Source: Nitrospirota bacterium (GTDB lineage Bacteria; Nitrospirota; UBA9217). Taken from it: 53,826 bases of DNA. Below, piece after piece: positions 1 to 53,826 of this stretch. The position numbers were made by a program, and so were the translations under genes. The DNA is taken from NCBI GenBank assembly GCA_029858565.1, contig JAOUEV010000019.1, positions 1 to 53,826 of the forward strand. Reading direction: 5' to 3'. The notes under the pieces were generated by a model, which was not told the DNA's origin, ran no database searches, and saw only the letters and a program-made list of their open reading frames with translations. Every line of letters starts with the position of its first letter. Position 1 is the stretch's first letter.

Positions 1-5
1 GGTGT

Positions 6-914
6 TCACGCTTGCAACCCTCGAAAGAGTTCCTGTTCACGTTCTTTACGCTTTTTTATTTCCATGTCCCGGGCATTCTTTCGTTCCTGATACTTTGCCC
101 GGTCGGCCCTATTCTTCGGCTTCGGCACCAACGGCACATCGCCGCTCACCAGCACAGCGCTCAGGGGCTTGAAAAGATCATCGGCTGCAAGCGTGAACAC
201 CGCCGGCTCGACCGGTTGGCTGGTCTTGACAGCGGTCCAGGGATTAATGGAAGTGAACTGGTACTTGACCGGGTAGAGATCGGGATTGTGGCAGGAAAGA
301 CAGTTCCAGACTGCCGCGGGCCCATGCACGTTGCGGGCCTTGGGGACTTCCCGGTGACAGGAGTAGCAGAGCACATCCTCAGGCTTTTTGTGATTACGGT
401 CCTGATTTTCCACTTCAAGGCGGTGGCACCCGGAGCAATCTGCCTCCTGATCCCGGGAATGGAACAACTGCTGAGTGAAATCGGCAGGGATGCTGCCGAA
501 ACTTTCTTCCCGATTAAAGACCGTGACCGACTTGGTCAGCACGACCGAAAGGCGCGGAGGCTCGCCCTTTTTCCGACTCGCCTCACCACCGGGAGCGGGC
601 GCGAGCACACGCACCGTGATCGTGTTGACTCCTGGCGCGAGATCAACGCCCTGGAAGGCATGACGGCCGCTGGATGTATCAATGACCGGAAACTCCGTTG
701 TACCGGCAACGACCTGGAACAAAGGAACGACGGACCAGTCCGTTGTCGGATCGAGAACGACATTCACCCTCCGCCCGACAGCCGACCGATTTTTCGGAAA
801 AAGGATGGAAAGTTCAGGTGAGGCCGGGGCCGGCATCGGAGCAAATGATCCTGCAACAAGACCGATGACGATTAGCCCTGCGAGTACCGCCACCTTGCGA
901 CGTGATAGTTTCAA
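6..914 (-). CDS. Secreted multiheme c-type cytochrome (3 CxxCH), possibly truncated
   Basis: N-terminal hydrophobic signal; CSGCH, CYSCH, CLSCH; GGGAG RBS before TTG start; stop lies 5 nt from the window edge. Confidence 0.7.
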   Translation of the reverse strand: MKLSRRKVAVLAGLIVIGLVAGSFAPMPAPASPELSILFPKNRSAVGRRVNVVLDPTTDWSVVPLFQVVAGTTEFPVIDTSSGRHAFQGVDLAPGVNTITVRVLAPAPGGEASRKKGEPPRLSVVLTKSVTVFNREESFGSIPADFTQQLFHSRDQEADCSGCHRLEVENQDRNHKKPEDVLCYSCHREVPKARNVHGPAAVWNCLSCHNPDLYPVKYQFTSINPWTAVKTSQPVEPAVFTLAADDLFKPLSAVLVSGDVPLVPKPKNRADRAKYQERKNARDMEIKKRKEREQELFRGLQA

Positions 915-992
915 CGTTCAGCTCCCGTTACCAAAATCTGCGGACTCGGCTGAGGCGCGTTCTGCGAAATCCCGGCGATCGCCGACACGAGA

Positions 993-2330
993 TCACCGTG
1001 AATATTTTTTCTCTCCATGGCATCCCGGAAGGCACGCCCCCCCGTTCTTCACAGGCACGAAGTTCATGGGCATGTTCCAGCCGCTGAACAGGACCCCTTG
1101 CTTCACATGCTTGTACTGTCCGCTGTCTGCATGCACTTCATGACATGCCCTGCAGGTACGTCCCTTCCCGACCTTGTTGACATGAACGAAATGAAGATTC
1201 CTCTCGCCGTCGCGAAAGCCCGTTGCGACCTTTGTCTTCTGTTCAGTAAATGCCGTCTTGTCATGACAGGAGAAGCACAATGCATATTTTCCATCGGCAT
1301 ATGTCGTATAGAATTCACTGGGATAGTACTGGGTCAGTATCCTCCAGAAATTGGATCCGTGAGGATTGTGACAGGAGATGCAATCACCGCCCTTGATGGG
1401 GCCGTGGGCGTTCTTGTTCTGGTCAAAGAGAGCCTTCATGTCCATGATCTTGCCCCGGCCGGTCTCAAGCTCCTTGTTATGACAGGCCAGACACAGCGCC
1501 ATAGGCGATGTCAGGAGCAGTTTCGACTGATCGGAGAAGTGGGGATCATGGCAGTTCTTGCAGCTTTTCTGATCTATCATGGGTCCATGTTTCGTGAGCG
1601 ACCGCTGGCGTGCCATTGCCTCGTTCGGATGGCAATTCGCGCAGAGGTCGGGCACAGCAGCGCTCAACATGGCCGGAGTTTCGGAACCGTGAGGACTGTG
1701 GCATTGCACACAGGACTGCTTCACCGGATAATGGCCCACCTTTTTCGTTTTGAGCCCTTCCTCCTTGTCCGGATGGCACTGGAAACACAAGGCGTTGCCG
1801 TCGGCCATGAGGCGGTTCGGAAAATCGCTCTGATGATTGTCGTGACAGCCGGAACAATCTCCTCCGGCAACCGGCGGATGCATGACCTTGTGTTTCACGA
1901 TCGAGTCGGGATGGCACTGAAAACAGATGTCCGGCATTGCCGCTTTGAGCATGCCTTTGTTCGGTGATTGGTGCGGATTATGACAGGACGTACAGTCGCC
2001 GCCCATGATCGGGGCATGTACGACCTTTTTCACGTTCTTGGGCTCATGGCACATTGCGCAGAGTTCCGAACCCTGCTGTGAAAGGGTGATAACGAGGTTG
2101 TTGGGATGCTTGGTCTTCTTTTGCGGATCATCCGCGACCTGGTGGCAGGTCGTACACATGCCTTCCTTCACCGGATTATGTACGAACTGTTCCTTTCCCA
2201 TCGTGGGATGACAGACGGCGGTGACACATCCTTCCGTCTGAGCCGGTGTCGGAGTGGCCCCGGGAGCCCATGCCAGGAAGACGCTTCCGGCGAAGAACAA
2301 CAGCAGCGACCATCGATTCCTCATGTTCAT
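993..2330 (-). CDS. Periplasmic multiheme cytochrome c with paired-CXXCH repeats (13 CxxCH plus CX4CH and CX3CH)
   Basis: Signal peptide; repeated H.P...C..CH.PH...L....LC..CH units; GAGGAGAGG RBS directly before ATG 2330. Confidence 0.9.
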   Translation of the reverse strand: MNMRNRWSLLLFFAGSVFLAWAPGATPTPAQTEGCVTAVCHPTMGKEQFVHNPVKEGMCTTCHQVADDPQKKTKHPNNLVITLSQQGSELCAMCHEPKNVKKVVHAPIMGGDCTSCHNPHQSPNKGMLKAAMPDICFQCHPDSIVKHKVMHPPVAGGDCSGCHDNHQSDFPNRLMADGNALCFQCHPDKEEGLKTKKVGHYPVKQSCVQCHSPHGSETPAMLSAAVPDLCANCHPNEAMARQRSLTKHGPMIDQKSCKNCHDPHFSDQSKLLLTSPMALCLACHNKELETGRGKIMDMKALFDQNKNAHGPIKGGDCISCHNPHGSNFWRILTQYYPSEFYTTYADGKYALCFSCHDKTAFTEQKTKVATGFRDGERNLHFVHVNKVGKGRTCRACHEVHADSGQYKHVKQGVLFSGWNMPMNFVPVKNGGACLPGCHGEKKYSR

Positions 2331-2533
2331 CCTCTCCTCGACACGAAAGGTAACAGCCCAAGACGAACAAGGCATGTCCAGCGGGGACATCGTTCACCCA
2401 GCCCGTGAACATACCGGTTTCCCAGCTGTTTTCCCGGCCGGACCGATTGCATGACCTGATTGCTGAACATCTTCTGGATTGTGTTGCCGGGCCTGTCTCC
2501 GAGCGCTCTCAAAGACAAGATGGGTGTTTGGCC

Positions 2534-2562
2534 ACCATAACATAAACGTTAAAATATGACAA
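2534..2562 (-). promoter_or_regulatory. Sigma70-like promoter for the leftward cytochrome genes
   Basis: TTGTCA-N17-TATGGT with extended -10 TG on the minus strand. Confidence 0.5.
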
Positions 2563-2588
2563 GCAAATACTCAATAAAATACTTTTTC

Positions 2589-2618
2589 TTGACAGGAACA
2601 GCTTTTTACGATTAAATT
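2589..2618 (+). promoter_or_regulatory. Sigma70-like promoter for the small secreted protein
   Basis: TTGACA-N18-TAAATT, ending 7 nt before ATG 2626. Confidence 0.35.
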
Positions 2619-2625
2619 GGTACCC

Positions 2626-2943
2626 ATGAAGATTAAATGGGCATCGAACCGGACCGTATCGAACACCTGTTCAATTGCAATTGTCTGCGCCATGCTTTCC
2701 CTACCAACGCTTGTCCTGGCAGAGGACTGGAAAACGGCTTTTGAGGACATTTGTTCGCAGGTGCAGGGCGCCGATTCCCTGAGCCAGCAGCAGATCGAGG
2801 ACATGATCAAGAAAGCCGACAAGATCCTCCCTGAGATCCAAACGTCGAACGACCCCGGGAAGAAGGTCTATATCACCCGGCTCAAGAGATGTCGCGGCGT
2901 ATACGAGTTCATGCTGGACACAAAAAAGAGCTCTCAGAAGTAA
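2626..2943 (+). CDS. Small secreted helical hypothetical protein
   Basis: Signal peptide ending VLA-EDW; two Cys in the mature part; start could be 2617, 2626 or 2692. Confidence 0.7.
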   Translation: MKIKWASNRTVSNTCSIAIVCAMLSLPTLVLAEDWKTAFEDICSQVQGADSLSQQQIEDMIKKADKILPEIQTSNDPGKKVYITRLKRCRGVYEFMLDTKKSSQK

Positions 2944-2994
2944 GCAGCCTTGGTCGTCCCCGGTGCCACCACCCCGGCGTTCCCAGTGATGAAT

Positions 2995-4659
2995 TTATTT
3001 TGCCGCTGCCGTGCCGCCGCTCAACACAACAGTATAGAATTTACCTGCCGCCACGTCATTGATGCCCGCCACATCCCAGATCCGGACAGGACTCGGTTTA
3101 GGCGGCTGGTTCTTCAGGTCCTTCCCCCACACCCATATCGTACCGTCCCCCATGACCGCGAGAGAGTGATACATGCCCGCGGACACTTTCTTGATGTTCG
3201 CGAGTCCATCGATCCTGAAGGCTGAGCTTCCGTTCGCCGTCTTGTTCCCGAGCTGACTGAACTCATTCCCTCCCCAGGCCCACACACTGCCGTCAGCCTT
3301 AAGCGCAAGCGTGTGGTGAAGACCCGACTGAATATCCATGATGTCGGAGAGACCCTTGACCTGGACCGGTTCCGGGCGGTCGGTCCGCGTTCCGTCGCCC
3401 AGCATGCCATTGATGTTCCACCCCCATGCCCAGACCGTTTTGTCGGACTTTACCGCTACGGTATGATGAAGCCCGGCAGCCACTCCGACAACGCCTGATA
3501 ACGAGGAGACTCGGACCGGGCTGTTCCTGTCCTTCTGTGAGCCATCTCCGAGCTGTCCGTAGACGTTCCTTCCCCACGCCCAGACCGTACCATCAGACTT
3601 CACCGCTACGGTGTGATACATTCCCGCAGCGATCTTTACGATGTCGGATAGACCGCTTACCCTGACCGGAACGTTGCTGTCCTCGGAGTTTCCGTTGCCC
3701 AACTGTCCATAGGAGTTCCTTCCCCACGCCCAGACCGTACCGTTGGACTGCAATGCCACGGTGTGGTACATGCCGGCTGCAACATCGGTCGCCTTCAGCA
3801 GGTCCTTGGCCGCTACCGGAACCCGGCTGTCATCGGTCGTCCCGTTCCCCAGCTGGCCACGATTGTTCCGGCCCCAGGTCCAGACGGAACCATCCGCCTT
3901 GAGCGCGACCGCATGCTCCAGTCCTGCTGATACCTTCACCACGTTCTCGAGACCGCTTACCGGCAGGAAAGCGTCCCGGCCCCCGGTGGATCCGTCGCCC
4001 AGTTGGCCATACTCGTTCATACCGCCGGTCATGACCATGCTGGCCTTGGCAGTTGTCGGCATCCAGCTGCTCCGGACCGGCCAGAGGAAACGGTAATTGC
4101 AGTAGGATATGTAATCCATGATCATTTCACCCGAGGCCATGTCTACGATCCAGATGTAATCGATGATGTCGCGCCCGGTCGACGAGGACCAGTAGAAATG
4201 ATTCTGCACATTCGTGAACGGATGGCCGATCGGAAGTGCTGGATAGAATCTGGACCTGTCCGCCAGCGTCTCTATCTCATTGATCGTTGGAAGACGCCAG
4301 TCGGTGAAACCGAAATTCGGGCGCTTGCCGCTGTTCATCTCCTGCAGGAACTGCTTTGCCCCGTCATAGGGCAGCGGCAAGCTGCTTACATTGGCATCCT
4401 TGATCCATATAAGGCCAGTGTTCTTGTCGAGGATTGCCCCTTCATTCTCAGCGCCATATCGCGCGTTCATCTGCGCTGGAGCTTTGTCTCCCTTGCCCGG
4501 AGAGTCCCTGTCCGGGGCTGACGGATCTGACCCGGCAGTTTCCTTTGCCGCGGCCTTTTTGTCCTTTACGGAAGTTTTTTTCGCAGGAGCCGCCAGAACA
4601 TCCGGTTGGATCGACAGAACCACCAGGATCATCAAGAAACCAGCCAAGGCTTTTCGCAT
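2995..4659 (-). CDS. Secreted DUF1566 (Lcl C-terminal-like) plus RCC1-repeat beta-propeller protein
   Basis: D..TGLIW, GFTDWRLPTINE and YWSSS motifs, followed by about 7 AG..H.VA...DGTVWAWG.N..GQLG repeats. Confidence 0.85.
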   Translation of the reverse strand: MRKALAGFLMILVVLSIQPDVLAAPAKKTSVKDKKAAAKETAGSDPSAPDRDSPGKGDKAPAQMNARYGAENEGAILDKNTGLIWIKDANVSSLPLPYDGAKQFLQEMNSGKRPNFGFTDWRLPTINEIETLADRSRFYPALPIGHPFTNVQNHFYWSSSTGRDIIDYIWIVDMASGEMIMDYISYCNYRFLWPVRSSWMPTTAKASMVMTGGMNEYGQLGDGSTGGRDAFLPVSGLENVVKVSAGLEHAVALKADGSVWTWGRNNRGQLGNGTTDDSRVPVAAKDLLKATDVAAGMYHTVALQSNGTVWAWGRNSYGQLGNGNSEDSNVPVRVSGLSDIVKIAAGMYHTVAVKSDGTVWAWGRNVYGQLGDGSQKDRNSPVRVSSLSGVVGVAAGLHHTVAVKSDKTVWAWGWNINGMLGDGTRTDRPEPVQVKGLSDIMDIQSGLHHTLALKADGSVWAWGGNEFSQLGNKTANGSSAFRIDGLANIKKVSAGMYHSLAVMGDGTIWVWGKDLKNQPPKPSPVRIWDVAGINDVAAGKFYTVVLSGGTAAAK

Positions 4660-5035
4660 AGTATCCACAACCTTCCGTTGTCTCAATTATAATATCGAAC
4701 GCTGCTTTAAATTAAATACGTGGCCTATTGTAGCCAAAGCTATTTTGCTTGTAAAGTATTACTTGGCACGCGACTGCCGGCCTAATGTGATTTTGAGCTC
4801 ATTGGGAAGTAAGTCTCTCAAAATAATTCCACTTTACAATCAATGCAGGGTTATGCTACTCTACGTACGGACATCAGGAACATATTCACTATTGAGCGGT
4901 AATCAACAACAAATGAGCGTATCCGCTCATTATTTTTATGCATTCGTTTTCTAGATAACCTAAAAAAATCAATACGCTTTGTAATAGCGATACAATTTAT
5001 TTTGGTTTTTGAAGGTATAGTAATTGCATAAATCA

Positions 5036-5052
5036 AGCAAGAAAAGTGCCTG
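5036..5052 (-). promoter_or_regulatory. Candidate sigma54 (-24/-12) promoter
   Basis: CAGGCAC-TTTTC-TTGCT on the minus strand with GG-N10-GC spacing, in the AT-rich divergent intergenic region. Confidence 0.35.
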
Positions 5053-5143
5053 TTAATTCAATCCGCTTCGGATGAACGAAAACCTATCGCATTCATCCTG
5101 AAATACCAAATAATCGAACTACAACCGAAGGTAGGGGAATAAT

Positions 5144-6559
5144 ATGCTACGAAATGTCGGTCTTGTTGCGGCAATAGGGATCCTGGCAGTTATGATCGCT
5201 CTGGTTGCAGGGCCGGCGCAGATCGCGTCGGCTGAAGTGAACGATGACTATGCTCTCAAGATCTCCCTGGAGAACCAGATGGAGAGAAAGCTCAAGCAGG
5301 TCATTGTCGAGATCACTGGCACTGACAAGGTCGTGATCTTCGTGAACGCCGAGCTGGTATCCAAGGGCGGTGACCGGGGAAAGATCGAAAAGAAAGCCGA
5401 TGCTCTTGTCCTGCCGGGAGTTCCGGCGAAAAAAGAATTCGGGACCGGCCAGTCCTCGGAGTTGATGCTTCCCGGCTCGGGCAAATACTCGGTCAATAAG
5501 ATCATCCTTTCCATCTGGATCGACAGCAGCGTTCCGGGATCGATCGTCGACCTGATCCAGGACATCGCCAAGAACGTGATCGGTTTCAGCCAGACCCGGG
5601 GCGACCAGATCAACGTGAAAAAAGTGGATTTCGAGTCCAAGGGCTTCTTCCGCACCCTCTTCGCCTTCCCGAACTTCCTGTGGCTGATACTTACCATCGT
5701 CGGCGGTTTCATGCTCGTGACCGTCGGCATGTTCTTCATGGACCCGCTCAAGAAAGTGGTCCCGGCCTTGAAGGATATCGACTGGCCTCTTATTCGCGGC
5801 ACCGGCCAGGCAACGGCGGTCGAGCGAACAACGACCTTTGAGCGCGAGGTCATCTCCGGCGGTGCCGCTCAGCAGGCGGTTCAGTCGCTGGCGCCGCAGG
5901 ACGAAGGGCTTCCTTTCTCGTTCGTCCGCGAACGCGACATCCCCGGCCTGGCGTTCCTGTTAAAGGACCGGACGCCGCAGGACATTGCTATCGCCGTCAA
6001 TTATCTCGATCCAACGTTGTCAATGCGCCTGCTCGAGCGCTTTCCCAAGGAAAAGCAGGTCGAAGTTGCGATCGTTCTCGGTAAAGAAGAGATCAATCCG
6101 GAAAAGGTCACCGCGCTCGAGGAACTGGTCAAGAGCAAGCTGTCCTATGTCGTGGGCGGCGAGAACAAACTGGTCATGCTCCTGGATATGACCAATGAGG
6201 ACGTGCGCGACAAGGTCGTGAAGGCCATGGAGGCAAAGGACGGTCAGGCAGGATCACGTCTTAAGCAGCGGATCAAGTCCCTGGAAACGATCCTCGCCGA
6301 AATGCCGGCCCCGGGCATCCAGACCCTTTACCGCAACATCGACACCACGCTCTTTGCCCAGATACTCAAGTCGTCACCCGATGACATCCAGCAAAAGGTG
6401 ATTTCCTCGCTCAGCACCGGCGCCGCAGAACGGCTCAAAGAGGAGATGCAGCTCAGCCGTACCCTCTCCTTGACACGACTCGCCAGGGAGCGGCAGAACC
6501 TGATGGTCCTGGTCCGGAAGCTGATCAGCGAAGGCATTGTGGAGGTTGAGAACAGCTAA
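5144..6559 (+). CDS. FliF RBM3-like ring domain fused to FliG middle and C-terminal domains
   Basis: Signal peptide; LE..ME.KL...I..I.G...V...VNAEL and IAKNVIGFSQTRGDQINV (FliF C-terminal ring motif); one TM at about aa 178-198; then PFSF, PQDIA, GG linker and LSTGAAERLKEEM, VRKLISEGIV (FliG). Confidence 0.8.
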   Translation: MLRNVGLVAAIGILAVMIALVAGPAQIASAEVNDDYALKISLENQMERKLKQVIVEITGTDKVVIFVNAELVSKGGDRGKIEKKADALVLPGVPAKKEFGTGQSSELMLPGSGKYSVNKIILSIWIDSSVPGSIVDLIQDIAKNVIGFSQTRGDQINVKKVDFESKGFFRTLFAFPNFLWLILTIVGGFMLVTVGMFFMDPLKKVVPALKDIDWPLIRGTGQATAVERTTTFEREVISGGAAQQAVQSLAPQDEGLPFSFVRERDIPGLAFLLKDRTPQDIAIAVNYLDPTLSMRLLERFPKEKQVEVAIVLGKEEINPEKVTALEELVKSKLSYVVGGENKLVMLLDMTNEDVRDKVVKAMEAKDGQAGSRLKQRIKSLETILAEMPAPGIQTLYRNIDTTLFAQILKSSPDDIQQKVISSLSTGAAERLKEEMQLSRTLSLTRLARERQNLMVLVRKLISEGIVEVENS

Positions 6560-6560
6560 T

Positions 6561-7343
6561 ATGGCAAAAACAAACAGCCAAATAGATAAAATGACCATTA
6601 TCGGGCTCGTCGCGATCCTGCTGACGATCCTGTACGTCCTTGCCGTTGGGAACATCCTGCACATGCTCTTCAACCCGCTGGCGCTGATCATCGTATACGG
6701 CGGAACGTTCAGTGCGACGCTGATAGCCTACCCCTGGTCGGTCATCAAGGAGATCGCCCCGTCGCTCCGCATCATGCTGTTCCCGAGCAAGCATTCGGAA
6801 CAGGATATGGAGGAGATGATCGCCACCCTTGCAACCCTCGCTGAAAAGGCGCGCCGGGACGGCATTGAAAGCCTGCAGGCCGAGATCCCGAAGATCACCG
6901 ACAAATTCCTGGTTCACGGCGTCCAGATGCTGGTGGATGGCCTGGAACACGACGTCATCAAGGACAATCTGAGCCGGGAGATATTCTACACCCGTCACAA
7001 CCAGCAGAAGGTCTCCGGGGCCTTCCGGACCATGGCCACGGTCGCTCCCATCTTCGGACTGCTGGGCACACTCATGGGCATCGTTGACATGCTCAGGAAC
7101 CTGTCCAATCCGACCAGCATGGGCGCCGCCATGTCCAACGCGGTGACCGCAACGTTCTACGGCATCTTCTCGGCGAATGTGTTCATCCCGATCGCAACCA
7201 AGCTCACGGACCATAGTGAACGGGATATCATTAACAAGGAAATGATCGCCGAGGGCGTCATGGCGATCCAGGAAGGTGATGTTCCCCTGATCGTACGGAA
7301 GAAACTGACCGCCTTCATCATGGCGCACATGCGGCAGAAGTAA
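6561..7343 (+). CDS. motA: MotA/PomA-family stator A subunit
   Basis: GGTFSATL, ARRDGI, GVQMLVDG, APIFGLLGTLMG, TATFYG and EGVMAIQEG motifs. Confidence 0.9.
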   Translation: MAKTNSQIDKMTIIGLVAILLTILYVLAVGNILHMLFNPLALIIVYGGTFSATLIAYPWSVIKEIAPSLRIMLFPSKHSEQDMEEMIATLATLAEKARRDGIESLQAEIPKITDKFLVHGVQMLVDGLEHDVIKDNLSREIFYTRHNQQKVSGAFRTMATVAPIFGLLGTLMGIVDMLRNLSNPTSMGAAMSNAVTATFYGIFSANVFIPIATKLTDHSERDIINKEMIAEGVMAIQEGDVPLIVRKKLTAFIMAHMRQK

Positions 7344-7372
7344 TACCCCGATGCTCAAGTCCAGGACAGGTA

Positions 7373-8050
7373 ATGTCAGAAATAAGCGATAAAGATAAAG
7401 AGAGCGGCAACATCTGGTTGATCATCTTCTCGGATATCACGACCAACCTCATGCTGTTCTTTCTCATGCTCTTTGCCATGACCCGCATGACCTCTGCGGA
7501 CAAGCAACTCCTGGTGGCCGGCATGGAAAGCACGGTCATCAATGAAGCTTCCCGCAAGCAGGTAGAGATGGAGCGCCAGGCAAAGAAGCAGCGTGAGGAA
7601 GAGGCCATCAAGCGTCTTCAGCAGGCAGTCAGCGAAGGCCGGCTTGCCGGAAAAACCGCTATCAATGTCACCGACAAATCGGTCAATATCGCCTTGAATC
7701 CGGAGTCATTCTTTTCCATCGGAAGCGCCAAGCTCAACCCCGGAACGATCAATGTGCTTGAGGACCTGGTGACGCTCATAGAATCCTTTCCCAATGATAT
7801 CATCATTGAAGGTCATACGGACCCGACGCCGGTGCGGGGAGGCGCTTATCGCTCGAACTGGGAACTCTCGATCGCACGGGCTGTCGGCGTCGTGAACTTC
7901 TTCACTGCATCAGGGCTGAATCCCAAACAGCTTGTAGCCGCAGGCTACGGCGAGTTCCATCCCGCTTATGCAAACGATACGGAAGCGAACCGCGCCCGGA
8001 ACAGGCGCATCGAGATCACGCTGGTCCGCCAGCCGGGAGAGATGCTGTGA
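7373..8050 (+). CDS. motB: MotB-family stator B subunit with OmpA-like domain; catalytic Asp present
   Basis: WLIIFSDITTNLMLFF TM helix; EGHTD, SNWELSIARA, GYGEFHP, NRRIEI. Confidence 0.9.
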   Translation: MSEISDKDKESGNIWLIIFSDITTNLMLFFLMLFAMTRMTSADKQLLVAGMESTVINEASRKQVEMERQAKKQREEEAIKRLQQAVSEGRLAGKTAINVTDKSVNIALNPESFFSIGSAKLNPGTINVLEDLVTLIESFPNDIIIEGHTDPTPVRGGAYRSNWELSIARAVGVVNFFTASGLNPKQLVAAGYGEFHPAYANDTEANRARNRRIEITLVRQPGEML

Positions 8051-8715
8051 TATCGGCGCTCCAAAGATTCGTCCGGTATACCGAAGAGCACATGGAAGAG
8101 ACCGAGCTCTGGATGCTGCCCTACAGCACCCTGATGCTCACCCTGGTCATCCTGTTCATCATGTTCTACGCCTTTTCCCAATCCCAGTCCGTCGAGTACG
8201 AGACCGCCCTGTCCGACCTTGCCTCGACCAATCCCGACGATCCACGTGTCAAACAGCTGAAGCAGGAGATCGCCCTTGCACAGAATATCCGCGACTTCAT
8301 ACAGAAGAACAATCTTGCCGGCAAGATCCAGGTAATCATGACCCCCCACTCCATCAAGATCAAGATGGAGAGCCTCGCGCTGTTCGACAGCGGAAGCGCC
8401 GATCTGAAACAGGACAGCAGGATGTTTCTTGACCATTTGCACGAGCAGCTCAAACCGCTGAGCAACCGTGTCATTGCCGAGGGTCACACCGACAATGTGC
8501 CGATCCACACTGCCCAGTTCAACTCGAACTGGGAGCTTTCTTCGGCCCGGGCCTTCAGCGTCATTTACTATTTCATCAACAAGGGGCTCGCGCCGGAACG
8601 CCTGGTCGCGCATGGGCTCGGTGAATACCGGCCTGCGTTCTCGAACGAGTCCGAAACCGACCGGGCGAAGAACCGCCGGATCGAGATCACGATTGTAAGA
8701 GGAGTCTCCGGGTGA
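8047..8715 (+). CDS. motB: Second MotB-family protein; Thr at the catalytic Asp position
   Basis: WMLPYSTLMLTL TM helix; EGHTD, SNWELSSARA, NRRIEI; GTGA overlap with the preceding motB. Confidence 0.85.
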   Translation: MISALQRFVRYTEEHMEETELWMLPYSTLMLTLVILFIMFYAFSQSQSVEYETALSDLASTNPDDPRVKQLKQEIALAQNIRDFIQKNNLAGKIQVIMTPHSIKIKMESLALFDSGSADLKQDSRMFLDHLHEQLKPLSNRVIAEGHTDNVPIHTAQFNSNWELSSARAFSVIYYFINKGLAPERLVAHGLGEYRPAFSNESETDRAKNRRIEITIVRGVSG

Positions 8716-10007
8716 AAAAGGCCGTACTTATCCTGTCGTGCATCCTGGTCCTCACCGGCAGCGCGGAAGCGCTGACCCCCAAGCAGGTAGAGCGCGTCGA
8801 TCAGCTCAAAAAGGATGTCGTATCCCTTTTTCGTGAGCGCAAGTTCGACCAGGCAGTGCCGCTGCTGAATGAGGTGCTTTCCATCGATCCTCTGGACAAG
8901 ACCGCGACCCGCTACCTTGCTCTGGCCCGCCAGCAGAGCATGGAAACCTATTGCAAGGATGCGGCAGACGCTTTCCAGAACGAGGACTATGCCAAGGCCA
9001 TTGAGACCTGGGACCGCCTGCTCAAAATGAATCCCGACGACCGGCGCTTCGCGAATCTCATCGAGACAACGAAGAATCTCATTTCGGACAAGGTCACCGG
9101 CGAAATGTTCGAACGGGCAGAGAAATTCGTGAATGAAGGCGACTACAAGGCCGCGGTCAATGAGCTGGAGAAGATCCTCGCCGTCCGTCCCTACGACACA
9201 CGGGCTCGCGCGCTTTACAACAACGCGAAAAGCAATGTCGTCGATGCCCGCACGAAGAAACATTACGACCAGGCCGAGACGTACATGAAGGAAAAACAGT
9301 ACGACCGCGCGATCGAAGAATGGAAGCGAGTGCTGGAAATCGACAATACCCAGGAGGCGGCTTCCCGCTATATCGCCACCGCCGTCAGAGAAAAGATGGG
9401 GAGTCTCTATGGCGACGCGCGGCAGGCCTACGAGCGGGGCGACTATCTTACGGCACGGGACCTTTACAACAGGATCCTTGCCGACAATCCCACGGACCTT
9501 GACGTGAAAACGATCGTTTCCCGCCTCGACGACGTGGCCAAGGTCGCCCTGAAGATCGATGATAAAAGCCAGGCCGGAGACATGATGCGGAAGGCTATGG
9601 CCCTGTATATAGCTGTTGACGGCAACCGCAAGGCCTCAATGGCGGCAGCCTGGTATGCTTTCCAGCTTAACCCGAATTCGCTGACCATCGCCGTCAAGGG
9701 ATTTCTCGAACTGAAATATGCATCGATCCTGAGCACCATGGAGGCACCGGTCGGCGATATGAACATCATCGATCAGTACCTTTTTGCGGCCCTGAACAGG
9801 ATCTACGAAGGACGATACGACATCGCCATTCAGGCCTGCACCATTGTCATCGAACTGCATCCGAACAACGTGCTGGCATGGAAACGGCTCGGTTCAGGCT
9901 ATTATGCGATCGGCAAGAAGGATAAAGCGAGAGATGCATGGGAGCGCGCACTCAAGATCACACCCGATGATGCCGAGCTTAAGCAGTTCCTGCGTCAGAC
10001 AAAATGA
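8712..10007 (+). CDS. Secreted tetratricopeptide-repeat protein
   Basis: Signal peptide (AEA); multiple A...W..VL.I.P-type TPR helical pairs; GTGA overlap with the second motB. Confidence 0.85.
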   Translation: MKKAVLILSCILVLTGSAEALTPKQVERVDQLKKDVVSLFRERKFDQAVPLLNEVLSIDPLDKTATRYLALARQQSMETYCKDAADAFQNEDYAKAIETWDRLLKMNPDDRRFANLIETTKNLISDKVTGEMFERAEKFVNEGDYKAAVNELEKILAVRPYDTRARALYNNAKSNVVDARTKKHYDQAETYMKEKQYDRAIEEWKRVLEIDNTQEAASRYIATAVREKMGSLYGDARQAYERGDYLTARDLYNRILADNPTDLDVKTIVSRLDDVAKVALKIDDKSQAGDMMRKAMALYIAVDGNRKASMAAAWYAFQLNPNSLTIAVKGFLELKYASILSTMEAPVGDMNIIDQYLFAALNRIYEGRYDIAIQACTIVIELHPNNVLAWKRLGSGYYAIGKKDKARDAWERALKITPDDAELKQFLRQTK

Positions 10008-10045
10008 TCGTAACCTTTATTGTCATACCTTGAACGGACGGGATC

Positions 10046-11521
10046 ATGAATACGAAGATACTTATAACGACGATCAACATGACCATTCTCTGCATCATTG
10101 CAGCATTATGCGCTGCACCGACCCCGGCCCTTGCCGCCCAGGACCAGGAGTGCGGTAAATGCCACGACGCAATGAGCAGGGGCAAAGTCCTGCACCCGGC
10201 GCTCAAGAAGGGCTGCACTGCCTGTCATACCGCATCCCACCCCGGGACGCCGGGCAAGGACAAGGCGGTCCTTTCGCTTCGTTCCGAGCAGCCCGACCTT
10301 TGTTACGACTGTCACAGCCGGAACCTGTTCCTTCGGAGATACCAGCACAAGCCCGCGGTCTCGGGAAAATGCACGGCCTGTCACAATCCGCATTCTTCGA
10401 ACAACATGTATCTGCTCACCACGTCAATGCCCGATCTGTGCTGGAAGTGCCACGACAAAAAGATCGTCACGAAACAAACGACCCATTTCCCCTCGACTGC
10501 CGGCCTCTGCTCGGCCTGCCATGACGCGCACAGCTCCGACAGCCATGAGAAACTGTTGACGTCCAACATGCCGGAATTATGCTATAAATGCCATGACAAG
10601 GCCAGCATCGGCGGCATGCAGAACGTCCACCAGCCGGTCATCTCAGGGAAATGTACCGCCTGCCACAATCCTCATTCGCAGGTGGCGAAGAACCTCCTGG
10701 CCGCAGACGGCGCGGCACTCTGCTATACCTGTCACGATAAGAAGACCTTTACCGACGGCATCGCCCACACGCCCGTGGAACAGGGCGGCTGTCTTGGCTG
10801 CCACGCCCCCCATCAATCGAGGTCCGAGAAACTGCTTCTTGCGAAGCAGCCTGACCTCTGTTTCCTCTGCCATGAGAAGAAGTCGTTCACCGGCGAAAAA
10901 TACGGCCACAAGCCCGTTACCGGCGGTCGTTGCACGACCTGTCACCGTCCGCATGCCGCCAAGGCAAAGAATCTGCTTACAAAATCGACTCCAGGCATCT
11001 GCTTTGAATGCCATATGACCGAGGAGCTCGGCGGACGGGAAAAACACGGACCCTTCAAGATCGGCATGTGCAACAGCTGTCATAAATCCCACCAGAGCAA
11101 CACGTCGAAACTGCTGATCGGAAAGACCCCTGACCTCTGTTTCACCTGCCACAGCACGGAGGATTTCAAGAACAAGGTGGTCCACAAACCGGTCGCAGAC
11201 GGAAAATGCTACGACTGTCACGGGATCCATACGACCCCCTTCAAGAACCTGAGCAAAGCGGATGGCAATGAATTGTGCCGAAAATGCCACCAGGACGTGT
11301 TCCGCGGCTCCCACCCGAATACGCAGCTGCCTGCAGACCTGCGATCAAAGAAACGGGGCACGACCACCGGTCATCCCCTGGATAAGGTGGATGATCCGAA
11401 ACGACCGGGTAAAAGTATGGCGTGTATTAGCTGCCATAACCCGCATAGCGCTGAATGGAAAGGCCTGTTCCGCTATAAAGCGGAGAAACCCCAGGACCTT
11501 TGTCAGCACTGCCACAGATAG
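10046..11521 (+). CDS. 19-heme periplasmic cytochrome c with paired-CXXCH repeats
   Basis: Signal peptide (ALA); 19 CxxCH counted; regular two-heme repeat of about 47 aa. Confidence 0.9.
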   Translation: MNTKILITTINMTILCIIAALCAAPTPALAAQDQECGKCHDAMSRGKVLHPALKKGCTACHTASHPGTPGKDKAVLSLRSEQPDLCYDCHSRNLFLRRYQHKPAVSGKCTACHNPHSSNNMYLLTTSMPDLCWKCHDKKIVTKQTTHFPSTAGLCSACHDAHSSDSHEKLLTSNMPELCYKCHDKASIGGMQNVHQPVISGKCTACHNPHSQVAKNLLAADGAALCYTCHDKKTFTDGIAHTPVEQGGCLGCHAPHQSRSEKLLLAKQPDLCFLCHEKKSFTGEKYGHKPVTGGRCTTCHRPHAAKAKNLLTKSTPGICFECHMTEELGGREKHGPFKIGMCNSCHKSHQSNTSKLLIGKTPDLCFTCHSTEDFKNKVVHKPVADGKCYDCHGIHTTPFKNLSKADGNELCRKCHQDVFRGSHPNTQLPADLRSKKRGTTTGHPLDKVDDPKRPGKSMACISCHNPHSAEWKGLFRYKAEKPQDLCQHCHR

Positions 11522-11559
11522 TTCGGCATGATGGTTGCTCAGGAACAGCCAATCTGAGG

Positions 11560-11587
11560 TTGACTCCCGGGCTGAAATAGGTATAAT
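11560..11587 (+). promoter_or_regulatory. Sigma70-like promoter for the c7-type cytochrome pair
   Basis: TTGACT-N16-TATAAT, 40 nt upstream of the ATG, which has an AAGGAG RBS. Confidence 0.55.
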
Positions 11588-11627
11588 GCATGAGAAATCA
11601 GTTTGTTTGCCGGAAGGAGAACACGAG

Positions 11628-12419
11628 ATGAGATTCAAGGCTTTGATTGTCCTGCTGGTCGTTGCCATCACCCTGCTCGCTTCCATTGCCCTTGCCACGA
11701 ACTTTGGCACCAAGAAACGGATGCCCCGCCCCCAGGAGTTCGGCAATGTGATCATCAACAATTACTCGGAGAAGAACAATATCGCGCCGGTGGTGTTCAA
11801 GCATTGGATACACCGGACCAAGTATACCTGCAGGGTCTGTCACGTGGACGTCGGTTTTGCCATGGAAGCGGGCGGCAGCGATATCAAGGAAGAGGATAAC
11901 AAGAACGGACTGTATTGCGGCTCCTGCCATAACGGCAAGGAAGCTTTCGCGGCCACGGCACGGGAAAAGCTCGTCACCGAGGTCCAGAATTGCGATCGGT
12001 GCCATTCCTACGGCAAAGAGGTCAAGAACCAGAAGGATTTCAATGAATATCTCAAGGACTTCCCCCAGGCCAGGTTCGGCAACCGGATCGACTGGATGAA
12101 GGCCGAGGCTACGGGCAGGATCAAGCTCAAAGACCTGGTCGAGGGAATTTCGATGAAGCGCCAGGCCATCGCAGCGCCCAAGGACTTTGATATCAAGTCA
12201 ACGATCCTCGGCATGCCGGACATCATCTTCTCGCACAAGATCCATGCGGAGATCAACGGATGCGAGCTCTGTCATCCCGAAGTGTTCGGTGCCAAAAAAG
12301 GTGTGACCAAGTACTCCATGCAGGACATCTTTGCCGGGAAGTACTGCGGTTCCTGTCATGCCAAGGTCGCGTTTCCGTTCTATGACTGCCAGCTGTGCCA
12401 TCTGAAAGAGGTGTATTGA
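11628..12419 (+). CDS. Hexaheme cytochrome with two c7-type triheme domains
   Basis: PVVFKHWIH...CRVCH, CGSCH, CDRCH and IIFSH..H...CELCH, CGSCH, CQLCH; signal peptide. Confidence 0.9.
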   Translation: MRFKALIVLLVVAITLLASIALATNFGTKKRMPRPQEFGNVIINNYSEKNNIAPVVFKHWIHRTKYTCRVCHVDVGFAMEAGGSDIKEEDNKNGLYCGSCHNGKEAFAATAREKLVTEVQNCDRCHSYGKEVKNQKDFNEYLKDFPQARFGNRIDWMKAEATGRIKLKDLVEGISMKRQAIAAPKDFDIKSTILGMPDIIFSHKIHAEINGCELCHPEVFGAKKGVTKYSMQDIFAGKYCGSCHAKVAFPFYDCQLCHLKEVY

Positions 12420-12446
12420 TCCGATCAGCCTGATGGAACATCCTGT

Positions 12447-13187
12447 ATGCACAGTGCGGTACTTTATCTCGCGATCCTTATGGCCGGCAGCAACTTCGAC
12501 GGGGTGTGGAAATTCCCTCCTCCACCCCCGCCGGAGCAGTACGGGAATGTTCTGATCACTCGTCTTACATCCAAGAGCACGCACCCGCCCGTGGCTTTTT
12601 CTCATTGGCTTCACCGGCGTTATTTCACCTGCAGGGTATGCCATTTCGAGCTTGGTTTCGCGCTCAAAACAAATACCACCGAGATCACGGAAGCAAAGAT
12701 CCGCAAAGGCGAGTATTGCGGGGCCTGTCACAATGATCGGGTCGCCTTTGGCGTGAGCGAAGGCACCTGTACCATGTGCCATACCGGAAAGGTCAGTTCC
12801 TCGGATGGACGTTTTTCAGAACTGAAAGACCTTCCGAAATCACGGTATGGGGACGGTCTCAACTGGGTCAAGGCACTCAGAAAGAACTTTATCCAGCCAA
12901 AGGCCAGTATCCTCGACAGTAAGTATGAATCCATCCCCTTTGACAAGAACCTGCGGCTCGAGCCTGAGTGGGGTCTGATCAAGACAAAAGCGATCTTTCC
13001 CCATGCCAAGCATACGGAGTGGCTCGACTGCGCTGACTGTCATCCCGACATCTTTAACATCCAAAAAAAGGGCACCCGGCACTTTCGCATGGAATATATG
13101 CTCGAAGGAAAGTTCTGCGGCGCCTGCCATCTCACTGTGGCATTCCCCCTCCAGGACTGCAAACGCTGCCATCCTGACCTTGACTGA
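12447..13187 (+). CDS. Hexaheme c7-type cytochrome, paralogue of the upstream gene
   Basis: Six CxxCH in the same layout; shared YG/FG-NV.I and WV/MKA motifs. Confidence 0.9.
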   Translation: MHSAVLYLAILMAGSNFDGVWKFPPPPPPEQYGNVLITRLTSKSTHPPVAFSHWLHRRYFTCRVCHFELGFALKTNTTEITEAKIRKGEYCGACHNDRVAFGVSEGTCTMCHTGKVSSSDGRFSELKDLPKSRYGDGLNWVKALRKNFIQPKASILDSKYESIPFDKNLRLEPEWGLIKTKAIFPHAKHTEWLDCADCHPDIFNIQKKGTRHFRMEYMLEGKFCGACHLTVAFPLQDCKRCHPDLD

Positions 13188-13421
13188 CATCCTCTCCTGC
13201 CTCGCGCTATAATTCTGTCAGCTGAGATTATTCATCCGCAAGGGCCAACAGCAAAGTCTCGCTGAAGGCGCCCTGCAAGCTGCACGGAAATTATCTCTGA
13301 TGGTAGTATCGCGGGGCCGGCAAGTACCGGGACAGCAAGAGGGGGATATGTGGCCGGCATACCGGCAGGGTAAAATGAATAAGGACGGTACTTCCCGATG
13401 GAAGGCCACGCTCGATGAGGA

Positions 13422-14789
13422 TCAGATCAATCCGAATCGTTTCATCCTGCGGCGGAATGCGTCCCGGGGCATTTTTAGCAGCTGTGATGCCCTGGTCTGG
13501 TTCCCGCCTGCCATTTCGAGCGCTTTCTTGACCAGGGCATTCTCCACTTCCTCTATAGATATGCCGCTTTCCGGTATCGTCAGGCAATCCAGCGAAACGG
13601 GTGTTAGCGAACTATCCATGGGCGCGGCATGCTGTTCAAGAATTTCCGGTGACAGATGCTCCGGCATGATCTCTTTATCGATCTCAAAGATCATGGCTCG
13701 CTCGATCACATTCTTAAGTTCACGGACATTGCCGGGCCACGGATAGGACAGAAATACCTGTTCGGCCTCTTTGGATATGCCCTGAACGCTTTTATGGCAT
13801 TCTCTGTTGAAGTGATCTGTAAAATGTCGGGCCAGCAAAAGTATGTCACGTCCACGGTCACGAAGCGGAGGAAGCATGATCGGGACGACCTGCAGCCGAT
13901 AATATAGGTCCTTGCGAAAACGCCCTTCGTTCATGGCGCGGGAAAGATCCTGGTTCGTGGCAGATATCACACGAACATCCACTTTGATATCCTTGACACC
14001 GCCGATACGTCGAAAGGATTTTTCTTCAAGTATCCGCAGCAGCTTTGCCTGCATGCTGATATCCATATCGCCGATCTCATCCAGGAACACGGTCCCGCCA
14101 TCGGCCAGTTCGAAAAGTCCCTTCTTTGCAGCTTTTGCATCGGTGAATGCACCCTTTTCATGACCCATCAACTCGCTTTCCAGCAGCGTCAACGGCAGTG
14201 CAGCGCAGTTGATAGCCATAAAAGGTCTTTCTGCGCGCAGACTTCCCGAATGGACCGCTTTTGCGACCAACTCCTTGCCTGTTCCACTTTCTCCCTGGAT
14301 AAGCACGGTCGTTGCGTCACTCTTCGCGATCTTCGCGATAAGGTCCTTCACCCGGAGCATCATGTCCGTCTCTCCGATGATGGCGTCGACTTTCCCCCTG
14401 AGCTGCTTGACCTGGGACCTGAGGGAACCCGCTTCGAGGGCCTTTCGGATAACGAAGGTTATCTCCTCCAGATTAAAGGGCTTGCTGATATAGTCATAGG
14501 CGCCAAGCTTCATCGCCTTCACAGCGGTCTCCACCAGGCCATAGGCCGTGATCATAATGACCATGATGCCCCGCTCAGGCACATTCAATTTTTCCAGCAG
14601 TTCGAGACCGGTCATTTCAGGCAGCCTGTTATCCAGGAGGAGCAGATCAGGAGCTTCCTCATTGATAAGCTGGAGCCCTTTTTCCGCCGAGTCAGCGGTC
14701 ACTACTTCGTACCCCTCCCGCACAAGATGCTGCTCGAGTGTCCACCGAATTAGCTTTTCATCATCAATAACAAGGATCTTATATGCCAT
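13422..14789 (-). CDS. NtrC-family sigma54-dependent response regulator
   Basis: Receiver domain; GESGTGKE; GAFTDA; FLDEIG; WPGNVREL; Fis-type HTH. Confidence 0.95.
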   Translation of the reverse strand: MAYKILVIDDEKLIRWTLEQHLVREGYEVVTADSAEKGLQLINEEAPDLLLLDNRLPEMTGLELLEKLNVPERGIMVIMITAYGLVETAVKAMKLGAYDYISKPFNLEEITFVIRKALEAGSLRSQVKQLRGKVDAIIGETDMMLRVKDLIAKIAKSDATTVLIQGESGTGKELVAKAVHSGSLRAERPFMAINCAALPLTLLESELMGHEKGAFTDAKAAKKGLFELADGGTVFLDEIGDMDISMQAKLLRILEEKSFRRIGGVKDIKVDVRVISATNQDLSRAMNEGRFRKDLYYRLQVVPIMLPPLRDRGRDILLLARHFTDHFNRECHKSVQGISKEAEQVFLSYPWPGNVRELKNVIERAMIFEIDKEIMPEHLSPEILEQHAAPMDSSLTPVSLDCLTIPESGISIEEVENALVKKALEMAGGNQTRASQLLKMPRDAFRRRMKRFGLI

Positions 14790-14791
14790 GC

Positions 14792-16282
14792 TTAAATACT
14801 CCCTGTCACAGATTCCTGTTTATTTGGGGAAGGAAGCACGATCGTGAACACGGAACCTTTTCCCGGTGCACTCTGCACGCTGATCTCACCATTATGCTGT
14901 TCAACAATACGCTGGGTGATCGACAGCCCCAGTCCGGTGCCCTGCTGCCGCGTCGTGAAGAAGGGGCTGAAGATCCTTCCCAGGTTTTCCTGATTGATGC
15001 CTTCACCGGAATCGGAGAGGCCGATCCGGATCGCGCCGCCGCCATCCTTGGTCACATCCACATTCGTTTCAACAATAAACCGTCCGCCCTGGGGCATTGC
15101 CTTGATCGCGTTCAAGGCGATGTTGAGCAGTGCCTGTTGCATCAGATCAGGGTCCAGGACCAGCCAGGGCAGCCCAGCGGTCATTTTTCTCTCAGACGTT
15201 ATACCATGCTTGGCGAACTGGGGCGCCAGAAAGTCGAGCAGTCGGCTCAGCAGTTCGTTCACATCCACGAGGGTCATTTTTGGCTCAGGAGGCCGCGCGA
15301 ACGAAAGCAGGTTCCTTACAGCCTTATCCATGCGCTCGACCTGGGAAAGCACTTCATCCAGTACCGCCCGTTTGGGATCACCGATGGGGATATCACCCTT
15401 CAGGACCTGGATCACCCCGGCAATACCCGCAAGGGGATTCTTGATCTCATGGGCAATTCCTGCCGCCATTTCACCGATAGAGGCCAGTCGGTCCGCCCGT
15501 TTCATCTGCTCATAGTGATACCGTTCCACGCGGCGGCGTGCCCGTTCGAGCTTTGTCAGCAGGGAATTAAAAGCCTCCGCAAGCCTGCCGATGTCATCCT
15601 TGCTCTTTACCTGCGCTCGGGCTTCAAGCCCGCGCTCGGCCCGCTCCATTGTATCAATGAGCTCCTGGATGGGCGTGGTCACATAGCGCGTCAGAAAAAG
15701 CGACAAAGATATTGCCAGGGTAGCCGTGATGCCGAACGCCCACAGGATCATGGTCTTGCTGAGCTCCCCGACCTTTTCCTGCGTCTGGGTCATGGACACG
15801 TCCACCGCAAGAACGCCGTTCAATTTCACCGTACTGCCGTGGCATGAATAACACTGCTCGGAATTCTCGATCGGGAACAAGACCGAGAAGATCCCTTCCT
15901 CGCGGCGCTTGATCGGTCGTTTGAACTTCCCTTCGAGGAACCACTTCTGGGTCGCCCCGTCAATGCGTCTGCCGATCTGTCCGCGCTTGGAGGCCTTCAA
16001 GATCACCCCATTGGGGCTGAATATCCTCAGGCCGCGGATATTATGATAGCCGCCCACAGCCTCCAGGATATGCTGGACCTCTCGGCTCTTGCCTGCGACC
16101 ATGGCATTTGAGAGGCTTTTCTCGATCGTATTGGAAATAATGAGGACATTGTCCTCGAGCGCCGACTCCATCTGTCCCTGCTGATAACGGATATTGATCC
16201 ACGTACCAATGCCGATGATCACCGCAAGGATCGCGGAAACGGAAAGAATGATCTTGCTTCTGAGGCTTGAAATGAGGATCAC
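14792..16282 (-). CDS. Sensor histidine kinase with periplasmic CxxCH motif and HAMP domain
   Basis: Two TMs flanking a domain containing CYSCH; HAMP; AHEIKNPL H-box; N, G1, F and G2 boxes. Confidence 0.92.
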
Positions 16283-17250
16283 GCCACGATCACCTGTCCG
16301 ATGAGATCGCGCACCGAAGGGATGCCCTCCCGTTTCAGATGGGAAGCAAGTCCGTCGGCAATATCAAGGGTAGCGCGGGGATTGATAAAATTGCCCGTCC
16401 CCACCGCTATCGCGGTCGCCCCCGCAAGGATGAACTCCAGCGCATCCTCCGGGGTCATGATCCCGCCCATGCCGATGATCGGCAGTTTAACCGCCCGGGC
16501 GACTTGCCAGACCATGCGCACGGCAACCGGCTTGATCGCGGGACCCGAAAGACCTCCGGTGACATTGGCCAGCCGGGGCTTCCTGCAACGAACATCGATC
16601 GCCATGCCCAGCAGCGTATTGATCAGTGAGAGTCCGTCGCATCCCGAGCCTTCGGCAGCACGGGCGAACTCGGTTATGTCGGTCACGTTCGGCGACAATT
16701 TCGCGATCAATGGCAATTTTGTCGCTTTTCGCAGCGCCGTTAAAAGCTCCGATGCTGCTTTCACGTTCGTCCCGAACACAATGCCGCCGGCTTTAACGTT
16801 CGGGCAGGAGATGTTCACTTCAAGACCGGCGATTCCCGGGATGCCATCCAACCGCTCGGTCACCGCCACGTATTCCTCGAGGCTGTAGCCGAAGATATTC
16901 ACGATGACCGCAGTATCGTAGCTCCTGAGGATGGGAAGTTTTTCATTGATGAAAACGTCGACTCCCGGATTTTCGAGCCCGATGGCATTCAACATGCCTG
17001 CAGGTGTTTCCCAGATGCGGGGGGGAGGATTTCCTTTGATCGGCCTTGCTGACACACCCTTCACAATGATGCCGCCGAGCCTGTTCAGATCGATGATATC
17101 CTTGAATTCCTCGCCGTATCCGAAGGTCCCGGAAGCGGTCATCACGGGATTCTTCATCTTTATTCCGGCGACGTTCACTGACAGGTCGGGCGAAGTTACG
17201 CATTTCGACGCTTTTGCCGGTATACCTTTCTTCAACTCAGCACTCCGCAC
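16279..17250 (-). CDS. pyrD: Dihydroorotate dehydrogenase (family 1B) catalytic subunit
   Basis: [39 protein letters not shown]. Confidence 0.95.
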
Positions 17251-17273
17251 ATCGCGCTCCGTTTACTTCAGGA

Positions 17274-18098
17274 TTATTTCCGATGGAGCGCCGGCAAGAC
17301 CACCTGCTCGCTCCAGTCTATGTCGGACGACTTGAACACCGGTCCTTCTTTGCATACCCGTTTATAACCGCCGGTCCGTACCGCGACGGAACAACCCATG
17401 CACACTCCAAGACCGCAGGCCATCCGCTCTTCCATTGAGACAAAACAGGATATCCCCCGCTCAGCTGCCAACTTGCTCACCGCCGCCATCATGGAGCGGG
17501 GACCGCATGCATATATTACAAAGGATTCCCGGTCGTTCCGCGAATCAAGGAAAGCCGCAAGGCCGTCAGTCACGAATCCTCTTGTCCCTGCGCTTCCGTC
17601 ATCAGTGGCAATATACACCTTTTCCGCCTGCTCTCTGCAGCTCTTTATGGCGCGAAGAGGAGGAAGGCATTCCTTGTCACGGGCGCCGAGGAACATGTAA
17701 AGGGGATGCCGCATTGACAGGGCAAAGTATAGAAGCGGAGGAAATCCGCTGCCTCCTGCAACAAGAAGCGGAGTGGTCCCCTTTTCCGGCGCAGGGAACC
17801 CGTTGCCGAGCGGTCCCTGGACCTGGAGGACAGCATCGCGCTCAACTGTTGCAAGGAGCGCTGTTCCACGTCCGACAACACGGTAGAAAAGCTCGATGTA
17901 CTGTTTTGATTTGACCGCTGCGATTCCGAACGGACGTGCGAGAATGGGGTCCTGATTCTCCGATACCCGCAGCATGACGAACTGACCGGGCCTTGCCTGT
18001 TTTGCCAGGCCGGGCGCTTTCAGCACGATGCGAAAGTATCCCCGTCCTGCTTCCTGGTGCAGAACAACTGTGGCTTGATGCAGCTTAGTCGGCGGCAA
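17274..18098 (-). CDS. pyrK: Dihydroorotate dehydrogenase electron-transfer subunit
   Basis: PGQFVM, RPF, GPLGNGF, ACGP and MACGLGVCMGC...VCKEGPVF 2Fe-2S motif. Confidence 0.93.
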   Translation of the reverse strand: MPPTKLHQATVVLHQEAGRGYFRIVLKAPGLAKQARPGQFVMLRVSENQDPILARPFGIAAVKSKQYIELFYRVVGRGTALLATVERDAVLQVQGPLGNGFPAPEKGTTPLLVAGGSGFPPLLYFALSMRHPLYMFLGARDKECLPPLRAIKSCREQAEKVYIATDDGSAGTRGFVTDGLAAFLDSRNDRESFVIYACGPRSMMAAVSKLAAERGISCFVSMEERMACGLGVCMGCSVAVRTGGYKRVCKEGPVFKSSDIDWSEQVVLPALHRK

Positions 18099-18567
18099 TC
18101 TCTATCTCCTGGATCTCGTATTCCACGGTCTTCGCCGGGGTCTTGATCACCACGACGTCGCCGACCTTGTGGCTGATAAGCGCCTTGCCGACCGGCGACT
18201 GGATTGATATCTTGCCTTTTTTGATATCCGCCTCTTCCTGCCCCACCAGCGTGTATTTCCTTATATCGCCGGTTTCCGTATCGCCCAGCGTGACGGTTGT
18301 ACCGAATACGACCTTCTCATTGGAGATCTTCGAGACGTCGATGATCTGAGCATGGGCAAGTTTGTTCTCCAGCTCGCGCTTCTTCGCGTCAATGTGGCCC
18401 TGGCGTTCCTTGGCAGCGTGATATTCTGCGTTCTCCGAAAGGTCTCCGTGTCCGCGCGCTTCCTCGATATCCTTGATGTTCTTGGGCCGCTCGACCTTCA
18501 TCAGGTGGTCGAGCTCTTTTTTGAGTTTTTCATAGCCCTCTTTGGTCATTGGATACTTTTTCGTCAT
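18085..18567 (-). CDS. greA: Transcription elongation factor GreA
   Basis: [15 protein letters not shown] and [11 protein letters not shown]. Confidence 0.96.
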
Positions 18568-21500
18568 CGTTGCTGATACTCCTGTATGGATTTCACCTGA
18601 AGCGGCTTGGCGTTCAATGCTTCGATTCCCCGCACCGCGGCCTTGGCCGCGGACATGGTCGTAAAATACGGGACCCCCTGGGTAAGCGTGGTCCTTCGGA
18701 TCGAATAGGAATCCCTCTGCGATTCAGCGCCGGAGACCGTGTTGATCACCAGATCTACCTGACGGTCCTTGATGCTGTCCACGATGTGCGGCCTGCCCTC
18801 GTAAACCTTATTCACCGTTTCAACGGCCACTCCGCGGCTCCTCAGATAGTCGGCGGTCCCCCGTGTCGCGATGATCGAGAAGCCGGCCTTTACGAGACCG
18901 ACCGCAACTTCATAGGCGGTCGGTTTATCCTTGTCCTTCACGCTTATGAACACTTTTCCTGTCAGCGGCATCGGGTTTCCCGCTGCGATCTGGGACTTGG
19001 CGAATGACATTCCAAAATCCATATCAATTCCCATGACCTCACCCGTGGATTTCATCTCCGGCCCCAGGAGGGTATCCACTCCGGGAAACTTGGCAAAGGG
19101 AAAGACCGCTTCTTTCACCGCAACATGATTGATAACCACTTCCTTTGTGAATCCAAGCTCCTGAAGGGTTTTTCCTGCCATGACGCGGGCGGCAAGCTTT
19201 GCCAGCGGTACGCCGATGGCTTTGCTCACGAAAGGAACTGTCCTTGAGGCCCGCGGGTTCACCTCCAGCACATAGATCTGCCGGTCCTTGACAGCGAACT
19301 GCACGTTCATGAGGCCAATGACGCCCAGCTCCAGGGACAACGCCCGGGTCTGACGTTCGATCTCGTGGATAATGTCCGGGGAAAGCGAGAACGGAGGAAG
19401 CGAACAGGCGGAGTCTCCTGAATGGACGCCGGCTTCCTCGATATGTTCCATGATCCCCGCGACGACAACGGTCTTGCCGTCGGAAATCGCATCCACGTCG
19501 ATCTCGATCGCGTCCTCGAGATAGCGGTCCACAAGCACCGGCCGTTCCGGAGAGGCTTTTACGGCCCGGGTCATGTAGTTCCGCACGCTCTCTTCGTCGT
19601 ACACGATCTCCATGGCGCGGCCGCCGAGAACATAGGACGGCCTCACCATGACAGGATAACCGATGCGATTAGCCGCATCAACTGCCTCATCGCAGGAAAC
19701 GGCCGTGCCGCTGTCCGCCTGCAGCAAACCGAGCTTGTCCAGCAGTTCCTTGAACCTTTTCCGGTCCTCCGCCCGGTCAATGCTGTCCGGTGTCGTCCCG
19801 AGAATTCGCACTCCCGCTTTCTCAAGAGGAACAGCGAGCTTCAGCGGCGTCTGGCCGCCGAACTGGACGATAACGCCCATCGGTTTTTCCTTGTCTATAA
19901 TATGGAGGACGTCTTCGAGAGTCAAGGGTTCGAAATAGAGCCGGTCCGAGGTGTCATAGTCGGTGCTGACCGTCTCTGGATTGCAATTCACCATGATCGT
20001 TTCGTAGTCGTCCTCCTTGAGAGCGAACGATGCGTGAACGCAGCAATAATCGAATTCGATGCCCTGGCCGATGCGGTTCGGTCCGCCGCCCAGAATAACG
20101 ACCTTTCTGCGATCAGTGGGATTCGCCTCGCAGAAAGAAGTAGGATCAGAGGAGTATAGGTCTAGAGGGCTAGAGTTCTTGCCCCTTGAATCCTCTGATC
20201 CTTTAATCCTGTAAAAAGGTTTTTCATAGGTCGAATAGAGATACGGCGTTTTGGCAACGAACTCGGCCGCGCAGGTGTCAACGGTCTTGAACACGGGCAG
20301 GATACCCAGTTCCTGCCGCGCTTTCCGCACAGCATCTTCGGTCGTGGTCAGCAGTTTGGCAAGCCGGCGGTCGGAAAAACCGTACTCCTTGGCAGTCCTG
20401 AGCGCATGGTCGAAGGACCTGCTCCGGTCTTCCAGCAGGGCAGATCCTTTCGCGTTGAGATCTTTTTCCATATCCACGATCTGTTTGATCTGGTGCAGGA
20501 ACCAGGGATCGATCTTGGACAGGTTGAATATCTCTTCAACGCTCATCCCGATCCGAAAGCCGTCGGCTACATACCAGAGCCGCTCCCAGTTCGGCACGCT
20601 GATCTTCTCACGAACATCCTCGGGGTCACCGGCCCGGTCACGCAGACTCTCGAACCCGTAGCGGTCGATCTCGAGCGATCGAAGCGCCTTCTGGAGCGAC
20701 TCCTTGAAGGTCCTGCCGATGGCCATGGCCTCGCCCACGGACTTCATCTGCGTGGTGAGCGTTGCGTCTGCCTGCGGGAACTTCTCAAAGGCAAAGCGCG
20801 GGTATTTGGTCACCACATAATCTATCGTAGGCTCAAAAGATGCGGGTGTCGCCTTGGTAATATCGTTCTGGATCTCGTCGAGCGTGTATCCGACGGCCAG
20901 CTTGGCCGCGAATTTGGCGATCGGGAAGCCGGTTGCCTTTGACGCAAGCGCCGAGCTGCGGGAAACGCGCGGGTTCATCTCGATCACGATCATCCTGCCG
21001 TTCTTCGGATCCACGGCGAACTGTATGTTCGATCCTCCGGTATCGACGCCGATCTCGCGGATGATCTTGAGCGATGCATCCCGCATGATCTGATATTCCT
21101 TGTCCGTGAGCGTCTGGGCCGGGGCCACGGTGATGCTGTCCCCTGTATGGATGCCCATGGGATCGAGATTCTCGATGGAGCAGACGATCACCACATTGTC
21201 ATGGGCGTCGCGCATCACTTCGAGCTCATATTCCTTCCAGCCCACGGCGGACTCTTCGATCAGCACCTGTCGCACCGGGCTCGCATCGAGGCCCCGCATG
21301 ATCAGTTCCGTGAACTCCTCACGGTTATAGGCGATGCCGCCGCCCGTGCCGCCAAGCGTGAACGCGGGCCGGAGGATCGCCGGAAATCCGACATATTCCA
21401 GAATCTCATAGGCGTTCTCCATGGTCGTGGCGAATCCGCTTTTCGGGACCTCCAGGCCGATCTTCTCCATGGCCTTTTTGAACAATTCGCGGTCCTCGGC

Positions 21501-21875
21501 CTTTTTGATCGCCGGAAGCTTGGCGCCTATCAGTTCCACCTGGAACTTCTCAAGCACCCCGGTCTCGGCAAGCGCGACCGCAGTATTGAGCGCCGTCTGG
21601 CCGCCCATGGTGGGGAGCAGTGCATCGGGCCGTTCGCGCTCGATGATCTTCGCGACAACCGCAGGCGTGATCGGCTCGATGTAGGTACGGTGGGCCATCC
21701 CGGGATCGGTCATGATCGTGGCGGGGTTGGAGTTCACCAGTACGATCGTGTAGCCCTCTTCCTTCAGCGCCTTGCAGGCCTGCACGCCGGAGTAGTCGAA
21801 CTCGCAAGCCTGTCCGATCACGATCGGCCCGGCTCCGATGATCAGGATCTTTTTGATGTCTGTTCTTTTCGGCAT
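18564..21875 (-). CDS. carB: Carbamoyl-phosphate synthase large subunit
   Basis: [30 protein letters not shown]; duplicated ATP-grasp halves; MGS domain. Confidence 0.98.
20142..20202. repeat. 12-bp inverted repeat with 8-nt-period subrepeats inside carB
   Basis: AGGATCAGAGGA (20142-20153) and TCCTCTGATCCT (20191-20202). Confidence 0.7.
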
Positions 21876-21915
21876 GAATACCCTCTTTCGTAAACCTAAA
21901 ATCTAATCCTTTATC

Positions 21916-21996
21916 AACCACGGAGGCGCAGCGGACAGGGAGAAAAGCAACATTTCGGTCAAGGATTCAAAGAATTTCTCTGCGTCTCTATAGTGG
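21916..21996. repeat. Degenerate REP/MITE-like ACCACGGAGGC hairpin
   Basis: AACCACGGAGGCGCAG...CTCTGCGTCTCTATAGTGG resembles the 22909-23050 element. Confidence 0.45.
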
Positions 21997-21998
21997 AT

Positions 21999-22895
21999 CT
22001 ATTCAAACTCCTGCACCCATCCGTTCTTGAGTCCGTACTTCATCTTGATATCATAGGCTTCATCGTATTCCTGCTCATTGATCCGACGATTGATCTCGGC
22101 GAATTCAGCCGTCTTGTACGCAGGGAAATATTGCGACATGAGACTGATGTAGACATCCCGGGATATTTCATCAGCAAGGAATTTCATGATCTTTTCCGTC
22201 CCTGAAAGTCCGCCGGGAAGAACAAGGTGCCTGATGATCAATCCCCGGGTTGCTATCCCCTGTTCATCCATGACCAGGTTCCCCACCTGGCGATACATTT
22301 CCCTGATCGCAGCCTGGTTTGCCTCGACATAATGTGGCGCGACTGAATAGTGCATTGCAGCCTTATTGTCCCCGTACCGCATGTCCGGCAGGTAGATGTC
22401 AATGATCCCGTCCAGCAACCCGAGCGTTTCCAGGGATTCGTATCCGCTGGTGTTATACACAAGCGGCAGATTGAAACCGCGTTCCCGGGCCATCCCCAGC
22501 GCCTGCAGGATCTGAGGCACGAAATGCGTCGGGGTTACCAGGTTCACGTTGTGGCATCCCTGGTCCTGCAGCCAGAGCATCTGACATGCCAGTTCACCAG
22601 AAGAGCGCTCAGCTCCGTTCCCCATCTGGCTGATGGGATAGTTCTGGCAGTAAACACACCGGAGGTTGCAATTCGTGAAAAAGATCGTGCCTGAACCTTT
22701 TGTCCCCGACAGCGGCGGCTCCTCGCCGTGGTGCGGACTGACGCTCGAAATTACCGGATTCAAGCCTGACCTGCAGAAGCCCAGCTTGCTGTCCTGCAGC
22801 CTGTTCACGCCACACTCCCGGGGACAGACGCGGCAGGATTCAAGGAGTTTGTATGCAGCCTCAATGCGCTGCTGTAATTCAACCTGCGAAACCAT
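21999..22895 (-). CDS. Radical SAM protein, PflX-like
   Basis: CRVCPRECGVNR; HHGEEPPLSG..GSGTIFF..CNLRCVYCQN; NLVTPTH; RHLVLP. Confidence 0.9.
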   Translation of the reverse strand: MVSQVELQQRIEAAYKLLESCRVCPRECGVNRLQDSKLGFCRSGLNPVISSVSPHHGEEPPLSGTKGSGTIFFTNCNLRCVYCQNYPISQMGNGAERSSGELACQMLWLQDQGCHNVNLVTPTHFVPQILQALGMARERGFNLPLVYNTSGYESLETLGLLDGIIDIYLPDMRYGDNKAAMHYSVAPHYVEANQAAIREMYRQVGNLVMDEQGIATRGLIIRHLVLPGGLSGTEKIMKFLADEISRDVYISLMSQYFPAYKTAEFAEINRRINEQEYDEAYDIKMKYGLKNGWVQEFE

Positions 22896-22908
22896 AATAC
22901 GGAGACCT

Positions 22909-23050
22909 TTTTACCACAGAGACACGGAGGTACGGAGAAGTACTAATTCCAACCTTTAGTTATGTGCTTTAGCTGATTGAATCTTGATCAGGATCTCATA
23001 ATATACGATATATATCTTCTTGTGCTTTCCTCCGTGCCTCCGTGGTAAAA
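22909..23050. repeat. REP/MITE-like element: 22-bp terminal inverted repeats around an AT-rich core
   Basis: TTTTACCACAGAGACACGGAGG and CCTCCGTGCCTCCGTGGTAAAA, 20/22 complementary. Confidence 0.75.
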
Positions 23051-23052
23051 AG

Positions 23053-24180
23053 CTAGCTTTTGCCCTTGTTCTTTTCCATCATTTCCACGAACCGCTGGAA
23101 CAGGTACCTGCTGTCATGGGGCCCTGGTGATGCCTCGGGATGATACTGGACCGAGAAGGCCGGCAGAGTCTTATGCCGGAATCCTTCGCAGGTATTGTCA
23201 TTCAGGTTCTTATGGGTCATTTCAACCTTGTCCTTCACGGTCTCCATGTCAACAGCGAATCCATGGTTCTCAGCTGCGATCTCAACCTTTCTTGTCGTCA
23301 AATCCATGATCGGCTGGTTCCCGCCATGATGTCCGAACTTCAGTTTATAGGTCCTGCCGCCAAGAGCAAGTCCCAGGAGCTGCTGTCCAAGACAGATACC
23401 GAAGACCGGTTTCTTTCCAAGGATCTTTCTTATATTCTCAATAGCATAGGTCACCGGCTCGGGATCGCCCGGGCCGTTAGAAAGGAACACACCGTCAGGA
23501 TCCATTTTCAGGACCTCTTCTGCAGGCATGGTTGCCGGGACAACAGTAACGTCACATCCCGCCTGGGTCAACAACCTCAGGATGTTACGCTTGATCCCGT
23601 AGTCATAGGCGACAACCTTGTACTGAGAATAGCCTTTCTTCCCATATCCCGATTTCAGTTCCCAATCCGCCTCAGACCAGACGTAGGGCTCCTTGCAGGT
23701 AACGACCTTTGCCAGGTCAAGACCGCTCATTTTCGGCAGCTTCTTTGCTTTGGCAACAAGGCGTTCCCCGTCCAGGTCCGTGGTCGAAATAATGCCCGGC
23801 TGGGCGCCGAAATCCCGAAGATGCCTTGTGAGTGCCCTGGTGTCAATTCCCTGGATGCCGACAATGGCATGCTTTTTCAGATATTCATGAAGCGACTGTT
23901 TCATACGCCAGTTGCTCGGGAAGTCCAGGTACTCCTTGACGATGAACCCTTCCGCATAGGGGCGGGCTGATTCAACATCTTCGTCATTCACCCCGTAGTT
24001 CCCTATCTGCGTATAGGTCATGGTGACGATCTGCCCCTTGTACGAAGGATCGGTCAGGATCTCCTGGTACCCGGTCATACTGGTGTTGAAGACCACCTCT
24101 CCAGCGCACTCTCCTTCGGAACCGAACGAGACGCCTTCGAACACCAGACCGTCAGCCAATGCAAGAATAGCTTTTTTCAT
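23053..24180 (-). CDS. carA: Carbamoyl-phosphate synthase small subunit
   Basis: [38 protein letters not shown]. Confidence 0.97.
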
Positions 24181-24207
24181 TCCACTTCCCTCACTCCACA
24201 TTCCAGA

Positions 24208-25104
24208 TTAGAAACTATCTCTTGTCCTTCCATGCATGTCAACCACTTCACCGCGCACCCGATCGCCATCAACGGTCATCACCACGAAATGGTGGAACCC
24301 GCCGTCCGCATCATCTGCATACAGCGGAGCACCCCCGCCGCCGGTGATCACCTGGACCAAGCCGTCAACGGTCTTCCTGTTATAATAGTGCTCGTGGCCG
24401 GTAAATATCGTCGTGATGCCCTGCTTCTTGAACAGCGCCTGCAGCCGGTCCCGCTCTACAGAATAGCGGTCCAGGCTGTTGCCATAGTGCTTCCCTTTGC
24501 CTTTTTCAGGGTAAAGAGGGTGGTGAACAAAAACGAACTTATGCTTCTGCTTCGTCTTTTCCAGCACATCCTCCAACCACGCGTACTGTTCGCCGGTGAT
24601 ACGCTTATCCTCACCTTTGATATAGGAATCAAGAACGACAAAAAGCGCGTTTCCCGCGATAAAGGAATAATAGAGTTCCTTGCCCGGCAGATCCACCTGG
24701 CTCCTGTAGGTCTCTTCGCTTCCAGGAACATCGATGTGCGCATCATGGTTGCCCACGGTTGTTAAATAAGGCACCGCAACTTTGTTCGACAGTTCCCAGA
24801 ACCGTTTCCAGTGTTCAATATTACCCGGTTTATCTATCTGGTCGCCGGTATTCACGATGAAGTCCGGCTTTCGCTCCAGTGCCGCCGCGATCAGTTTTTG
24901 GTATATAGCGTCACATGCCGGATCGCCTGCCCGGTTATCTCCCAGAACGACAAAGCTGAACTTCGCAGGAAGTTTCTCAAGAACGGCTAGCTTACGCTCA
25001 ATTCCCTGCTCTTGAGCAGCATGAACAGGTGTGACAAAAAATAATGCCAATAGCAGAACAAGTGAGCTATGACCAATCCGCAATCCGCAATCCGCAATCC
25101 GCAA
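24208..25104 (-). CDS. Secreted calcineurin-like metallophosphoesterase
   Basis: GDNR, TGD, GNHD, HHP and GHEH motifs; signal peptide; start uncertain because it lies inside a repeat. Confidence 0.85.
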   Translation of the reverse strand: MRIADCGLRIGHSSLVLLLALFFVTPVHAAQEQGIERKLAVLEKLPAKFSFVVLGDNRAGDPACDAIYQKLIAAALERKPDFIVNTGDQIDKPGNIEHWKRFWELSNKVAVPYLTTVGNHDAHIDVPGSEETYRSQVDLPGKELYYSFIAGNALFVVLDSYIKGEDKRITGEQYAWLEDVLEKTKQKHKFVFVHHPLYPEKGKGKHYGNSLDRYSVERDRLQALFKKQGITTIFTGHEHYYNRKTVDGLVQVITGGGGAPLYADDADGGFHHFVVMTVDGDRVRGEVVDMHGRTRDSF

Positions 25105-25105
25105 T
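25074..25105. repeat. Heptamer tandem repeat (CAATCCG)x4 plus CAAT
   Basis: Read directly from the sequence; abuts the pyrC stop and spans the start of the next gene. Confidence 0.9.
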
Positions 25106-26370
25106 TAGATATTTCCTCCCACGATCGTTCTCACTGCTTTGCCTTTCAGGTCCCATCCGCCAAAGGGGGTATTTCTTGATTTTGACCTGAACTCCGCGGC
25201 ATTGACCGTCCATTCCACCTTGGGGTCGATGATCGTAATGTCCGCGGCTGCGCCGACAGACAGCGCTCCGCCGCCTGAGTTGATTATTTTTGCCGGCGTC
25301 GTGCTCATGCGCGATACAAGATCGACCATTGACAAGACGCCCTCGGAAACAAGCTTGAGCGACAGCCCCAATGCGGTTTCCATTCCAACGATGCCGAAAG
25401 GAGCTGCATCGAACTCGACGGATTTTTCGTCCATTCCATGGGGAGCATGGTCTGTGGCGATAACGTCAAGCGTCCCGTCCCTGAGGCCCTGCTTGATCGC
25501 GGCAACATCCTGAGCGGTGCGGAGCGGCGGATTCATCTTCGCCATGGTATTGTAGCCGCGGACAGCCTCGTCGGTCAGGCTGAAATAATGCGGGCAGGTC
25601 TCGGCGGTCACCATGATCCCCCGCTGTTTCGCTTCACGGACCATTCGCACCGCTCCCGCGGTGCTCACGTGGCAGATATGCACCCGACCTCCGGTCAGTT
25701 CTGCGAGTGCAATATCCCGCGCGACCATTATGTCCTCGGCTGCATGAGGAATGCCCCGGAGACCGAGCTCCGTCGCGGCAAACCCTTCGTTCATCACGCC
25801 CTTTGCCGCGAGATGAGCGTCCTCGCAATGGGAGATCACGGGGATGCCGAAGGTCCGGGAATATTCCATTGCCCGACGCATGATCGCGGCGTTCATCACC
25901 GGCTTTCCATCATCTGAGACGCCGACACAGCCTGCGGCATGAAGTTCGCCGATCTCCGCCAGCTCCTCACCTTTCGAACCCTTGGTGATAGCGCCGATGG
26001 GAAGGACACGGCACCAGGAATCCTTCGCTGCCTGGGACAGGATAAATTCCGTCACTGAGCGACTGTCGTTCACCGGGTTAGTGTTCGGCATGCAGCAGAC
26101 CGCAGTAAATCCGCCTGCCTTAGCAGCTGCGGTGCCCGTGGCGATCGTTTCCTTGTATTCAAACCCCGGCTCGCGCAGATGTACATGCAGATCGATCAAT
26201 CCCGGCACCACCAGCATGTTCAAGGCATCGATGACCTCGGCACCATCGGCGGAGACAGATCCATGCTTGCCGAATTTAGCTACCTTGCCGTCGGACACGA
26301 GCAGGTCAAGCTTCTCGTCGATCTTGTTCGCCGGGTCGATGATATGGCCGTTTTTAATGAGAATATTCAT
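25105..26370 (-). CDS. pyrC: Dihydroorotase
   Basis: [30 protein letters not shown]. Confidence 0.96.
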
Positions 26371-26485
26371 AATCGAACCTTTTCACCAAAGAGGACACAG
26401 AGGAAAATCCAGTATCCCCTTTCATGGATATGACCTTTCTTGCTTACCGCTTACAACTTTAGAACTTATCGCTCGTTTCTTACCC

Positions 26486-27448
26486 TCACCCTTCACGTTT
26501 GGCAGGTTCCGTTTCTGCTTTTCCGCCGCCCGACAACAGAAACATGATCGCCATCCTGACAGCTACTCCGTTCGTCACCTGCTCAAGAATGACCGAAGAG
26601 TGGTCGGCCACATCAGAGGATATTTCCACACCCCGGTTCATGGGACCGGGATGCATCACAATCGCGCTTTTTCCGGCCCGCTCCAGCCGGGAGCGGTTCA
26701 GGCCGTACAAACGGGCGTACTCGCGAACACCCGGGAAAAGTCCTGCAGCCTGACGCTCCAGCTGCAGCCTGAGCATCATTACGACATCTGCGCCCTCGAC
26801 CGCCTTATCCATGTCCAGATAGACCTGTGCGCCGGTCCTTTCTATTTCCCGCGGTATCATGGTTGCCGGACCGCACAGCCGTACCCTGGCGCCCATGGAC
26901 AGCAAACCGTAGATGTTCGAACGAGCCACCCTGCTGTGCAGGATATCACCCACGATGGCAACGGTGATCCCTTCAAGCCTTCCGAGCTTTTCCCGGATAG
27001 TGAACATGTCGAGGAGCGCTTGGGTCGGATGCTCGTGGAAACCGTCTCCCGCGTTGATCACCGAGCTGGTGAGCCGCTCGGCCAGGAACGCCGGCGCTCC
27101 GGAGCAGGAATGGCGGACGATGATAATATCCGTCTTCATTGCTTCGATGTTCCGCGCCGTGTCGAGCAGCGTCTCACCCTTGCTCGCGCTCGATGTGGAC
27201 GTGGATATGTTGATCGTGTCGGCCGATAACCGTTTGCCTGCCAGCTCAAAGGATGTGCGGGTCCGGGTGCTTGCCTCGTAGAAGAGGTTGATGACCGTCT
27301 TGCCGCGCAGCGCGGGAACCTTTTTGATATCCCGCTCCGATACATCCTTGAACGTAGCGGCCGTGTCCAGAATGAGATTTATCTCACCTACGGACATCCC
27401 TTTGATCCCGAGCAGGTCTTTTGAAGTAAGGGCCATTGTCGCCTTCAT
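26486..27448 (-). CDS. pyrB: Aspartate carbamoyltransferase catalytic subunit
   Basis: [35 protein letters not shown]. Confidence 0.97.
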
Positions 27449-27990
27449 TCCCCCAGAATCACCACTTTCTCATCCCCGCCCTCTTCCGCCAGCATGACCT
27501 CGACCTTCTCCTTGGACGAGGTCGGAAGGTTCTTGCCCACGAAATCGGCGCGGATCGGCAATTCCCGGTGACCCCGATCGACCAATACGGCGAGTTGGAT
27601 TCGCATGGGCCTTCCGTAGTCCATGATACTGTTCAGGGCGGCACGTATGGTACGACCGGTATAGATCACGTCATCGACAAGCACGATGGCCTTTTCCTTG
27701 ATATCAAAGGCAATGTCAGTGGTTTGGGGGATCGGCTGGGATTTTCTCGTGGCAAGATCGTCACGATACATGGTGATATCCAGGCTTCCCACCGGGACCT
27801 CAATGCCCTCGATCCCCTTGATCTTGCCTGCGAGACGATGGGCCAGATACACACCACCCCGCTGTATCCCTATCAAACCGAGAGCCTTGGCTCCCTTGTT
27901 CTTCTCAACGATCTCATGAGCGATCCTGGTAAGGGCCCGGTCAATGCCCGGCTGATCGAGAATAAGCGCCTTTTCCTTGAGTTTTTCCAA
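27445..27990 (-). CDS. pyrR: Pyrimidine attenuation regulator / uracil phosphoribosyltransferase
   Basis: [49 protein letters not shown]; TTG start chosen for its AGGGG RBS. Confidence 0.95.
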
Positions 27991-28011
27991 GCTAACCCCT
28001 TGTTTAGGCAC

Positions 28012-28047
28012 AAAAAAACCTTCTCTCCCGAAAATCGGGAAGAAGGT
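28012..28047 (-). terminator. Attenuator terminator of the pyr leader
   Basis: ACCTTCTTCCCGATTTTCGGGAGAGAAGG followed by T7 on the minus strand. Confidence 0.85.
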
Positions 28048-28099
28048 CTTTGCGCGTGCGTGACTTAGTTATGACGGTGCTGTGCCCGCTCATTCGTTA

Positions 28100-28135
28100 C
28101 CCTTCCTGGCCTCACAGGACCAGACTTAAAGAGGT
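28100..28135 (-). promoter_or_regulatory. PyrR-binding RNA element
   Basis: CTCTTTAAGTCTGGTCCTGTGAGGCCAGGAAGG matches the UUUAA...RUCCNGNGAGGY PyrR pattern; lies upstream of the terminator and pyrR. Confidence 0.85.
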
Positions 28136-28151
28136 GATCAATTGCGGCTTA

Positions 28152-28181
28152 ACAATACATCAGCCTGTCCCATCCTGTCAA
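28152..28181 (-). promoter_or_regulatory. Sigma70-like promoter of the pyr operon
   Basis: TTGACA-N18-TATTGT just upstream of the PyrR element. Confidence 0.6.
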
Positions 28182-28201
28182 GTGGTTTTTGCCTCTCCTG
28201 G

Positions 28202-29188
28202 TCATTCATTGCTCCCTTTCTTATAATAATCGGGATACAACCTCTGAGCGCAGTCAGGGCATATCCCATGGGTGAATTGCGCCCCGGAATGATCGGAAAT
28301 ATACATTTCAAGATTGCTCCACGCCCCTTGTTCGTTCTTGATCCGCTTGCAGGAAGAACAGATCGGCAGCAGGCCGCTCAGCATCCGCACCTCGCGCAAT
28401 GCCGACTGCAGCTCTTTAATAAGCTGTTCACGCTCTTCCACGGCGCGTTTCCGGTCCGAGATATCTATACAATACTCTATAACCTGCACGACCCTTCCTT
28501 TGTCATCAAAGATCGGGAATCCGTGCACTTCCACGTCCGAGATCACGCCGTTCCCATCATGATGGCGGTGCTCCATGGTGACCGGCAATCCTGTATCTAT
28601 GACCTTGGTGAACGGGCACGGGTGGTCATCTCCCCGGCAAGGGTCAGACCGTTTATGGGACAGGGAGAAACATGTTGTTCCCGCCGGCAGATCGCCTCTG
28701 TATGCAGCATAGTTCGCCAACTTGACCTGATAGGTCGCAGCATCTATGACATAAAAGGGATGGGGCAGGGCATCGATCACCGATGACAGGAATTGATTCT
28801 GATGCTTGATCTTTTCTTCCGCTTCCTTCAAGTCGGAGATATCCTTGATCACGATCACGGCGCCGACGCATATCTGCTCCTCGTACAGAGGAGAGATGGA
28901 TATCTGTGTCTGACGGAGTTCGCCGCTCCTGTTGCGCGTTTCCGCCTCCCGATGCAGGATCGGCACTCCCTGTATCATCGCTCGTTTGGGAGGACATTTA
29001 TCAAGGCAATAATCCGATCTCTCGCAGAAGACATCGTGGCAATATTTCCCCAGGGCATCGCCGCTGTTGAACCCGGTAAGCGACTCAGCAGCCGGATTTG
29101 CGTATTTGATCTTCATATCCCGATCGATCACATAAACTGTTTCGCTCATGCTGTTCAGGATCGCCTGATGAATCGTCTCGAGCTTCAT
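28202..29188 (-). CDS. Tandem PAS-domain protein with C-terminal Cys-motif domain
   Basis: Two PAS/PAC domains, a coiled coil, then LLPICSSCKRIK...FTHGICPDC. Confidence 0.85.
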   Translation of the reverse strand: MKLETIHQAILNSMSETVYVIDRDMKIKYANPAAESLTGFNSGDALGKYCHDVFCERSDYCLDKCPPKRAMIQGVPILHREAETRNRSGELRQTQISISPLYEEQICVGAVIVIKDISDLKEAEEKIKHQNQFLSSVIDALPHPFYVIDAATYQVKLANYAAYRGDLPAGTTCFSLSHKRSDPCRGDDHPCPFTKVIDTGLPVTMEHRHHDGNGVISDVEVHGFPIFDDKGRVVQVIEYCIDISDRKRAVEEREQLIKELQSALREVRMLSGLLPICSSCKRIKNEQGAWSNLEMYISDHSGAQFTHGICPDCAQRLYPDYYKKGSNE

Positions 29189-29256
29189 GCCATCTCCTCT
29201 TCGATTTCCAGCTAAATCCCATATCCGGCCGAATCATCGACCCGGCTTGGAGGAAA

Positions 29257-29287
29257 GAAAAAGGCTGAAGGTAAGCCTTCAGCCTTG
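29257..29287 (-). terminator. Rho-independent terminator after tatA
   Basis: AAGGCTGAAGG-cttA-CCTTCAGCCTT stem followed by a T-rich tail on the minus strand. Confidence 0.75.
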
Positions 29288-29313
29288 TGGCCATCACGGA
29301 GGTAAAAGAACCT

Positions 29314-29493
29314 TTAAGCAGATACTTTCTTTGCTTCCTTCGTCCCTTCGTGTTCGTCCCGCAAGCCCTTTTTGAATCCTCCGATCGCCTTCCCGAGCCC
29401 TTCTCCCAGGGCAGGAAGTTTGCTCGGGCCGAAAAGGATCAGGACGATCACCAGAATTACCACCATCTCCGCCATACCCAAACCACCCATCAT
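29314..29493 (-). CDS. tatA: Twin-arginine translocase TatA/E subunit
   Basis: LG..E...[25 protein letters not shown]; GAGGTG RBS. Confidence 0.93.
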
Positions 29494-29633
29494 ATCACCT
29501 CGCATATTACATATTCAGGTCGTTGCGACAAAGTCATCGTCCTGCTGGCACTATGTACACCTATCAGGGAGCCGCTGTCAACACCTGGGGCCGTGCTTTA
29601 CGACTTATTTACAACGATGGGGGATTCCCTCAT

Positions 29634-30749
29634 TCAATATGCTACATAATCAACGAGAACGATCATATATTCCTGTGAGGCTTCGCCTCCGTTCCCATCA
29701 CTGACCGAGAGCTTTACCGTAATCTCATTTCTTCCCGTGTACATGACCCCCTTGGGAACGGTCCATTGAATGAGGCCTGTTGATGGATCGATCGTCATGC
29801 CTGACGGTCCCCGTTCCAGCCGGAACTCCAAGTGATCTCCATCGGGATCCCGGGCGGCAACCTGGTAGGTATGCACACCGTTCACAACCGAATCAGGCGC
29901 AGACGACTCAATGACTGGAACAGAGTTGCCGAAACCTGCCGGTTTTGAAACGACCGGGCCTGCTGCCGCGGTTCCGTCGAAACAGACCACTGCTACGGTG
30001 ACGATATCCTGTTTCCGGAGCCCCGTTGTCTGAAGCGAGGCGTTCGGCGATGCGGGCCCGGATACACGTCCGTTTACGCTCCATTGGTACTCACAGGACA
30101 ATGCGTCGCCGTCCGGATCACTGGCTGCTGAAGCCGCAGACAGCGGCGATCCCAGGACGGCGTTCTGCGGTTCGATCGTGACCGACGAGACGATCGGCGG
30201 TAGATTGCCGACGGTCAGCGGCTGCGTTGCATATGTTTCACCGTTCCCGCCGTCATCGGAAGGCGTTATTTCCACGCGAACCACATCACCTTTTCTGAAC
30301 TTCCCTGTCGGCAGCGTGCTGTCCGGCCCCTCCTGCGCGTATCCCTCGTTCACATACCAGCGGAACACATAGGAGATGGGATCTCCTTCCGGATCAATAG
30401 CGCTGTATTTCAGGTTCAGGGCGGTTTCCGCTGTCGGCTCGGCAGGCGCAATCTCCGCCATGGTCACTGCCGGCGGTTTATTTTCGGTCTGTCGCGCGGG
30501 GAGGGGTTCCTGACGGGTCTGCGGTTGCGGCGAGGGCCGGCCCGTTTCCATTCCGGCCTCCCTCCCTTGCCGAGCGGCAACGACCACGATGGTGACGGCG
30601 AGTGCGATCAAGAGAACGAAAAGCGAGATTACCTTGGGCGTAAGCCGGATCTTTGCGACACCGCCGCTGATCTGGATATCTCCGCCAGCCTCTTTGCGGG
30701 CAACATAAATCCTTTTCCTTTTAGCCGGACCGGTACGTGTTTTTGCCAT
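29634..30749 (-). CDS. Membrane-anchored protein with tandem Ig-like domains
   Basis: One TM; repeated N.PP...A.DPDGD...Y.W.VN; C-terminal putative Ig domain GPSGMTIDPSTGLIQW. Confidence 0.8.
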   Translation of the reverse strand: MAKTRTGPAKRKRIYVARKEAGGDIQISGGVAKIRLTPKVISLFVLLIALAVTIVVVAARQGREAGMETGRPSPQPQTRQEPLPARQTENKPPAVTMAEIAPAEPTAETALNLKYSAIDPEGDPISYVFRWYVNEGYAQEGPDSTLPTGKFRKGDVVRVEITPSDDGGNGETYATQPLTVGNLPPIVSSVTIEPQNAVLGSPLSAASAASDPDGDALSCEYQWSVNGRVSGPASPNASLQTTGLRKQDIVTVAVVCFDGTAAAGPVVSKPAGFGNSVPVIESSAPDSVVNGVHTYQVAARDPDGDHLEFRLERGPSGMTIDPSTGLIQWTVPKGVMYTGRNEITVKLSVSDGNGGEASQEYMIVLVDYVAY

Positions 30750-30775
30750 GCAATCCTTTTATGATCGTCCGTTCA

Positions 30776-31723
30776 TCACTTGATGGTCAGCGTCACGGGA
30801 TAGCGAACCCTGCCGCCGTGCCCGTCCTCTGCAATGATCGTGACCTGCCGTTCACCCTTGAAATCCGGCGGAACTTTCCAAGCGAGCGTTCCGGTAGCGG
30901 ACTGGATGGACAGCCCCTCGCCGGCCGATTCAAGCGAAAAGGTGACTGGATCGCCGTCAGGATCAATCGCCTGCGCCTGATAGATCAGGACATTGTCCTG
31001 GATCGTGACATTCTTATGTTCAACAAAGGATGGAGGAAAATTGCGAATCTCTCTGGTAAGGATGATCGGTTCTCCGGCATCCTGTCCGTCAAATGGAGTG
31101 ATGCGAATCGATATGGAGTCCCCTCGCTTGACCGGTATGGCGAGCTTGTACGTGTTGCCGGCAGGCTGGCCATTCCTGGTCCAGAGGTACTGGATCGAAA
31201 CCGCATCACCATCAACATCGTTTGCCCCTGCCTGGACCAGAAGATTATCACCGGGCTTGAACTCAACAGGAAGCAGCGCTACCTCGGTCAGTGAAGGAGG
31301 CGTGTTCTTGATCGTCACCTTGTTGGATGCGATTCCTTTTCCGCCTACATGAGCGATGGCATAAACTTCCGATCCGCGCGTAATATCTGCGCAGGCCAGT
31401 GAGGCCCCGGACTGGCCTGGCACAGGCTGACCATCAACAATCCACTGAATCTGCTCCGTCGGCGAGTCAAGGCCGAGCATCGTCATCTGAAGAGTAGATG
31501 CACGGTTTGCTTCTGCTGGATAGATCTCGATAGCGGCAGAGCTGGCTGAGGCAGGGGGAGCCGGCGCAACAGCTGGTTGCGCCGGCGCGGCAGCACCGGA
31601 ACCTGGTGGCCCCTGCTCGCGCGTACAGGCGGAAAACAGCAGCCACAGCGCGAAGAGCGCTATCGCAGGCTGCAGGCGCCGGTGCTCAATACTGGTACAG
31701 GACCGAGAACTTTGCGCGTTCAT
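30776..31723 (-). CDS. Ig-like domain lipoprotein, paralogue of the downstream gene
   Basis: Lipobox-like LFSAC; D.DGD repeats; GLSIQSATGTLAW; start uncertain. Confidence 0.75.
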   Translation of the reverse strand: MNAQSSRSCTSIEHRRLQPAIALFALWLLFSACTREQGPPGSGAAAPAQPAVAPAPPASASSAAIEIYPAEANRASTLQMTMLGLDSPTEQIQWIVDGQPVPGQSGASLACADITRGSEVYAIAHVGGKGIASNKVTIKNTPPSLTEVALLPVEFKPGDNLLVQAGANDVDGDAVSIQYLWTRNGQPAGNTYKLAIPVKRGDSISIRITPFDGQDAGEPIILTREIRNFPPSFVEHKNVTIQDNVLIYQAQAIDPDGDPVTFSLESAGEGLSIQSATGTLAWKVPPDFKGERQVTIIAEDGHGGRVRYPVTLTIK

Positions 31724-32375
31724 TCGTATTGGTTGCGCTCGACGACAGAATTTCCAGAGCATATAATGATGATATTTCCTGCATCTCCAGTTCGCCGGAA
31801 TTCGATACGACTCCGCTCTTGATTCTCACACCTTCGCCGACGCCTGCGCTAGTATTGCCCTGGACCGTATGGACAATCTTGCTGTACACTACATATTTCT
31901 GTCCGCTGCCCAGTTCCATCCGTATATCATAGGTCCCAGCATCATCAGGTTTTATCGTCAGGCTCGTATCACATCCGGTCCAGTTCGCGCTTCCCAGCAT
32001 GATCTTTGTTCCGAAGCCACTGTAAGCTGTGCCCGAGTCAGGCACACTTTGGCAAGTAACGCTTGTTCCAATAACAAAATTCATACCGACTGCATTCAGA
32101 TTCGCCTGAAACGCATTCAATTTTATCGAATCATTCTGCAGTTCGACGACCTGCCGAACGGCTTCCCATCCGCCGAGTGCCGCGTCCTTGGCAGTACGGT
32201 AACGCTTCTGCAAACCGCTCATTTGAGTGCTGACGGTTACCAGGTACAGCATGGTCGTCATGATCGCCAGAACAACGGCCGAGAGAACGACCACGACGAT
32301 CAACACCGCTCCCCGTTCGGAACCGGCCCCGTTCCCGTACCGTTTCCAGAACTTCCTGATTTTGACTTTCTTCAT
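31686..32375 (-). CDS. pilX: Type IV minor pilin, PilX-like
   Basis: ERG|AVLIVVVVL class III signal lacking E5; position in the cluster; start uncertain (32375 or 32390). Confidence 0.75.
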   Translation of the reverse strand: MKKVKIRKFWKRYGNGAGSERGAVLIVVVVLSAVVLAIMTTMLYLVTVSTQMSGLQKRYRTAKDAALGGWEAVRQVVELQNDSIKLNAFQANLNAVGMNFVIGTSVTCQSVPDSGTAYSGFGTKIMLGSANWTGCDTSLTIKPDDAGTYDIRMELGSGQKYVVYSKIVHTVQGNTSAGVGEGVRIKSGVVSNSGELEMQEISSLYALEILSSSATNTNERAKFSVLYQY

Positions 32376-32408
32376 GGCATTCACCTGCACTTAAAGAACT
32401 TATCCCGG

Positions 32409-33569
32409 TTATTTAAGGTTCATGGGCTTCAGCACCAGCGTATACAGCTTCCATCGATAGCGTCTCCAATCTGGAATGCCGTTGGCAGCAAAGTCGAAGT
32501 CACGACCCACGGTAAGCGCTGCGGGAGGAGGGGGAGCACCGACCCGCTCGATAGGCCGGGGATGGTCATATGTCGAATCACGCATGCCTTCCTGCGCCAG
32601 GATGTAAATCTGAACTTCCCGAATATTCCTGGTCGCCTTCGCATCCCACGCGGCCATGGCGTCAGGGGCCGCCCCCTGGTGGATAGTCTCGGCGGTGCCA
32701 TCGCTGTTATCATCACTCACAACCGCCACCTGCATGTCAGCGACGCAGTCGAGCAAGGGCAGTGGCGCATTGAAACCTGGCCCTTCCTGGCTCACTACAG
32801 CTTTATACAAGATCCCTGTACCCTGCGCACAGTTCGCAGGCAGCGATGGGGAAGAGTTGATATAAAAATCAGCCCGGTTAAAAGGCATTTTCAGAGCAGG
32901 TTTGTTATTTACATTAGGATCAACCACGAACATGAAGCTGAATTCCTGCCTTCTCGCATTAAATTGTGATCTGTTTGCGACAGTCGCAGAGAACTGACCG
33001 TTAGTGAGCGGCACCAAAATCCTCGCATCTCTGCTCCCAAGTTTATCCTTAACCATTTCCGGAGAGATGACCACTACCAGATCAGTATCCAAAAGATTCT
33101 CAGTAGGCGGATTCCAGAGATATGGCTGGTTGTCGGATTTAAAATAGGTCCATTTATCCGTTCGCTCGCTCATGGTGACATTAACTGCCTTGACCGCGAG
33201 CCGGTCCGATCCCTTCCATGCCGTGTTGTCGCCGATAACGAGGGCTCGCGGAGGATTAAAGGTGGTCCCGGTAACGTCGCTCAATGGTCCCGCCACCGTG
33301 TCGGCCGGATCCACTTCATTATACGCGATGGCTGTGCCTTCCCGCCAGTCCCAGAACAGGCCGTATCCCGCGTTCTCGACGTCCCGGCGCATCAGCTCCA
33401 GGCCAACGATGCCCTCGATGTTGCTCATGGTGATCTCGCTCTGCTGTTTATAATCCCTCAGCACTTGCACGAACATCTGCGAAGCGCCGACGATCACAAA
33501 GCCGAAGATGGCCATGACCACCAGCAGTTCGATCATGCTGAATCCCGTGTTTTTTTTGAGCGAAGCCAT
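32409..33569 (-). CDS. pilW: Type IV minor pilin, PilW-like
   Basis: TG|FSMIELLVVMAI; LMRRDVENAGY. Confidence 0.8.
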   Translation of the reverse strand: MASLKKNTGFSMIELLVVMAIFGFVIVGASQMFVQVLRDYKQQSEITMSNIEGIVGLELMRRDVENAGYGLFWDWREGTAIAYNEVDPADTVAGPLSDVTGTTFNPPRALVIGDNTAWKGSDRLAVKAVNVTMSERTDKWTYFKSDNQPYLWNPPTENLLDTDLVVVISPEMVKDKLGSRDARILVPLTNGQFSATVANRSQFNARRQEFSFMFVVDPNVNNKPALKMPFNRADFYINSSPSLPANCAQGTGILYKAVVSQEGPGFNAPLPLLDCVADMQVAVVSDDNSDGTAETIHQGAAPDAMAAWDAKATRNIREVQIYILAQEGMRDSTYDHPRPIERVGAPPPPAALTVGRDFDFAANGIPDWRRYRWKLYTLVLKPMNLK

Positions 33570-33571
33570 AG

Positions 33572-33997
33572 CTACGATCTCCCCAGTATACTGGTCACCG
33601 CATGGGTGTAGGTCTGCCCCCGGTACTGCCAGGATACGGTCACCTCAATTTGCTTGGCGGTTAAATCGGGAGCCGTTCCCAGGTCGGTGACCGTTCGCTG
33701 GACCGTATAGGACACCTGGTATCCCCGCAAGGAACGAAGAACCGTAGTAGGCGCTTTAACGCCGGCGGTCAGTTCCGATGCCATCAGACTCTGAGTAAAG
33801 GCGAGGGCGCGCATGGCGTTTACAGTCTCCTCGGCGACACGCAGAGCCTCCTCGCGCAGTTGATTGGTCGTTGTCTGCCGATAGGCAATGAGCGATGACT
33901 GGAGGATGGCCAGCGACACGATCGCAAGCAGGAGGATCGCGATCAGCACCTCGATGAGCGAGACGCCCTTGCTATTTCGCAATACAGTCTGTCCCAT
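33572..33997 (-). CDS. pilV: Type IV minor pilin, PilV-like
   Basis: KG|VSLIEVLIA; IEVTVSW. Confidence 0.8.
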   Translation of the reverse strand: MGQTVLRNSKGVSLIEVLIAILLLAIVSLAILQSSLIAYRQTTTNQLREEALRVAEETVNAMRALAFTQSLMASELTAGVKAPTTVLRSLRGYQVSYTVQRTVTDLGTAPDLTAKQIEVTVSWQYRGQTYTHAVTSILGRS

Positions 33998-34499
33998 TCC
34001 ATTTCCCCGTGACAACTCTGATTTCCGATATCTGCACACAGTCATACTCCCCGCTGTCCTTGATCGGGATGGTCAAACGCACTGTTCCTGTCTGGTCCGC
34101 TGTGATCAGCCCCTTTGCGCTTATTTGTATCGTATTTACCGCACCCGACCACACAAGGGGAAATCTCGGGTCAAGCTGGCGCTGCAGGAACTGGGTATCG
34201 GCTGCCCCCAGGCTCCCGTCACCGTCAGGTCCCGTACTCGTATCCTCTGTAATGGTATAGGATGTCGCAGCGAACTGGATGAAGTGAATCCTGTTCCTCT
34301 GCGTTGCCCGGGCCCTCGCCTGCAGGAGGTCGGAATGAAGGCTCTTGATCTCTCCTTCCACCGTGTACCGGTCCATCATCGTCCGCGTCTGGAGCGCGGC
34401 AATGGCCAGCAGGGTGCCGATGATCGCGATCACGACGAGGAGCTCTGCCAGCGTAAATCCGTTCGCAATTATCCGTCCATGGTCATATTTCGTCGTCAT
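33972..34499 (-). CDS. fimU: Type IV minor pilin, FimT/FimU-like
   Basis: NG|FTLAELLVVIAIIG; LHSDLLQARARA. Confidence 0.75.
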   Translation of the reverse strand: MTTKYDHGRIIANGFTLAELLVVIAIIGTLLAIAALQTRTMMDRYTVEGEIKSLHSDLLQARARATQRNRIHFIQFAATSYTITEDTSTGPDGDGSLGAADTQFLQRQLDPRFPLVWSGAVNTIQISAKGLITADQTGTVRLTIPIKDSGEYDCVQISEIRVVTGKWNGTDCIAK

Positions 34500-34508
34500 C
34501 AGGATTAC

Positions 34509-37500
34509 CTATCGTTCCTTGATATGGACAACTTTACGCGCTGCCCGGGGTGATGCCATGATCGACAATCCCTGCGCCGACGGCGGAACGCCGGTGATGC
34601 CCGCCGATTTTCTGCCGCCGCTCTCGACAAATGCCGCAGAAAGATCGATCTGTTCGATGCTTCCTGTGGAAACCTGGATTATTGCCTTGCCTTTGAGCAA
34701 TCCGATGGGTGACGCGCCGGTATCGTACTTCATCGCCCAGAGATGGGTCTTACCACCCATCTGGCAGGCATCGTTGTAAGGCCGGAAGCTCGTGAAATAG
34801 ACAATGCCGGTCGAACTGGCAAAGGGGTCGGTGATCGACCGTTCTCCGCGATATTCCTTGGTCTCTCCGGTCGTAGAATCGGTGTATGAACCCGCCTTGT
34901 CCATATTGATATACCATCCAGGGTAGTCCGTGGGAGGAGTTGCATTCTTCAGGTCCTCTGCCGCGTTCACATCGGTTGTTACGTTAATGAGCCCCGATGG
35001 TGTACCGCAGGCTGTAGTGCCGATCGGATCCCCGCAAAAGAGCGTGGAATCATTTGTTCCGCAGGTTGTTTTGAATCCGCTTTTATCCGCAATCAGGCAT
35101 CTCTCCTTCAAGGCAAAGAGCTGGCGGCCATTGGGCGGGTCGGCATCATCAGCCTCGCCGCCCTTGTCAAAGAAGTACCTGCCCGAACCGAAATAGAGCC
35201 ACAGGTTATTATTCTTGTCAGTCAACTTGGCAATCGCTGAGGTAAGAGGCCCCGTACCTCGCATCACATAGGACAAATCCCAGTTACTCGGATTCGTATT
35301 CTCATGGGTCACGAGCCTGACCAGTCCGCCAATATTGTATTCACCTGTACTGAACTGTTTGTACACATAGGGCACATAGACCACATCATCTGAGTAGTCC
35401 AGGTCCACATCATGCGTACCGTTCAGCAGGGAGCCAACGAAAGCGTTCGGTATCAGAAGATCGCCTGTGGCGGAGCTCTCGCCTTTCCATGTGATGCCTG
35501 AGGATGGCCCCAGTTCCAGATCGAAAATGGCGAGGCGCAGCTGCTGGTCAGACTTGGCGAGATACTGCGCGCTCCCCTTGTCGATCGGACCGGTGGGTCC
35601 GGAGCCGAAGACAACAAACCACTTCCCGTTCAGGAGCGGAGTCTGCGTGCCCCCGGCGGTTTTGGTGCTGATGCGCACCACTGCAGGCCCGCTTGTAGAG
35701 AATCCGAGCTTGTTCATATTGGCTGCCGCCGGGTCGGTCCCGTCGAATTCCCATTTCAAGACTGGCACGTCCTGGTTCGTGATATCAAGAGCAAAATAGG
35801 ACGAGTATCCAAGACCTTTTGTCGCTGTCGCATCGTCGGGATCGACCATCGGTGTCTTTACGCAATTGGAACAGGTGTCAGAAGGCGCCCTGCATGCTCC
35901 TCCCAGCCTCATGCCGCCGATCAGGAAAGTCTTCCAGGAGTTCGAGTTCTTGAAACAGAACGAATAATCGCTCGATGCAGCACAACCAACTGTGCTCGCG
36001 TCAAAGATCACCGGGGTCAGATCAACGCCGTACACATGGCAGTAGTTGGGATCCATCATGTACCTGAGATAAGGCAGCATGTTCTTGGGAATGAATGCCC
36101 AGGCTTCCTCGCCCAGTTTCACCGTCTTCTTACAGGTCTCCCCGCCGGGGCAGTGAGCATCATCACTACACAGAACATAGCTGTAGTTGCCCGAGCAAAC
36201 ACTGTTCGTAAGCTTTGCCATCTCGTACTTGGTATCCTGTAGCGGCCATTTCAGCTGCAGCAGGCCGAGCCGGAAGGCATGGAGCATGCCATCGTTCGAG
36301 CCCACATAGACCATCCCCCTGCCCTTGTAGTTGTACTTTGTCACATAGTACTTGCTACTCACCGGCTCGGACTGTAAGGGACGCAGTCCCGGAGGACCAT
36401 AGGTGTTCTCGATGTATCCGGGCGGGCTGCCGTTGTACACCAGATGATAATCGTTCAAGGGCTGCCAGGACGCTATCCTCGGCGTGGAATTCAGCACGTC
36501 GCCGAGCTTCCAGGTGCCCGTCTGGAGCACGCCGCCGTCCAGTACACTTGCCGTCCGCCGCCGAAAGGAAGTGTAGGTATAGGGTTGGCCGTTGGAAAGA
36601 GTGACCGTAGGCTTGTCATTGCCCAGTGTCCAGTCGATGATTGCGTAGGAATAGTTGTCCGTTGTTGTCTGCAGATATTTCCTCAATGAGGTTTTCGCTC
36701 CGGTATTGAATGGCGTGAGCGAAGTCCCGTTTGTAGTCGTCCATACGGTCCGTGTTGTCTGGCTGAGAAGACGGGTTCCTGCCTCCCAGAGGTTCATAAC
36801 CTTTTCCACTTTGTCCGTAGCCGGAGTGGGCTGTCCTTCGTTGACAATGCTTCCGTCGCCGTTGCTGTCATTGTAACGCCGCAGCATGGCGGCCTGCTTG
36901 GCCTCATCAAAAAAGAACTGCGTAATATAGTCGTGATGGGAGCCGTCCGTTTTGAGATATAGGACTTTATCACTTTCATCTTCACGAATATTGCTGTTCG
37001 AGAACAGCGGGTCCACATAGTACCACATGTTCGAAAGCCTGCCCATCCAGGAGACCCGGTAGGGATTGGTCGGTTTGGAAGGATTCTCGAATTCCTTGAC
37101 CGGATAGAACACCGCCTGCACCAGGTTCGCGCCGCTGCCTTCGCCCGACGCCAGCACCGACGCGGCGGTACCAGAAACCGTGTCCGCAGAGATCGAATCA
37201 AAGAATACCTGCAGCTCCTGCTGCAGCTTTACAGGGTTGGTCGCTTTCGCCATCGTTGATCCGCCGTTCGTTGCTGTTTTGCTCAGAAGCGTCTCGGAAT
37301 TGCAATCGCCGGTCCCGTTGTTCGATGATCCGGTGAACGCGACGAAGGTGTTGATCTTCTTGTACCGTGAGATACCCGTGGGCGCCGGCGACGACTTCGA
37401 GCCCAGGGCGAACGACGTGATGTCGTATTTGTTCGCCAGATACGACAGGTCGTCGAGGTTCTGGCTTCCTGAATAGAACTGCTCCGTTGCAGTGTCAGCG

Positions 37501-40070
37501 CACACACCGATGGTCGCTGATGGCGAAAAATAGGTATTCACCAGTCCATTCACCGAAGAGTTCATGTCCGCAGTCGACATACCGTCCGTCAGGAGCAGTA
37601 ACGCGTTCCGCTGGCAGGGATATTCCGACGGATTCAGGTCCCCTCGGAAGTCATCTATGTTCAGACGCAGATCGGTCCTGCTGTTGGCGCCTGCGCCGGT
37701 CACCGGATCGGGGTTGGCCTTTGCAAAATAACCGATCGCGTTGTAGAACGCCTCGGCAAAAGGCGTCCAGGAGGTCGCATTCACATCATCAATACTCTTG
37801 ATCAATCCTGCGCTGTGATCGCCCGCCCCGTCGGTGATGCAGACCTCGTTGGCTAAACAGTGGTAGGAAGTGGCGCACTTCGTGGTATTCGGATTGACGC
37901 ACACGTTGTTGTAGCATTTTGCATGCCCTGCTGCTGTACATTCCGCATCGGAATCGCATATTGTCGTGGTCTTGACGTTGCAGGTCCCGTAGCCGACATA
38001 ATGGATGACCTTTGCTCCGTCGCGGTTCTCGGTCCCGCTGGCCAGGAGATCACAGGTCCCGTAACCTCCGGACGCCGTGAGAGGACAATCGTACTTGGTG
38101 GAGCAATATATGGGCTTCGCGGGATCCGGCGACGTGGAACACTTTCTGGGACAGGGTATCTGTCCGGACGGTGTCGGAACGGTGGTTGTACATTCGGTAG
38201 GCGACCCGTTCACGCTGAACGTCATTGCTCCCATGCGGATGATGTCATCATAGCTCTGGATGAGACCCTTTGGTTCTTCCGCGGTCTTGACCTGCACCTT
38301 CATGGTCTTGATCGGTTTCCCGAGCTGAACCTGCACGCTGATGTCGCCCACGATCGCGGGGAGATTGCCGAACTGAGTTGTATCGGAGGTGCTGTTGCTG
38401 GGGTCCACGACCGGCGGCGCCGTTGTTTCCTCGCAGAATTTGACATGCTGGTCTTGTATGCAATTTTCATCAGCGCTCAGGTTCGGGTTGACCGTATTAT
38501 CAGCACCGACGCCAAGGGCGTCCCACCAGATGGTAGTCTCCCAGCCTGTCGTTGTCTTGGCGCACAGGCCTGCATAGTTAGTGTTGCAGAGATAGGCCGG
38601 ATTCCCCGGCAGAATCGCGCTCGGTCCTTTTTCACACAATTCACCGCTCGTTCCGCAGTCTACATTTACCAGGCAATCCTGTCCTACTTTGGCGCCGCTC
38701 GTGCACACCTTGGTAGGCATGCCGGCATAGATGTCCGTGCAGAAGTTTTTGACCGCAATTACATCGTCCTGGCTGATCTTTGTTCCAGACGTATAGGCCC
38801 AGCAGGCCTGGATCGACTGGTTGAAGATCGCCTTCTGCTTGGATTCCACGCTTGGATCCATCGTCACCGCGCAGGGTCCCACATTGTACGAAGCGCAGGC
38901 GTTATCATTCGTGCAGGACTGGGGAGCGGAGATGAGGTAAGTGCAGGTGCCCTCGGTCGCACCGCAGGGTTCAGCAAGGGAGCAGGCTTTCGTGATATTC
39001 AAGGAACAGGTGTAGTACGTAAGGGGCGAGGAACATTGTTTCACCGCCGTCTTGCCACTGCCGCTGGTCACGCAGGTACCCAGATTGACCGTGCAATCAG
39101 CATCAGTCGTGCATATCATATCGGGTTTACTGGAGCAGTGGCCGGTGGTTGTGGTGACCGTGCCGAGGCAGGCCTTCAGTGCGTTCTTGATGTCTCCGAG
39201 GTTGTTGCTGCTGTATGCATCAACGACCGACTGGCAAACGCTCTCGTTGTAATTTCCCAGGAAAATATCAATGGACGTCAGACCGCCGGAAGATGGCGCA
39301 GTAGGATTGTTCTTATCAACGGGGCCGTTGATGCCGAAGGTGATGCCGAGCGAGGTGTTCACCGCGGTCAGGTTATTGCTATAGTCAGCGGTCAAGGCCT
39401 CCTTTACGAACTTCCTTCCTACACAACCGCGAGACTCGGCAAGAAGCCACTGATCCGTAGGATTGTATTTGCCCCCCGTAAGGACCTTCTTCTGCCCGTC
39501 GAACTTCGATGCAGAGAGCCAGTTCAGGTAATTGCCCGATGCGGAAAAATGACTAAAGAATTTTGTTGCAGGATCATACATGATGCAGAGTTGGTTCGGG
39601 ATACCGTACGTGCAGCCTGCTGCGGGAAGCGACGCTATTTCATAGAAATAATCCTTTACGGGTTCGACATCGGTATAATACTCATAGAATTTGGTCTCAT
39701 CAAAATACCCGAAATAGGTATTCTTGCTGCTGAATGTCTGGTCATAGCAATAGTTGGTTGTCCGCGTAACGATGTTCTGACAGACTTCTCCGGTTTCAGT
39801 ATCACACTCTGTATTATCCTTGCAGTATTTTTTGCTCGTTGCGCAGGTTCCGAATGTCCCCAGGTCAGTATAATTAAGATCGTACATACTGGCAGAATTA
39901 TCGATGAGCATGAGCAGATTGGGCTTGATTGCTGCACCAATGAGCGGCGGTTTGATGCAGTAATCAGACATGAATGCCGCAGCATGAACGCTCGTTGTCC
40001 CGCTCAGCATGAAGATGGTTGACGCGCCCGCAAAACACCAGATCCGCATCATCAATGAGATTAGTTTCAT
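34509..40070 (-). CDS. pilY1: PilY1-family pilus tip adhesin with vWA-like region and Cys-rich inserts
   Basis: Signal peptide; PNLLMLIDNSASM and LLTDG; WKLGDVLNSTP, YVGSNDGMLHAF, EAWAFIP, GWYI (PilY1 propeller); GGAGG RBS. Confidence 0.9.
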   Translation of the reverse strand: MKLISLMMRIWCFAGASTIFMLSGTTSVHAAAFMSDYCIKPPLIGAAIKPNLLMLIDNSASMYDLNYTDLGTFGTCATSKKYCKDNTECDTETGEVCQNIVTRTTNYCYDQTFSSKNTYFGYFDETKFYEYYTDVEPVKDYFYEIASLPAAGCTYGIPNQLCIMYDPATKFFSHFSASGNYLNWLSASKFDGQKKVLTGGKYNPTDQWLLAESRGCVGRKFVKEALTADYSNNLTAVNTSLGITFGINGPVDKNNPTAPSSGGLTSIDIFLGNYNESVCQSVVDAYSSNNLGDIKNALKACLGTVTTTTGHCSSKPDMICTTDADCTVNLGTCVTSGSGKTAVKQCSSPLTYYTCSLNITKACSLAEPCGATEGTCTYLISAPQSCTNDNACASYNVGPCAVTMDPSVESKQKAIFNQSIQACWAYTSGTKISQDDVIAVKNFCTDIYAGMPTKVCTSGAKVGQDCLVNVDCGTSGELCEKGPSAILPGNPAYLCNTNYAGLCAKTTTGWETTIWWDALGVGADNTVNPNLSADENCIQDQHVKFCEETTAPPVVDPSNSTSDTTQFGNLPAIVGDISVQVQLGKPIKTMKVQVKTAEEPKGLIQSYDDIIRMGAMTFSVNGSPTECTTTVPTPSGQIPCPRKCSTSPDPAKPIYCSTKYDCPLTASGGYGTCDLLASGTENRDGAKVIHYVGYGTCNVKTTTICDSDAECTAAGHAKCYNNVCVNPNTTKCATSYHCLANEVCITDGAGDHSAGLIKSIDDVNATSWTPFAEAFYNAIGYFAKANPDPVTGAGANSRTDLRLNIDDFRGDLNPSEYPCQRNALLLLTDGMSTADMNSSVNGLVNTYFSPSATIGVCADTATEQFYSGSQNLDDLSYLANKYDITSFALGSKSSPAPTGISRYKKINTFVAFTGSSNNGTGDCNSETLLSKTATNGGSTMAKATNPVKLQQELQVFFDSISADTVSGTAASVLASGEGSGANLVQAVFYPVKEFENPSKPTNPYRVSWMGRLSNMWYYVDPLFSNSNIREDESDKVLYLKTDGSHHDYITQFFFDEAKQAAMLRRYNDSNGDGSIVNEGQPTPATDKVEKVMNLWEAGTRLLSQTTRTVWTTTNGTSLTPFNTGAKTSLRKYLQTTTDNYSYAIIDWTLGNDKPTVTLSNGQPYTYTSFRRRTASVLDGGVLQTGTWKLGDVLNSTPRIASWQPLNDYHLVYNGSPPGYIENTYGPPGLRPLQSEPVSSKYYVTKYNYKGRGMVYVGSNDGMLHAFRLGLLQLKWPLQDTKYEMAKLTNSVCSGNYSYVLCSDDAHCPGGETCKKTVKLGEEAWAFIPKNMLPYLRYMMDPNYCHVYGVDLTPVIFDASTVGCAASSDYSFCFKNSNSWKTFLIGGMRLGGACRAPSDTCSNCVKTPMVDPDDATATKGLGYSSYFALDITNQDVPVLKWEFDGTDPAAANMNKLGFSTSGPAVVRISTKTAGGTQTPLLNGKWFVVFGSGPTGPIDKGSAQYLAKSDQQLRLAIFDLELGPSSGITWKGESSATGDLLIPNAFVGSLLNGTHDVDLDYSDDVVYVPYVYKQFSTGEYNIGGLVRLVTHENTNPSNWDLSYVMRGTGPLTSAIAKLTDKNNNLWLYFGSGRYFFDKGGEADDADPPNGRQLFALKERCLIADKSGFKTTCGTNDSTLFCGDPIGTTACGTPSGLINVTTDVNAAEDLKNATPPTDYPGWYINMDKAGSYTDSTTGETKEYRGERSITDPFASSTGIVYFTSFRPYNDACQMGGKTHLWAMKYDTGASPIGLLKGKAIIQVSTGSIEQIDLSAAFVESGGRKSAGITGVPPSAQGLSIMASPRAARKVVHIKER

Positions 40071-40165
40071 AGCCCTGATTCCTCCGCGCATTCTTTCCGC
40101 TCCTGTTGAATGCCTTTATATATACCACAACCCGCAGATTTTCATGAAGAAATCCACGGAAAACA

Positions 40166-40369
40166 TCAGTTGGTCGCCGCCTCACCCATTCGAGCCTGGT
40201 TCCCACAGGAAGCGGAGGTATGGTTCTTGATTGGTTCAGCCATATTAGCGTCAAACTCATCCCAAGTATACCGATAACAGGATGAACATGATTCCCAGAC
40301 CATAGCATCAGGGTTTGGCGTGACCGTGATACCGCCGCAGTTCGGACATATTAAGATATACTTTTTCAT
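40166..40369 (-). CDS. Small zinc-ribbon-like hypothetical protein
   Basis: CPNC...CSSC pairs; lies directly downstream of a sigma54-type motif. Confidence 0.4.
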   Translation of the reverse strand: MKKYILICPNCGGITVTPNPDAMVWESCSSCYRYTWDEFDANMAEPIKNHTSASCGNQARMGEAATN

Positions 40370-40385
40370 AAGTTACAATATAATA

Positions 40386-40403
40386 ATGCAATATGAATGC
40401 CTT
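40386..40403 (-). promoter_or_regulatory. Candidate sigma54 promoter for the pilY1-minor pilin operon
   Basis: AAGGCAT-TCATA-TTGCAT with GG-N10-GC spacing on the minus strand. Confidence 0.5.
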
Positions 40404-40501
40404 ATCATGTCCTTTACTTTACAAGTAGTTACGGCAAATAAACCATTTTCCTGATAGAACATATCATCCTACTATGTAATTTGTTACACAATTACCGGCA
40501 T

Positions 40502-40530
40502 TTGACAGTTCATTATGAAAAAGGTAATGT
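40502..40530 (+). promoter_or_regulatory. Sigma70-like promoter, probably leaderless transcript
   Basis: TTGACA-N17-TAATGT, ending 6 nt before ATG 40537; no SD. Confidence 0.55.
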
Positions 40531-40536
40531 TCAGTG

Positions 40537-41328
40537 ATGAAAACGGCTGTAGAGATATACAAGCTTCTGCCCAAGACCAACTGCGGGACCTGCGGCACCG
40601 CGACCTGCTTTGGATTCGCCGCAAAAGTTGCGTCTGGCCTGGCCTCGATCACCTCCTGCGCAAACCTGAACGACCAGGCGCGCGAGGAACTCATGGCCGG
40701 AGAAGGAAACCGGAAAAATTCACCTGGCACTGTTTACGAGCAGGCACTTGAGATACTCAGGCCAAGACTGGCGTCTCTTGATTTTCAAAAGCTCGCGCAG
40801 CAGAGCGGGGCGGTCAGTTCCGCGCCTGATACCCTTGAGCTTCTTTTTCTGAACGACCGGTTTACCGTGACAAAGGAGCGTATCGCGGATCAACAGGGCA
40901 AGGAACCCAGGCCCTTTATCTCGATCCTGATCTACAACCACCTCACCATGCCTGATCCTCCGCGCCCAGCCGGCGAATGGATCACCTTCAGTTCCGTTCC
41001 CGCATCCCATGCAAAGGACAAGGCCTGGGCAGGACATGTTGAGCAGGAGATCGCTTCCCATTTTTCCGGAAATGTGAACGGCCTCAAAAAGGCCTGTGAG
41101 CGATTGGGAGGAACACCCGCCTCGATCAAAGGCAGTCACGACGCTGCCTACGAGTTTCGTTTTTTTCCGCACTATCCGGTCCTGCTGCTGTTCTATGACG
41201 CGGTTCCTGACGAGGATTTCCCTGCACAGTGCAAGCTGCTGCTTGACAAGCACGTGGACCGGTTCCTGGACATAGAATCCATCGTTGTGCTGGGGGAAGA
41301 GTTCGCGGGAAGGTTGACAACGCAGTAG
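40537..41328 (+). CDS. Fe-S domain plus DUF3786-like protein
   Basis: LPKTNCGTCGTATCFGFA...C (corrinoid Fe-S protein/RnfB-type 4Fe-4S motif); FFPHYPV...DEDFPA..LL D. Confidence 0.8.
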   Translation: MKTAVEIYKLLPKTNCGTCGTATCFGFAAKVASGLASITSCANLNDQAREELMAGEGNRKNSPGTVYEQALEILRPRLASLDFQKLAQQSGAVSSAPDTLELLFLNDRFTVTKERIADQQGKEPRPFISILIYNHLTMPDPPRPAGEWITFSSVPASHAKDKAWAGHVEQEIASHFSGNVNGLKKACERLGGTPASIKGSHDAAYEFRFFPHYPVLLLFYDAVPDEDFPAQCKLLLDKHVDRFLDIESIVVLGEEFAGRLTTQ

Positions 41329-41343
41329 CCCTGCTGTTCCAGG

Positions 41344-42108
41344 TCACGTGCGCCAGAGAGCATACAGAAGAAATTCCACATTCCCGTCCTGACCTGTGAT
41401 CGGGGACCGCATCATTCCCTTTTCCTCAAACCCGTTCTCACGAAGCATGGCCCTGACATTCTCCACCGCACCGGTCCGGAGGCCTTCATCCTTCACGATG
41501 CCGCCTTTCCCTACGAGCTCTTTGCCAACCTCGAATTGCGGCTTGACGAGCGCAATCAGCTCAGCATCCTTCTTCAGAAATCGCAGGATCGCGGGTACCA
41601 CCTTATTCAAAGAGATGAAGGAAACATCGATAACAACGATGTCGACCAGTTCGGGAATCCGCCCGGGATCCATCTCGCGGATGTTCGATCGGTCGATCAG
41701 CGCCACGCGCGGGTCTTGCTGAAGTTTCCAGGCCATCTGTCCGTAGCCGACGTCGACTGCGTAGACCTTTACAGAACCGCGCTGGAGCAGACAGTCGGTA
41801 AAACCTCCGGTCGAAGCGCCGACATCCAACGCGGTCTTGCCGCTGACGTCTATTCCAAACTCTCGCAGCGCCGCATCCAGTTTCAGCCCGCCGCGGCTCA
41901 CAAACGCCATTCGCTGTCCCAGGATGCGGATATCAGCGTCCGGTGGTACAAGAGCGCCGGCCTTGTCGACCTTCTGTCCGTTCACCAGGATCTGACCGGC
42001 CAGAATAAGGGCCCGGCCCTTTTCCCGGCTTTCCACGAATCCCCTGTCAGAAAGCAATCGGTCCAGCCGGACCTTGGATGGTTTACGCGTCTCTTTCCCG
42101 TCAGTCAT
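41344..42108 (-). CDS. tlyA: TlyA-family rRNA methyltransferase
   Basis: S4 domain; FVSRGGLKL, DVGASTGGFTD, DVSFISL, KPQFE. Confidence 0.95.
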   Translation of the reverse strand: MTDGKETRKPSKVRLDRLLSDRGFVESREKGRALILAGQILVNGQKVDKAGALVPPDADIRILGQRMAFVSRGGLKLDAALREFGIDVSGKTALDVGASTGGFTDCLLQRGSVKVYAVDVGYGQMAWKLQQDPRVALIDRSNIREMDPGRIPELVDIVVIDVSFISLNKVVPAILRFLKKDAELIALVKPQFEVGKELVGKGGIVKDEGLRTGAVENVRAMLRENGFEEKGMMRSPITGQDGNVEFLLYALWRT

Positions 42109-42114
42109 TGAATG

Positions 42115-42146
42115 AAAAAGGCACTAAGAACTATCTTAGTGCCTTT
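42115..42146 (-). terminator. Rho-independent terminator-like hairpin after dxs
   Basis: AAAGGCACTAAGA-tagt-TCTTAGTGCCTTTTT on the minus strand. Confidence 0.7.
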
Positions 42147-42178
42147 CCTTGCCCTTTTTAAGCGTTCATGGTCCGCGA

Positions 42179-44095
42179 TCAGCTCGTTTTTATATTGGTC
42201 ACCGAAGCCACAGCCTTCAGACTGGTCTTCTCCATGAAATCCCTGACCGAGTTGAAAACACCATCAGCATCGATCCCGTACTTCTGACGCAAGACCGCCT
42301 GGGGCCCGTGCTCTATGAATTTATCCGGCAGGCCTATCCGGAGCGTTTTGATGCCCGAAAGCCGTGCGCTTTCCAGGCACTCGAGCACGGCGCTGCCGAA
42401 TCCGCCTTGAAGGGCGTGTTCCTCGACAGTGACGATCCTTCCGGTCTTCCTGGCAAGGGAGAGGACCAGGTCTTCGTCCAGGGGTTTCACGAACCGGGCA
42501 TTAACAACAGTAGCGGAAATCCCATCAACAGCCAGCCGCTCGGCTGCATCCTGGGCCGCCTTGACGGTCGAACCGATGGCAATGATCGCGAGATCGGTCC
42601 CTTCCCGCAGCACCTCGCCTTTGCCGACCGGCAGTGTCGTGATCTCCTGGTCCATGGGAACGCCCAGTCCAGTGCCTCGGGGATACCGGATAGCCGACGG
42701 TCCGTTGCGTTCCACCGATGTCTTGATCATATGCTGCAGTTCGTTCTCGTCCTTCGGCGCCATAACGACCATATTGGGAAGATGCCGCATGAACGCGAGA
42801 TCGAAAACTCCGTGGTGAGTCGGGCCGTCCTCACCAACGATCCCGGCACGGTCCATGGCTATGGTGACAGGAAGGTTCTGGAGACAAAGGTCATGCATGA
42901 CCTGATCGTACGCACGCTGCATGAATGTCGAATAGATCGCTGTGACCGGCCGCATCCCCTGGGTCGCCAGACCGCAGGCAAAGGTAATGCCATGGGGTTC
43001 GGCGATGCCGACATCGAAAAAGCGTTCAGGATACAGAGAAGCGAACTTGTCCAGTCCCGTGCCGTCGGACATGGCAGCTGAGATCGCCACGATCCGTTCA
43101 TCTTCCTCGGCGAGCTTGGTCATGGTCTGACCGAAGACCTCGGTGTAACTCATGACCTTCTGCTTCTTCCCACCCGTCTTTCCGGTTTCCGGATCGAATG
43201 GCGGCGTACCATGGTACTGTGACGGGCTGCACTCGGCGAAGGCGCAGCCTTTTCCCTTTTTTGTGACCACGTGCACCAGGACCGGCCAGGTATAGTCCTT
43301 GATGTTCCGGAACGTCTCGAGCAGCAGATCGATGTTATGACCGTCGATGGGCCCGATGTACTGGAACCCAAGTTCCTCAAAGATGATCCCCGGAGCGACG
43401 AACATCTTGACAGATTCCTCGGCCTTCTTCGCCAGGTGGAGCATCGAATCTCCCACCCGGGGAATTCCCTGCAAAAAGTGTTTCGTTTCCTGCCGCAGAC
43501 GGGTATAGAAGTTCCCGGTCATAAGCTTGGTCAAGTATGCGGACAGGGCCCCGACGTTCGGGGAGATGGACATTTCATTGTCGTTCAAGACAACGATCAT
43601 CTGTTTCTTGAGATGACCCGCCTGGTTCAGCCCCTCGAATGCCAGTCCGGCGGAAATGGAGCCGTCTCCGATCACCGCGATCACCTGGAAATTCTCCTTC
43701 TTTATTTCCCGGGCTGCGACCATGCCGAGCGCTGCGGAAATGGACGTGCTTGCATGGCCCACATCAAAATGGTCATAGGGACTTTCTTCGCGCTTGGGGA
43801 AGCCGCTGATCCCCCCGTACTGACGCAAGGTGGCAAAGCGTTCGCGGCGTCCGGTCAACAGCTTGTGGGCATACGCTTGATGTCCCACGTCCCAGATGAT
43901 CTTGTCCTTTGGGGCGTCGAATATGTAGTGGAGTGCGATCGTCAGGTCAACAACGCCGAGGCTGGGAGCAAGATGCCCGCCTGTTCTGGCAACCGTTTGA
44001 ACGATCGTTTCCCGCAGTTCCCCTGCCAGGTCCGGAAGTCCCTCGGGCGGCAGGTTCTTCAGGTCCGATGGACTGTTGATGTTCTCAAGAAGCAT
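42179..44095 (-). CDS. dxs: 1-deoxy-D-xylulose-5-phosphate synthase
   Basis: [43 protein letters not shown]. Confidence 0.97.
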
Positions 44096-44179
44096 GTCTG
44101 TACCTCATTGGATCCGGGATCCTGCACAGGACAGGCACGAGGCTGTTTGCCGGCCGTAGGTGCAGGATCAGGGAACGAT

Positions 44180-45079
44180 TTAGTTCACCCGGTAAATAAT
44201 ATACTTCGCCAATTCACGCAGGACATCGGCTTTTGCGTCAAAATCCTTCAGCGACAGAAGCGCCTTATCAACGACCTCATGCGCCCTATTTCTTGATTCC
44301 GCGAGACCGTAAAAGCTCGGAAATGTCTTTTTCCCCTTTTTCAGGTCGCTGCCGACGTCCTTGCCGATATCTTCCTGCTTTCCGACAATATCCAGTATGT
44401 CATCTGCAATCTGAAAGGCAAGCCCGATGAACTCGCCATAACGGGTCAGCGCTTTCAGCTTTTTTTCATTTACACCGGCATACAATGCCCCGACACGGAC
44501 TGACGCGCGGATAAGAGCGCCTGTTTTGTGCGTGTGGATGTATTCCAGGGTTGGAAAATCGACATCCTTGCCCTCAGACTCCATGTCCACAACCTGGCCG
44601 CCAACCATGCCGAACACACCGGATGCCACTGCAATTTCCCGCGTAATGGCCATCATGCGCTTGGCCGGTACATCTTTCAGGCGCTTCTGATCAGACAAAA
44701 TCTCGAACGCTCTGTTGAGAAGCCCGTCTCCGGCAAGGATCGCCATTGCCTCACCATAGACCTTATGGCAGGTGGGGCGGCCGCGCCGGAAATCATCGTT
44801 GTCCATGGCGGGCAGATCATCATGGACCAGGGAATAGGTATGGATAAGTTCAAGCGCACCTGCGATTGGCAGTAAGCCCTTGGGCCGGGCGCCAAGAGAC
44901 TCTGCAGTTGCGATGGCAAGGATCGGACGGACCCGTTTCCCCCCGGCGAAAAGACTGTATCGCATTGCTTCGAACACCGACGGCGGAAAGGTATTCGCAG
45001 GAGGAACAATGCTTTCAAGCGCCTTGTCCACGAGATCTTTTTTCTTATGCAAATAGGTTTTTATTTCCATGGCAGACAT
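44180..45079 (-). CDS. ispA: Farnesyl/geranylgeranyl diphosphate synthase
   Basis: GGKRVRP, HDDLPAMDNDDFRRG, FQIADDILD. Confidence 0.93.
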   Translation of the reverse strand: MSAMEIKTYLHKKKDLVDKALESIVPPANTFPPSVFEAMRYSLFAGGKRVRPILAIATAESLGARPKGLLPIAGALELIHTYSLVHDDLPAMDNDDFRRGRPTCHKVYGEAMAILAGDGLLNRAFEILSDQKRLKDVPAKRMMAITREIAVASGVFGMVGGQVVDMESEGKDVDFPTLEYIHTHKTGALIRASVRVGALYAGVNEKKLKALTRYGEFIGLAFQIADDILDIVGKQEDIGKDVGSDLKKGKKTFPSFYGLAESRNRAHEVVDKALLSLKDFDAKADVLRELAKYIIYRVN

Positions 45080-45122
45080 ACTGGAGCAGAGATCGAACTT
45101 TCCTTGTATGGATCAAAACTGG

Positions 45123-45356
45123 TCAGGATTCTTCTTCGTCATCAAATGTTCGCGGCGTCACATTACCCGATCTGTCCTTGATCAGGATCTCGACCTTGCC
45201 CTCGGCTTCTTCAAGACGTGTATTGCAGAGTCTCGCCAGTTTGACCCCCTCCTCGAACAGTTTCAGCGACTGTTCCAGGGAAAGATCGCCTTTTTCGAGA
45301 TCCGTGACGATCTCCTCAAGGCGGGCAAGAGCAGTTTCGAACTTTTTTTCTGCCAT
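45123..45356 (-). CDS. xseB: Exodeoxyribonuclease VII small subunit
   Basis: FE.AL.RLEEIV..LE.GDLSLE.SL..FEEG. Confidence 0.95.
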   Translation of the reverse strand: MAEKKFETALARLEEIVTDLEKGDLSLEQSLKLFEEGVKLARLCNTRLEEAEGKVEILIKDRSGNVTPRTFDDEEES

Positions 45357-45522
45357 AGTGATATTTCAAAAGCCCGCTGTTGGCCATGTCGGGCACCGGG
45401 ATCGCATCAAGATCGTTATTTGGACCATATCTGCTGTTCTCAACAGACCTGCTTTTCGGAACGATCGGGCAACGGGCATCATCAGGTCTGGATTTTATTA
45501 TAAACAACAACTACTGGTTAAA

Positions 45523-46719
45523 TCAAGGTAAAAGGGTCTTTTCGACCCGTGAGTCCACTTCCCCCGAAAGGAGCCTGGTACGGATGACGTCTCCCTGTTT
45601 AAGCTCCGCAGCGTTCTTGACGATCATTCCCGCGGGCATGACACGGGTGATGCTGTAACCACGACCGAGAATGCCAAGGGGATTAAGCTGATCCAGTGCT
45701 CTGCTCAGCCCGGCAAGCCGGCCTCTGTCGCGAATGACCAGTGTCCTGAACGCGAGAGCAAGGCGCTGCCTGAGTTCATCAGTCCTGAGCAACAACTGCT
45801 GGACCTGCCTGCGGGGGTCTCCCAGAAGTCGGACCGAGGACGAAAGTGCGGAACGCAGACGGTCAAGCTCCGCTCTCATGGAAACATACAGCCGGCTTTG
45901 CAAGGAACCCAAGGTCGCCCGCAGGTTTTCCTCGCTTTCAACGACCATCTCCGCTGCAGCTGACGGCGTGGGAGCCCGGACATCAGCGACAAAATCAGCG
46001 ATCGTATAGTCCGTTTCATGACCCACCGCAGAGATAACCGGGATGCGCGATGACATGATAGCACGGGCAACAGCTTCTTCATTGAACGCCCAGAGGTCCT
46101 CAAGCGAACCGCCGCCCCTGCCGATAATAAGGACATCAACAGCCTGGGTCCGGTTGAAGTGCTCGATTGCCTGAATGATCTCGGGAGGCGCTTCGCTTCC
46201 TTGTACCGGCACCGGATAGATGACGATCTCCATGCGCGGATGCCTTCGCCGGATCACGCGAAGGATATCCCGGATGGCAGCCCCGGTAGGAGAGGTTATC
46301 ACCCCCACGCGCCGGGGAAGCACCGGAAGGGCCCGTTTTCGTCCGAGGGCGAACAGGCCCTCCTTCTCCAGGCGCGATTTCAGTTCTTCAAAGGCCCGCT
46401 GGAGCGCACCGATGCCTTTAGGTTCTACATACTCGAGTATGAGCTGATATTCTCCGCGAGGTTCATATACTCCGACCCTGCCGCGACAGACCACCAGCAT
46501 TCCATGCTGAAGCGTGAACTTGAGATGTCGCTGGGATGATCGGAACAGAACTGCCCGAACTTGGCTGTGCTCGTCCTTCAGGGTGAAATAGGCATGGCCA
46601 GATTGAGGGACCGTAAGGTTGGAGATCTCACCTTCCACCCAGATATCCGGGAATGCCCCTTCCATCAGGTCTTTGATCTGGTGGCTAAGCTTGGTGACTG
46701 TGAGAATATGGCTCTGCAT
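45523..46719 (-). CDS. xseA: Exodeoxyribonuclease VII large subunit
   Basis: WVEGEISN, SGHAYFTLKD, GRGGGSLEDLW.FN, GHETD, PTPSAAAE. Confidence 0.96.
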   Translation of the reverse strand: MQSHILTVTKLSHQIKDLMEGAFPDIWVEGEISNLTVPQSGHAYFTLKDEHSQVRAVLFRSSQRHLKFTLQHGMLVVCRGRVGVYEPRGEYQLILEYVEPKGIGALQRAFEELKSRLEKEGLFALGRKRALPVLPRRVGVITSPTGAAIRDILRVIRRRHPRMEIVIYPVPVQGSEAPPEIIQAIEHFNRTQAVDVLIIGRGGGSLEDLWAFNEEAVARAIMSSRIPVISAVGHETDYTIADFVADVRAPTPSAAAEMVVESEENLRATLGSLQSRLYVSMRAELDRLRSALSSSVRLLGDPRRQVQQLLLRTDELRQRLALAFRTLVIRDRGRLAGLSRALDQLNPLGILGRGYSITRVMPAGMIVKNAAELKQGDVIRTRLLSGEVDSRVEKTLLP

Positions 46720-46789
46720 GATATGGGATCAAGCTGGCGACGTCCGGATCTCAAGCAACTCCCTGCTCGCGCATCTCCATTCGGCGATA

Positions 46790-47578
46790 CTAGCTCGGAG
46801 ACCTCAGATTGATGCGCTCCACGGAACGGGCGCGGCCGCTGGAACCATCAATATCGATCAGCACAGCGTTGAGCATGGTCGGCCCCTTGGGAATCTCGAA
46901 CTTGTGAGGCCGCTGCGTGAGAAAGCGGTTTATTGCGTCCTCTTTCCGGACGCCGATGACCGATTCTGCCGGTCCGGTCATCCCCACATCGGTGATGAAA
47001 GCGGTCCCTCCCGGCAGAATCCGTTCGTCAGCGGTCTGAACATGGGTATGGGTCCCCAGAACGGCGCTCGCTTTGCCATCGAGATACCATGCGAGTGCCG
47101 CCTTTTCAGAAGTGGCCTCAGCATGGAAGTCGATGATCACCACAGGGGTCTCTTTTTTCAATCTCTCCAGTTCCCTGACCGCGCAACGAAAGGGATCGTC
47201 CAGGTTGGACATGAACACCCTTCCTTCCAGGTTCAGGACAGCGGCTTTGCCGGCTCTATCCGTTTCAATGACCGCGCTGCCAAAACCGGGGCTGCCTTCG
47301 GCATAATTTGCCGGCCTGATCAACTGGTTCTGTTTGGACAGATACGGTTCGATCTCCTTCTTGTCCCATACATGGTTGCCTGAGGTCAGAACGTGGATAC
47401 CCATGAAGAGAAGCTCGTCTGCGATGTCCGAGGTTATTCCGAATCCACCGGCGGCATTTTCTCCATTCGCGATCACCAGGTCCGGACGATGTTGCTCCAG
47501 CAGCCCCTTCAGATACTGCCGGAGGGTCTTCCGTCCTGGCTCGCCAATGATATCTCCGATAAAAAGGACTTTCACCAT
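46790..47578 (-). CDS. ymdB: YmdB-family metallophosphoesterase
   Basis: GDIIG.PGR, NGENAAGG, GNHVWD, DFHAEATSEK, GTHTHV; lies downstream of rny. Confidence 0.92.
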   Translation of the reverse strand: MVKVLFIGDIIGEPGRKTLRQYLKGLLEQHRPDLVIANGENAAGGFGITSDIADELLFMGIHVLTSGNHVWDKKEIEPYLSKQNQLIRPANYAEGSPGFGSAVIETDRAGKAAVLNLEGRVFMSNLDDPFRCAVRELERLKKETPVVIIDFHAEATSEKAALAWYLDGKASAVLGTHTHVQTADERILPGGTAFITDVGMTGPAESVIGVRKEDAINRFLTQRPHKFEIPKGPTMLNAVLIDIDGSSGRARSVERINLRSPS

Positions 47579-47707
47579 TCACCTCATGGTCATTACTGCT
47601 CGTGTTCAACGGGGGTGATCACTGTTCTCGTCAGGTGCCAGTCAACGAGAATGCGATCACCCCTTTGCCAGAGACCATTAAATCATCTTCCCTGACGCCT
47701 TCCGGAT

Positions 47708-49264
47708 CTACTTCGCAAACTCCACATATCTGCTTTCACGCACCACCGTGACCTTGATCTGGCCGGGATAGGACAACTCCTGCTCGATCTTCTTCGCGAT
47801 ATCCCGAGACAACTGGGCCGAGTGCACATCTGACAGCTCTTCGGGTTTCACGATGATCCTGATCTCTCGTCCCGCCTGAATGGCGTAGGATTTTTCCACG
47901 CCTTTGAAGGTGCTTGCGGTCTGTTCAAGCGCCTCGAGTCGCTTGATATAGCTCTCCAGGGTCTCACGCCGCACGCCCGGCCTGCCCGCGGAAAGTGCGT
48001 CGGCCGCCGCCACAAGCACGGATTCGACGCAATTCGGTTCTCCGTCGCCATGGTGCGTCATGATCGCATTGATCACCTTGGCTGACTCACCGAACTTCTT
48101 CGCGAGGTCTCCCCCGATACCCGGGTGCGTGCCTTCCATTTCGTGATCAACAGCCTTTCCGATATCATGCAACAGGCCGGCACGCCGCGCAAGTTTCTGG
48201 TCGCAGCCAAGCTCCGCAGCCATGACGCCCGCAAAGTATGCGACCTCACGCGCGTGCATCAGGACGTTCTGGCCGTAGCTGGTACGATATTTAAGCCGGC
48301 CGATCAGCTTGACGATATCGGGATGCATATTGTGGATCCCCAGGTCAAAACAGGCTTTTTCGCCTTCTTCCTTCAGGGTCCCCTCGAGATCCTTCTTCAC
48401 CTTTTCCGCGATTTCCTCGATGCGGGCGGGATGAATACGGCCGTCCTGGATCAGCCGTTCGATCGTGAGCCGCGCGATCTCGCGCCGGAATGGATCATAG
48501 CACGAGAGGATGACCGCTTCCGGCGTATCGTCGATAATGAGGTCGATCCCCGTGGCTGCCTCGATGGCGCGGATGTTCCGTCCCTCACGACCAATGATCC
48601 GGCCTTTCATCTCATCGTTCGGCAGATTCAGCACCGATACCGTTGCCTCGGCCACATAGTCGCTTGCGTACCGCTGGATCGCAAGGCTGATGATATTCTT
48701 GGATTTTTTGTCGGCCTCTTCCTTTGCTTCATCCTCGATCCGCTTGATCGTCTTTGCAGCCTCGAACTTCGCCTCGTCTTCCATGGACATCATGAGCTGT
48801 CGCTTAGCTTCTTCAGCGGTCATGCTCGCGATCTTCTCCATAAGCTGACGCTGCTCCTTGAGGCCGCGTTCGAACCGCTCTTCCTTTTCCTGGGCTACCT
48901 TTTCGCGCGCCGTCAGTTCTTTTTCCCGCTTGATCACATCAGATTCGCGCTTGTCAACGACATCGACCTTCTTTTCGAGGTTTTCCTCTTTCTGGGTCAG
49001 TCGCCGCTCCTGGTTCTGCAGTTCCTGACGTTTGTCGCGAACTTCCTTTTCAAAATCCGTCCGGGACTGATAGAGCTTGTCCTTGGCCTCAAGAACCGCT
49101 TCTTTCCGCTTTGTTTCGGCTTCCCGTTCTGCATTTGCGATGATCTTGGCCGCCTCAGCCTCGGCATCCCGCACCTTTCCTGCGGATATCTTGCCCTTGA
49201 GCACCAGCGCGATACCGCCGCCAATGGCCGCGCCGATGATCAGGATAACAATATACTCAACCAT
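47708..49264 (-). CDS. rny: Ribonuclease Y
   Basis: N-terminal TM, coiled coil, KH motif [15 protein letters not shown] motif LLHDIGK. Confidence 0.97.
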
Positions 49265-50594
49265 GGTTCCGTTCCTCCCCTTGATATTTCCTCAGCCCGG
49301 CAAGACGGTCCTTGATCCTTTTTTCCTCGCCTTGTTCCGTGGGCTGGTAGTATGTCCGCTTGCGCGGCAAATAATCCTGCTGTACGTAGTGTCCCGGATA
49401 ATCATGCGGGTAGCGATAGCCTTTCCCGCGCCCCAGGCGCGCCGCGCCTTGATAATGGGCGTCCCGAAGGTGGTCAGGTACCCGCAGGATCTCTCCGGAA
49501 TCGACATCTTGCAAAGCGGCCTTGATCCCCTGATAGCTGGCATTGCTTTTCGGCGCCGAGGCAACATAGATCGCAGCCTGCCCAAGGGGAATGCCTCCCT
49601 CAGGCATGCCTATCCGTTCCACGGCCTGATAGGCCGAAATTGCGACGAACAATGCCCGGGGATCCGCGTTCCCCACATCCTCGCTCGCGGCAATAACTAT
49701 CCGACGGGCAATGAACAAGGGATCCTCGCCTGCCCGGAGCATCTTGGCCATCCAGTAAAGCGTCGCGTCGGGATCGCTTCCGCGCATGCTCTTGATGAAC
49801 GCTGAGATTGTGTCGTAATGTTCGTCCTCATCGTACGCCAGTGCCCGCTGCTGAATGGACTCCTCGGCAACGGCGAGATCATAGGTAATGCGTCCGTCCA
49901 GCGCCGGCGGTGTCGACAGGACACCCAATTCCAGGGCGTTCAAGGCCTTTCGCGCGTCTCCGTTCGAACGGGCAATAATTAGGTCACGAGCCTCTTCGGT
50001 CACGGTGACGGCGACGGCGCCTAATCCCCGCTCCACATCATTGAGCGCACGGGTGAGGATGGCCTGAAGATGATCGACTTGAAGCGGCTTGAACTCGAAA
50101 ATCTGGGAGCGCGAAGACAGGGCGGGAATAATGGCAAAGAAAGGATTTTGTGTTGACGCACCAATAAGGGTAACTGTCCCCTGTTCGACATCCGGCAGCA
50201 GGGCATCCTGCTGTACACGCGTGAACCTGTGGATCTCATCGACGAACAGGATCGTTCGACGCCCGCCTTCGGCTTGTTTGTCAGCCGCTTCCTGCACGAC
50301 CTTGCGAATATCGGCAATGCCGGCGGTAACAGCGTTCAACGATACAAAGTGGGCTTCGCTCTTTTCTGCGATCAGGTGTGCAAGCGCGGTCTTTCCCGCC
50401 CCCGGCGGGCCGTAGAGGATCAGCGACATAAAGCGATCCGCCTCTATGGCCCGTCGAAGCAATTTTCCGGGTCCTACGATATGTTCCTGCCCGACAAACT
50501 CATCGAGCGTACGCGGCCTCATTCTCCACGCAAGCGGCTGATGGTGAGGTGCGACAGATACAGACGTAGTTTTATCGTGCTTTTTTGTGGCCAA
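49257..50594 (-). CDS. rarA: Replication-associated recombination protein A
   Basis: [44 protein letters not shown]. Confidence 0.95.
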
Positions 50595-51021
50595 GAGACA
50601 CTTCAGGAAGGCTGGAAAATACGCTTGCTAGTGTGAGAACTGCGAGGATCTGGACAGGCTGCTCAGAACGATGCTATTTCGTGCTACATCCGGGATATGA
50701 CGGGATAAGGGATTTTTCCTATCGATAGAATTACACTCCCTTGAAAAAAGGACGCAAAAGCAAGGAGATACCGTAAATACTCCTTTTGCTTTATTGGTCC
50801 GATGTTCTTTACGACGTTCCCTGATTTCCCGTCTGTCATTTCTGAGGTTCACCTGTTCCGATTCAGTACGTATCTCGTTGGATATGCTGCACAACGAGGT
50901 TCCGCTGTTTCATTACACTATCAAAGCGCAGAACGCCTTCCTTACTTGACGCTCCTTTTTGCGCTGTTTCTGATTTCAATGCTCCACGGAAGCTATGAGC
51001 TATCCAAAGTGTCTGAACTGA

Positions 51022-51197
51022 AAACCCCCGCTCTTGCCGTGCTGATAACTTGGACCTGGAGTTAACCAGGTGGGCGCCATGAAGGAAAGTTAGGCTACCC
51101 AGTCTTATCTGGGCATGCACACCCTTTCCCGGGACAGCTCCCTATTGAAATCATTACGAGGTACAAGTTACATCAGTCACGCGCAGGGCAGGGGACT
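51022..51197 (-). ncRNA. ssrS: 6S RNA
   Basis: Downstream of zapA; about 175 nt with pairing ends (CCCCTG...GCGGGGG), AGGGAGC and GCCCACC motifs and a long self-complementary rod; ends approximate. Confidence 0.8.
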
Positions 51198-51321
51198 GCT
51201 CATCTTGTTCTTAAGATATTTATACCAAAAAGACATCCAAATGGCAAGGACAAAGTAGTTTTCCCACGACCGATTTCATCATTTTCACTTTAAATATCAG
51301 CAGGTTGAGAATTCCCCAATT

Positions 51322-51618
51322 TCAAGAGATGCCGTTGTGTTCAGAAGACCGGCCATCGGTTAGTTCAAGTATGCGCTCGATGGCATCACCAACAGATGCC
51401 TGCGTACTTGCATGATCTGTCCGTGTGCGATAGAGTTCGTCAGCGATGTTCAGGGCCGTCAGTATCGCCAGCCGATACCCGTCAGAGGTCCCGGTACCTT
51501 TCTGGATATCCTTCATTTTAGCATCAATGAACTGTGCAAGATCACGGACGTAGCTGCTGTCAGGGCTTCCCTTCAAGAGATAGGTCTGACCGAATATTTC
51601 AACCTGGACCTTATCCAT
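51322..51618 (-). CDS. zapA: Cell division protein ZapA
   Basis: VEIFGQTY, LA.FID.KM, AILTALNIADEL. Confidence 0.92.
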   Translation of the reverse strand: MDKVQVEIFGQTYLLKGSPDSSYVRDLAQFIDAKMKDIQKGTGTSDGYRLAILTALNIADELYRTRTDHASTQASVGDAIERILELTDGRSSEHNGIS

Positions 51619-51642
51619 AGAAACTCCCATAAACCGGCACCA

Positions 51643-52548
51643 TTAGAGCAACGCGTCTATGAACTCCTGCGCCTGAAATTCTCGAAGATCATCGATTCCC
51701 TCTCCGATGCCAATAAACTTGACCGGGATGGCCAGTTCACGCGTAATGGCGAATACCATGCCCCCTTTCGGGGTCCCATCCAGCTTGGTCAGAACGATAC
51801 CGGTAATACCGATCGATTCATTAAATGTTCTGGCCTGGCTGAGCGCGTTCTGACCCGTGGTCGCATCGAGAACCAGCAGCGTTTCCTGCGGCGCGCCGGG
51901 CAGTTCCCTCGCAATGATGCGACGAACTTTTTTTAATTCATCCATCAAGTTCGACTTGGTATGCAGCCTGCCCGCGGTATCAACGATCAGGACGTCAACG
52001 TTCCGTGCCTTGGCCGCAGAGATGGCATCGAACACCACCGCGCCCGGATCCGCACCCTCCTGATGTTTGATCACCGGGACATCATTACGATCACCCCAGA
52101 TGGACAATTGCTCGGATGCCGCTGCCCGAAAGGTGTCTGCGGCCGCAAGCATCACTTTTTTCCCGTCCTTATTGAGCCGGTTCGCCAGTTTGCCGATCGT
52201 TGTGGTTTTACCGGTTCCATTCACACCCACCATCAGGATGACAAAGGGAGTCGTTGTTACCTTCAGCCCTTCGGTCTTCGAAGCAAGTATCTCGGCGAGC
52301 AAGGTCTTCAACCGTGCGCGCACCTGATCTGGCGATCCCAACTCATCCCGTTTGAACCGTTCTTTGAGATCGGCAAGGACCAGCGATGTCGTCTGAGCAC
52401 CCACATCGGACGAAATGAGCGCAACCTCAAGTTCGTCAAGGAACGTCTCATCTATCTTCTCGCCAAGGACGAGACTTCCGATCTTGTCGGCAATGTTTTT
52501 TCTGGTCTTTGCCAGGCCATCGCGGATCGAACGAATAACATTAAGCAT
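51643..52548 (-). CDS. ftsY: SRP receptor FtsY
   Basis: GVNGTGKTTTIGKLA, DTFRAAA, DTAGRLH, TKLDGT.KGG. Confidence 0.97.
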   Translation of the reverse strand: MLNVIRSIRDGLAKTRKNIADKIGSLVLGEKIDETFLDELEVALISSDVGAQTTSLVLADLKERFKRDELGSPDQVRARLKTLLAEILASKTEGLKVTTTPFVILMVGVNGTGKTTTIGKLANRLNKDGKKVMLAAADTFRAAASEQLSIWGDRNDVPVIKHQEGADPGAVVFDAISAAKARNVDVLIVDTAGRLHTKSNLMDELKKVRRIIARELPGAPQETLLVLDATTGQNALSQARTFNESIGITGIVLTKLDGTPKGGMVFAITRELAIPVKFIGIGEGIDDLREFQAQEFIDALL

Positions 52549-52608
52549 GAAAGCGGCTCGTTTATCCTGTAGTGATTTTTTCCAGGGAGAATGACTAGTT
52601 CAGGATCT

Positions 52609-53664
52609 CTAGATATCCAGTGGAAGGCTGCCTGTTCCTTCGGGATCTTCGGCATTTTTCTTGTCCCGCCGTGACCCCTCTCCTGTTTTTCCCGCAGAAA
52701 CATTCTGGTCTGCGTCGGGATAGGACGCTTGCCGATAGAGATAACGCTCGTGCATCTTGCTGTACCCCGTCCAGTCCCCGGCTCCGACGTTTTCTTTTTT
52801 CAGCGTGGACCGGAAATTGCTGATCTTCGCCGCGAGGTCGTCAAGATAATTAACAATGATCGCTTCCTGGATCTTCGGGCGTTTGGGTGAGCCGAACTCG
52901 TATTCCCCGTGATGGGACAGCATGATGTGTTTCAACAACATCTCAAGTTCCCTCGGAAATGCCGGAATAGAAGCGCTCTTTTCCGCGACCATTTCATAAC
53001 CCAGCGATATATGGCCAAGGAGCTTTCCTTCGGTCGTATATTCGATCGATTTCCGCACTGCCAGTTCGCGCACTTTACCGATATCATGAATGAATGCGCC
53101 GACCGTCAGGAGATCCATGTCAATGCCGGGGAAATGCTTTCCCACATCGCGGCAGATCGCGATCAATTCGGTCACATGCTCCAGCAGACCGCCGATGTAA
53201 TTATGATGCAGTGTCTTAGCCGCTGGCGTCCTCCGGAATGTTGCCATAAATGCCTTGTCAGCGAGAAAGGACCTCATGAGCTGGCGAAGATAACCGTTCG
53301 TCAGACCCGCGGCAACCGCCTCAAGCTCGCCGACCATCTCATCGATATTCCGGGGAGAGGTCTCAAGAAATTGCGAAAGGTCGACCTTTGCATCATCGAC
53401 CTTTTCGAGCCCCTTCATCTTCACCTGCATCTGGCCCTGATAGTTCGCTGCAACGCCTTTGACCCGGATAAAATCCTCGCGCTCGAATGTTCCGGCTGCG
53501 GCTTCGGCGTTGTCCCACATCTTGCCATCCACCTCGCCGGTCTTATCCGCAAGCTTGAGCGAGAGGTAGGTAACGCCGTTCTTGGCGATGGAGATCTGCT
53601 TTGAAGTGACCAGATAGGTCTCGTCGACCCAATCACCTTCTTTTAATGATGAGATAGTCTGCAT
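52609..53664 (-). CDS. yhaM: YhaM/CBF1-family 3'-5' exoribonuclease (OB plus HD domain)
   Basis: OB fold L.DKTGE...KMWD; PAAK.LHH...GGLLEH; HDIGK; LSHHG..EFGSPK. Confidence 0.88.
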   Translation of the reverse strand: MQTISSLKEGDWVDETYLVTSKQISIAKNGVTYLSLKLADKTGEVDGKMWDNAEAAAGTFEREDFIRVKGVAANYQGQMQVKMKGLEKVDDAKVDLSQFLETSPRNIDEMVGELEAVAAGLTNGYLRQLMRSFLADKAFMATFRRTPAAKTLHHNYIGGLLEHVTELIAICRDVGKHFPGIDMDLLTVGAFIHDIGKVRELAVRKSIEYTTEGKLLGHISLGYEMVAEKSASIPAFPRELEMLLKHIMLSHHGEYEFGSPKRPKIQEAIIVNYLDDLAAKISNFRSTLKKENVGAGDWTGYSKMHERYLYRQASYPDADQNVSAGKTGEGSRRDKKNAEDPEGTGSLPLDI

Positions 53665-53726
53665 GGTTAGCTCGTTACGGGTGATATTAAACTATCCCTT
53701 CCCCATTGTCCAGAAGGAAAAGAGAA

Positions 53727-53826
53727 ATCGGCATAGGGGGCGGCCATAAAGGCCGCGCCCCTGCCACACCACCCGGCATGCGGGTCCGCACCGGGCGGTT
53801 CAAGAAGTTGAGGCTATGAGAGACGC
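53727..53826 (-). mobile_element. Group IIC intron, 3' end (domains V-VI and end of the intron ORF), truncated by the window
   Basis: Minus strand reads TGAACCGCCCGGTGCGGACCCGCATGCCGGGTGGTGTGGCAGGGG...CCCCCTATGCCGAT: CGC-triad D5, D6 with bulged A, AT terminus. Confidence 0.88.

Follow-up and report, generated by a model that had tools for sequence, protein, structure and literature searches.

We identified a compact five-gene cassette in a Nitrospirota contig (the window, 53,826 nucleotides) that, with a probability of roughly 0.6, encodes a ring-and-stator machine that is autonomous, ion-driven and non-switching. Such a machine would be a free-standing derivative of the flagellar rotor and stator, working without a flagellum and with an unknown output. 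The gene content of the cassette, its homology, its autonomy from flagella, its conservation and the joint change of the interface helices were established. Conservation of the torque-making flagellar core in flagellum-free bacteria points towards an uncharacterized membrane machine. An earlier note on this DNA had not recognized the system as described while allowing that it may have been reported; in the literature searched, such genes appear only in passing mentions, without any analysis.

Gene content and the rotor-like fusion protein

Five tightly packed plus-strand genes occupy positions 5144-10007, with a divergently transcribed gene upstream:

5144-6559, plus strand: rotor-like fusion of FliF (RBM3/collar), a transmembrane helix and FliG (middle and C-terminal domains), 471 aa (Pfam, NCBIfam and structure matches)
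6561-7343, plus strand: MotA, flagellar-type stator subunit, 260 aa (Pfam MotA_N and MotA_ExbB)
7373-8050, plus strand: MotB1, with plug, transmembrane helix carrying the channel aspartate D21, and OmpA-type peptidoglycan-binding domain (Pfam MotB_plug, OmpA)
8047-8715, plus strand: MotB2, of the same architecture (Pfam MotB_plug, OmpA), with Thr at the aspartate position
8712-10007, plus strand: secreted TPR protein, 431 aa (Pfam TPR families, signal-peptide-like N-terminus)
2995-4686, minus strand: secreted RCC1-repeat beta-propeller with an Lcl_C domain (Pfam WD40_RLD/RCC1, Lcl_C), divergently transcribed

Inspection of reading frames and junctions confirmed the tight coupling claimed in the earlier note. 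A 1-nt gap separates the TAA stop of the fusion gene from the MotA start (ATG, 6561), a 29-nt gap follows MotA, and GTGA overlaps join MotB1 to MotB2 and MotB2 to the TPR gene. Pfam families were found for all five products, which bears out their assignment as a rotor-like protein, MotA, two MotB proteins and a TPR protein.

The fusion starts with a signal or transmembrane helix, followed by an RBM3-like ring-building domain (residues ~34-161) with a collar-type insertion, a transmembrane helix (~176-200), a disordered linker and the middle and C-terminal domains of FliG (~257-467). Pfam YscJ_FliF_C was detected on residues 115-163 (E 5.9e-6; 27.2 bits, cut-off 23.8), and longer relatives matched the whole profile (positions 1-147). 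The FliG part was detected by FliG_M (E 2.5e-8) and FliG_C (E 2.9e-15), and FliG middle/C-terminal structures matched it by sequence (E 3.8e-18). The structural comparison with FliF RBM3 and FliG that had been proposed beforehand was carried out using Foldseek and an AF2 model (pLDDT 83.2), and both were matched: FliG middle/C-terminal structures at E 2.8e-11 to 3.8e-8, and FliF RBM3/S-ring chains at E 1.2e-4 to 2e-3, with target-normalized TM values of 0.45-0.58 for S-ring-only chains. The collar insertion is short (ca. 40 residues) and modeled with low confidence (pLDDT <50 at 83-89 and 99-110). The designation FliF-FliG fusion holds for the C-terminal part of FliF and for FliG_M and FliG_C, but FliF RBM1 and RBM2 and FliG_N are absent. 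The FliM-binding EHPQR motif is likewise missing, and the family shows its own set of conserved motifs (LPG, RGD, PFSF, GG, G426, E434). All NCBIfam equivalog scores were far under their cut-offs (fliG 74.9 vs. 226.7; MotA 187.1 vs. 340).

Joined FliF and FliG chains have precedents. A natural fusion of a shortened FliF with part of FliG occurs in Chlamydiaceae, which are not thought to be flagellated; as described in the source, it has ca. 330 residues, comprises RBM2, one RBM of unclear kin and only the FliG middle domain, lacks a SpoIIIAG-like RBM3 and is discussed with the injectisome rather than MotAB (Bergeron 2016, PMC4768692). The cassette protein, in contrast, keeps RBM3, FliG_M and FliG_C including the torque helix, and its stator is encoded alongside, although no sequence comparison of the two fusions was made. 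Engineered Salmonella and Vibrio fusions, cited in PMC4768692, demonstrate that ring building is possible with FliF and FliG joined covalently in one chain. The Vibrio chain (PDB 8z4d/8z4g) matched the FliG part of our query at E 2.2e-10, and the S-ring of that chain gave a match at E 1e-3 to 2.1e-3. These engineered proteins are full-length joins (945 residues) in a complete flagellum, whereas the 471-residue cassette fusion is natural, minimal and found without one.

Stator genes and the rotor-stator interface

The closest solved structures for MotA were flagellar MotA/PomA (E 1.3e-41 to 1.8e-23), while TolQ and ExbB models matched at only E 7e-4 and 4e-3. The channel aspartate of MotB1 is retained by all 22 orthologues, which come from two phyla. 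In MotB2 it is missing in 20 of 22, being replaced by Thr in all 14 Nitrospirota rows (window included); the eight Elusimicrobiota sequences have Asn (5), Ser (1) or Asp (2). Of the full stator set claimed earlier, MotA and two MotB proteins are present, with the refinement that MotB2 lacks the channel residue.

In E. coli, MotA R90 pairs with FliG D288-D289 and MotA E98 with FliG R281, as given in PMC12505986. The window MotA keeps Arg at position 90 and has Gln instead of Glu98 (E. coli numbering). Across cassettes, Arg90 is found and E98 substituted in 17/17 loci; in Elusimicrobiota, position 90 is Lys (7/8) or Arg (1/8) and E98 is again substituted (8/8). The fusion has Gly at FliG position 281, Glu at 289 and Lys264 (16/16 each), and MotA P173 and P222 are kept (16/16). 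In flagellated relatives, canonical MotA has R90 and E98 (7/7); canonical FliG carries EHPQ and R281 (16/16) and a basic residue at 297 (15/16). At the level of residue conservation, rotor and stator have changed jointly, with the 90/289 pair kept and the E98/R281 pair gone from both sides. Three charged residues important in E. coli (MotA E98, FliG R281, FliG R297) are absent, so the interface could operate in another way or fail to operate.

Compared with the flagellar motor core, homology extends over FliF RBM3/collar, FliG_M, FliG_C, MotA with MotA_N, and the plug, Asp and OmpA domain of MotB, together with the basic-90/acidic-289 pair and the two MotA prolines. Beyond the domains, motif and residue pair lost as described above, the cassette differs in lacking export gate, rod, hook, filament and FliM/N, in having FliF and FliG on one chain, and in its second MotB without Asp and its constant TPR gene partner.

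Independence from flagella and conservation in two phyla

The genome of the window (G000; 3.92 Mb, 144 contigs, completeness 100%, contamination 0.5%) gave no matches in whole-genome searches for FHIPEP/FlhA, Flagellin_N, YscJ_FliF, Flg_bb_rod, FliM and FliMN_C, and its single FliG_C match was the fusion gene; the same flagellar-family searches gave matches in four flagellated genomes used as positive control. The absence of export gate, rod, flagellin and fliM/N, noted earlier for the window, hence extends to the whole genome. In the family of 64 genomes, 14 carry the fusion, 17 FlhA and only two both. In these two (G005, G245) the cassette lies apart from a full flagellar locus with its own FliG, MotA and FlhA, the flagellar MotA (28-33% identical) and FliG being on other contigs. 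No FlhA was found in a one-contig chromosome carrying the cassette (G403, by coordinates the same record as G256).

A search for the same synteny, flagellum-free genomes included, showed that the cassette recurs in Nitrospirota and Elusimicrobiota. Among 16 related loci, nearly all of them labelled Nitrospirota, 14 preserve the order of the five genes and the other two end inside MotA. In Elusimicrobiota the order is kept in 8/8 loci, with the TPR gene in 7/8. Frames are intact and in the same order in both phyla at 29-79% identity. The fusion family comprises 308 clusters (50% identity) at E <= 1e-30, the best 150 of which are mostly full-length fusions, and occurs in 55 of 151 Elusimicrobiota genomes, most with 2-5 matches. 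In a tree, 81 fusion-type FliG_MC rows were split from 17 canonical rows by one branch (SH-aLRT 100).

That the cassette is a decaying remnant of a flagellar locus, or supplies FliF, FliG and MotAB to a flagellum encoded elsewhere, is barely tenable. Family members are annotated as 'flagellar motor switch protein FliG' in sources, flagellated genomes exist in the same family (17/64), and apparent breaks occur in G239/L015 and G248. This reading is nevertheless contradicted by the intact synteny across two phyla, the own motifs and own clade of the fusion, the complete genome G000 without any other flagellar gene family, and the presence in G005 and G245 of both the cassette and a complete flagellar locus apart from it.

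Partner proteins, proposed mechanism and neighboring genes

The TPR gene lies 3' of MotB2 in 14/14 complete related loci, and cross-phylum conservation of its product is confined to the C-terminal half (ca. 185-431). In 6 of 8 paralogue loci the fusion and TPR genes adjoin without adjacent MotAB, so the stator is not always encoded alongside the fusion, and the persistent pairing suggests that the TPR protein partners the ring, not the stator. One paralogue locus of Elusimicrobiota encodes the TPR module in fusion with a UPF0164 domain, from a family of outer-membrane beta-barrel proteins. In complex flagellar motors, as in Vibrio (MotX/MotY T-ring) and Campylobacter (PflA/PflB), periplasmic scaffolds place a TPR/Sel1-type repeat protein and an OmpA-like peptidoglycan binder alongside the stator. 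Comparable scaffold roles are conceivable for MotB2 and the TPR protein (no sequence relationship was tested), but the cassette TPR gene stays with the fusion gene even without adjacent MotAB. The RCC1/Lcl_C gene is found upstream on the opposite strand in 12 of 13 related loci with upstream sequence, and of the 14 family genomes with the fusion, 13 have a full-length orthologue, against 0 of the 50 others. Judged by this distribution, it is a Nitrospirota-specific member of the system.

In the proposed ring-and-stator machine, the rotor would be a single chain that runs from FliF RBM3, bearing a short collar insertion, through a membrane helix to FliG_M/FliG_C, which receive the torque. By homology, it would assemble into an inner-membrane ring with FliG_C facing the cytoplasm, and MotA with MotB1 would form an ion-driven, peptidoglycan-anchored unit pushing on the FliG_C helix. 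Because the FliM-binding motif is gone and FliM, FliN and the export gate are absent, the ring would turn or be strained one-way, without a rod. The TPR protein and, in Nitrospirota, the RCC1/Lcl_C propeller may act as partners in the periplasm, either scaffolding the machine or receiving its output. Ring assembly, rotation, cargo and the roles of MotB2, TPR and RCC1 proteins are inferred. Neither experiments nor images document a ring, rotation or even expression, it is not obvious how a ring could do work without a rod or shaft, and MotB2 without Asp clashes with the canonical MotA5B2 cycle, if seated in the channel. The self-contained ion-driven rotor-stator machine proposed in the earlier note is supported in that none of its three refuting outcomes (no FliF/FliG structural match, a mere decaying flagellar fragment, the sole FliF/FliG of a flagellum elsewhere) was met; ring, turning and work on periplasmic partners stay inference.

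The same genes could encode a non-rotary energizer, a reading we consider unlikely but worth weighing. Here, MotA/MotB ion flow would pull on the FliG domains within a small oligomer or alter their conformation, as in ExbBD-TonB or TolQR-TolA, and the change would travel via the membrane helix, reaching first the periplasmic domain and then the TPR protein and outer-membrane partners, with no need for a continuous ring or rotation. In Tol-Pal, ExbBD-TonB and AglRQS, an ion-driven 5:2-type channel powers envelope work without a flagellum, and the parts parallel those of Tol-Pal (MotA-family channel, TolR-like B subunit, OmpA-type peptidoglycan binder, TPR protein, beta-propeller). Further, the TPR protein weakly matches tol_pal_ybgF (E 3.6e-10; 40.5 bits, cut-off 90.1), the UPF0164 fusion would fit a link across the envelope, and the fusion collar is short and poorly modeled. 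However, the periplasmic domain belongs to the RBM3 type, and all of its solved relatives form rings with 33-35 subunits. The A subunit is flagellar-type with MotA_N, as the weak TolQ and ExbB matches underline, and its target is a FliG domain instead of a TonB/TolA-type protein. FliG_M and FliG_C, which chain FliG subunits around the flagellar ring, are both kept.

A surface motility motor, driving gliding or aiding type IV pili, in which the ring would move proteins of the envelope or surface like a pinion, appears improbable. One A and two B subunits resemble the AglRQS gliding motor, which has two B-type subunits. Very large proteins border paralogue locus L068, and one of them carries a CHU_C type IX secretion signal domain. 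An Elusimicrobiota preprint describes numerous homologues of motAB, flbD and fliG in the absence of flagellar structural genes and speculates on gliding or twitching (10.1101/2022.07.08.499144). Against this, the conserved Nitrospirota neighborhood holds no gliding or pilus gene, and the pilin-like gene of the window is 22 kb distant.

Beyond the ring-and-stator cassette and its RCC1/Lcl_C neighbor, the following features were found:

993-2390, minus strand: multiheme cytochrome gene upstream of the RCC1 gene
5014-5028, plus strand: tentative sigma-54-like -24/-12 element, ca. 115 nt upstream of the first gene, one mismatch to the relaxed consensus
10046-11521, 11535-12419 and 12447-13187, plus strand: three multiheme c-type cytochrome genes (Pfam Paired_CXXCH_1, Cytochrome_C7)
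13422-14789, minus strand: sigma-54-dependent response regulator (Pfam), convergent to the cassette
14792-16282, minus strand: histidine kinase (Pfam), convergent to the cassette

The reported cytochrome flanks exist on both sides, but the immediate upstream neighbor is the RCC1/Lcl_C gene. The first downstream cytochrome gene starts 38 nt past the TPR gene with no terminator-like site between, cytochromes follow the cassette in 11 of 14 related loci, and a multiheme gene lies upstream of RCC1 in the window and six loci (62-75% identity). A machine serving these cytochromes, e.g. in the positioning or turnover of electron carriers in the periplasm or at the outer surface, is still very improbable. 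With the window's cytochromes as tblastn queries no homologues were detected in 8/8 Elusimicrobiota loci, and behind the cassette they are absent in L013 and L015 and represented in L018 by only a 74-aa partial match. They are therefore outside the conserved core, as either a lineage-specific accessory or a mere neighbor.

The response regulator comes next in 11 related loci, among them L013 and L015, where it lies immediately behind the TPR gene. It is possible, by inference only, that it regulates the cassette together with the histidine kinase. A pilin-like gene is also present in the window, 22 kb from the cassette. Elements like that at 5014-5028, scored against a relaxed sigma-54 consensus, were found upstream in 4 of 13 regions (window counted), compared with ca. 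0.015 expected per 450 nt.

Gene content of the cassette and architecture of the fusion protein

The cassette comprises five genes on the forward strand between 5144 and 10007:

5144-6559, forward strand: FliF(RBM3/collar)-TM-FliG(M,C) protein of 471 residues (the fusion), stop codon TAA, followed by a 1-nt gap
6561-7343, forward strand: MotA, start codon ATG at 6561, Pfam MotA_N and MotA_ExbB, followed by a 29-nt gap
7373-8050, forward strand: MotB1, Pfam MotB_plug and OmpA, GTGA overlap with the MotB2 gene
8047-8715, forward strand: MotB2, Pfam MotB_plug and OmpA, GTGA overlap with the TPR gene
8712-10007, forward strand: TPR protein, signal-peptide-like N-terminus followed by TPR repeats (Pfam)

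An earlier note on this DNA had described five tightly coupled genes, and we could reproduce its ORFs, the 1-nt and 29-nt gaps and the two GTGA overlaps. Between 4500 and 13600, neither terminator-like sites (8 found, 9.3 expected) nor promoter-like sites (9 found, 5.4 expected, sd 2.3) were above shuffled sequences, and the scan settled no operon boundary. A perfect 8-bp hairpin (4912-4931), terminator-like on both strands, is located in the 457-nt divergent intergenic region. All four NCBIfam equivalog models (fliG, fliF, motA, motB) give matches, each scoring far under its cut-off, so that the cassette proteins are better described as flagellar relatives than as ordinary members of these families.

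The following features were assigned to the fusion by Pfam and by an AlphaFold2 model:

residues 2-21: N-terminal helix (model)
residues 34-161: helix-strand-insertion-strand-helix-strand unit with the insertion at 75-113 (model)
residues 115-163: YscJ_FliF_C (PF08345), over its cut-off (Pfam)
residues 177-210: long membrane helix (model)
residues 219-253: disordered stretch (model)
residues 263-462: helical FliG middle and C-terminal domains (model)
residues 269-337: FliG_M, E 2.5e-8 (Pfam)
residues 361-467: FliG_C, E 2.9e-15 (Pfam)

The model was built from an alignment of 73 family representatives and reached a mean pLDDT of 83.2, compared with 70.2 for an earlier model based on 17 sequences. 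When it was searched against the PDB using Foldseek, the top 13 chains were all FliG (E 2.8e-11 to 3.8e-8), while ranks 14 to 31 consisted of FliF chains only (E 1.2e-4 to 2e-3), namely an integrative FliF-YlxF model and solved MS-ring, S-ring and RBM3/collar structures of Salmonella and Vibrio. S-ring-only chains gave TM scores of 0.45-0.58 on the target. The suspected structural match to both FliG and FliF RBM3/S-ring chains was thus found. In longer relatives of the fusion, the YscJ_FliF_C profile was covered in its entirety (positions 1-147), and the Thermotoga FliG_MC sequence (1lkv) matched the fusion from its PFSF motif onward (E 3.8e-18). On the Pfam, model, Foldseek and 1lkv matches, the fusion consists of a FliF RBM3 domain with a short collar-type insertion and its transmembrane helix, joined straight to FliG_M and FliG_C. 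FliG_N had no Pfam match in the fusion, and the TIGR00207 match spanned profile positions 99-327 only, with a score of 74.9 (cut-off 226.7). Flagellar FliG is held on FliF by FliG_N, which binds the FliF C-terminus. RBM1/RBM2 (YscJ_FliF, PF01514) likewise had no match, either in the fusion or anywhere in the genome. The alignment of the 73 representatives further revealed family signatures: LPG in the collar insertion, RGD at the end of the ring domain, PFSF before FliG_M, a GG linker (338-339, near-invariant across all representatives) and Gly426 and Glu434 in the torque helix.

Rotor-stator interface and the two MotB paralogues

We compared interface residues of cassette MotA and the fusion, using the E. 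coli K-12 genes as numbering reference. Arginine was found at MotA position 90 in 17/17 loci, and eight additional Elusimicrobiota sequences carried either arginine (1) or lysine (7). None of the 25 sequences kept Glu98 (Gln, Ala or Ser in the 17; Gln in seven and Leu in one of the Elusimicrobiota sequences), while Pro173 and Pro222 were both present in 16/16. On the rotor side, the 16 loci examined showed Lys264, Glu289 and Gly281 without exception, either Glu or Gln at position 288, and Ser297 in 14 cases. Flagellar MotA paralogues from five related genomes served as a control and had both Arg90 and Glu98 (7/7), and canonical FliG showed EHPQ and Arg281 in 16/16 and Arg or Lys at position 297 in 15/16. 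In E. coli, R90 is paired with D288/D289 and E98 with R281, as given in the accessible part of PMC12505986. Of the two charge pairs, one has therefore been retained by both proteins and the other lost from both, in two phyla. This joint retention and loss constitutes the strongest sequence evidence that cassette MotA works on the FliG domain of the fusion. Two charges specific to the cassette are found one helical turn away, Glu at MotA position 95 (16/17 loci and 6/8 Elusimicrobiota) and Arg at FliG position 285 (9/9 among the fusion sequences listed), and we infer that they may form a re-registered charge pair.

The EHPQR motif, which mediates FliM binding in flagella, is not preserved in the fusion, with the equivalents of E125, H126 and R160 each replaced in 15/16 loci, in keeping with a genome that lacks FliM and FliN.

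The best solved relatives of cassette MotA were all flagellar MotA/PomA, and the protein does not meet the definition of the TolQ/ExbB-type A subunit of Tol-Pal and ExbBD systems, given its scores against the tolQ (E 6.9e-4, 19.4 bits vs 221) and exbB (E 4.2e-3, 16.9 bits vs 206.2) models. A non-rotary energiser of the Tol/Ton kind could be built from the same parts, and we consider this unlikely. If the cassette does not rotate, it would show how FliG and MotAB can be re-used as an envelope energiser.

MotB1 and MotB2 share an OmpA-type domain with an NRRIE stretch but differ in their channel residue. The channel aspartate (D32 in E. coli) was present in 22/22 MotB1 sequences and missing from 20/22 MotB2 sequences, where threonine was seen in all 14 Nitrospirota rows including the window, and Asn (5), Ser (1) or Asp (2) in the eight Elusimicrobiota rows. 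Since the channel aspartate is mostly missing, MotB2 appears to be a conserved paralogue mostly unable to carry the ion. Possible roles are pairing with MotB1 in the channel or serving only as a peptidoglycan anchor, and the data do not decide between the two.

Independence from flagella and distribution of the cassette

The genome containing the window (3.92 Mb, completeness 100%, contamination 0.5%) yielded no matches to FHIPEP/FlhA, Flagellin_N, YscJ_FliF, Flg_bb_rod, FliM or FliMN_C, and its only FliG_C match was the fusion gene. Each flagellar profile search was positive in four flagellated control genomes. The lack of an export gate, rod, filament and FliM/N, previously noticed within the window, thus holds for the complete genome. 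MotA_ExbB had three matches, two of them on other contigs in addition to cassette MotA. Across the 64 genomes of the same taxonomic family, the full-length fusion occurred in 14 and FlhA in 17, with both present only in genomes G005 and G245. In these two, canonical FliG, FlhA and a flagellar MotA are encoded on contigs other than that of the cassette, and the flagellar MotA is 28-33% identical to cassette MotA, whereas the latter is 87% identical to that of the window. At least 90% completeness was reached by 7 of the 12 fusion-bearing genomes without FlhA. One carrier with a one-contig chromosome (G403, the same as G256 by coordinates; 96% complete) had neither FlhA nor canonical FliG. That the fusion belongs to a flagellum encoded elsewhere was rejected, based on the complete genome without flagellar parts and the separate flagellar set in G005 and G245.

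We carried out several searches for relatives of the fusion. A word-indexed search returned 86 relatives (most about 470 residues, 28-100% identity), and the organisms named among them were Nitrospirota or Nitrospiraceae. A profile search of the word-indexed protein collection found essentially the same 86 proteins plus one Elusimicrobia entry and did not widen the taxonomic range. Scanning species-representative genomes turned up 16 loci, of which 14 carried "Nitrospir-" names, one belonged to 'Bacterium BMS3Bbin05' and one to Elusimicrobia. The order fusion-MotA-MotB1-MotB2-TPR was present in 14 of them by tblastn, the remaining two contigs stopping inside MotA, and it was maintained in loci L016 and L018, where the fusion is only 42-44% identical. 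An exhaustive profile search resulted in 308 clusters (50% identity, E <= 1e-30), and the best 150 of the 308 were mostly full-length fusions of 430-800 residues, while about two dozen were shorter fragments. In Elusimicrobiota, the family was found in 55/151 sampled genomes, most with 2-5 matches. Elusimicrobiota loci with longer flanks showed fusion-MotA-MotB-MotB in 8/8, with a TPR homologue next in 7/8, so that the five-gene synteny proposed as a check is borne out in this phylum as well. Look-alike clusters from a language-model look-up, which are unverified leads only, came most commonly from Elusimicrobiota, Cloacimonadota, Bdellovibrionota, Bacteroidota and Thermodesulfobacteriota. No named isolate was found to carry the family; every match was a metagenome-assembled genome or lacked an organism name. 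Of ten distant representatives looked up by cluster, only 3 had names, which added little. Sequencing-run listings gave 7 DNA entries and none from RNA.

An unrooted maximum-likelihood tree of FliG_MC (quick search, LG+G4) separated 81 fusion-type rows from 17 canonical FliG rows (15 Nitrospirota, 1 Elusimicrobiota and E. coli) by a single branch with SH-aLRT support of 100. The fusions thus constitute a single old family, not a set of recent local derivatives. With no root and only a narrow set of canonical sequences, the tree gives no information on which of the two forms is ancestral. A decaying remnant of a flagellar locus was rejected as an explanation of the cassette, since the cassette is intact and in the same order in two phyla and the fusions form one old family. 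The interpretation put forward in the earlier note, a self-contained ion-driven rotor-stator machine, has withstood each of its proposed tests that could be run, with rotation itself being inferred.

Some individual loci deviate from this pattern. Several cassette genes appear split or frameshifted on two long contigs, in L015 (G239:C6 by coordinates) and G248:C15, affecting the fusion at residue 374/375, MotA and TPR, and genome G239 shows an in-frame TAA and TGA in the cassette; these breaks may be real decay or assembly consensus errors. One metagenome-assembled genome (G233, contigs C192 and C233) contains two non-identical cassette copies (loci L010 and L017) whose fusions are 73% and 71% identical to that of the window, which may reflect duplication or a strain mix. 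In an Elusimicrobiota cassette (locus L032, G429:C19), a small PD-(D/E)XK nuclease-family gene lies between the two MotB genes (7132-7506).

Neighbouring genes, possible partners and proposed function

The following elements of the window surround the cassette:

993-2390, reverse strand: multihaem cytochrome
2995-4686, reverse strand: secreted RCC1-propeller/Lcl_C protein, divergent from the cassette
5014-5028, forward strand: sigma-54-like -24/-12 element upstream of the fusion gene
10046-13187, forward strand: three multihaem cytochrome genes behind the TPR gene
13422-14789, reverse strand: sigma-54-dependent response regulator, convergent to the cassette
14792-16282, reverse strand: HAMP histidine kinase, convergent to the cassette

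The four cytochrome genes bracket the locus, confirming the multihaem flanks reported before. All encode c-type cytochromes, two rich in paired CXXCH motifs and two being cytochrome c7-like paralogues; the upstream one is 62-75% identical in six related loci. The three that follow the TPR gene are retained in 11/14 loci, so the cassette might serve its neighbouring cytochromes, but homologues of these three were not detected in Elusimicrobiota cassettes. Given that another phylum has the cassette without these cytochromes, we retain a cytochrome-linked function only as a minor possibility. The sigma-54-like element was seen in 4/13 upstream regions and the response regulator comes next in 11 related loci, which suggests, without showing it, that the two are involved in cassette regulation.

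The RCC1/Lcl_C gene is divergent and upstream in 12 of the 13 Nitrospirota loci that hold upstream sequence. A full-length orthologue was found in 13/14 fusion-bearing genomes of the taxonomic family and in none of the 50 others; in the 14th, the cassette contig begins inside the fusion gene. In genome G143, the sole match was a 244-residue repeat stretch in a 2182-residue frame.

Eight further paralogue loci in Elusimicrobiota provide information about the TPR protein. MotA and MotB adjoin the fusion gene in two of these, while the other six have none within about 7 kb and carry fusion forms of about 610-680 residues. Cytoplasmic C-terminal TPR repeats were seen in three library fusions of this size class and in the copy of locus L068. 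A homologue of the cassette TPR module was present near the fusion gene in all eight, which argues that the TPR protein stays with the ring protein and not with the stator. In L068, the TPR module is fused to a UPF0164 domain, which we take to represent an outer-membrane beta-barrel family. The co-retention and the UPF0164 fusion hint at a connection leading outward, from the ring in the direction of the outer membrane. Complex prediction for TPR (residues 21-431) with alignments of three periplasmic segments, from the fusion (31-172), MotB1 (56-225) and MotB2 (60-222), gave a score of 0.03 against a mark of 0.32 and, without controls, speaks neither for nor against binding. The L068 locus (G438:C31, 277-15086) encodes, in order, the UPF0164-TPR fusion, a 660-residue fusion with a cytoplasmic TPR tail, a 1196-residue Glu/Lys-rich frame without Pfam match and large proteins, one of them with fn3 and a CHU_C type IX secretion signal domain.

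Based on our analysis, we favor the reading, with a probability of roughly 0.6, that the cassette is an ion-driven ring-and-stator machine independent of the flagellum. By homology, the RBM3 domain would drive assembly of an inner-membrane ring, and solved RBM3 relatives all form rings of 33-35 subunits. FliG_M and FliG_C would line the cytoplasmic face of this ring, where the FliG_C helix would receive the force that MotA and MotB1, anchored in the peptidoglycan, derive from ion flow. Without FliM, FliN and CheY input, the device would be unidirectional; our genome searches covered FliM and FliN but not che genes. Its output may go to the TPR protein or the RCC1/Lcl_C protein or, in other lineages, to TPR fusions linked to the outer membrane. 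Only tentatively do we entertain a stand-alone rotary engine in which tens of FliF(RBM3)-FliG chains, spun by MotA/MotB, drive TPR-linked partners reaching the outer membrane, either as a sister lineage of the pre-flagellar motor that predates coupling to a secretion apparatus, or as an ancient spin-off. If true, this would be a third route, beside Ton and Tol, by which ion-motive energy crosses the envelope, and the first built on a rotor ring. The probability left over by the ring-and-stator reading and the non-rotary energiser is shared by more specific or degenerate rivals.

We regard the cassette as flagellar rotor-stator parts re-used as an independent machine, which is widespread and has its own signatures, its function being untested. 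The cassette is a concrete object, a defined and conserved set of five to six genes with a co-varied interface in at least two phyla. If it rotates, it would be the smallest natural rotor-stator pair known and a target for structure work, single-molecule torque studies without a switch complex and flagellar-origin scenarios. Current automatic annotation labels the cassette genes as flagellar, and either functional outcome would correct that.

We found no description of the cassette in the literature. However, supplementary tables (PMC12505986, PMC12199754) may list family members and an earlier listing in some published table cannot be excluded. The natural FliF-FliG fusion of Chlamydiaceae differs in architecture, as far as the available portion of its description goes (about 330 residues, RBM2, FliG_M as its sole FliG domain, without a stator; PMC4768692). 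Elusimicrobiota that lack structural genes of the flagellum have many motAB, flbD and fliG homologues of unclear role, according to the text we could access of 10.1101/2022.07.08.499144. A MotAB phylogeny from 2025 distinguishes flagellar stators from generic ones, and its accessible sections do not mention a FliG-linked non-flagellar stator group (PMC12505986). The parts available of PMC8780430 and PMC13277936 contained nothing relevant to the cassette.

Elsewhere in the window, a pilin-like protein with an N-terminal methylation motif is encoded on the reverse strand at 32409-33569, near a 1860-residue ORF without Pfam match on the same strand (34509-40091).

Follow-up and report, generated by a model that had tools for sequence, protein, structure and literature searches.

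A 53,826-nucleotide stretch of Nitrospirota DNA, analyzed here as a whole and referred to as the window, carries a gene that joins parts of the flagellar proteins FliF and FliG in a single protein of 471 amino acids (aa), at the head of an operon that also encodes MotA- and MotB-type stator subunits. Since the host is flagellum-free and the fusion lies in an operon with its own stator, the locus looks like an undescribed machine. We propose, at a probability of roughly 60%, that the fusion serves as the rotor protein in a stand-alone, nonflagellar, ion-driven rotor-stator module made from flagellar motor parts. To our knowledge, the pairing of FliF/FliG with MotAB as rotor and stator is known only within the flagellum. 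In the literature covered, which did not extend to subscription journals, we found engineered FliF-FliG fusions only and no description of a natural, nonflagellar one.

Architecture of the fusion protein

The fusion gene (positions 5144 to 6559, plus strand, as are all of its parts below) is open throughout and encodes, in order, a signal-peptide-like N terminus, a FliF RBM3-type domain, a transmembrane (TM) helix, a linker, FliG_M, and FliG_C. Pfam matches were obtained to YscJ_FliF_C (PF08345) at aa 115 to 163 (27.2 bits; cutoff, 23.8), FliG_M at aa 269 to 337 (34.4 bits; cutoff, 25), and FliG_C at aa 361 to 467 (56.9 bits; cutoff, 23.3). RBM1/RBM2 (YscJ_FliF, PF01514) and FliG_N (PF14842) had no Pfam match in the protein, as the first-pass annotation had read from the sequence. 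Scores against the equivalog models for FliG (TIGR00207, 74.9 bits) and FliF (TIGR00206, 24.8 bits) were under the respective cutoffs of 226.7 and 129.75.

The N-terminal segment (aa 1 to 30; positions 5144 to 5233) resembles a signal peptide by hydropathy and ends in ASA before EV. A30, the Ala at position −1 of this site, is nearly invariant among 20 homologues. The initial description of a cleavable signal peptide thus holds for the hydrophobic segment, while cleavage at ASA-EV is a prediction from conservation. Downstream lies the first half of the RBM3-type domain, a helix and a strand (aa 31 to 75; positions 5234 to 5368; dN/dS of 0.05), which was identified by profile, model, and Foldseek. 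It is followed, where FliF has its beta-collar, by a short insert (aa 76 to 114; positions 5369 to 5485), which has low pLDDT in the monomer and an invariant LPGVP motif, with P91 and G92 invariant in 26 divergent members. The second half, comprising a strand, a helix, and a strand (aa 115 to 165; positions 5486 to 5638; dN/dS of 0.09), contains the PF08345 match and an invariant RGD.

Besides the Pfam match, a profile of this periplasmic domain aligned over positions 13 to 139 with a 144-aa FliF chain (9yh6_Oj; E = 7e-6) and also matched the RBM3 ends of other FliF proteins (E = 4e-5 to 1e-3) and SpoIIIAG (E = 0.007). An AlphaFold2 model of aa 31 to 172 gave the order helix, strand, strand, helix, strand, with a 38-aa low-confidence insert lacking confident structure between the first two strands; its mean pLDDT was a moderate 62, with 70 to 80 in the core. 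In Foldseek searches, all 18 PDB matches at E ≤ 0.001 were to FliF, either to its RBM3/S-ring chains or to a model of it. An RBM fold, on which the first-pass annotation had staked its reading beforehand, is therefore present and is of the FliF RBM3 type, and the span of the domain, first put at about aa 40 to 163, is corrected to about aa 31 to 165. Prediction of the domain as four copies scored 0.12, which speaks neither for nor against rings.

Hydropathy showed one TM segment in addition to the N-terminal one, and the full-length model places a helix at aa 177 to 210, so that the single TM that had been noted is found at about aa 168 to 210 (positions 5645 to 5773). The cytoplasmic linker (aa 211 to 255; positions 5774 to 5908) occupies the position that the FliF tail and FliG-N would have and is the least constrained part of the protein (dN/dS of 0.29), with pLDDT below 50 at aa 221 to 253. 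The FliG middle domain, from an invariant PFSF to the GG hinge (aa 256 to 340; positions 5909 to 6163), and the C-terminal FliG domain, which carries the torque helix (aa 341 to 471; positions 6164 to 6556), are each defined by Pfam, alignment, conservation, and model (pLDDT of 80 to 92). Thermotoga maritima FliG (1lkv) aligned to aa 257 to 466 (E = 4e-18), beginning at PFSFV and covering the hinge, and the GG of the fusion matches its VGG, with G338 invariant among homologues. The linker followed by FliG-M and FliG-C with a GG hinge is thus as originally described.

Residues of the torque interface are partly kept

Two FliG motifs are altered. RTPQD of the fusion aligns with EHPQT of T. maritima FliG, the canonical EHPQ(R) not being kept in the clade, and IKSL aligns with MFVF, MFXF likewise not being kept; some distant fusion subfamilies retain IFTF at the latter place. 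We take EHPQR to be the FliM-binding motif and MFXF the switching hinge. The acidic pair of the torque helix (equivalent to Escherichia coli D288/D289) is kept as EE, with E434 nearly invariant, and the module MotA keeps an Arg equivalent to R90. The residue equivalent to R281 is Gly in the fusion (G426, nearly invariant), and at the position equivalent to E98, 17 of 18 MotA proteins of the clade have Q, S, or A, compared to E in all five flagellar MotA proteins of related genomes. The E98/R281 charge pair, as MotA-FliG charge pairing is given in PMC7564593, is thus absent from both rotor and stator in the clade. Because the Gly at the R281 position extends across the family, the torque contact is expected to be unlike the flagellar one, which, like the two altered motifs, counts against the rotor reading.

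The operon encodes a flagellar-type stator with two MotB proteins

Behind the fusion, the operon continues with MotA, MotB1, MotB2, and a tetratricopeptide repeat (TPR) partner. The first-pass annotation had overlooked the two MotB proteins and the TPR partner, as well as the beta-propeller protein described below. MotA (positions 6537 to 7343, plus strand) is 268 aa as listed, although its true start may be some 15 codons further in. It was assigned to the flagellar type by Pfam (MotA_ExbB and MotA_N), by solved structures of flagellar MotA/PomA (E = 1e-41), by its residues, and by a tree in which module MotA joined flagellar MotA, separate from 12 of 15 ExbB/TolQ-like proteins; in that tree the flagellar clade and two module clades had no fixed order and several rows were long-branched. 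MotB1 (positions 7373 to 8050, plus strand) has a plug, a TM segment with the channel Asp (FSDITT), and an OmpA-like domain. MotB2 (positions 8047 to 8715, plus strand) also has a plug and an OmpA-like domain, with Thr at the channel-Asp position (PYSTLM). This arrangement is fixed, with Asp in MotB1 and Thr at the same place in MotB2 in 16/16 cases each.

Mutant data on D32 of E. coli MotB suggest that a dimer of one B subunit of each kind might perform poorly as a motor. MotB2, which does not have the essential Asp, counts against a motor reading.

Neighboring genes

The TPR partner (positions 8712 to 10007, plus strand; 431 aa), assigned by homology and synteny, carries a conserved signal peptide and shares homology with the TPR portion of "outer-membrane-barrel-like + TPR" proteins encoded beside distant fusion genes (E = 4e-32 and 5e-28). 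Barrel-like N termini of the partner were seen in distant loci; no barrel-type Pfam match was found among the neighboring genes of the window. We rejected a correspondence between the TPR partner and the TPRs at the C terminus of long fusion variants, because the latter, with no TM to separate them from FliG_C, are cytoplasmic, whereas the window protein has a signal peptide; its true homologue is the separate barrel-plus-TPR protein.

On the other side of the fusion lies a divergent gene for a secreted protein with Lcl_C and an RCC1 beta-propeller (positions 2995 to 4686, minus strand), recognized by Pfam and synteny and present in 13 of 16 related loci with upstream DNA. Downstream lie genes for three c-type cytochromes, which have 19, 6, and 6 CXXCH motifs (positions 10046 to 13187, plus strand). 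They accompany the module in 13 of the 15 clade loci with enough DNA and are missing in loci L009 and L013. Whether these multiheme cytochromes are parts of the machine is uncertain, and we treat them as candidates. A sigma54-dependent response regulator and a HAMP histidine kinase (positions 13422 to 16282, minus strand), identified by Pfam, also stay with the cluster, including in the rearranged locus L010.

A sigma54 promoter for the operon was considered with the known promoter consensus, but matches across the window numbered 41 versus 52 expected, and the idea was dropped. A GG/GC-anchored match with at most two mismatches lies upstream in the window and in none of 13 related intergenic regions.

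The host genome has none of the other flagellar markers searched for

By marker genes, the host genome is 100% complete. Its only FliG_C is that of the fusion, and searches for FlhA, YscJ_FliF, FliMN_C, and flagellin each returned zero matches. The proposal that the host has no export apparatus is thus upheld, with FlhA, the switch, and the other flagellar markers not found in this genome. Among 64 genomes of the host's family, the fusion was present in 14 and FlhA in 17, with both in 2, leaving 12 of 14 carriers without FlhA. In one genome (G010), the fusion and a canonical FliG occur at separate places. That all domains of the fusion derive from flagellar proteins and that 2 of 14 carriers have FlhA would suit a role as an extra or substitute rotor component within a genuine flagellum, or else a flagellar remnant in decay, but this reading is close to refuted by the 12 carriers without FlhA, the absence from the host of every other flagellar marker tested, the stator genes beside the fusion, and the selection and separate FliG lineage described below.

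The module is selected and widespread, with rotor and stator inherited together

The overall dN/dS of the fusion was 0.166, with 0.05 to 0.29 by domain and 0.08 to 0.23 for the ten least saturated pairs. Values well below 1, and under 0.3 in every domain, argue for purifying selection rather than decay, as had been suspected. MotA lies directly downstream of the fusion in all 19 genome loci, and MotB1, MotB2, and the TPR partner follow in all 16 Nitrospirota-type loci with enough DNA. In metagenomes, MotA was found in 26 of 30 loci with at least 4 kb downstream and the TPR partner in 38 of the 47 loci whose upstream DNA reached at least 1.8 kb, counts that describe one distant subgroup and the relatives it drew in, rather than the whole fusion family, because the scan used a single-subgroup alignment. 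There were 302 cluster representatives at E ≤ 1e-30; at least 150 clusters (50% identity), Elusimicrobiota among them, matched at E = 2e-51 or better, and the best 150 of the 302 were nearly all full-length profile matches.

In a quick, unrooted FliG tree with SH-aLRT support only, the fusion FliG was separate from the canonical FliG of two phyla. This tree and the MotA tree divide the modules into the same two groups, showing that rotor and stator are co-inherited. The first-pass annotation had explained the architecture by streamlining, in which parts made redundant by fusion and by having no export apparatus were lost. The architecture is real and the gene is under selection, but the loss is not borne out, the fusion FliG being an old branch apart from canonical FliG. 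Because the FliG tree is unrooted, it accommodates both a streamlined flagellar descendant and a primitively simple form. A bolder version of the second, which we consider doubtful, is that the fusion and MotAB are a sister line or a survivor of a preflagellar rotor-stator module. An ion-driven RBM3-FliG ring would then have existed without type III export and would still be working that way, and the flagellum would have come from the joining of such a ring to an export gate. The task of the machine in this Nitrospirota clade would be to rotate or place parts of the envelope, namely, the secreted beta-propeller protein and the multiheme cytochromes, at the cell surface.

Proposed mechanism and alternatives

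Ring assembly, rotation, contacts, and output of the module are predicted here from sequence. The fusion would be exported, probably lose its signal peptide by cleavage, and be held in the inner membrane with the RBM3-type domain in the periplasm and FliG_M and FliG_C in the cytoplasm, the covalent fusion presumably taking the place of the joint between the FliF tail and FliG-N. RBM3 domains would assemble an S-ring-like ring with a FliG ring on its cytoplasmic face. MotA, MotB1 with its channel Asp, and MotB2 without it would form a stator anchored to peptidoglycan through the OmpA-like domains, which would push on the torque helix of FliG_C and turn the ring. The collar-like LPGVP insert and the periplasmic TPR partner could pass this movement to the envelope, where its target may be the secreted beta-propeller protein. 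Candidate outputs are surface movement, the handling of adhesins, and a process at the outer membrane, with a possible link to the multiheme cytochromes in this clade.

The same parts might also work without rotation. In that case the fusion would dock MotAB through FliG_C and convey power strokes as conformational change to the outer membrane, through the periplasmic domain and the TPR partner, as TonB and TolA do with ExbBD and TolQR. Partners that are periplasmic or outer-membrane-barrel-like TPR proteins are consistent with such an energy transducer, as are the switch and hinge motifs not kept in the clade, the Asp-less MotB2, and the standing of ring formation as a prediction. We nevertheless consider it rather unlikely, as the periplasmic domain is the ring-building RBM3 of FliF, with FliF the source of every fold match at the threshold above, and the stator belongs with flagellar MotA and not with ExbB/TolQ. 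Moreover, TonB and TolA make contact with their motors by way of a TM helix and not a FliG domain.

The linked kinase and regulator, which persist even in L010 and have counterparts (kinases or regulators) in the distant modules L076, L091, and L086, could instead point to a signaling or mechanosensing device, in which the histidine kinase and the sigma54 regulator would sense either the passage of ions through MotAB or the load that the ring bears and control envelope or cytochrome genes accordingly. This appears quite improbable: none of the 13 related intergenic regions has the promoter motif, two-component genes are common neighbors of any regulated operon, and the TPR and beta-propeller partners would be left unexplained.

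If the rotor-stator reading is correct, a widespread, selected module whose rotor and stator are inherited together, in a family where most carriers do not have FlhA, would mean that the torque core can work alone, with a different output. It would offer a natural minimal system for ring assembly and torque, in which the rotor is a single protein of 471 aa that dispenses with FliG-N and the switch; a way to test directly if a stator can run when only one of its two kinds of B subunit bears the Asp; and a fresh data point on the evolutionary assembly of the flagellar motor.

Comparison with known systems

The closest counterpart is the core of the flagellar motor (FliF MS-ring, FliG, and MotA5B2/PomAB), in which the FliF ring has about 33 to 35 subunits and FliG-N binds the FliF tail. 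Common to both are an RBM3-type fold whose end carries a conserved RGD, the FliG_M and FliG_C domains joined at the GG hinge, the acidic pair of the torque helix, a MotA with the R90-equivalent, and a MotB with plug, channel Asp, and OmpA-like peptidoglycan anchor. In contrast to the flagellar motor, the module is without RBM1/RBM2, FliG-N, export gate, rod, hook, filament, and FliM/FliN; a cleavable-looking signal peptide replaces TM1 of FliF, the collar is cut to about 40 aa, and the EHPQR and MFXF motifs and the E98/R281 pair are absent in the module clade. The module has in addition a second, Asp-less MotB and its own TPR and beta-propeller partners.

Engineered Salmonella and Vibrio FliF-FliG fusions (e.g., PDB 8z4d, which matches the FliG part of the natural fusion at E = 2e-10) likewise consist of one polypeptide, and PMC11481574, PMC10941966, and PMC6079021 describe such fusions forming rings. 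These are laboratory constructs of full-length FliF and FliG inside a flagellum, whereas the natural fusion is about half their size and outside a flagellar context. SpoIIIAG, the ring protein of the sporulation channel (PDB 5wc3), shares with the fusion a single ring-building motif, an insertion between the first two strands, a membrane anchor, and the absence of an export gate, but it has neither a FliG part nor a stator, and the best sequence and fold matches of the fusion are to FliF RBM3.

Other 5:2 motors with envelope outputs also bear comparison, and AglRQS, like the module, has one A and two B subunits. ExbBD-TonB, TolQRA, AglRQS-Glt, and GldLM (PMC12505986) couple a MotA-family motor to periplasmic or outer-membrane partners, as the module appears to do. 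Compared to these systems, only the module combines a flagellar MotA/MotB stator carrying a peptidoglycan anchor with a FliG-bearing ring protein.

Architecture of the fusion protein

We analyzed the open frame at 5144-6559 (+), which faces stops throughout the opposite strand, by Pfam, profile, fold, hydropathy and structure-model comparisons. Its 471-aa product matched, above curated cut-offs, YscJ_FliF_C (the terminal part of FliF RBM3; aa 115-163), FliG_M (aa 269-337) and FliG_C (aa 361-467), and no Pfam match to FliG_N or YscJ_FliF (RBM1/RBM2) was found along its length. Scores against the NCBIfam equivalog models fell far under the cut-offs for both FliG (74.9 versus 226.7 bits) and FliF (24.8 versus 129.75 bits). 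Residues 257-466 aligned to T. maritima FliG (1lkv; E 4e-18), starting at PFSFV, the opening of the middle domain, and running across the Gly-Gly hinge.

For the periplasmic domain, a profile of aa 31-172 with the same region of 16 relatives matched a 144-aa FliF chain (9yh6_Oj) over almost its full length (E 7e-6). It further matched the RBM3 ends of FliF from Salmonella, Vibrio and others and, weakly, SpoIIIAG (E 0.007). A moderately confident AlphaFold2 model (mean pLDDT 62; 70-80 in the core blocks) showed the order helix, strand, 38-residue low-confidence insert, strand, helix, strand; the domain is predicted to have the ring-building-motif topology, with an insertion at the site of the FliF beta-collar. 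Foldseek gave 18 PDB matches at E <= 0.001, every one of them FliF (17 MS-ring or S-ring chains and one integrative model; TM about 0.5-0.6), and the runners-up, OsmC/Ohr, were hundredfold weaker. Hydropathy shows a hydrophobic stretch at the N terminus and a single TM. In the model of the complete protein (mean pLDDT 71.4), aa 177-210 form a long helix and the FliG_M and FliG_C domains are confident (80-92), with low confidence at the insert (75-112) and linker (221-253). The N terminus resembles a Sec signal peptide that would be cleaved before EVNDD, and the preceding Ala is almost invariant among 20 homologues. The first-pass annotation had described an RBM3-like domain with a short insert, a single TM, and FliG-M and FliG-C with the GG hinge, lacking RBM1/RBM2 and FliG-N; the profile, fold, hydropathy and model results therefore bear out this description, with domain boundaries slightly shifted.

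The fusion family is widespread and under selection

A word-indexed search recovered 86 relatives (270-498 aa, identity down to 28%), almost all of 456-498 aa; three shorter rows look partial, and the named relatives came from Nitrospirota MAGs. An exhaustive profile search gave 7314 proteins at E <= 0.001, ordinary FliG included, of which 302 reached E <= 1e-30. The top 150 cluster representatives (182-796 aa) each had E <= 2e-51, and almost all covered the whole profile from periplasmic domain to FliG_C. Atlas rows, which serve as leads only, placed three-domain clusters in Elusimicrobiota, Cloacimonadota, Bdellovibrionota, Bacteroidota and Thermodesulfobacteriota. Of 101 sampled Elusimicrobiota genomes (G406-G501, loci L128-L146), 39 had FliG_C matches. 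Nearly every match lay in a fusion-type ORF of 470-840 aa, with as many as six in one genome, and only about three ORFs had the size of canonical FliG; the long ORFs represent a large paralogue expansion. Across 26 divergent members (20-43% identical), invariant or nearly invariant positions were P91 and G92 of LPGVP, R152 and D154 of RGD, P201, F258 and F260 of PFSF, hinge G338, and G426 and E434 of the torque helix.

We estimated dN/dS by the Nei-Gojobori method for 15 coding sequences, leaving out partial loci and the frameshifted loci L009 and L010. Among 105 pairs, 36 were saturated, and the ten least saturated gave 0.08-0.23. By region, the ratio was 0.05 and 0.09 in the first and second halves of RBM3, 0.17 in FliG_C, 0.18 in FliG_M, 0.21 in the TM, 0.24 in the insert and 0.29 in the linker. 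These values argue for selection rather than decay, as the first-pass annotation had proposed, and the fusion is judged from its sequence to be a working gene. In L009 and L010, several cluster genes look frameshifted; with so many genes hit, an assembly error seems likelier than decay.

Stator subunits and their inheritance with the rotor

The fusion is the first gene of a tight same-strand row that continues with MotA (6537-7343 (+); Pfam MotA_N and MotA_ExbB), MotB1 (7373-8050 (+)) and MotB2 (8047-8715 (+)), each MotB with a plug and an OmpA-like domain, a 431-aa TPR protein (8712-10007 (+)) and three c-type cytochromes of 19, 6 and 6 CXXCH motifs (10046-13187 (+)). MotA aligned to ten solved MotA/PomA sequences (E 1e-41 to 1e-23), and by this comparison is a true flagellar-type MotA. 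Across the 16 loci of the Nitrospirota-type clade, MotB1 always has the channel Asp (F[SA]D) and MotB2 always has Thr at the proton-carrying Asp position (PY[SA]T). In other lineages with two MotB, the second one carries Asn there at L062 and at L088, L090, L091 and L093 (two lineages) or keeps Asp at L020, L069, L075, L076, L080 and L084; flagellar MotB of related genomes has Asp in 5/5. The stator of the Nitrospirota-type clade may combine one active and one inactive B subunit.

Residue equivalences at the torque contact are those we take from the 1lkv and solved-MotA alignments and from the usual residue numbering. Clade MotA retains the R90-equivalent and has Q, S or A at the E98-equivalent in 17 of 18 cases, the exception being the Elusimicrobiota locus L020; in related genomes, the flagellar MotA has E there (5/5). 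The FliG part of the fusion has Gly at the R281-equivalent and EE at the D288/D289-equivalents. In flagella, according to PMC7564593, R90 pairs with D289 and E98 with R281. One charge pair therefore appears to be gone on both sides, because the MotA E98-equivalent and FliG R281-equivalent are both replaced, and the other retained. The double loss is not general: a distant subgroup with TPR repeats after FliG_C (TPR-fused subgroup) keeps the MotA Glu though its FliG has Gly. The fusion also has RTPQD and IKSL where T. maritima FliG has EHPQT and MFVF, changes consistent with the absence of FliM/FliN.

In a FliG_MC tree (89 rows, 221 columns; quick IQ-TREE search, SH-aLRT support only), a 99% branch separated all 32 canonical FliG (30 Nitrospirota, 2 Elusimicrobiota) from all 57 fusion rows. 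The FliG part of the fusion thus did not branch off recently from FliG of its own phylum. The tree, unrooted and with canonical FliG from two phyla, fits either a streamlined or a primitively simple fusion. In a MotA tree of 55 rows with several long branches, module and flagellar MotA grouped together, apart from 12 of 15 ExbB/TolQ-like proteins. A single clade (98%) united the five flagellar MotA, and the module MotA fell into two (99% each), in an unsettled order relative to the flagellar clade; one module clade includes a long-branch ExbB/TolQ-like row, L148, which is probably misplaced. These placements count against the main rival to a rotating module, a non-rotating TonB/TolA-like transducer, which we consider unlikely. 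Locus for locus, the two module MotA clades correspond to the two main groups of fusions in the FliG tree; stator and rotor have therefore been passed on jointly.

Synteny and neighboring genes

Gene order was compared at 19 loci in species-representative genomes, 17 of them Nitrospirota or unclassified and 2 Elusimicrobiota. MotA directly follows the fusion in all 19, and MotB1, MotB2 and TPR genes lie downstream in 16/16 Nitrospirota-type loci with enough DNA. Divergent from the fusion is an exported Lcl_C plus RCC1 beta-propeller protein, whose gene is upstream in 13 of the 16 loci having upstream DNA. The three cytochromes (19, 6 and 6 motifs) are linked in 13/15 loci with enough DNA; L018 has them relocated upstream, still adjacent, and L009 and L013 are without the linked set. 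Past the RCC1 gene lie further multihaem c-type cytochromes, with 13 haem motifs plus 2 variant ones (993-2390 (-)) and with 3 CXXCH motifs (6-914 (-)). In Nitrospirota, the operon thus carries a pair of MotB, of which one lacks the Asp, together with a TPR partner that is soluble, an RCC1 partner and linked cytochromes.

A metagenome scan with the TPR-fused subgroup gave 76 loci, 64 with a full-length fusion ORF; these are non-independent samples with a consistent pattern. MotA was found in 26 of 30 loci with at least 4 kb downstream; it was adjacent in 14 loci and 0.5-7 kb off in 16, and MotB was single in 18 and double in ten. Among 101 neighboring ORFs at 12 loci scanned with Pfam, MotA, MotB and often a kinase or regulator recurred, as did giant secreted beta-propeller or Ig-rich proteins or giant family-less ORFs, and, directly upstream of the fusion, a ~540-aa protein with C-terminal TPRs and an outer-membrane-barrel-like N terminus (from weak PorV, UPF0164, FadL or TraF matches). 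The window's TPR protein aligned to the TPR part of two such proteins at 33% and 32% identity over ~207 aa (E 4e-32 and 5e-28), indicating homology. A model of this part found a separate partner ORF in 38/47 loci with at least 1.8 kb upstream, directly upstream in 34. The conserved core is TPR partner, fusion, MotA and MotB.

The window also encodes a sigma54 response regulator and HAMP histidine kinase downstream on the other strand. A signalling role of the module through this linked pair is quite improbable, more so than the transducer.

Several variants were seen. Between fusion and MotA, four loci of the TPR-fused subgroup have a giant ORF of 985-1545 aa (L040:9297-12332; L055:9140-13090; L051:3659-6613; L086:5393-10027), which may be a further conserved component; none has a convincing Pfam family, three being without any match and L055 having a sub-threshold ADIP match. 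At L095:1915-3774, the periplasmic plus TM part and the FliG_MC part are two adjacent ORFs, either a split form or a frameshift, and L071, L072, L078 and L079 each carry two tandem fusion genes. Elsewhere in the window, a 1860-aa ORF without a Pfam family (34509-40091 (-)) adjoins two genes for pilin-like proteins that carry an N-terminal methylation motif (32409-34045 (-)) and two Big_9 Ig-domain proteins (29634-31762 (-)); this region (29634-40091 (-)) may encode a giant surface protein associated with a pilus or pseudopilus. Genes for pyrimidine biosynthesis form an ordinary block (16279-28011 (-)), which has GreA interspersed and comprises dihydroorotate dehydrogenase B, carbamoyl-phosphate synthase, dihydroorotase, aspartate carbamoyltransferase and a PyrR- or PyrE-like phosphoribosyltransferase-domain gene.

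The module occurs without a flagellum

By marker content, the genome that holds the window (3.9 Mb, 144 contigs) is 100% complete. It contains three MotA_ExbB genes and a single FliG_C, in the fusion ORF; YscJ_FliF, FHIPEP (FlhA), FliMN_C and flagellin were absent from it, which agrees with the earlier supposition that the host has no export apparatus. The periplasmic-domain profile, run on 401 sampled genomes of the phylum, gave two peaks: full-length matches (E <= 7e-30) in 17 genomes, and weak partial matches in 500-550-aa ORFs of ~51 genomes, which are canonical FliF. Within the window's family, 14 of 64 genomes had the fusion and 17 FlhA, with both together in G010 and G250 only. In G010, FlhA has a canonical FliG nearby (354-aa ORF, 137 bits on FliG_C), and the fusion (58 bits) lies elsewhere. 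From this distribution and separation we conclude that the module does not depend on the flagellum; as an accessory or relic of a flagellum it is extremely improbable. FlhA was present in one of five genomes reached via related loci. In Nitrospirota genome G009, a FliG_C match of 97.8 bits (C7:29234-29548) in a 576-aa ORF, intermediate between canonical FliG and the fusion, may represent another architecture.

A proposed rotor-stator mechanism

Homologies, fold, selection, synteny, co-inheritance and flagellum absence were observed, and we consider a functional non-flagellar module of these parts very probable. For its working we infer a ring, rotation, contacts and output: the fusion would assemble into an S-ring-like ring underlain by a FliG ring, peptidoglycan-anchored MotA/MotB1/MotB2 units would rotate it, and the short collar and periplasmic TPR partner would transmit motion to envelope components. 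To this stand-alone rotor-stator mechanism as a whole we assign a probability of about 0.6.

Full-text searches of openly accessible literature found engineered FliF-FliG fusions of Salmonella and Vibrio and a stator phylogeny, and no description of a natural fusion. The stator phylogeny of PMC12505986, in the text consulted, names FliG once, as the flagellar rotor partner, and its supplements might list such MotA homologues within the flagellar clade. The present analysis adds the Nitrospirota operon form, the cross-tabulation with the flagellum, per-domain dN/dS, and the FliG and MotA trees.

Follow-up and report, generated by a model that had tools for sequence, protein, structure and literature searches.

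In current models of 5:2 rotary motors (MotAB, ExbBD, TolQR, and Zorya), two equivalent B-subunit aspartates fire in turn. In the flagellar stator, the channel Asp (D32 of E. coli MotB) is essential, and the two MotB copies alternate in ion conduction. It is difficult to establish if a single unit needs both aspartates, since its B-subunits form a homodimer. Two described systems resemble the locus reported here. The motA/motB1/motB2 operon of Aquifex aeolicus has one motA followed by two tandem motB genes; the transmembrane (TM) regions of its MotB1 and MotB2 are reported to be 97% identical, while their periplasmic parts differ (PMC4525482), so that both MotBs keep the Asp. The AglR/AglQ/AglS proteins of Myxococcus, as presented in the part of a review drawn on here, are a non-flagellar candidate of the 5:2 type, in which one A-type subunit is combined with two B-type subunits that differ from each other (PMC9389320).

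Here, we describe a cassette of five genes on a 53,826-nucleotide stretch of Nitrospirota DNA (the whole of which is called the window below), in which a single motA is followed by two motB genes, the second of which lacks the channel Asp. Our full-text literature search, which covered papers that are not subscription-only, found no description of an Asp-less MotB paralogue or of a non-flagellar FliF-FliG/MotAB cassette. We propose that the cassette encodes a non-flagellar rotor-stator machine with a MotA5·MotB1·MotB2 stator and a single ion-binding site, a reading that we consider about as likely as not, the heteromer itself being deduced.

Results

A rotor-stator cassette in a genome without a flagellum

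The gene order of the cassette is FliF-FliG fusion, MotA, MotB1, MotB2, and TPR protein. The first gene (5144–6559, + strand) encodes a rotor-like protein of 471 amino acids, which was identified by Pfam, an AlphaFold model, Foldseek, and phmmer as a FliF(RBM3)-FliG(MC) fusion. It comprises an N-terminal TM helix, a periplasmic RBM3-like ring-building domain, a second TM helix, and cytoplasmic FliG middle and C-terminal domains. Pfam recognizes FliG_C (56.9 bits), FliG_M (34.4 bits), and YscJ_FliF_C (27.2 bits), and phmmer aligns the protein with Thermotoga maritima FliG (1lkv) at E 3.8e-18. By Pfam, FliG_N, the part by which FliG binds FliF, is absent, the N-terminal half being the membrane/periplasmic FliF-like part, and so is PF01514 (RBM1/2). 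The AlphaFold model (mean pLDDT 76.8) shows an alpha-beta-beta-alpha-beta unit at residues 34–161, a helix at 177–210, and the helical FliG part at 263–462. In Foldseek searches, its matches were FliG MC (E 1e-9) and the S-ring/RBM3 of FliF (E 6e-4 to 3e-3), with target TM-scores of 0.5–0.58. FliF itself has two TM helices on either side of RBM1, RBM2, and RBM3 with a beta-collar, and assembles into a ring of about 33–34 subunits; set beside it, the fusion offers two helices and one RBM-like unit matching RBM3/S-ring, a likeness of fold at modest scores (E ~1e-3), from which it may be supposed to form a ring.

The second gene (6561–7343, + strand) encodes a MotA of 260 amino acids, counted from the ATG at 6561; an in-frame TTG upstream at 6537 is a possible alternative start. 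Its Pfam scores are 85.2 bits for MotA_ExbB and 45 bits for MotA_N, and its best solved relatives are flagellar MotA/PomA proteins (9lu9, E 1.3e-41; 6ysl, 1.5e-39; also 8ucs and 8bri). Judged by these matches, it is a MotA of the flagellar type and not of the TolQ/ExbB type. Across 65 distinct MotAs of the system, TM3 and TM4 are near-invariant, and P163 and P210, which we take to be the equivalents of E. coli P173 and P222, are invariant.

In E. coli, the torque interface contains two sets of charge pairs, MotA R90 with FliG D288-D289, and MotA E98 with FliG R281. Residue equivalences in the cassette, taken from pairwise HMMER alignments, give a mixed picture. The basic pair of MotA, R98/R99, is R or K in 63/65 and 61/65 sequences, respectively, and acidic E433/E434 of the fusion are kept (E434 is E in 27/30). 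The equivalent of E98 is never acidic in the 65 MotAs (A in 31, Q in 20, and others), and that of R281 is Gly in 27/30 fusions; a conserved E108 and R430 lie near these uncharged positions. The MotA-FliG contact, having no second charge pair, may thus be different from the flagellar one. An Asp in TM3 of the window's MotA, D176, was considered as a compensating acidic residue and rejected, as the position is not conserved (Q in 43, D in 16, and E in 4 of 65).

The fifth gene (8712–10007, + strand) encodes a protein of 431 amino acids with TPR repeats, assigned to TPR families by Pfam, which appears to carry an N-terminal signal sequence and possibly a lipobox. It adjoins the cassette in all Nitrospirota loci and is also found, upstream or downstream, in those metagenome loci that are sufficiently long. 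Membership is uncertain for the divergently transcribed gene at 2995–4686 (− strand), which encodes a secreted RCC1-repeat/Lcl_C protein (Pfam). This gene is found next to the cassette in loci L007, L008, L011–L014, and L058, and the distant genome G256 also has it there (59% identity); it was not seen in Elusimicrobiota-type loci, and is a conserved neighbor only in Nitrospirota. The cytochrome genes at 10046–13187 were discarded as a part of the system, since their conservation is limited to close relatives; in G138, G256, and G273, they are missing or differ. When up to 2 mismatches were allowed, the sigma-54 motif TGGCAC-N5-TTGCW was matched 22 times, compared with 25.3 expected by chance; the + strand had no match in the 457 nt that precede 5144.

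The genome, which is rated 100% complete, has two MotB_plug matches (MotB1 and MotB2) and one FliG_C match (the fusion). Flagellin_N, FHIPEP, FliMN_C, and YscJ_FliF have no Pfam match in it, so that flagellin, FlhA, FliM/FliN, and a canonical FliF are absent; neither an export gate nor a rod or hook is present. The stator is therefore not a flagellar one, and its rotor partner is the fusion encoded just upstream; neither point appears in the first-pass annotation. Five other genomes with the cassette were compared: three of them (G111, G256, and G138) have no FlhA, and two (G005 and G273) have FlhA, a second and canonical FliG elsewhere, and a flagellar set that looks complete. Occurring in genomes with and without FlhA, the cassette is independent of flagella.

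Two MotB paralogues, one of them without the channel Asp

MotB1 (7373–8050, + strand) has 225 amino acids and an ATG start, and MotB2 (8047–8715, + strand) has 222 amino acids and a GTG start, which is backed by orthologues beginning MISVL or MSVL. In the translation of MotB1, W15 is followed six residues on by D21 (W-x5-D; codon GAT, 7433–7435), and in that of MotB2, W22 (TGG, 8110–8112) is followed six residues on by T28 (W-x5-T; codon ACC, 8128–8130), which is two base changes away from GAY. HMMER alignments place both D21 and T28 at the channel Asp of solved MotB/PomB proteins (6ysf/8ucs, 6ysl, and 8bri). The reading frames and the solved stators thus confirm the two motifs as initially read, except for the small correction that the Asp codon of MotB1 is GAT and not GAC.

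The TM helix, plug, and OmpA-like domain of MotB2 are all intact, in agreement with what had been stated of its TM and OmpA-like parts. Both proteins exceed the Pfam cut-offs for PF13677 MotB_plug (36.8 bits for MotB1 and 30.8 bits for MotB2; cut-off 24) and PF00691 OmpA (63.4 and 68.3 bits, respectively; cut-off 27.2), and the NRRIE and GHTD motifs of the OmpA-like domain are invariant in the aligned members of both. A single N-terminal TM helix with a plug segment (PF13677), as expected of a MotB, is found in each; the ion-binding TM Asp that defines the family is present in MotB1 and absent in MotB2. By sequence, MotB2 is a MotB in fold that fails in the defining residue.

The stop codon of MotB1 overlaps the start of MotB2 (GTGA, 8047–8050), consistent with the coupling proposed in the first pass, and the stop of MotB2 overlaps the start of the TPR gene in the same manner (GTGA, 8712–8715). 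The spacing of the two motB genes varies: it is −8 to +25 nt in several other lineages and ~1.9 kb in six loci (L124, L127–L130, and L132), so translational coupling is not universal.

Conservation, selection, and origin of the Asp-less copy

None of the 120 best homologues of MotB2 has an Asp at the position in question (T in 115, N in 3, and no segment in 2). In the genome loci, MotB1 has the Asp in 27/27 orthologous ORFs (16 of them distinct) and MotB2 has Thr in 29/29. Since the pattern recurs in every orthologue examined, it is not a chance feature, and the absence of the Asp, first noticed in a single gene, extends across homologous operons. Relaxed selection on MotB2, which had been raised as a possible objection, is not seen; its dN/dS is 0.112, next to 0.092 for MotB1; in the rest of the cassette, MotA has 0.076, the TPR protein 0.100, and the fusion 0.113. 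By these measures, the Asp-less paralogue is a conserved gene under selection. Thirty diverse members share invariant W22, M23, P25, M30, L33, and F37 in MotB2, and W15, D21, T24, N25, F29, and F30 in MotB1. The conservation of the MotB2 helix exceeds what a plain membrane anchor would need and suggests that it still packs against MotA.

In second copies, Asp is replaced by polar residues without exception (N, T, rarely S), and never by hydrophobic ones. Asn is found in 46/59 distinct second copies; the codons are AAT in 35 and AAC in 11 for Asn, and ACT in 9, ACC in 2, and ACG in 1 for Thr, while Nitrospirota second copies have ACC in 17/17. Such a distribution fits a path GAY > AAY > ACY. 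As a quick tree of 126 rows was poorly resolved inside, a focused quick tree of 48 rows was used in its place; here 21 second copies fall on one side of a branch (SH-aLRT 99), and 41 MotBs of the system are split from 7 ordinary MotBs (SH-aLRT 93). The second copies being one clade, the loss of the Asp was a single, ancient event and has been retained. The Asp-bearing relatives closest to MotB2 are of the WMVPYAD type. One locus (L093) has a third MotB, recently duplicated from the Asn form, which carries an Asp; the position can therefore hold an Asp in that lineage.

Distribution of the cassette

The five-gene cassette is present in 17/401 Nitrospirota genomes. Two independent queries, MotB2 in a 301-genome sample (matches counted at E < 1e-50) and the FliF-FliG fusion in the 401-genome sample, returned the same 17. 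Reading frames are intact in the orthologues of the cassette, except in two long-read assemblies.

A metagenome scan with Asp-less relatives gave 77 loci, whose named relatives are Elusimicrobiota MAGs. Among the 46 loci that are not duplicates and in which two MotBs could be read, an Asp-bearing copy is followed by an Asn copy in 35 and by a Thr copy in 8, and one has the order D-N-D; the remaining 2 are artefacts of the search pattern. As the queries themselves were Asp-less, only the upstream Asp-bearing partner counts as an independent observation in these data. By inspection, all contigs that extend far enough have motA and the fusion gene immediately upstream. Histidine kinase and response-regulator genes stand between the two motB genes in L130, and other lineages have two-component and GGDEF genes in or beside the cassette.

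With one exception, MotB2 is always accompanied by one motA and an Asp-bearing MotB. In that exception (L108), genes for the TPR protein, fusion, MotA, a kinase, and a regulator are on one strand and an Asn-type MotB, which carries a TPR-like tail of its own, is convergent; there is no Asp-bearing MotB within 8.5 kb. If functional, this system either dispenses with a channel Asp altogether or has its MotB1 encoded elsewhere.

Discussion

A proposed one-site stator

The model that we favor takes the region 5144–10007 to be a free-standing rotor-stator machine, derived from the flagellar motor and operating without a flagellum. By homology, the fusion would form an inner-membrane ring that presents the FliG torque domain to MotA. 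The stator would consist of a MotA pentamer of the flagellar type enclosing a single copy each of MotB1 and MotB2 (5:1:1), whose OmpA-like domains would both fasten the unit to peptidoglycan, and the TPR protein would be a fifth, periplasmic part. The ion-binding Asp would be present in MotB1 only (D21), and the neutral polar residue of MotB2 (Thr here, Asn or Thr in other lineages) would resemble a protonated Asp. With one ion-gated site instead of two, MotA might advance by 72 degrees per ion, as compared with 36, the half-step that faces MotB2 being ungated.

The heterodimeric MotA5-MotB1-MotB2 stator had already been put forward in the first-pass annotation. Our analysis strengthens it in that a conserved and selected Asp-less copy lies beside an Asp-bearing MotB, and weakens it in that L108 has the former without the latter. 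A two-chain structure prediction of MotB1 with MotB2 gave an ipSAE of 0.59 (0.58–0.61 between runs), the best of three controls scoring 0.00; contacts agreed by at least 95% between runs, and the pLDDT of the partner was at least 78. In the calibration of this approach, the mark was reached by 116/157 solved complexes and 2/215 mismatched pairs, and scores of up to 0.60 comprise 18 of the 157 solved complexes as well as both passing mismatches. The prediction weakly supports a MotB1-MotB2 contact and may only reflect likeness to solved MotB dimers; it is silent on heterodimers versus homodimers.

The foremost alternative, which we regard as unlikely but worth serious attention, is that one MotA serves two kinds of stator: an ion-driven MotA5·MotB1(2), and a MotA5·MotB2(2) acting as a brake, a placeholder, or a passive bearing anchored to peptidoglycan. 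MotB homodimers are the norm in solved structures, and Aquifex MotB1 and MotB2 are each reported to work with MotA as chimeras (PMC4525482). Separate use of the two proteins would also suit the six loci with ~1.9 kb between the motB genes, one of them with signaling genes in the gap (L130), and the Asn form that stands alone in L108. Yet the pair is otherwise strictly adjacent, with genes that often overlap, and both MotBs occur in the same 17 genomes. Moreover, two neutral residues would leave a unit devoid of any ion-binding site, whereas the MotB2 helix is conserved like a working one and the dN/dS of its gene is on par with that of motB1.

It is improbable, in our estimation, that MotB2 is located outside MotA as a peptidoglycan-binding membrane anchor, keeping the TPR protein or the rotor ring in position in the manner of accessory anchors known from some flagellar motors. 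The loss of the catalytic residue next to a fully conserved OmpA-like domain would be expected of such a scaffold, and both the overlap of its gene with the TPR gene and the TPR-like tail in L108 would agree with it. Against it, the W-x2-P-Y motif and the helix that follows are invariant or nearly so across lineages that are only 47–50% identical overall, and the plug region still exceeds the PF13677 cut-off; such conservation is hard to square with a mere anchor.

We give very little credence to a third possibility, in which both sites are active through another chemistry, the Thr/Asn of MotB2 coordinating Na+ or a water chain, or an acid of MotA substituting for the Asp. The invariably polar nature of the replacing residue and D176 in TM3 of the window's MotA are in its favor, but D176 is not conserved in the family, and the MotB2 helix has no other acidic residue. 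To our knowledge, no MotAB/PomAB-type 5:2 motor works without a B-subunit Asp. Zhou et al. 1998, as cited in PMC9389320, bears on this requirement.

Finally, the idea that the cassette is the remnant of a lost flagellum, with MotB2 a duplicate on its way to a pseudogene, would explain why all parts are homologous to flagellar proteins in a host without a flagellum, but it is contradicted by dN/dS values of 0.08–0.11 for all five genes, by conservation between phylum-level lineages, by co-occurrence in G005 and G273 with flagellar genes that look like a complete set, and by the intact frames, leaving it a negligible probability.

Output and significance

Without a rod, hook, or export gate, the output of the MotA5·MotB1·MotB2 machine would not be swimming, and the signaling genes in or beside the cassette point to a task in sensing or in the envelope. 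In its most extended form, our proposal is of a widespread, flagellum-independent rotary nanomachine with a mini MS-ring/FliG rotor, a one-ion-site stator, a role in the envelope or in mechanosensing, and two-component and c-di-GMP wiring, which would make it the first 5:2 motor in nature whose axle is obligately heterodimeric and half-inactive; that all of this holds together we consider rather doubtful.

The Asp-less anchor subunit of a flagellum-less bacterium is a natural test case for the mechanism of rotary motors. The cassette holds a fixed pair, one Asp and one neutral mimic (Asn/Thr), that selection has maintained in at least two phyla, and the purified stator could give a direct readout of one-site turning, ion cost, and direction. 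A one-site stator, if true, would use 5 ions rather than 10 per revolution of MotA, and a cycle of 5 ions would call for a completely new model, as stated in the portion of the review used here (PMC9389320). That the flagellar rotor-stator core exists as a module on its own, with no export gate, rod, or filament, also bears on the origin of the flagellar motor and on other uses of ion-driven rotation.

Comparison with known systems

Functional FliF-FliG fusions have reportedly been obtained in Salmonella. An engineered FliF-FliG fusion chain is present, by its molecule name, in PDB 8z4d. The protein of the cassette shares with the FliF and FliG of the flagellar MS-ring/C-ring an RBM3-like periplasmic fold between two TM helices and the FliG middle and C-terminal domains; it differs in being a natural single polypeptide of 471 amino acids without RBM1/RBM2 and FliG_N.

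The MotB D22N and D32N mutants are the nearest counterpart of the residue change itself, as they have Asn in place of Asp at the position where most second copies have it, and MotB D22N is described in the review as a mimic of protonation (PMC9389320). They are, however, laboratory mutants with both B-subunits changed and a dead motor, at least in the account of them drawn on here (PMC9389320), whereas the change in the cassette is an ancient, natural one that affects a single paralogue of the two and is subject to purifying selection. As for systems with two B-subunits, the Aquifex MotBs belong to a real flagellum and each functions with MotA as a chimera, as far as described in PMC4525482, which sets them apart from those of the cassette. 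In the gliding motor of Myxococcus, too, a heterodimer (AglQ-AglS) is an open question (PMC9389320). Unlike MotB2, AglQ and AglS both bear the Asp and are TolR-like; their A-subunit is TolQ-like, and the review, in the portion used, gives this motor no FliG-like rotor (PMC9389320).

The flagellar stators MotA5MotB2 and PomA5PomB2 (6ykm, 6ysl, 6ysf/8ucs, 8bri, and 9lu9) share with the cassette the type of MotA (E 1e-41 to 1e-36), the TM-plug-OmpA layout of both MotBs, and, in MotB1, the channel Asp. The cassette departs from them in having two different B-subunits, one of which is Asp-less, a FliF-FliG fusion as partner, no charge pair of the E98/R281 type on either side, and a host without a flagellum.

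A Tandem MotB Pair Within a Five-Gene Cassette

The two motB-like genes of the window lie in tandem on the forward strand, with MotB1 (225 aa) encoded at positions 7373-8050 and MotB2 (222 aa) at positions 8047-8715. Both proteins score above the curated Pfam cut-offs for the MotB plug and OmpA families. In MotB1, W15 is followed six residues on by D21 (codon GAT, 7433-7435), and in MotB2, W22 is followed at the same distance by T28 (codon ACC, 8128-8130). When aligned using HMMER to the B subunits of solved stators (6ysf/8ucs, 6ysl, and 8bri), D21 and T28 fall on the channel Asp. These ORFs, codons, and alignments agree with the first-pass annotation, which had described the pair from sequence alone, its sole slip being a GAC codon for the MotB1 Asp.

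Five closely packed genes run on the same strand here, with the motB genes in third and fourth place. The MotB1 stop and the GTG start of MotB2 overlap in a GTGA, as do the MotB2 stop and the GTG start of the fifth gene (8712-10007), whose product is a TPR-repeat protein that begins with a putative signal sequence. The second gene (6561-7343) encodes a MotA whose best solved relatives are MotA and PomA (E 1e-41 to 1e-36) and which, judged by its sequence, is of the flagellar type. The first (5144-6559) encodes a 471-aa protein with matches to FliG_M, FliG_C, and YscJ_FliF_C. Its predicted model (mean pLDDT 76.8) starts with a helix, followed by an alpha-beta-beta-alpha-beta unit (34-161) that contains a disordered insert, then a long helix (177-210), and finally a helical FliG part (263-462). 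In Foldseek searches, the C-terminal half resembled the FliG middle and C domains (E 1e-9) and the N-terminal half the FliF RBM3/S-ring (E 6e-4 to 3e-3; TM-score on target 0.5-0.58). Based on this domain order and these matches, we concluded that the protein is a natural FliF(RBM3)-FliG(MC) fusion lacking FliG_N. Engineered FliF-FliG fusions of Salmonella are functional.

Several neighboring genes deserve mention. Divergent from the cassette is a gene (2995-4686, reverse strand) whose secreted product of 563 aa combines six RCC1 repeats with an Lcl_C domain; it occupies the same place in close Nitrospirota loci and, at 59% identity, in a distant complete genome (G256). On either side of the cassette lie genes for multihaem c-type cytochromes (Paired_CXXCH_1, cytochrome c7-like), four in all (993-2390, reverse; 10046-13187, forward), the three downstream ones being conserved among close relatives only. 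Further away (29634-40091, reverse), a 1860-aa ORF without a Pfam match (34509-40091) adjoins genes for two Big_9/He_PIG proteins and for two others bearing pseudopilin-type N-terminal methylation motifs; this cluster may encode surface proteins linked to a pilus or to secretion.

The Cassette and Flagella

The host genome (3.9 Mb in 144 contigs, rated 100% complete) gave zero matches to Flagellin_N, FHIPEP (FlhA), FliMN_C, and YscJ_FliF, all of which were detected every time in control genomes. Its only MotB_plug matches are MotB1 and MotB2, its single FliG_C match is the fusion gene, and two further MotA_ExbB matches, away from the cassette, belong to putative TolQ/ExbB genes. Among five other genomes with the cassette, FlhA is likewise missing from three (G111, G256, and G138), in which FliG_C matches the fusion alone; the remaining two (G005 and G273) possess FlhA together with a second, canonical FliG at a separate locus. 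The cassette is an independent system and no part of a flagellar regulon. That it is non-flagellar is nearly certain, and we rejected the idea of a flagellar stator with a spare MotB; the genes read as a separate rotor-stator module with stator asymmetry built in.

Conservation and Selection in Nitrospirota

The Asp-less paralogue proved to be conserved across homologous operons. Among the best 120 MotB2 homologues (48%-100% identity), the channel position is T in 115, N in three, and D in none, and is absent in two truncated entries, so that MotB2 orthologues do not normally keep the Asp. Within Nitrospirota loci, MotB1 has D in 27/27 ORFs (16 distinct) and MotB2 has T in 29/29 (17 distinct), with the codon ACC throughout. 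Eight loci at 75%-82% identity, of which two are from long-read assemblies and contain frameshifts, share a common order of an RCC1-like gene on the opposite strand, the fusion, MotA, MotB1, MotB2, TPR, and three cytochrome genes. The five-gene core persists without the cytochromes in three families of the phylum that are more distant (G138, G256, and G273; 47%-53% identity). Strong MotB2 matches (E < 1e-50) occurred in 17 of 301 genomes of the phylum, and fusion matches (E <= 1e-25) in 17 of 401, the 17 genomes being identical. The spread is patchy, with the cassette present in 13 of 63 genomes of the window's own family.

The first-pass annotation had also considered relaxed selection on MotB2, against which pairwise dN/dS values speak. 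For Nitrospirota orthologues above 65% identity (Nei-Gojobori), the medians were 0.112 for MotB2 (12 sequences, 61 pairs used), 0.092 for MotB1 (12 sequences, 60 pairs), 0.076 for MotA (18 sequences, 146 pairs), 0.100 for the TPR protein (12 sequences, 55 pairs), and 0.113 for the fusion (4 sequences, 5 pairs), ratios that are rough because synonymous sites are near saturation (median pS ~0.6). Despite this roughness, they are far below 1, and equal for MotB1 and MotB2. Our data demonstrate that these five genes form a cassette of flagellar-motor ancestry that is conserved and under selection, whether or not the genome also encodes flagella.

Distribution Beyond the Phylum and Origin of MotB2

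The rotor-stator module is widespread. A MotB2 profile scored against 1.84 billion representatives recovered more short MotBs in which the channel position is N, T, or S. It also retrieved relatives that carry the Asp, some of the MotB1 type (W-L-T-I-Y-S-D..TNLMLFF) and others of the MotB2 type (W-M-V-P-Y-A-D). The best 120 matches of an Asn-type profile had N in 84, T in 24, D in nine, and S in two, plus one pattern artefact; named organisms among them are Elusimicrobiota MAGs. A metagenome scan with 14 Asp-less representatives gave 77 loci, and all contigs that are long enough show the cassette: TPR (~700 aa), fusion (~580 aa), MotA, an Asp MotB, and then an Asn or Thr MotB. Since the queries were Asp-less, the Asn or Thr itself is no independent observation, whereas the upstream Asp partner and the cassette are. 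Forty-six non-duplicate loci with two readable MotBs comprised 35 D-N, eight D-T, one D-N-D, and two pattern artefacts (L060 is truly D-N, and the first gene of L111 is cut at the contig end); in L105, Y replaces W ahead of an Asn. The 59 distinct second copies carry N in 46 (AAT 35, AAC 11), T in 12 (ACT nine, ACC two, ACG one), and D in one, the latter an extra copy in L093. As controls, 23 ordinary motAB loci contained one MotB each, except for two in L021 and L023, each adjoining its own MotA, and every MotB with a readable helix had the Asp. Purely as a lead, a language-model atlas contains FliG_C+FliG_M+FliF_C clusters in Elusimicrobiota, Cloacimonadota, Bdellovibrionota, Bacteroidota, and Thermodesulfobacteriota. 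Separately, a MotB-like protein (P0121, 473 aa) carries an OmpA-like domain on either side of a central TM helix with Asp, resembling two MotB halves fused head to tail.

A quick IQ-TREE search (SH-aLRT support only) used 48 rows, hand-picked at one per lineage with near-identical loci omitted: 20 first copies, 21 second copies, and seven ordinary MotBs. A branch with SH-aLRT 99 has all the second copies on the same side, and the 41 system MotBs split from the ordinary ones (SH-aLRT 93). Asn is scattered across the entire second-copy clade, Thr appears at least three times (Nitrospirota, L073/L087, and L115), and Asp occurs once, in the very recent duplicate of an Asn copy in L093. The second MotB lost its Asp a single time and has retained a neutral polar residue in its place; the codons fit a stepwise path GAY -> AAY -> ACY.

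A Possible One-Site Stator

In E. coli, D32 of MotB is essential and D32 mutants are dominant, and the stator structures of 2020 reportedly gave rise to an alternating-site model. Here, W22, M23, P25, M30, L33, and F37 of the MotB2 helix are invariant (30 diverse members), as are W15, D21, T24, N25, F29, and F30 of MotB1. Such a fixed difference is as expected if the helices occupy two non-equivalent positions in one assembly. Among 65 distinct system MotA sequences, TM3 and TM4 are near-invariant, and no conserved acidic residue able to replace the lost Asp was found. At the torque interface, the MotA basic pair R98/R99 is kept and the fusion has acidic E434 in 27/30, beside E/Q433; the second flagellar charge pair is without charge in both partners (MotA Q106, never acidic in the 65 sequences; fusion G426, Gly in 27/30), with conserved E108 and R430 nearby. 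With residue equivalences taken from pairwise alignments, the MotA-fusion interface looks co-adapted.

The first-pass annotation had proposed a MotB1-MotB2 heterodimer. Two-chain prediction gave an ipSAE of 0.59 (runs 0.58-0.61; best of three controls 0.00), with runs sharing at least 95% of contacts and partner pLDDT of at least 78. In the calibration of the prediction tool, 116 of 157 solved complexes passed the mark, as did 2 of 215 mismatched pairs; scores of 0.60 or less were seen in only 18 of the 157 and in both passing mismatches. Because MotB dimers are already solved, the pass may reflect likeness only; it lends the pairing weak support, equally compatible with homodimers.

We envisage that the fusion forms an inner-membrane ring bearing the FliG torque domains, and that MotA5 surrounds MotB1 and MotB2, with the coupling ion bound by MotB1 only. 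The Asn/Thr of MotB2 would act as a neutral, protonated Asp, the state that current models let slide past MotA; an Asp-to-Asn change in MotB is called a protonation mimic in one review (PMC9389320). One ion would then be used per 72 degrees of MotA rotation. We consider the chance of a 5:1:1 composition to be a little better than even, and the whole reading, a free-standing rotor ring with a one-site MotA5·MotB1·MotB2 stator, to be evenly balanced.

Some loci cut the other way. In six (L124, L127-L130, and L132), the second motB lies ~1.9 kb downstream of the first; in L130 (5058-6973), a histidine kinase and a single-domain CheY-like response regulator are located between them. In L108 (1-8543), the genes for TPR, fusion, MotA, histidine kinase, and response regulator share a strand. 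The opposite strand encodes an Asn-type MotB of 303 aa that has a TPR-like tail, and the 8.5 kb contain no MotB with Asp. L093 (404-2513) has three tandem MotBs: the first is of the Asp type, the second of the Asn type, and the third a duplicate of the second, nearly identical to it but with Asp (GAC). This locus is a natural Asn/Asp swap inside one lineage.

As to output, the universal TPR partner, the two-component and GGDEF genes in or beside Elusimicrobiota-type cassettes, and a sigma-54 regulator and kinase a few kb off in the window all point to an envelope or sensing role. The latter genes (13422-16282, reverse), just past the cytochromes, encode a sigma-54-dependent response regulator (REC, Sigma54_activat, and HTH_8) together with a histidine kinase that has a HAMP domain; a search of the region upstream of 5144 revealed no sigma-54 promoter. 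Directly 3' of the L059 cassette (6767-12398) are a Cache/HAMP kinase, several multi-REC regulators, and a GGDEF cyclase.

Comparison With Known Systems

The Asp-less MotB2 is real, and more interesting than the first-pass annotation stated. Neither a published Asp-less MotB paralogue nor a FliF-FliG/MotAB cassette without a flagellum was found in full-text searches of papers available without subscription. The main text of a survey of MotAB evolution in 205 genomes (PMC12505986) does not contain "aspartate" or "heterodimer", and uses "paralog" once and "FliG" once, the latter for the flagellar rotor contact; the abstract of another study (10.1101/2025.10.28.684902) deals with E. coli MotA5 rotation, not heterodimers. 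The closest gene arrangement is the Aquifex aeolicus motA/motB1/motB2 operon, although its B subunits are flagellar, have TM regions that are 97% identical, and each work alone as a chimera (PMC4525482). Myxococcus AglR/AglQ/AglS resembles the cassette in having two different B-type subunits; however, AglQ and AglS both keep the Asp, and their stoichiometry is given as unknown (PMC9389320).
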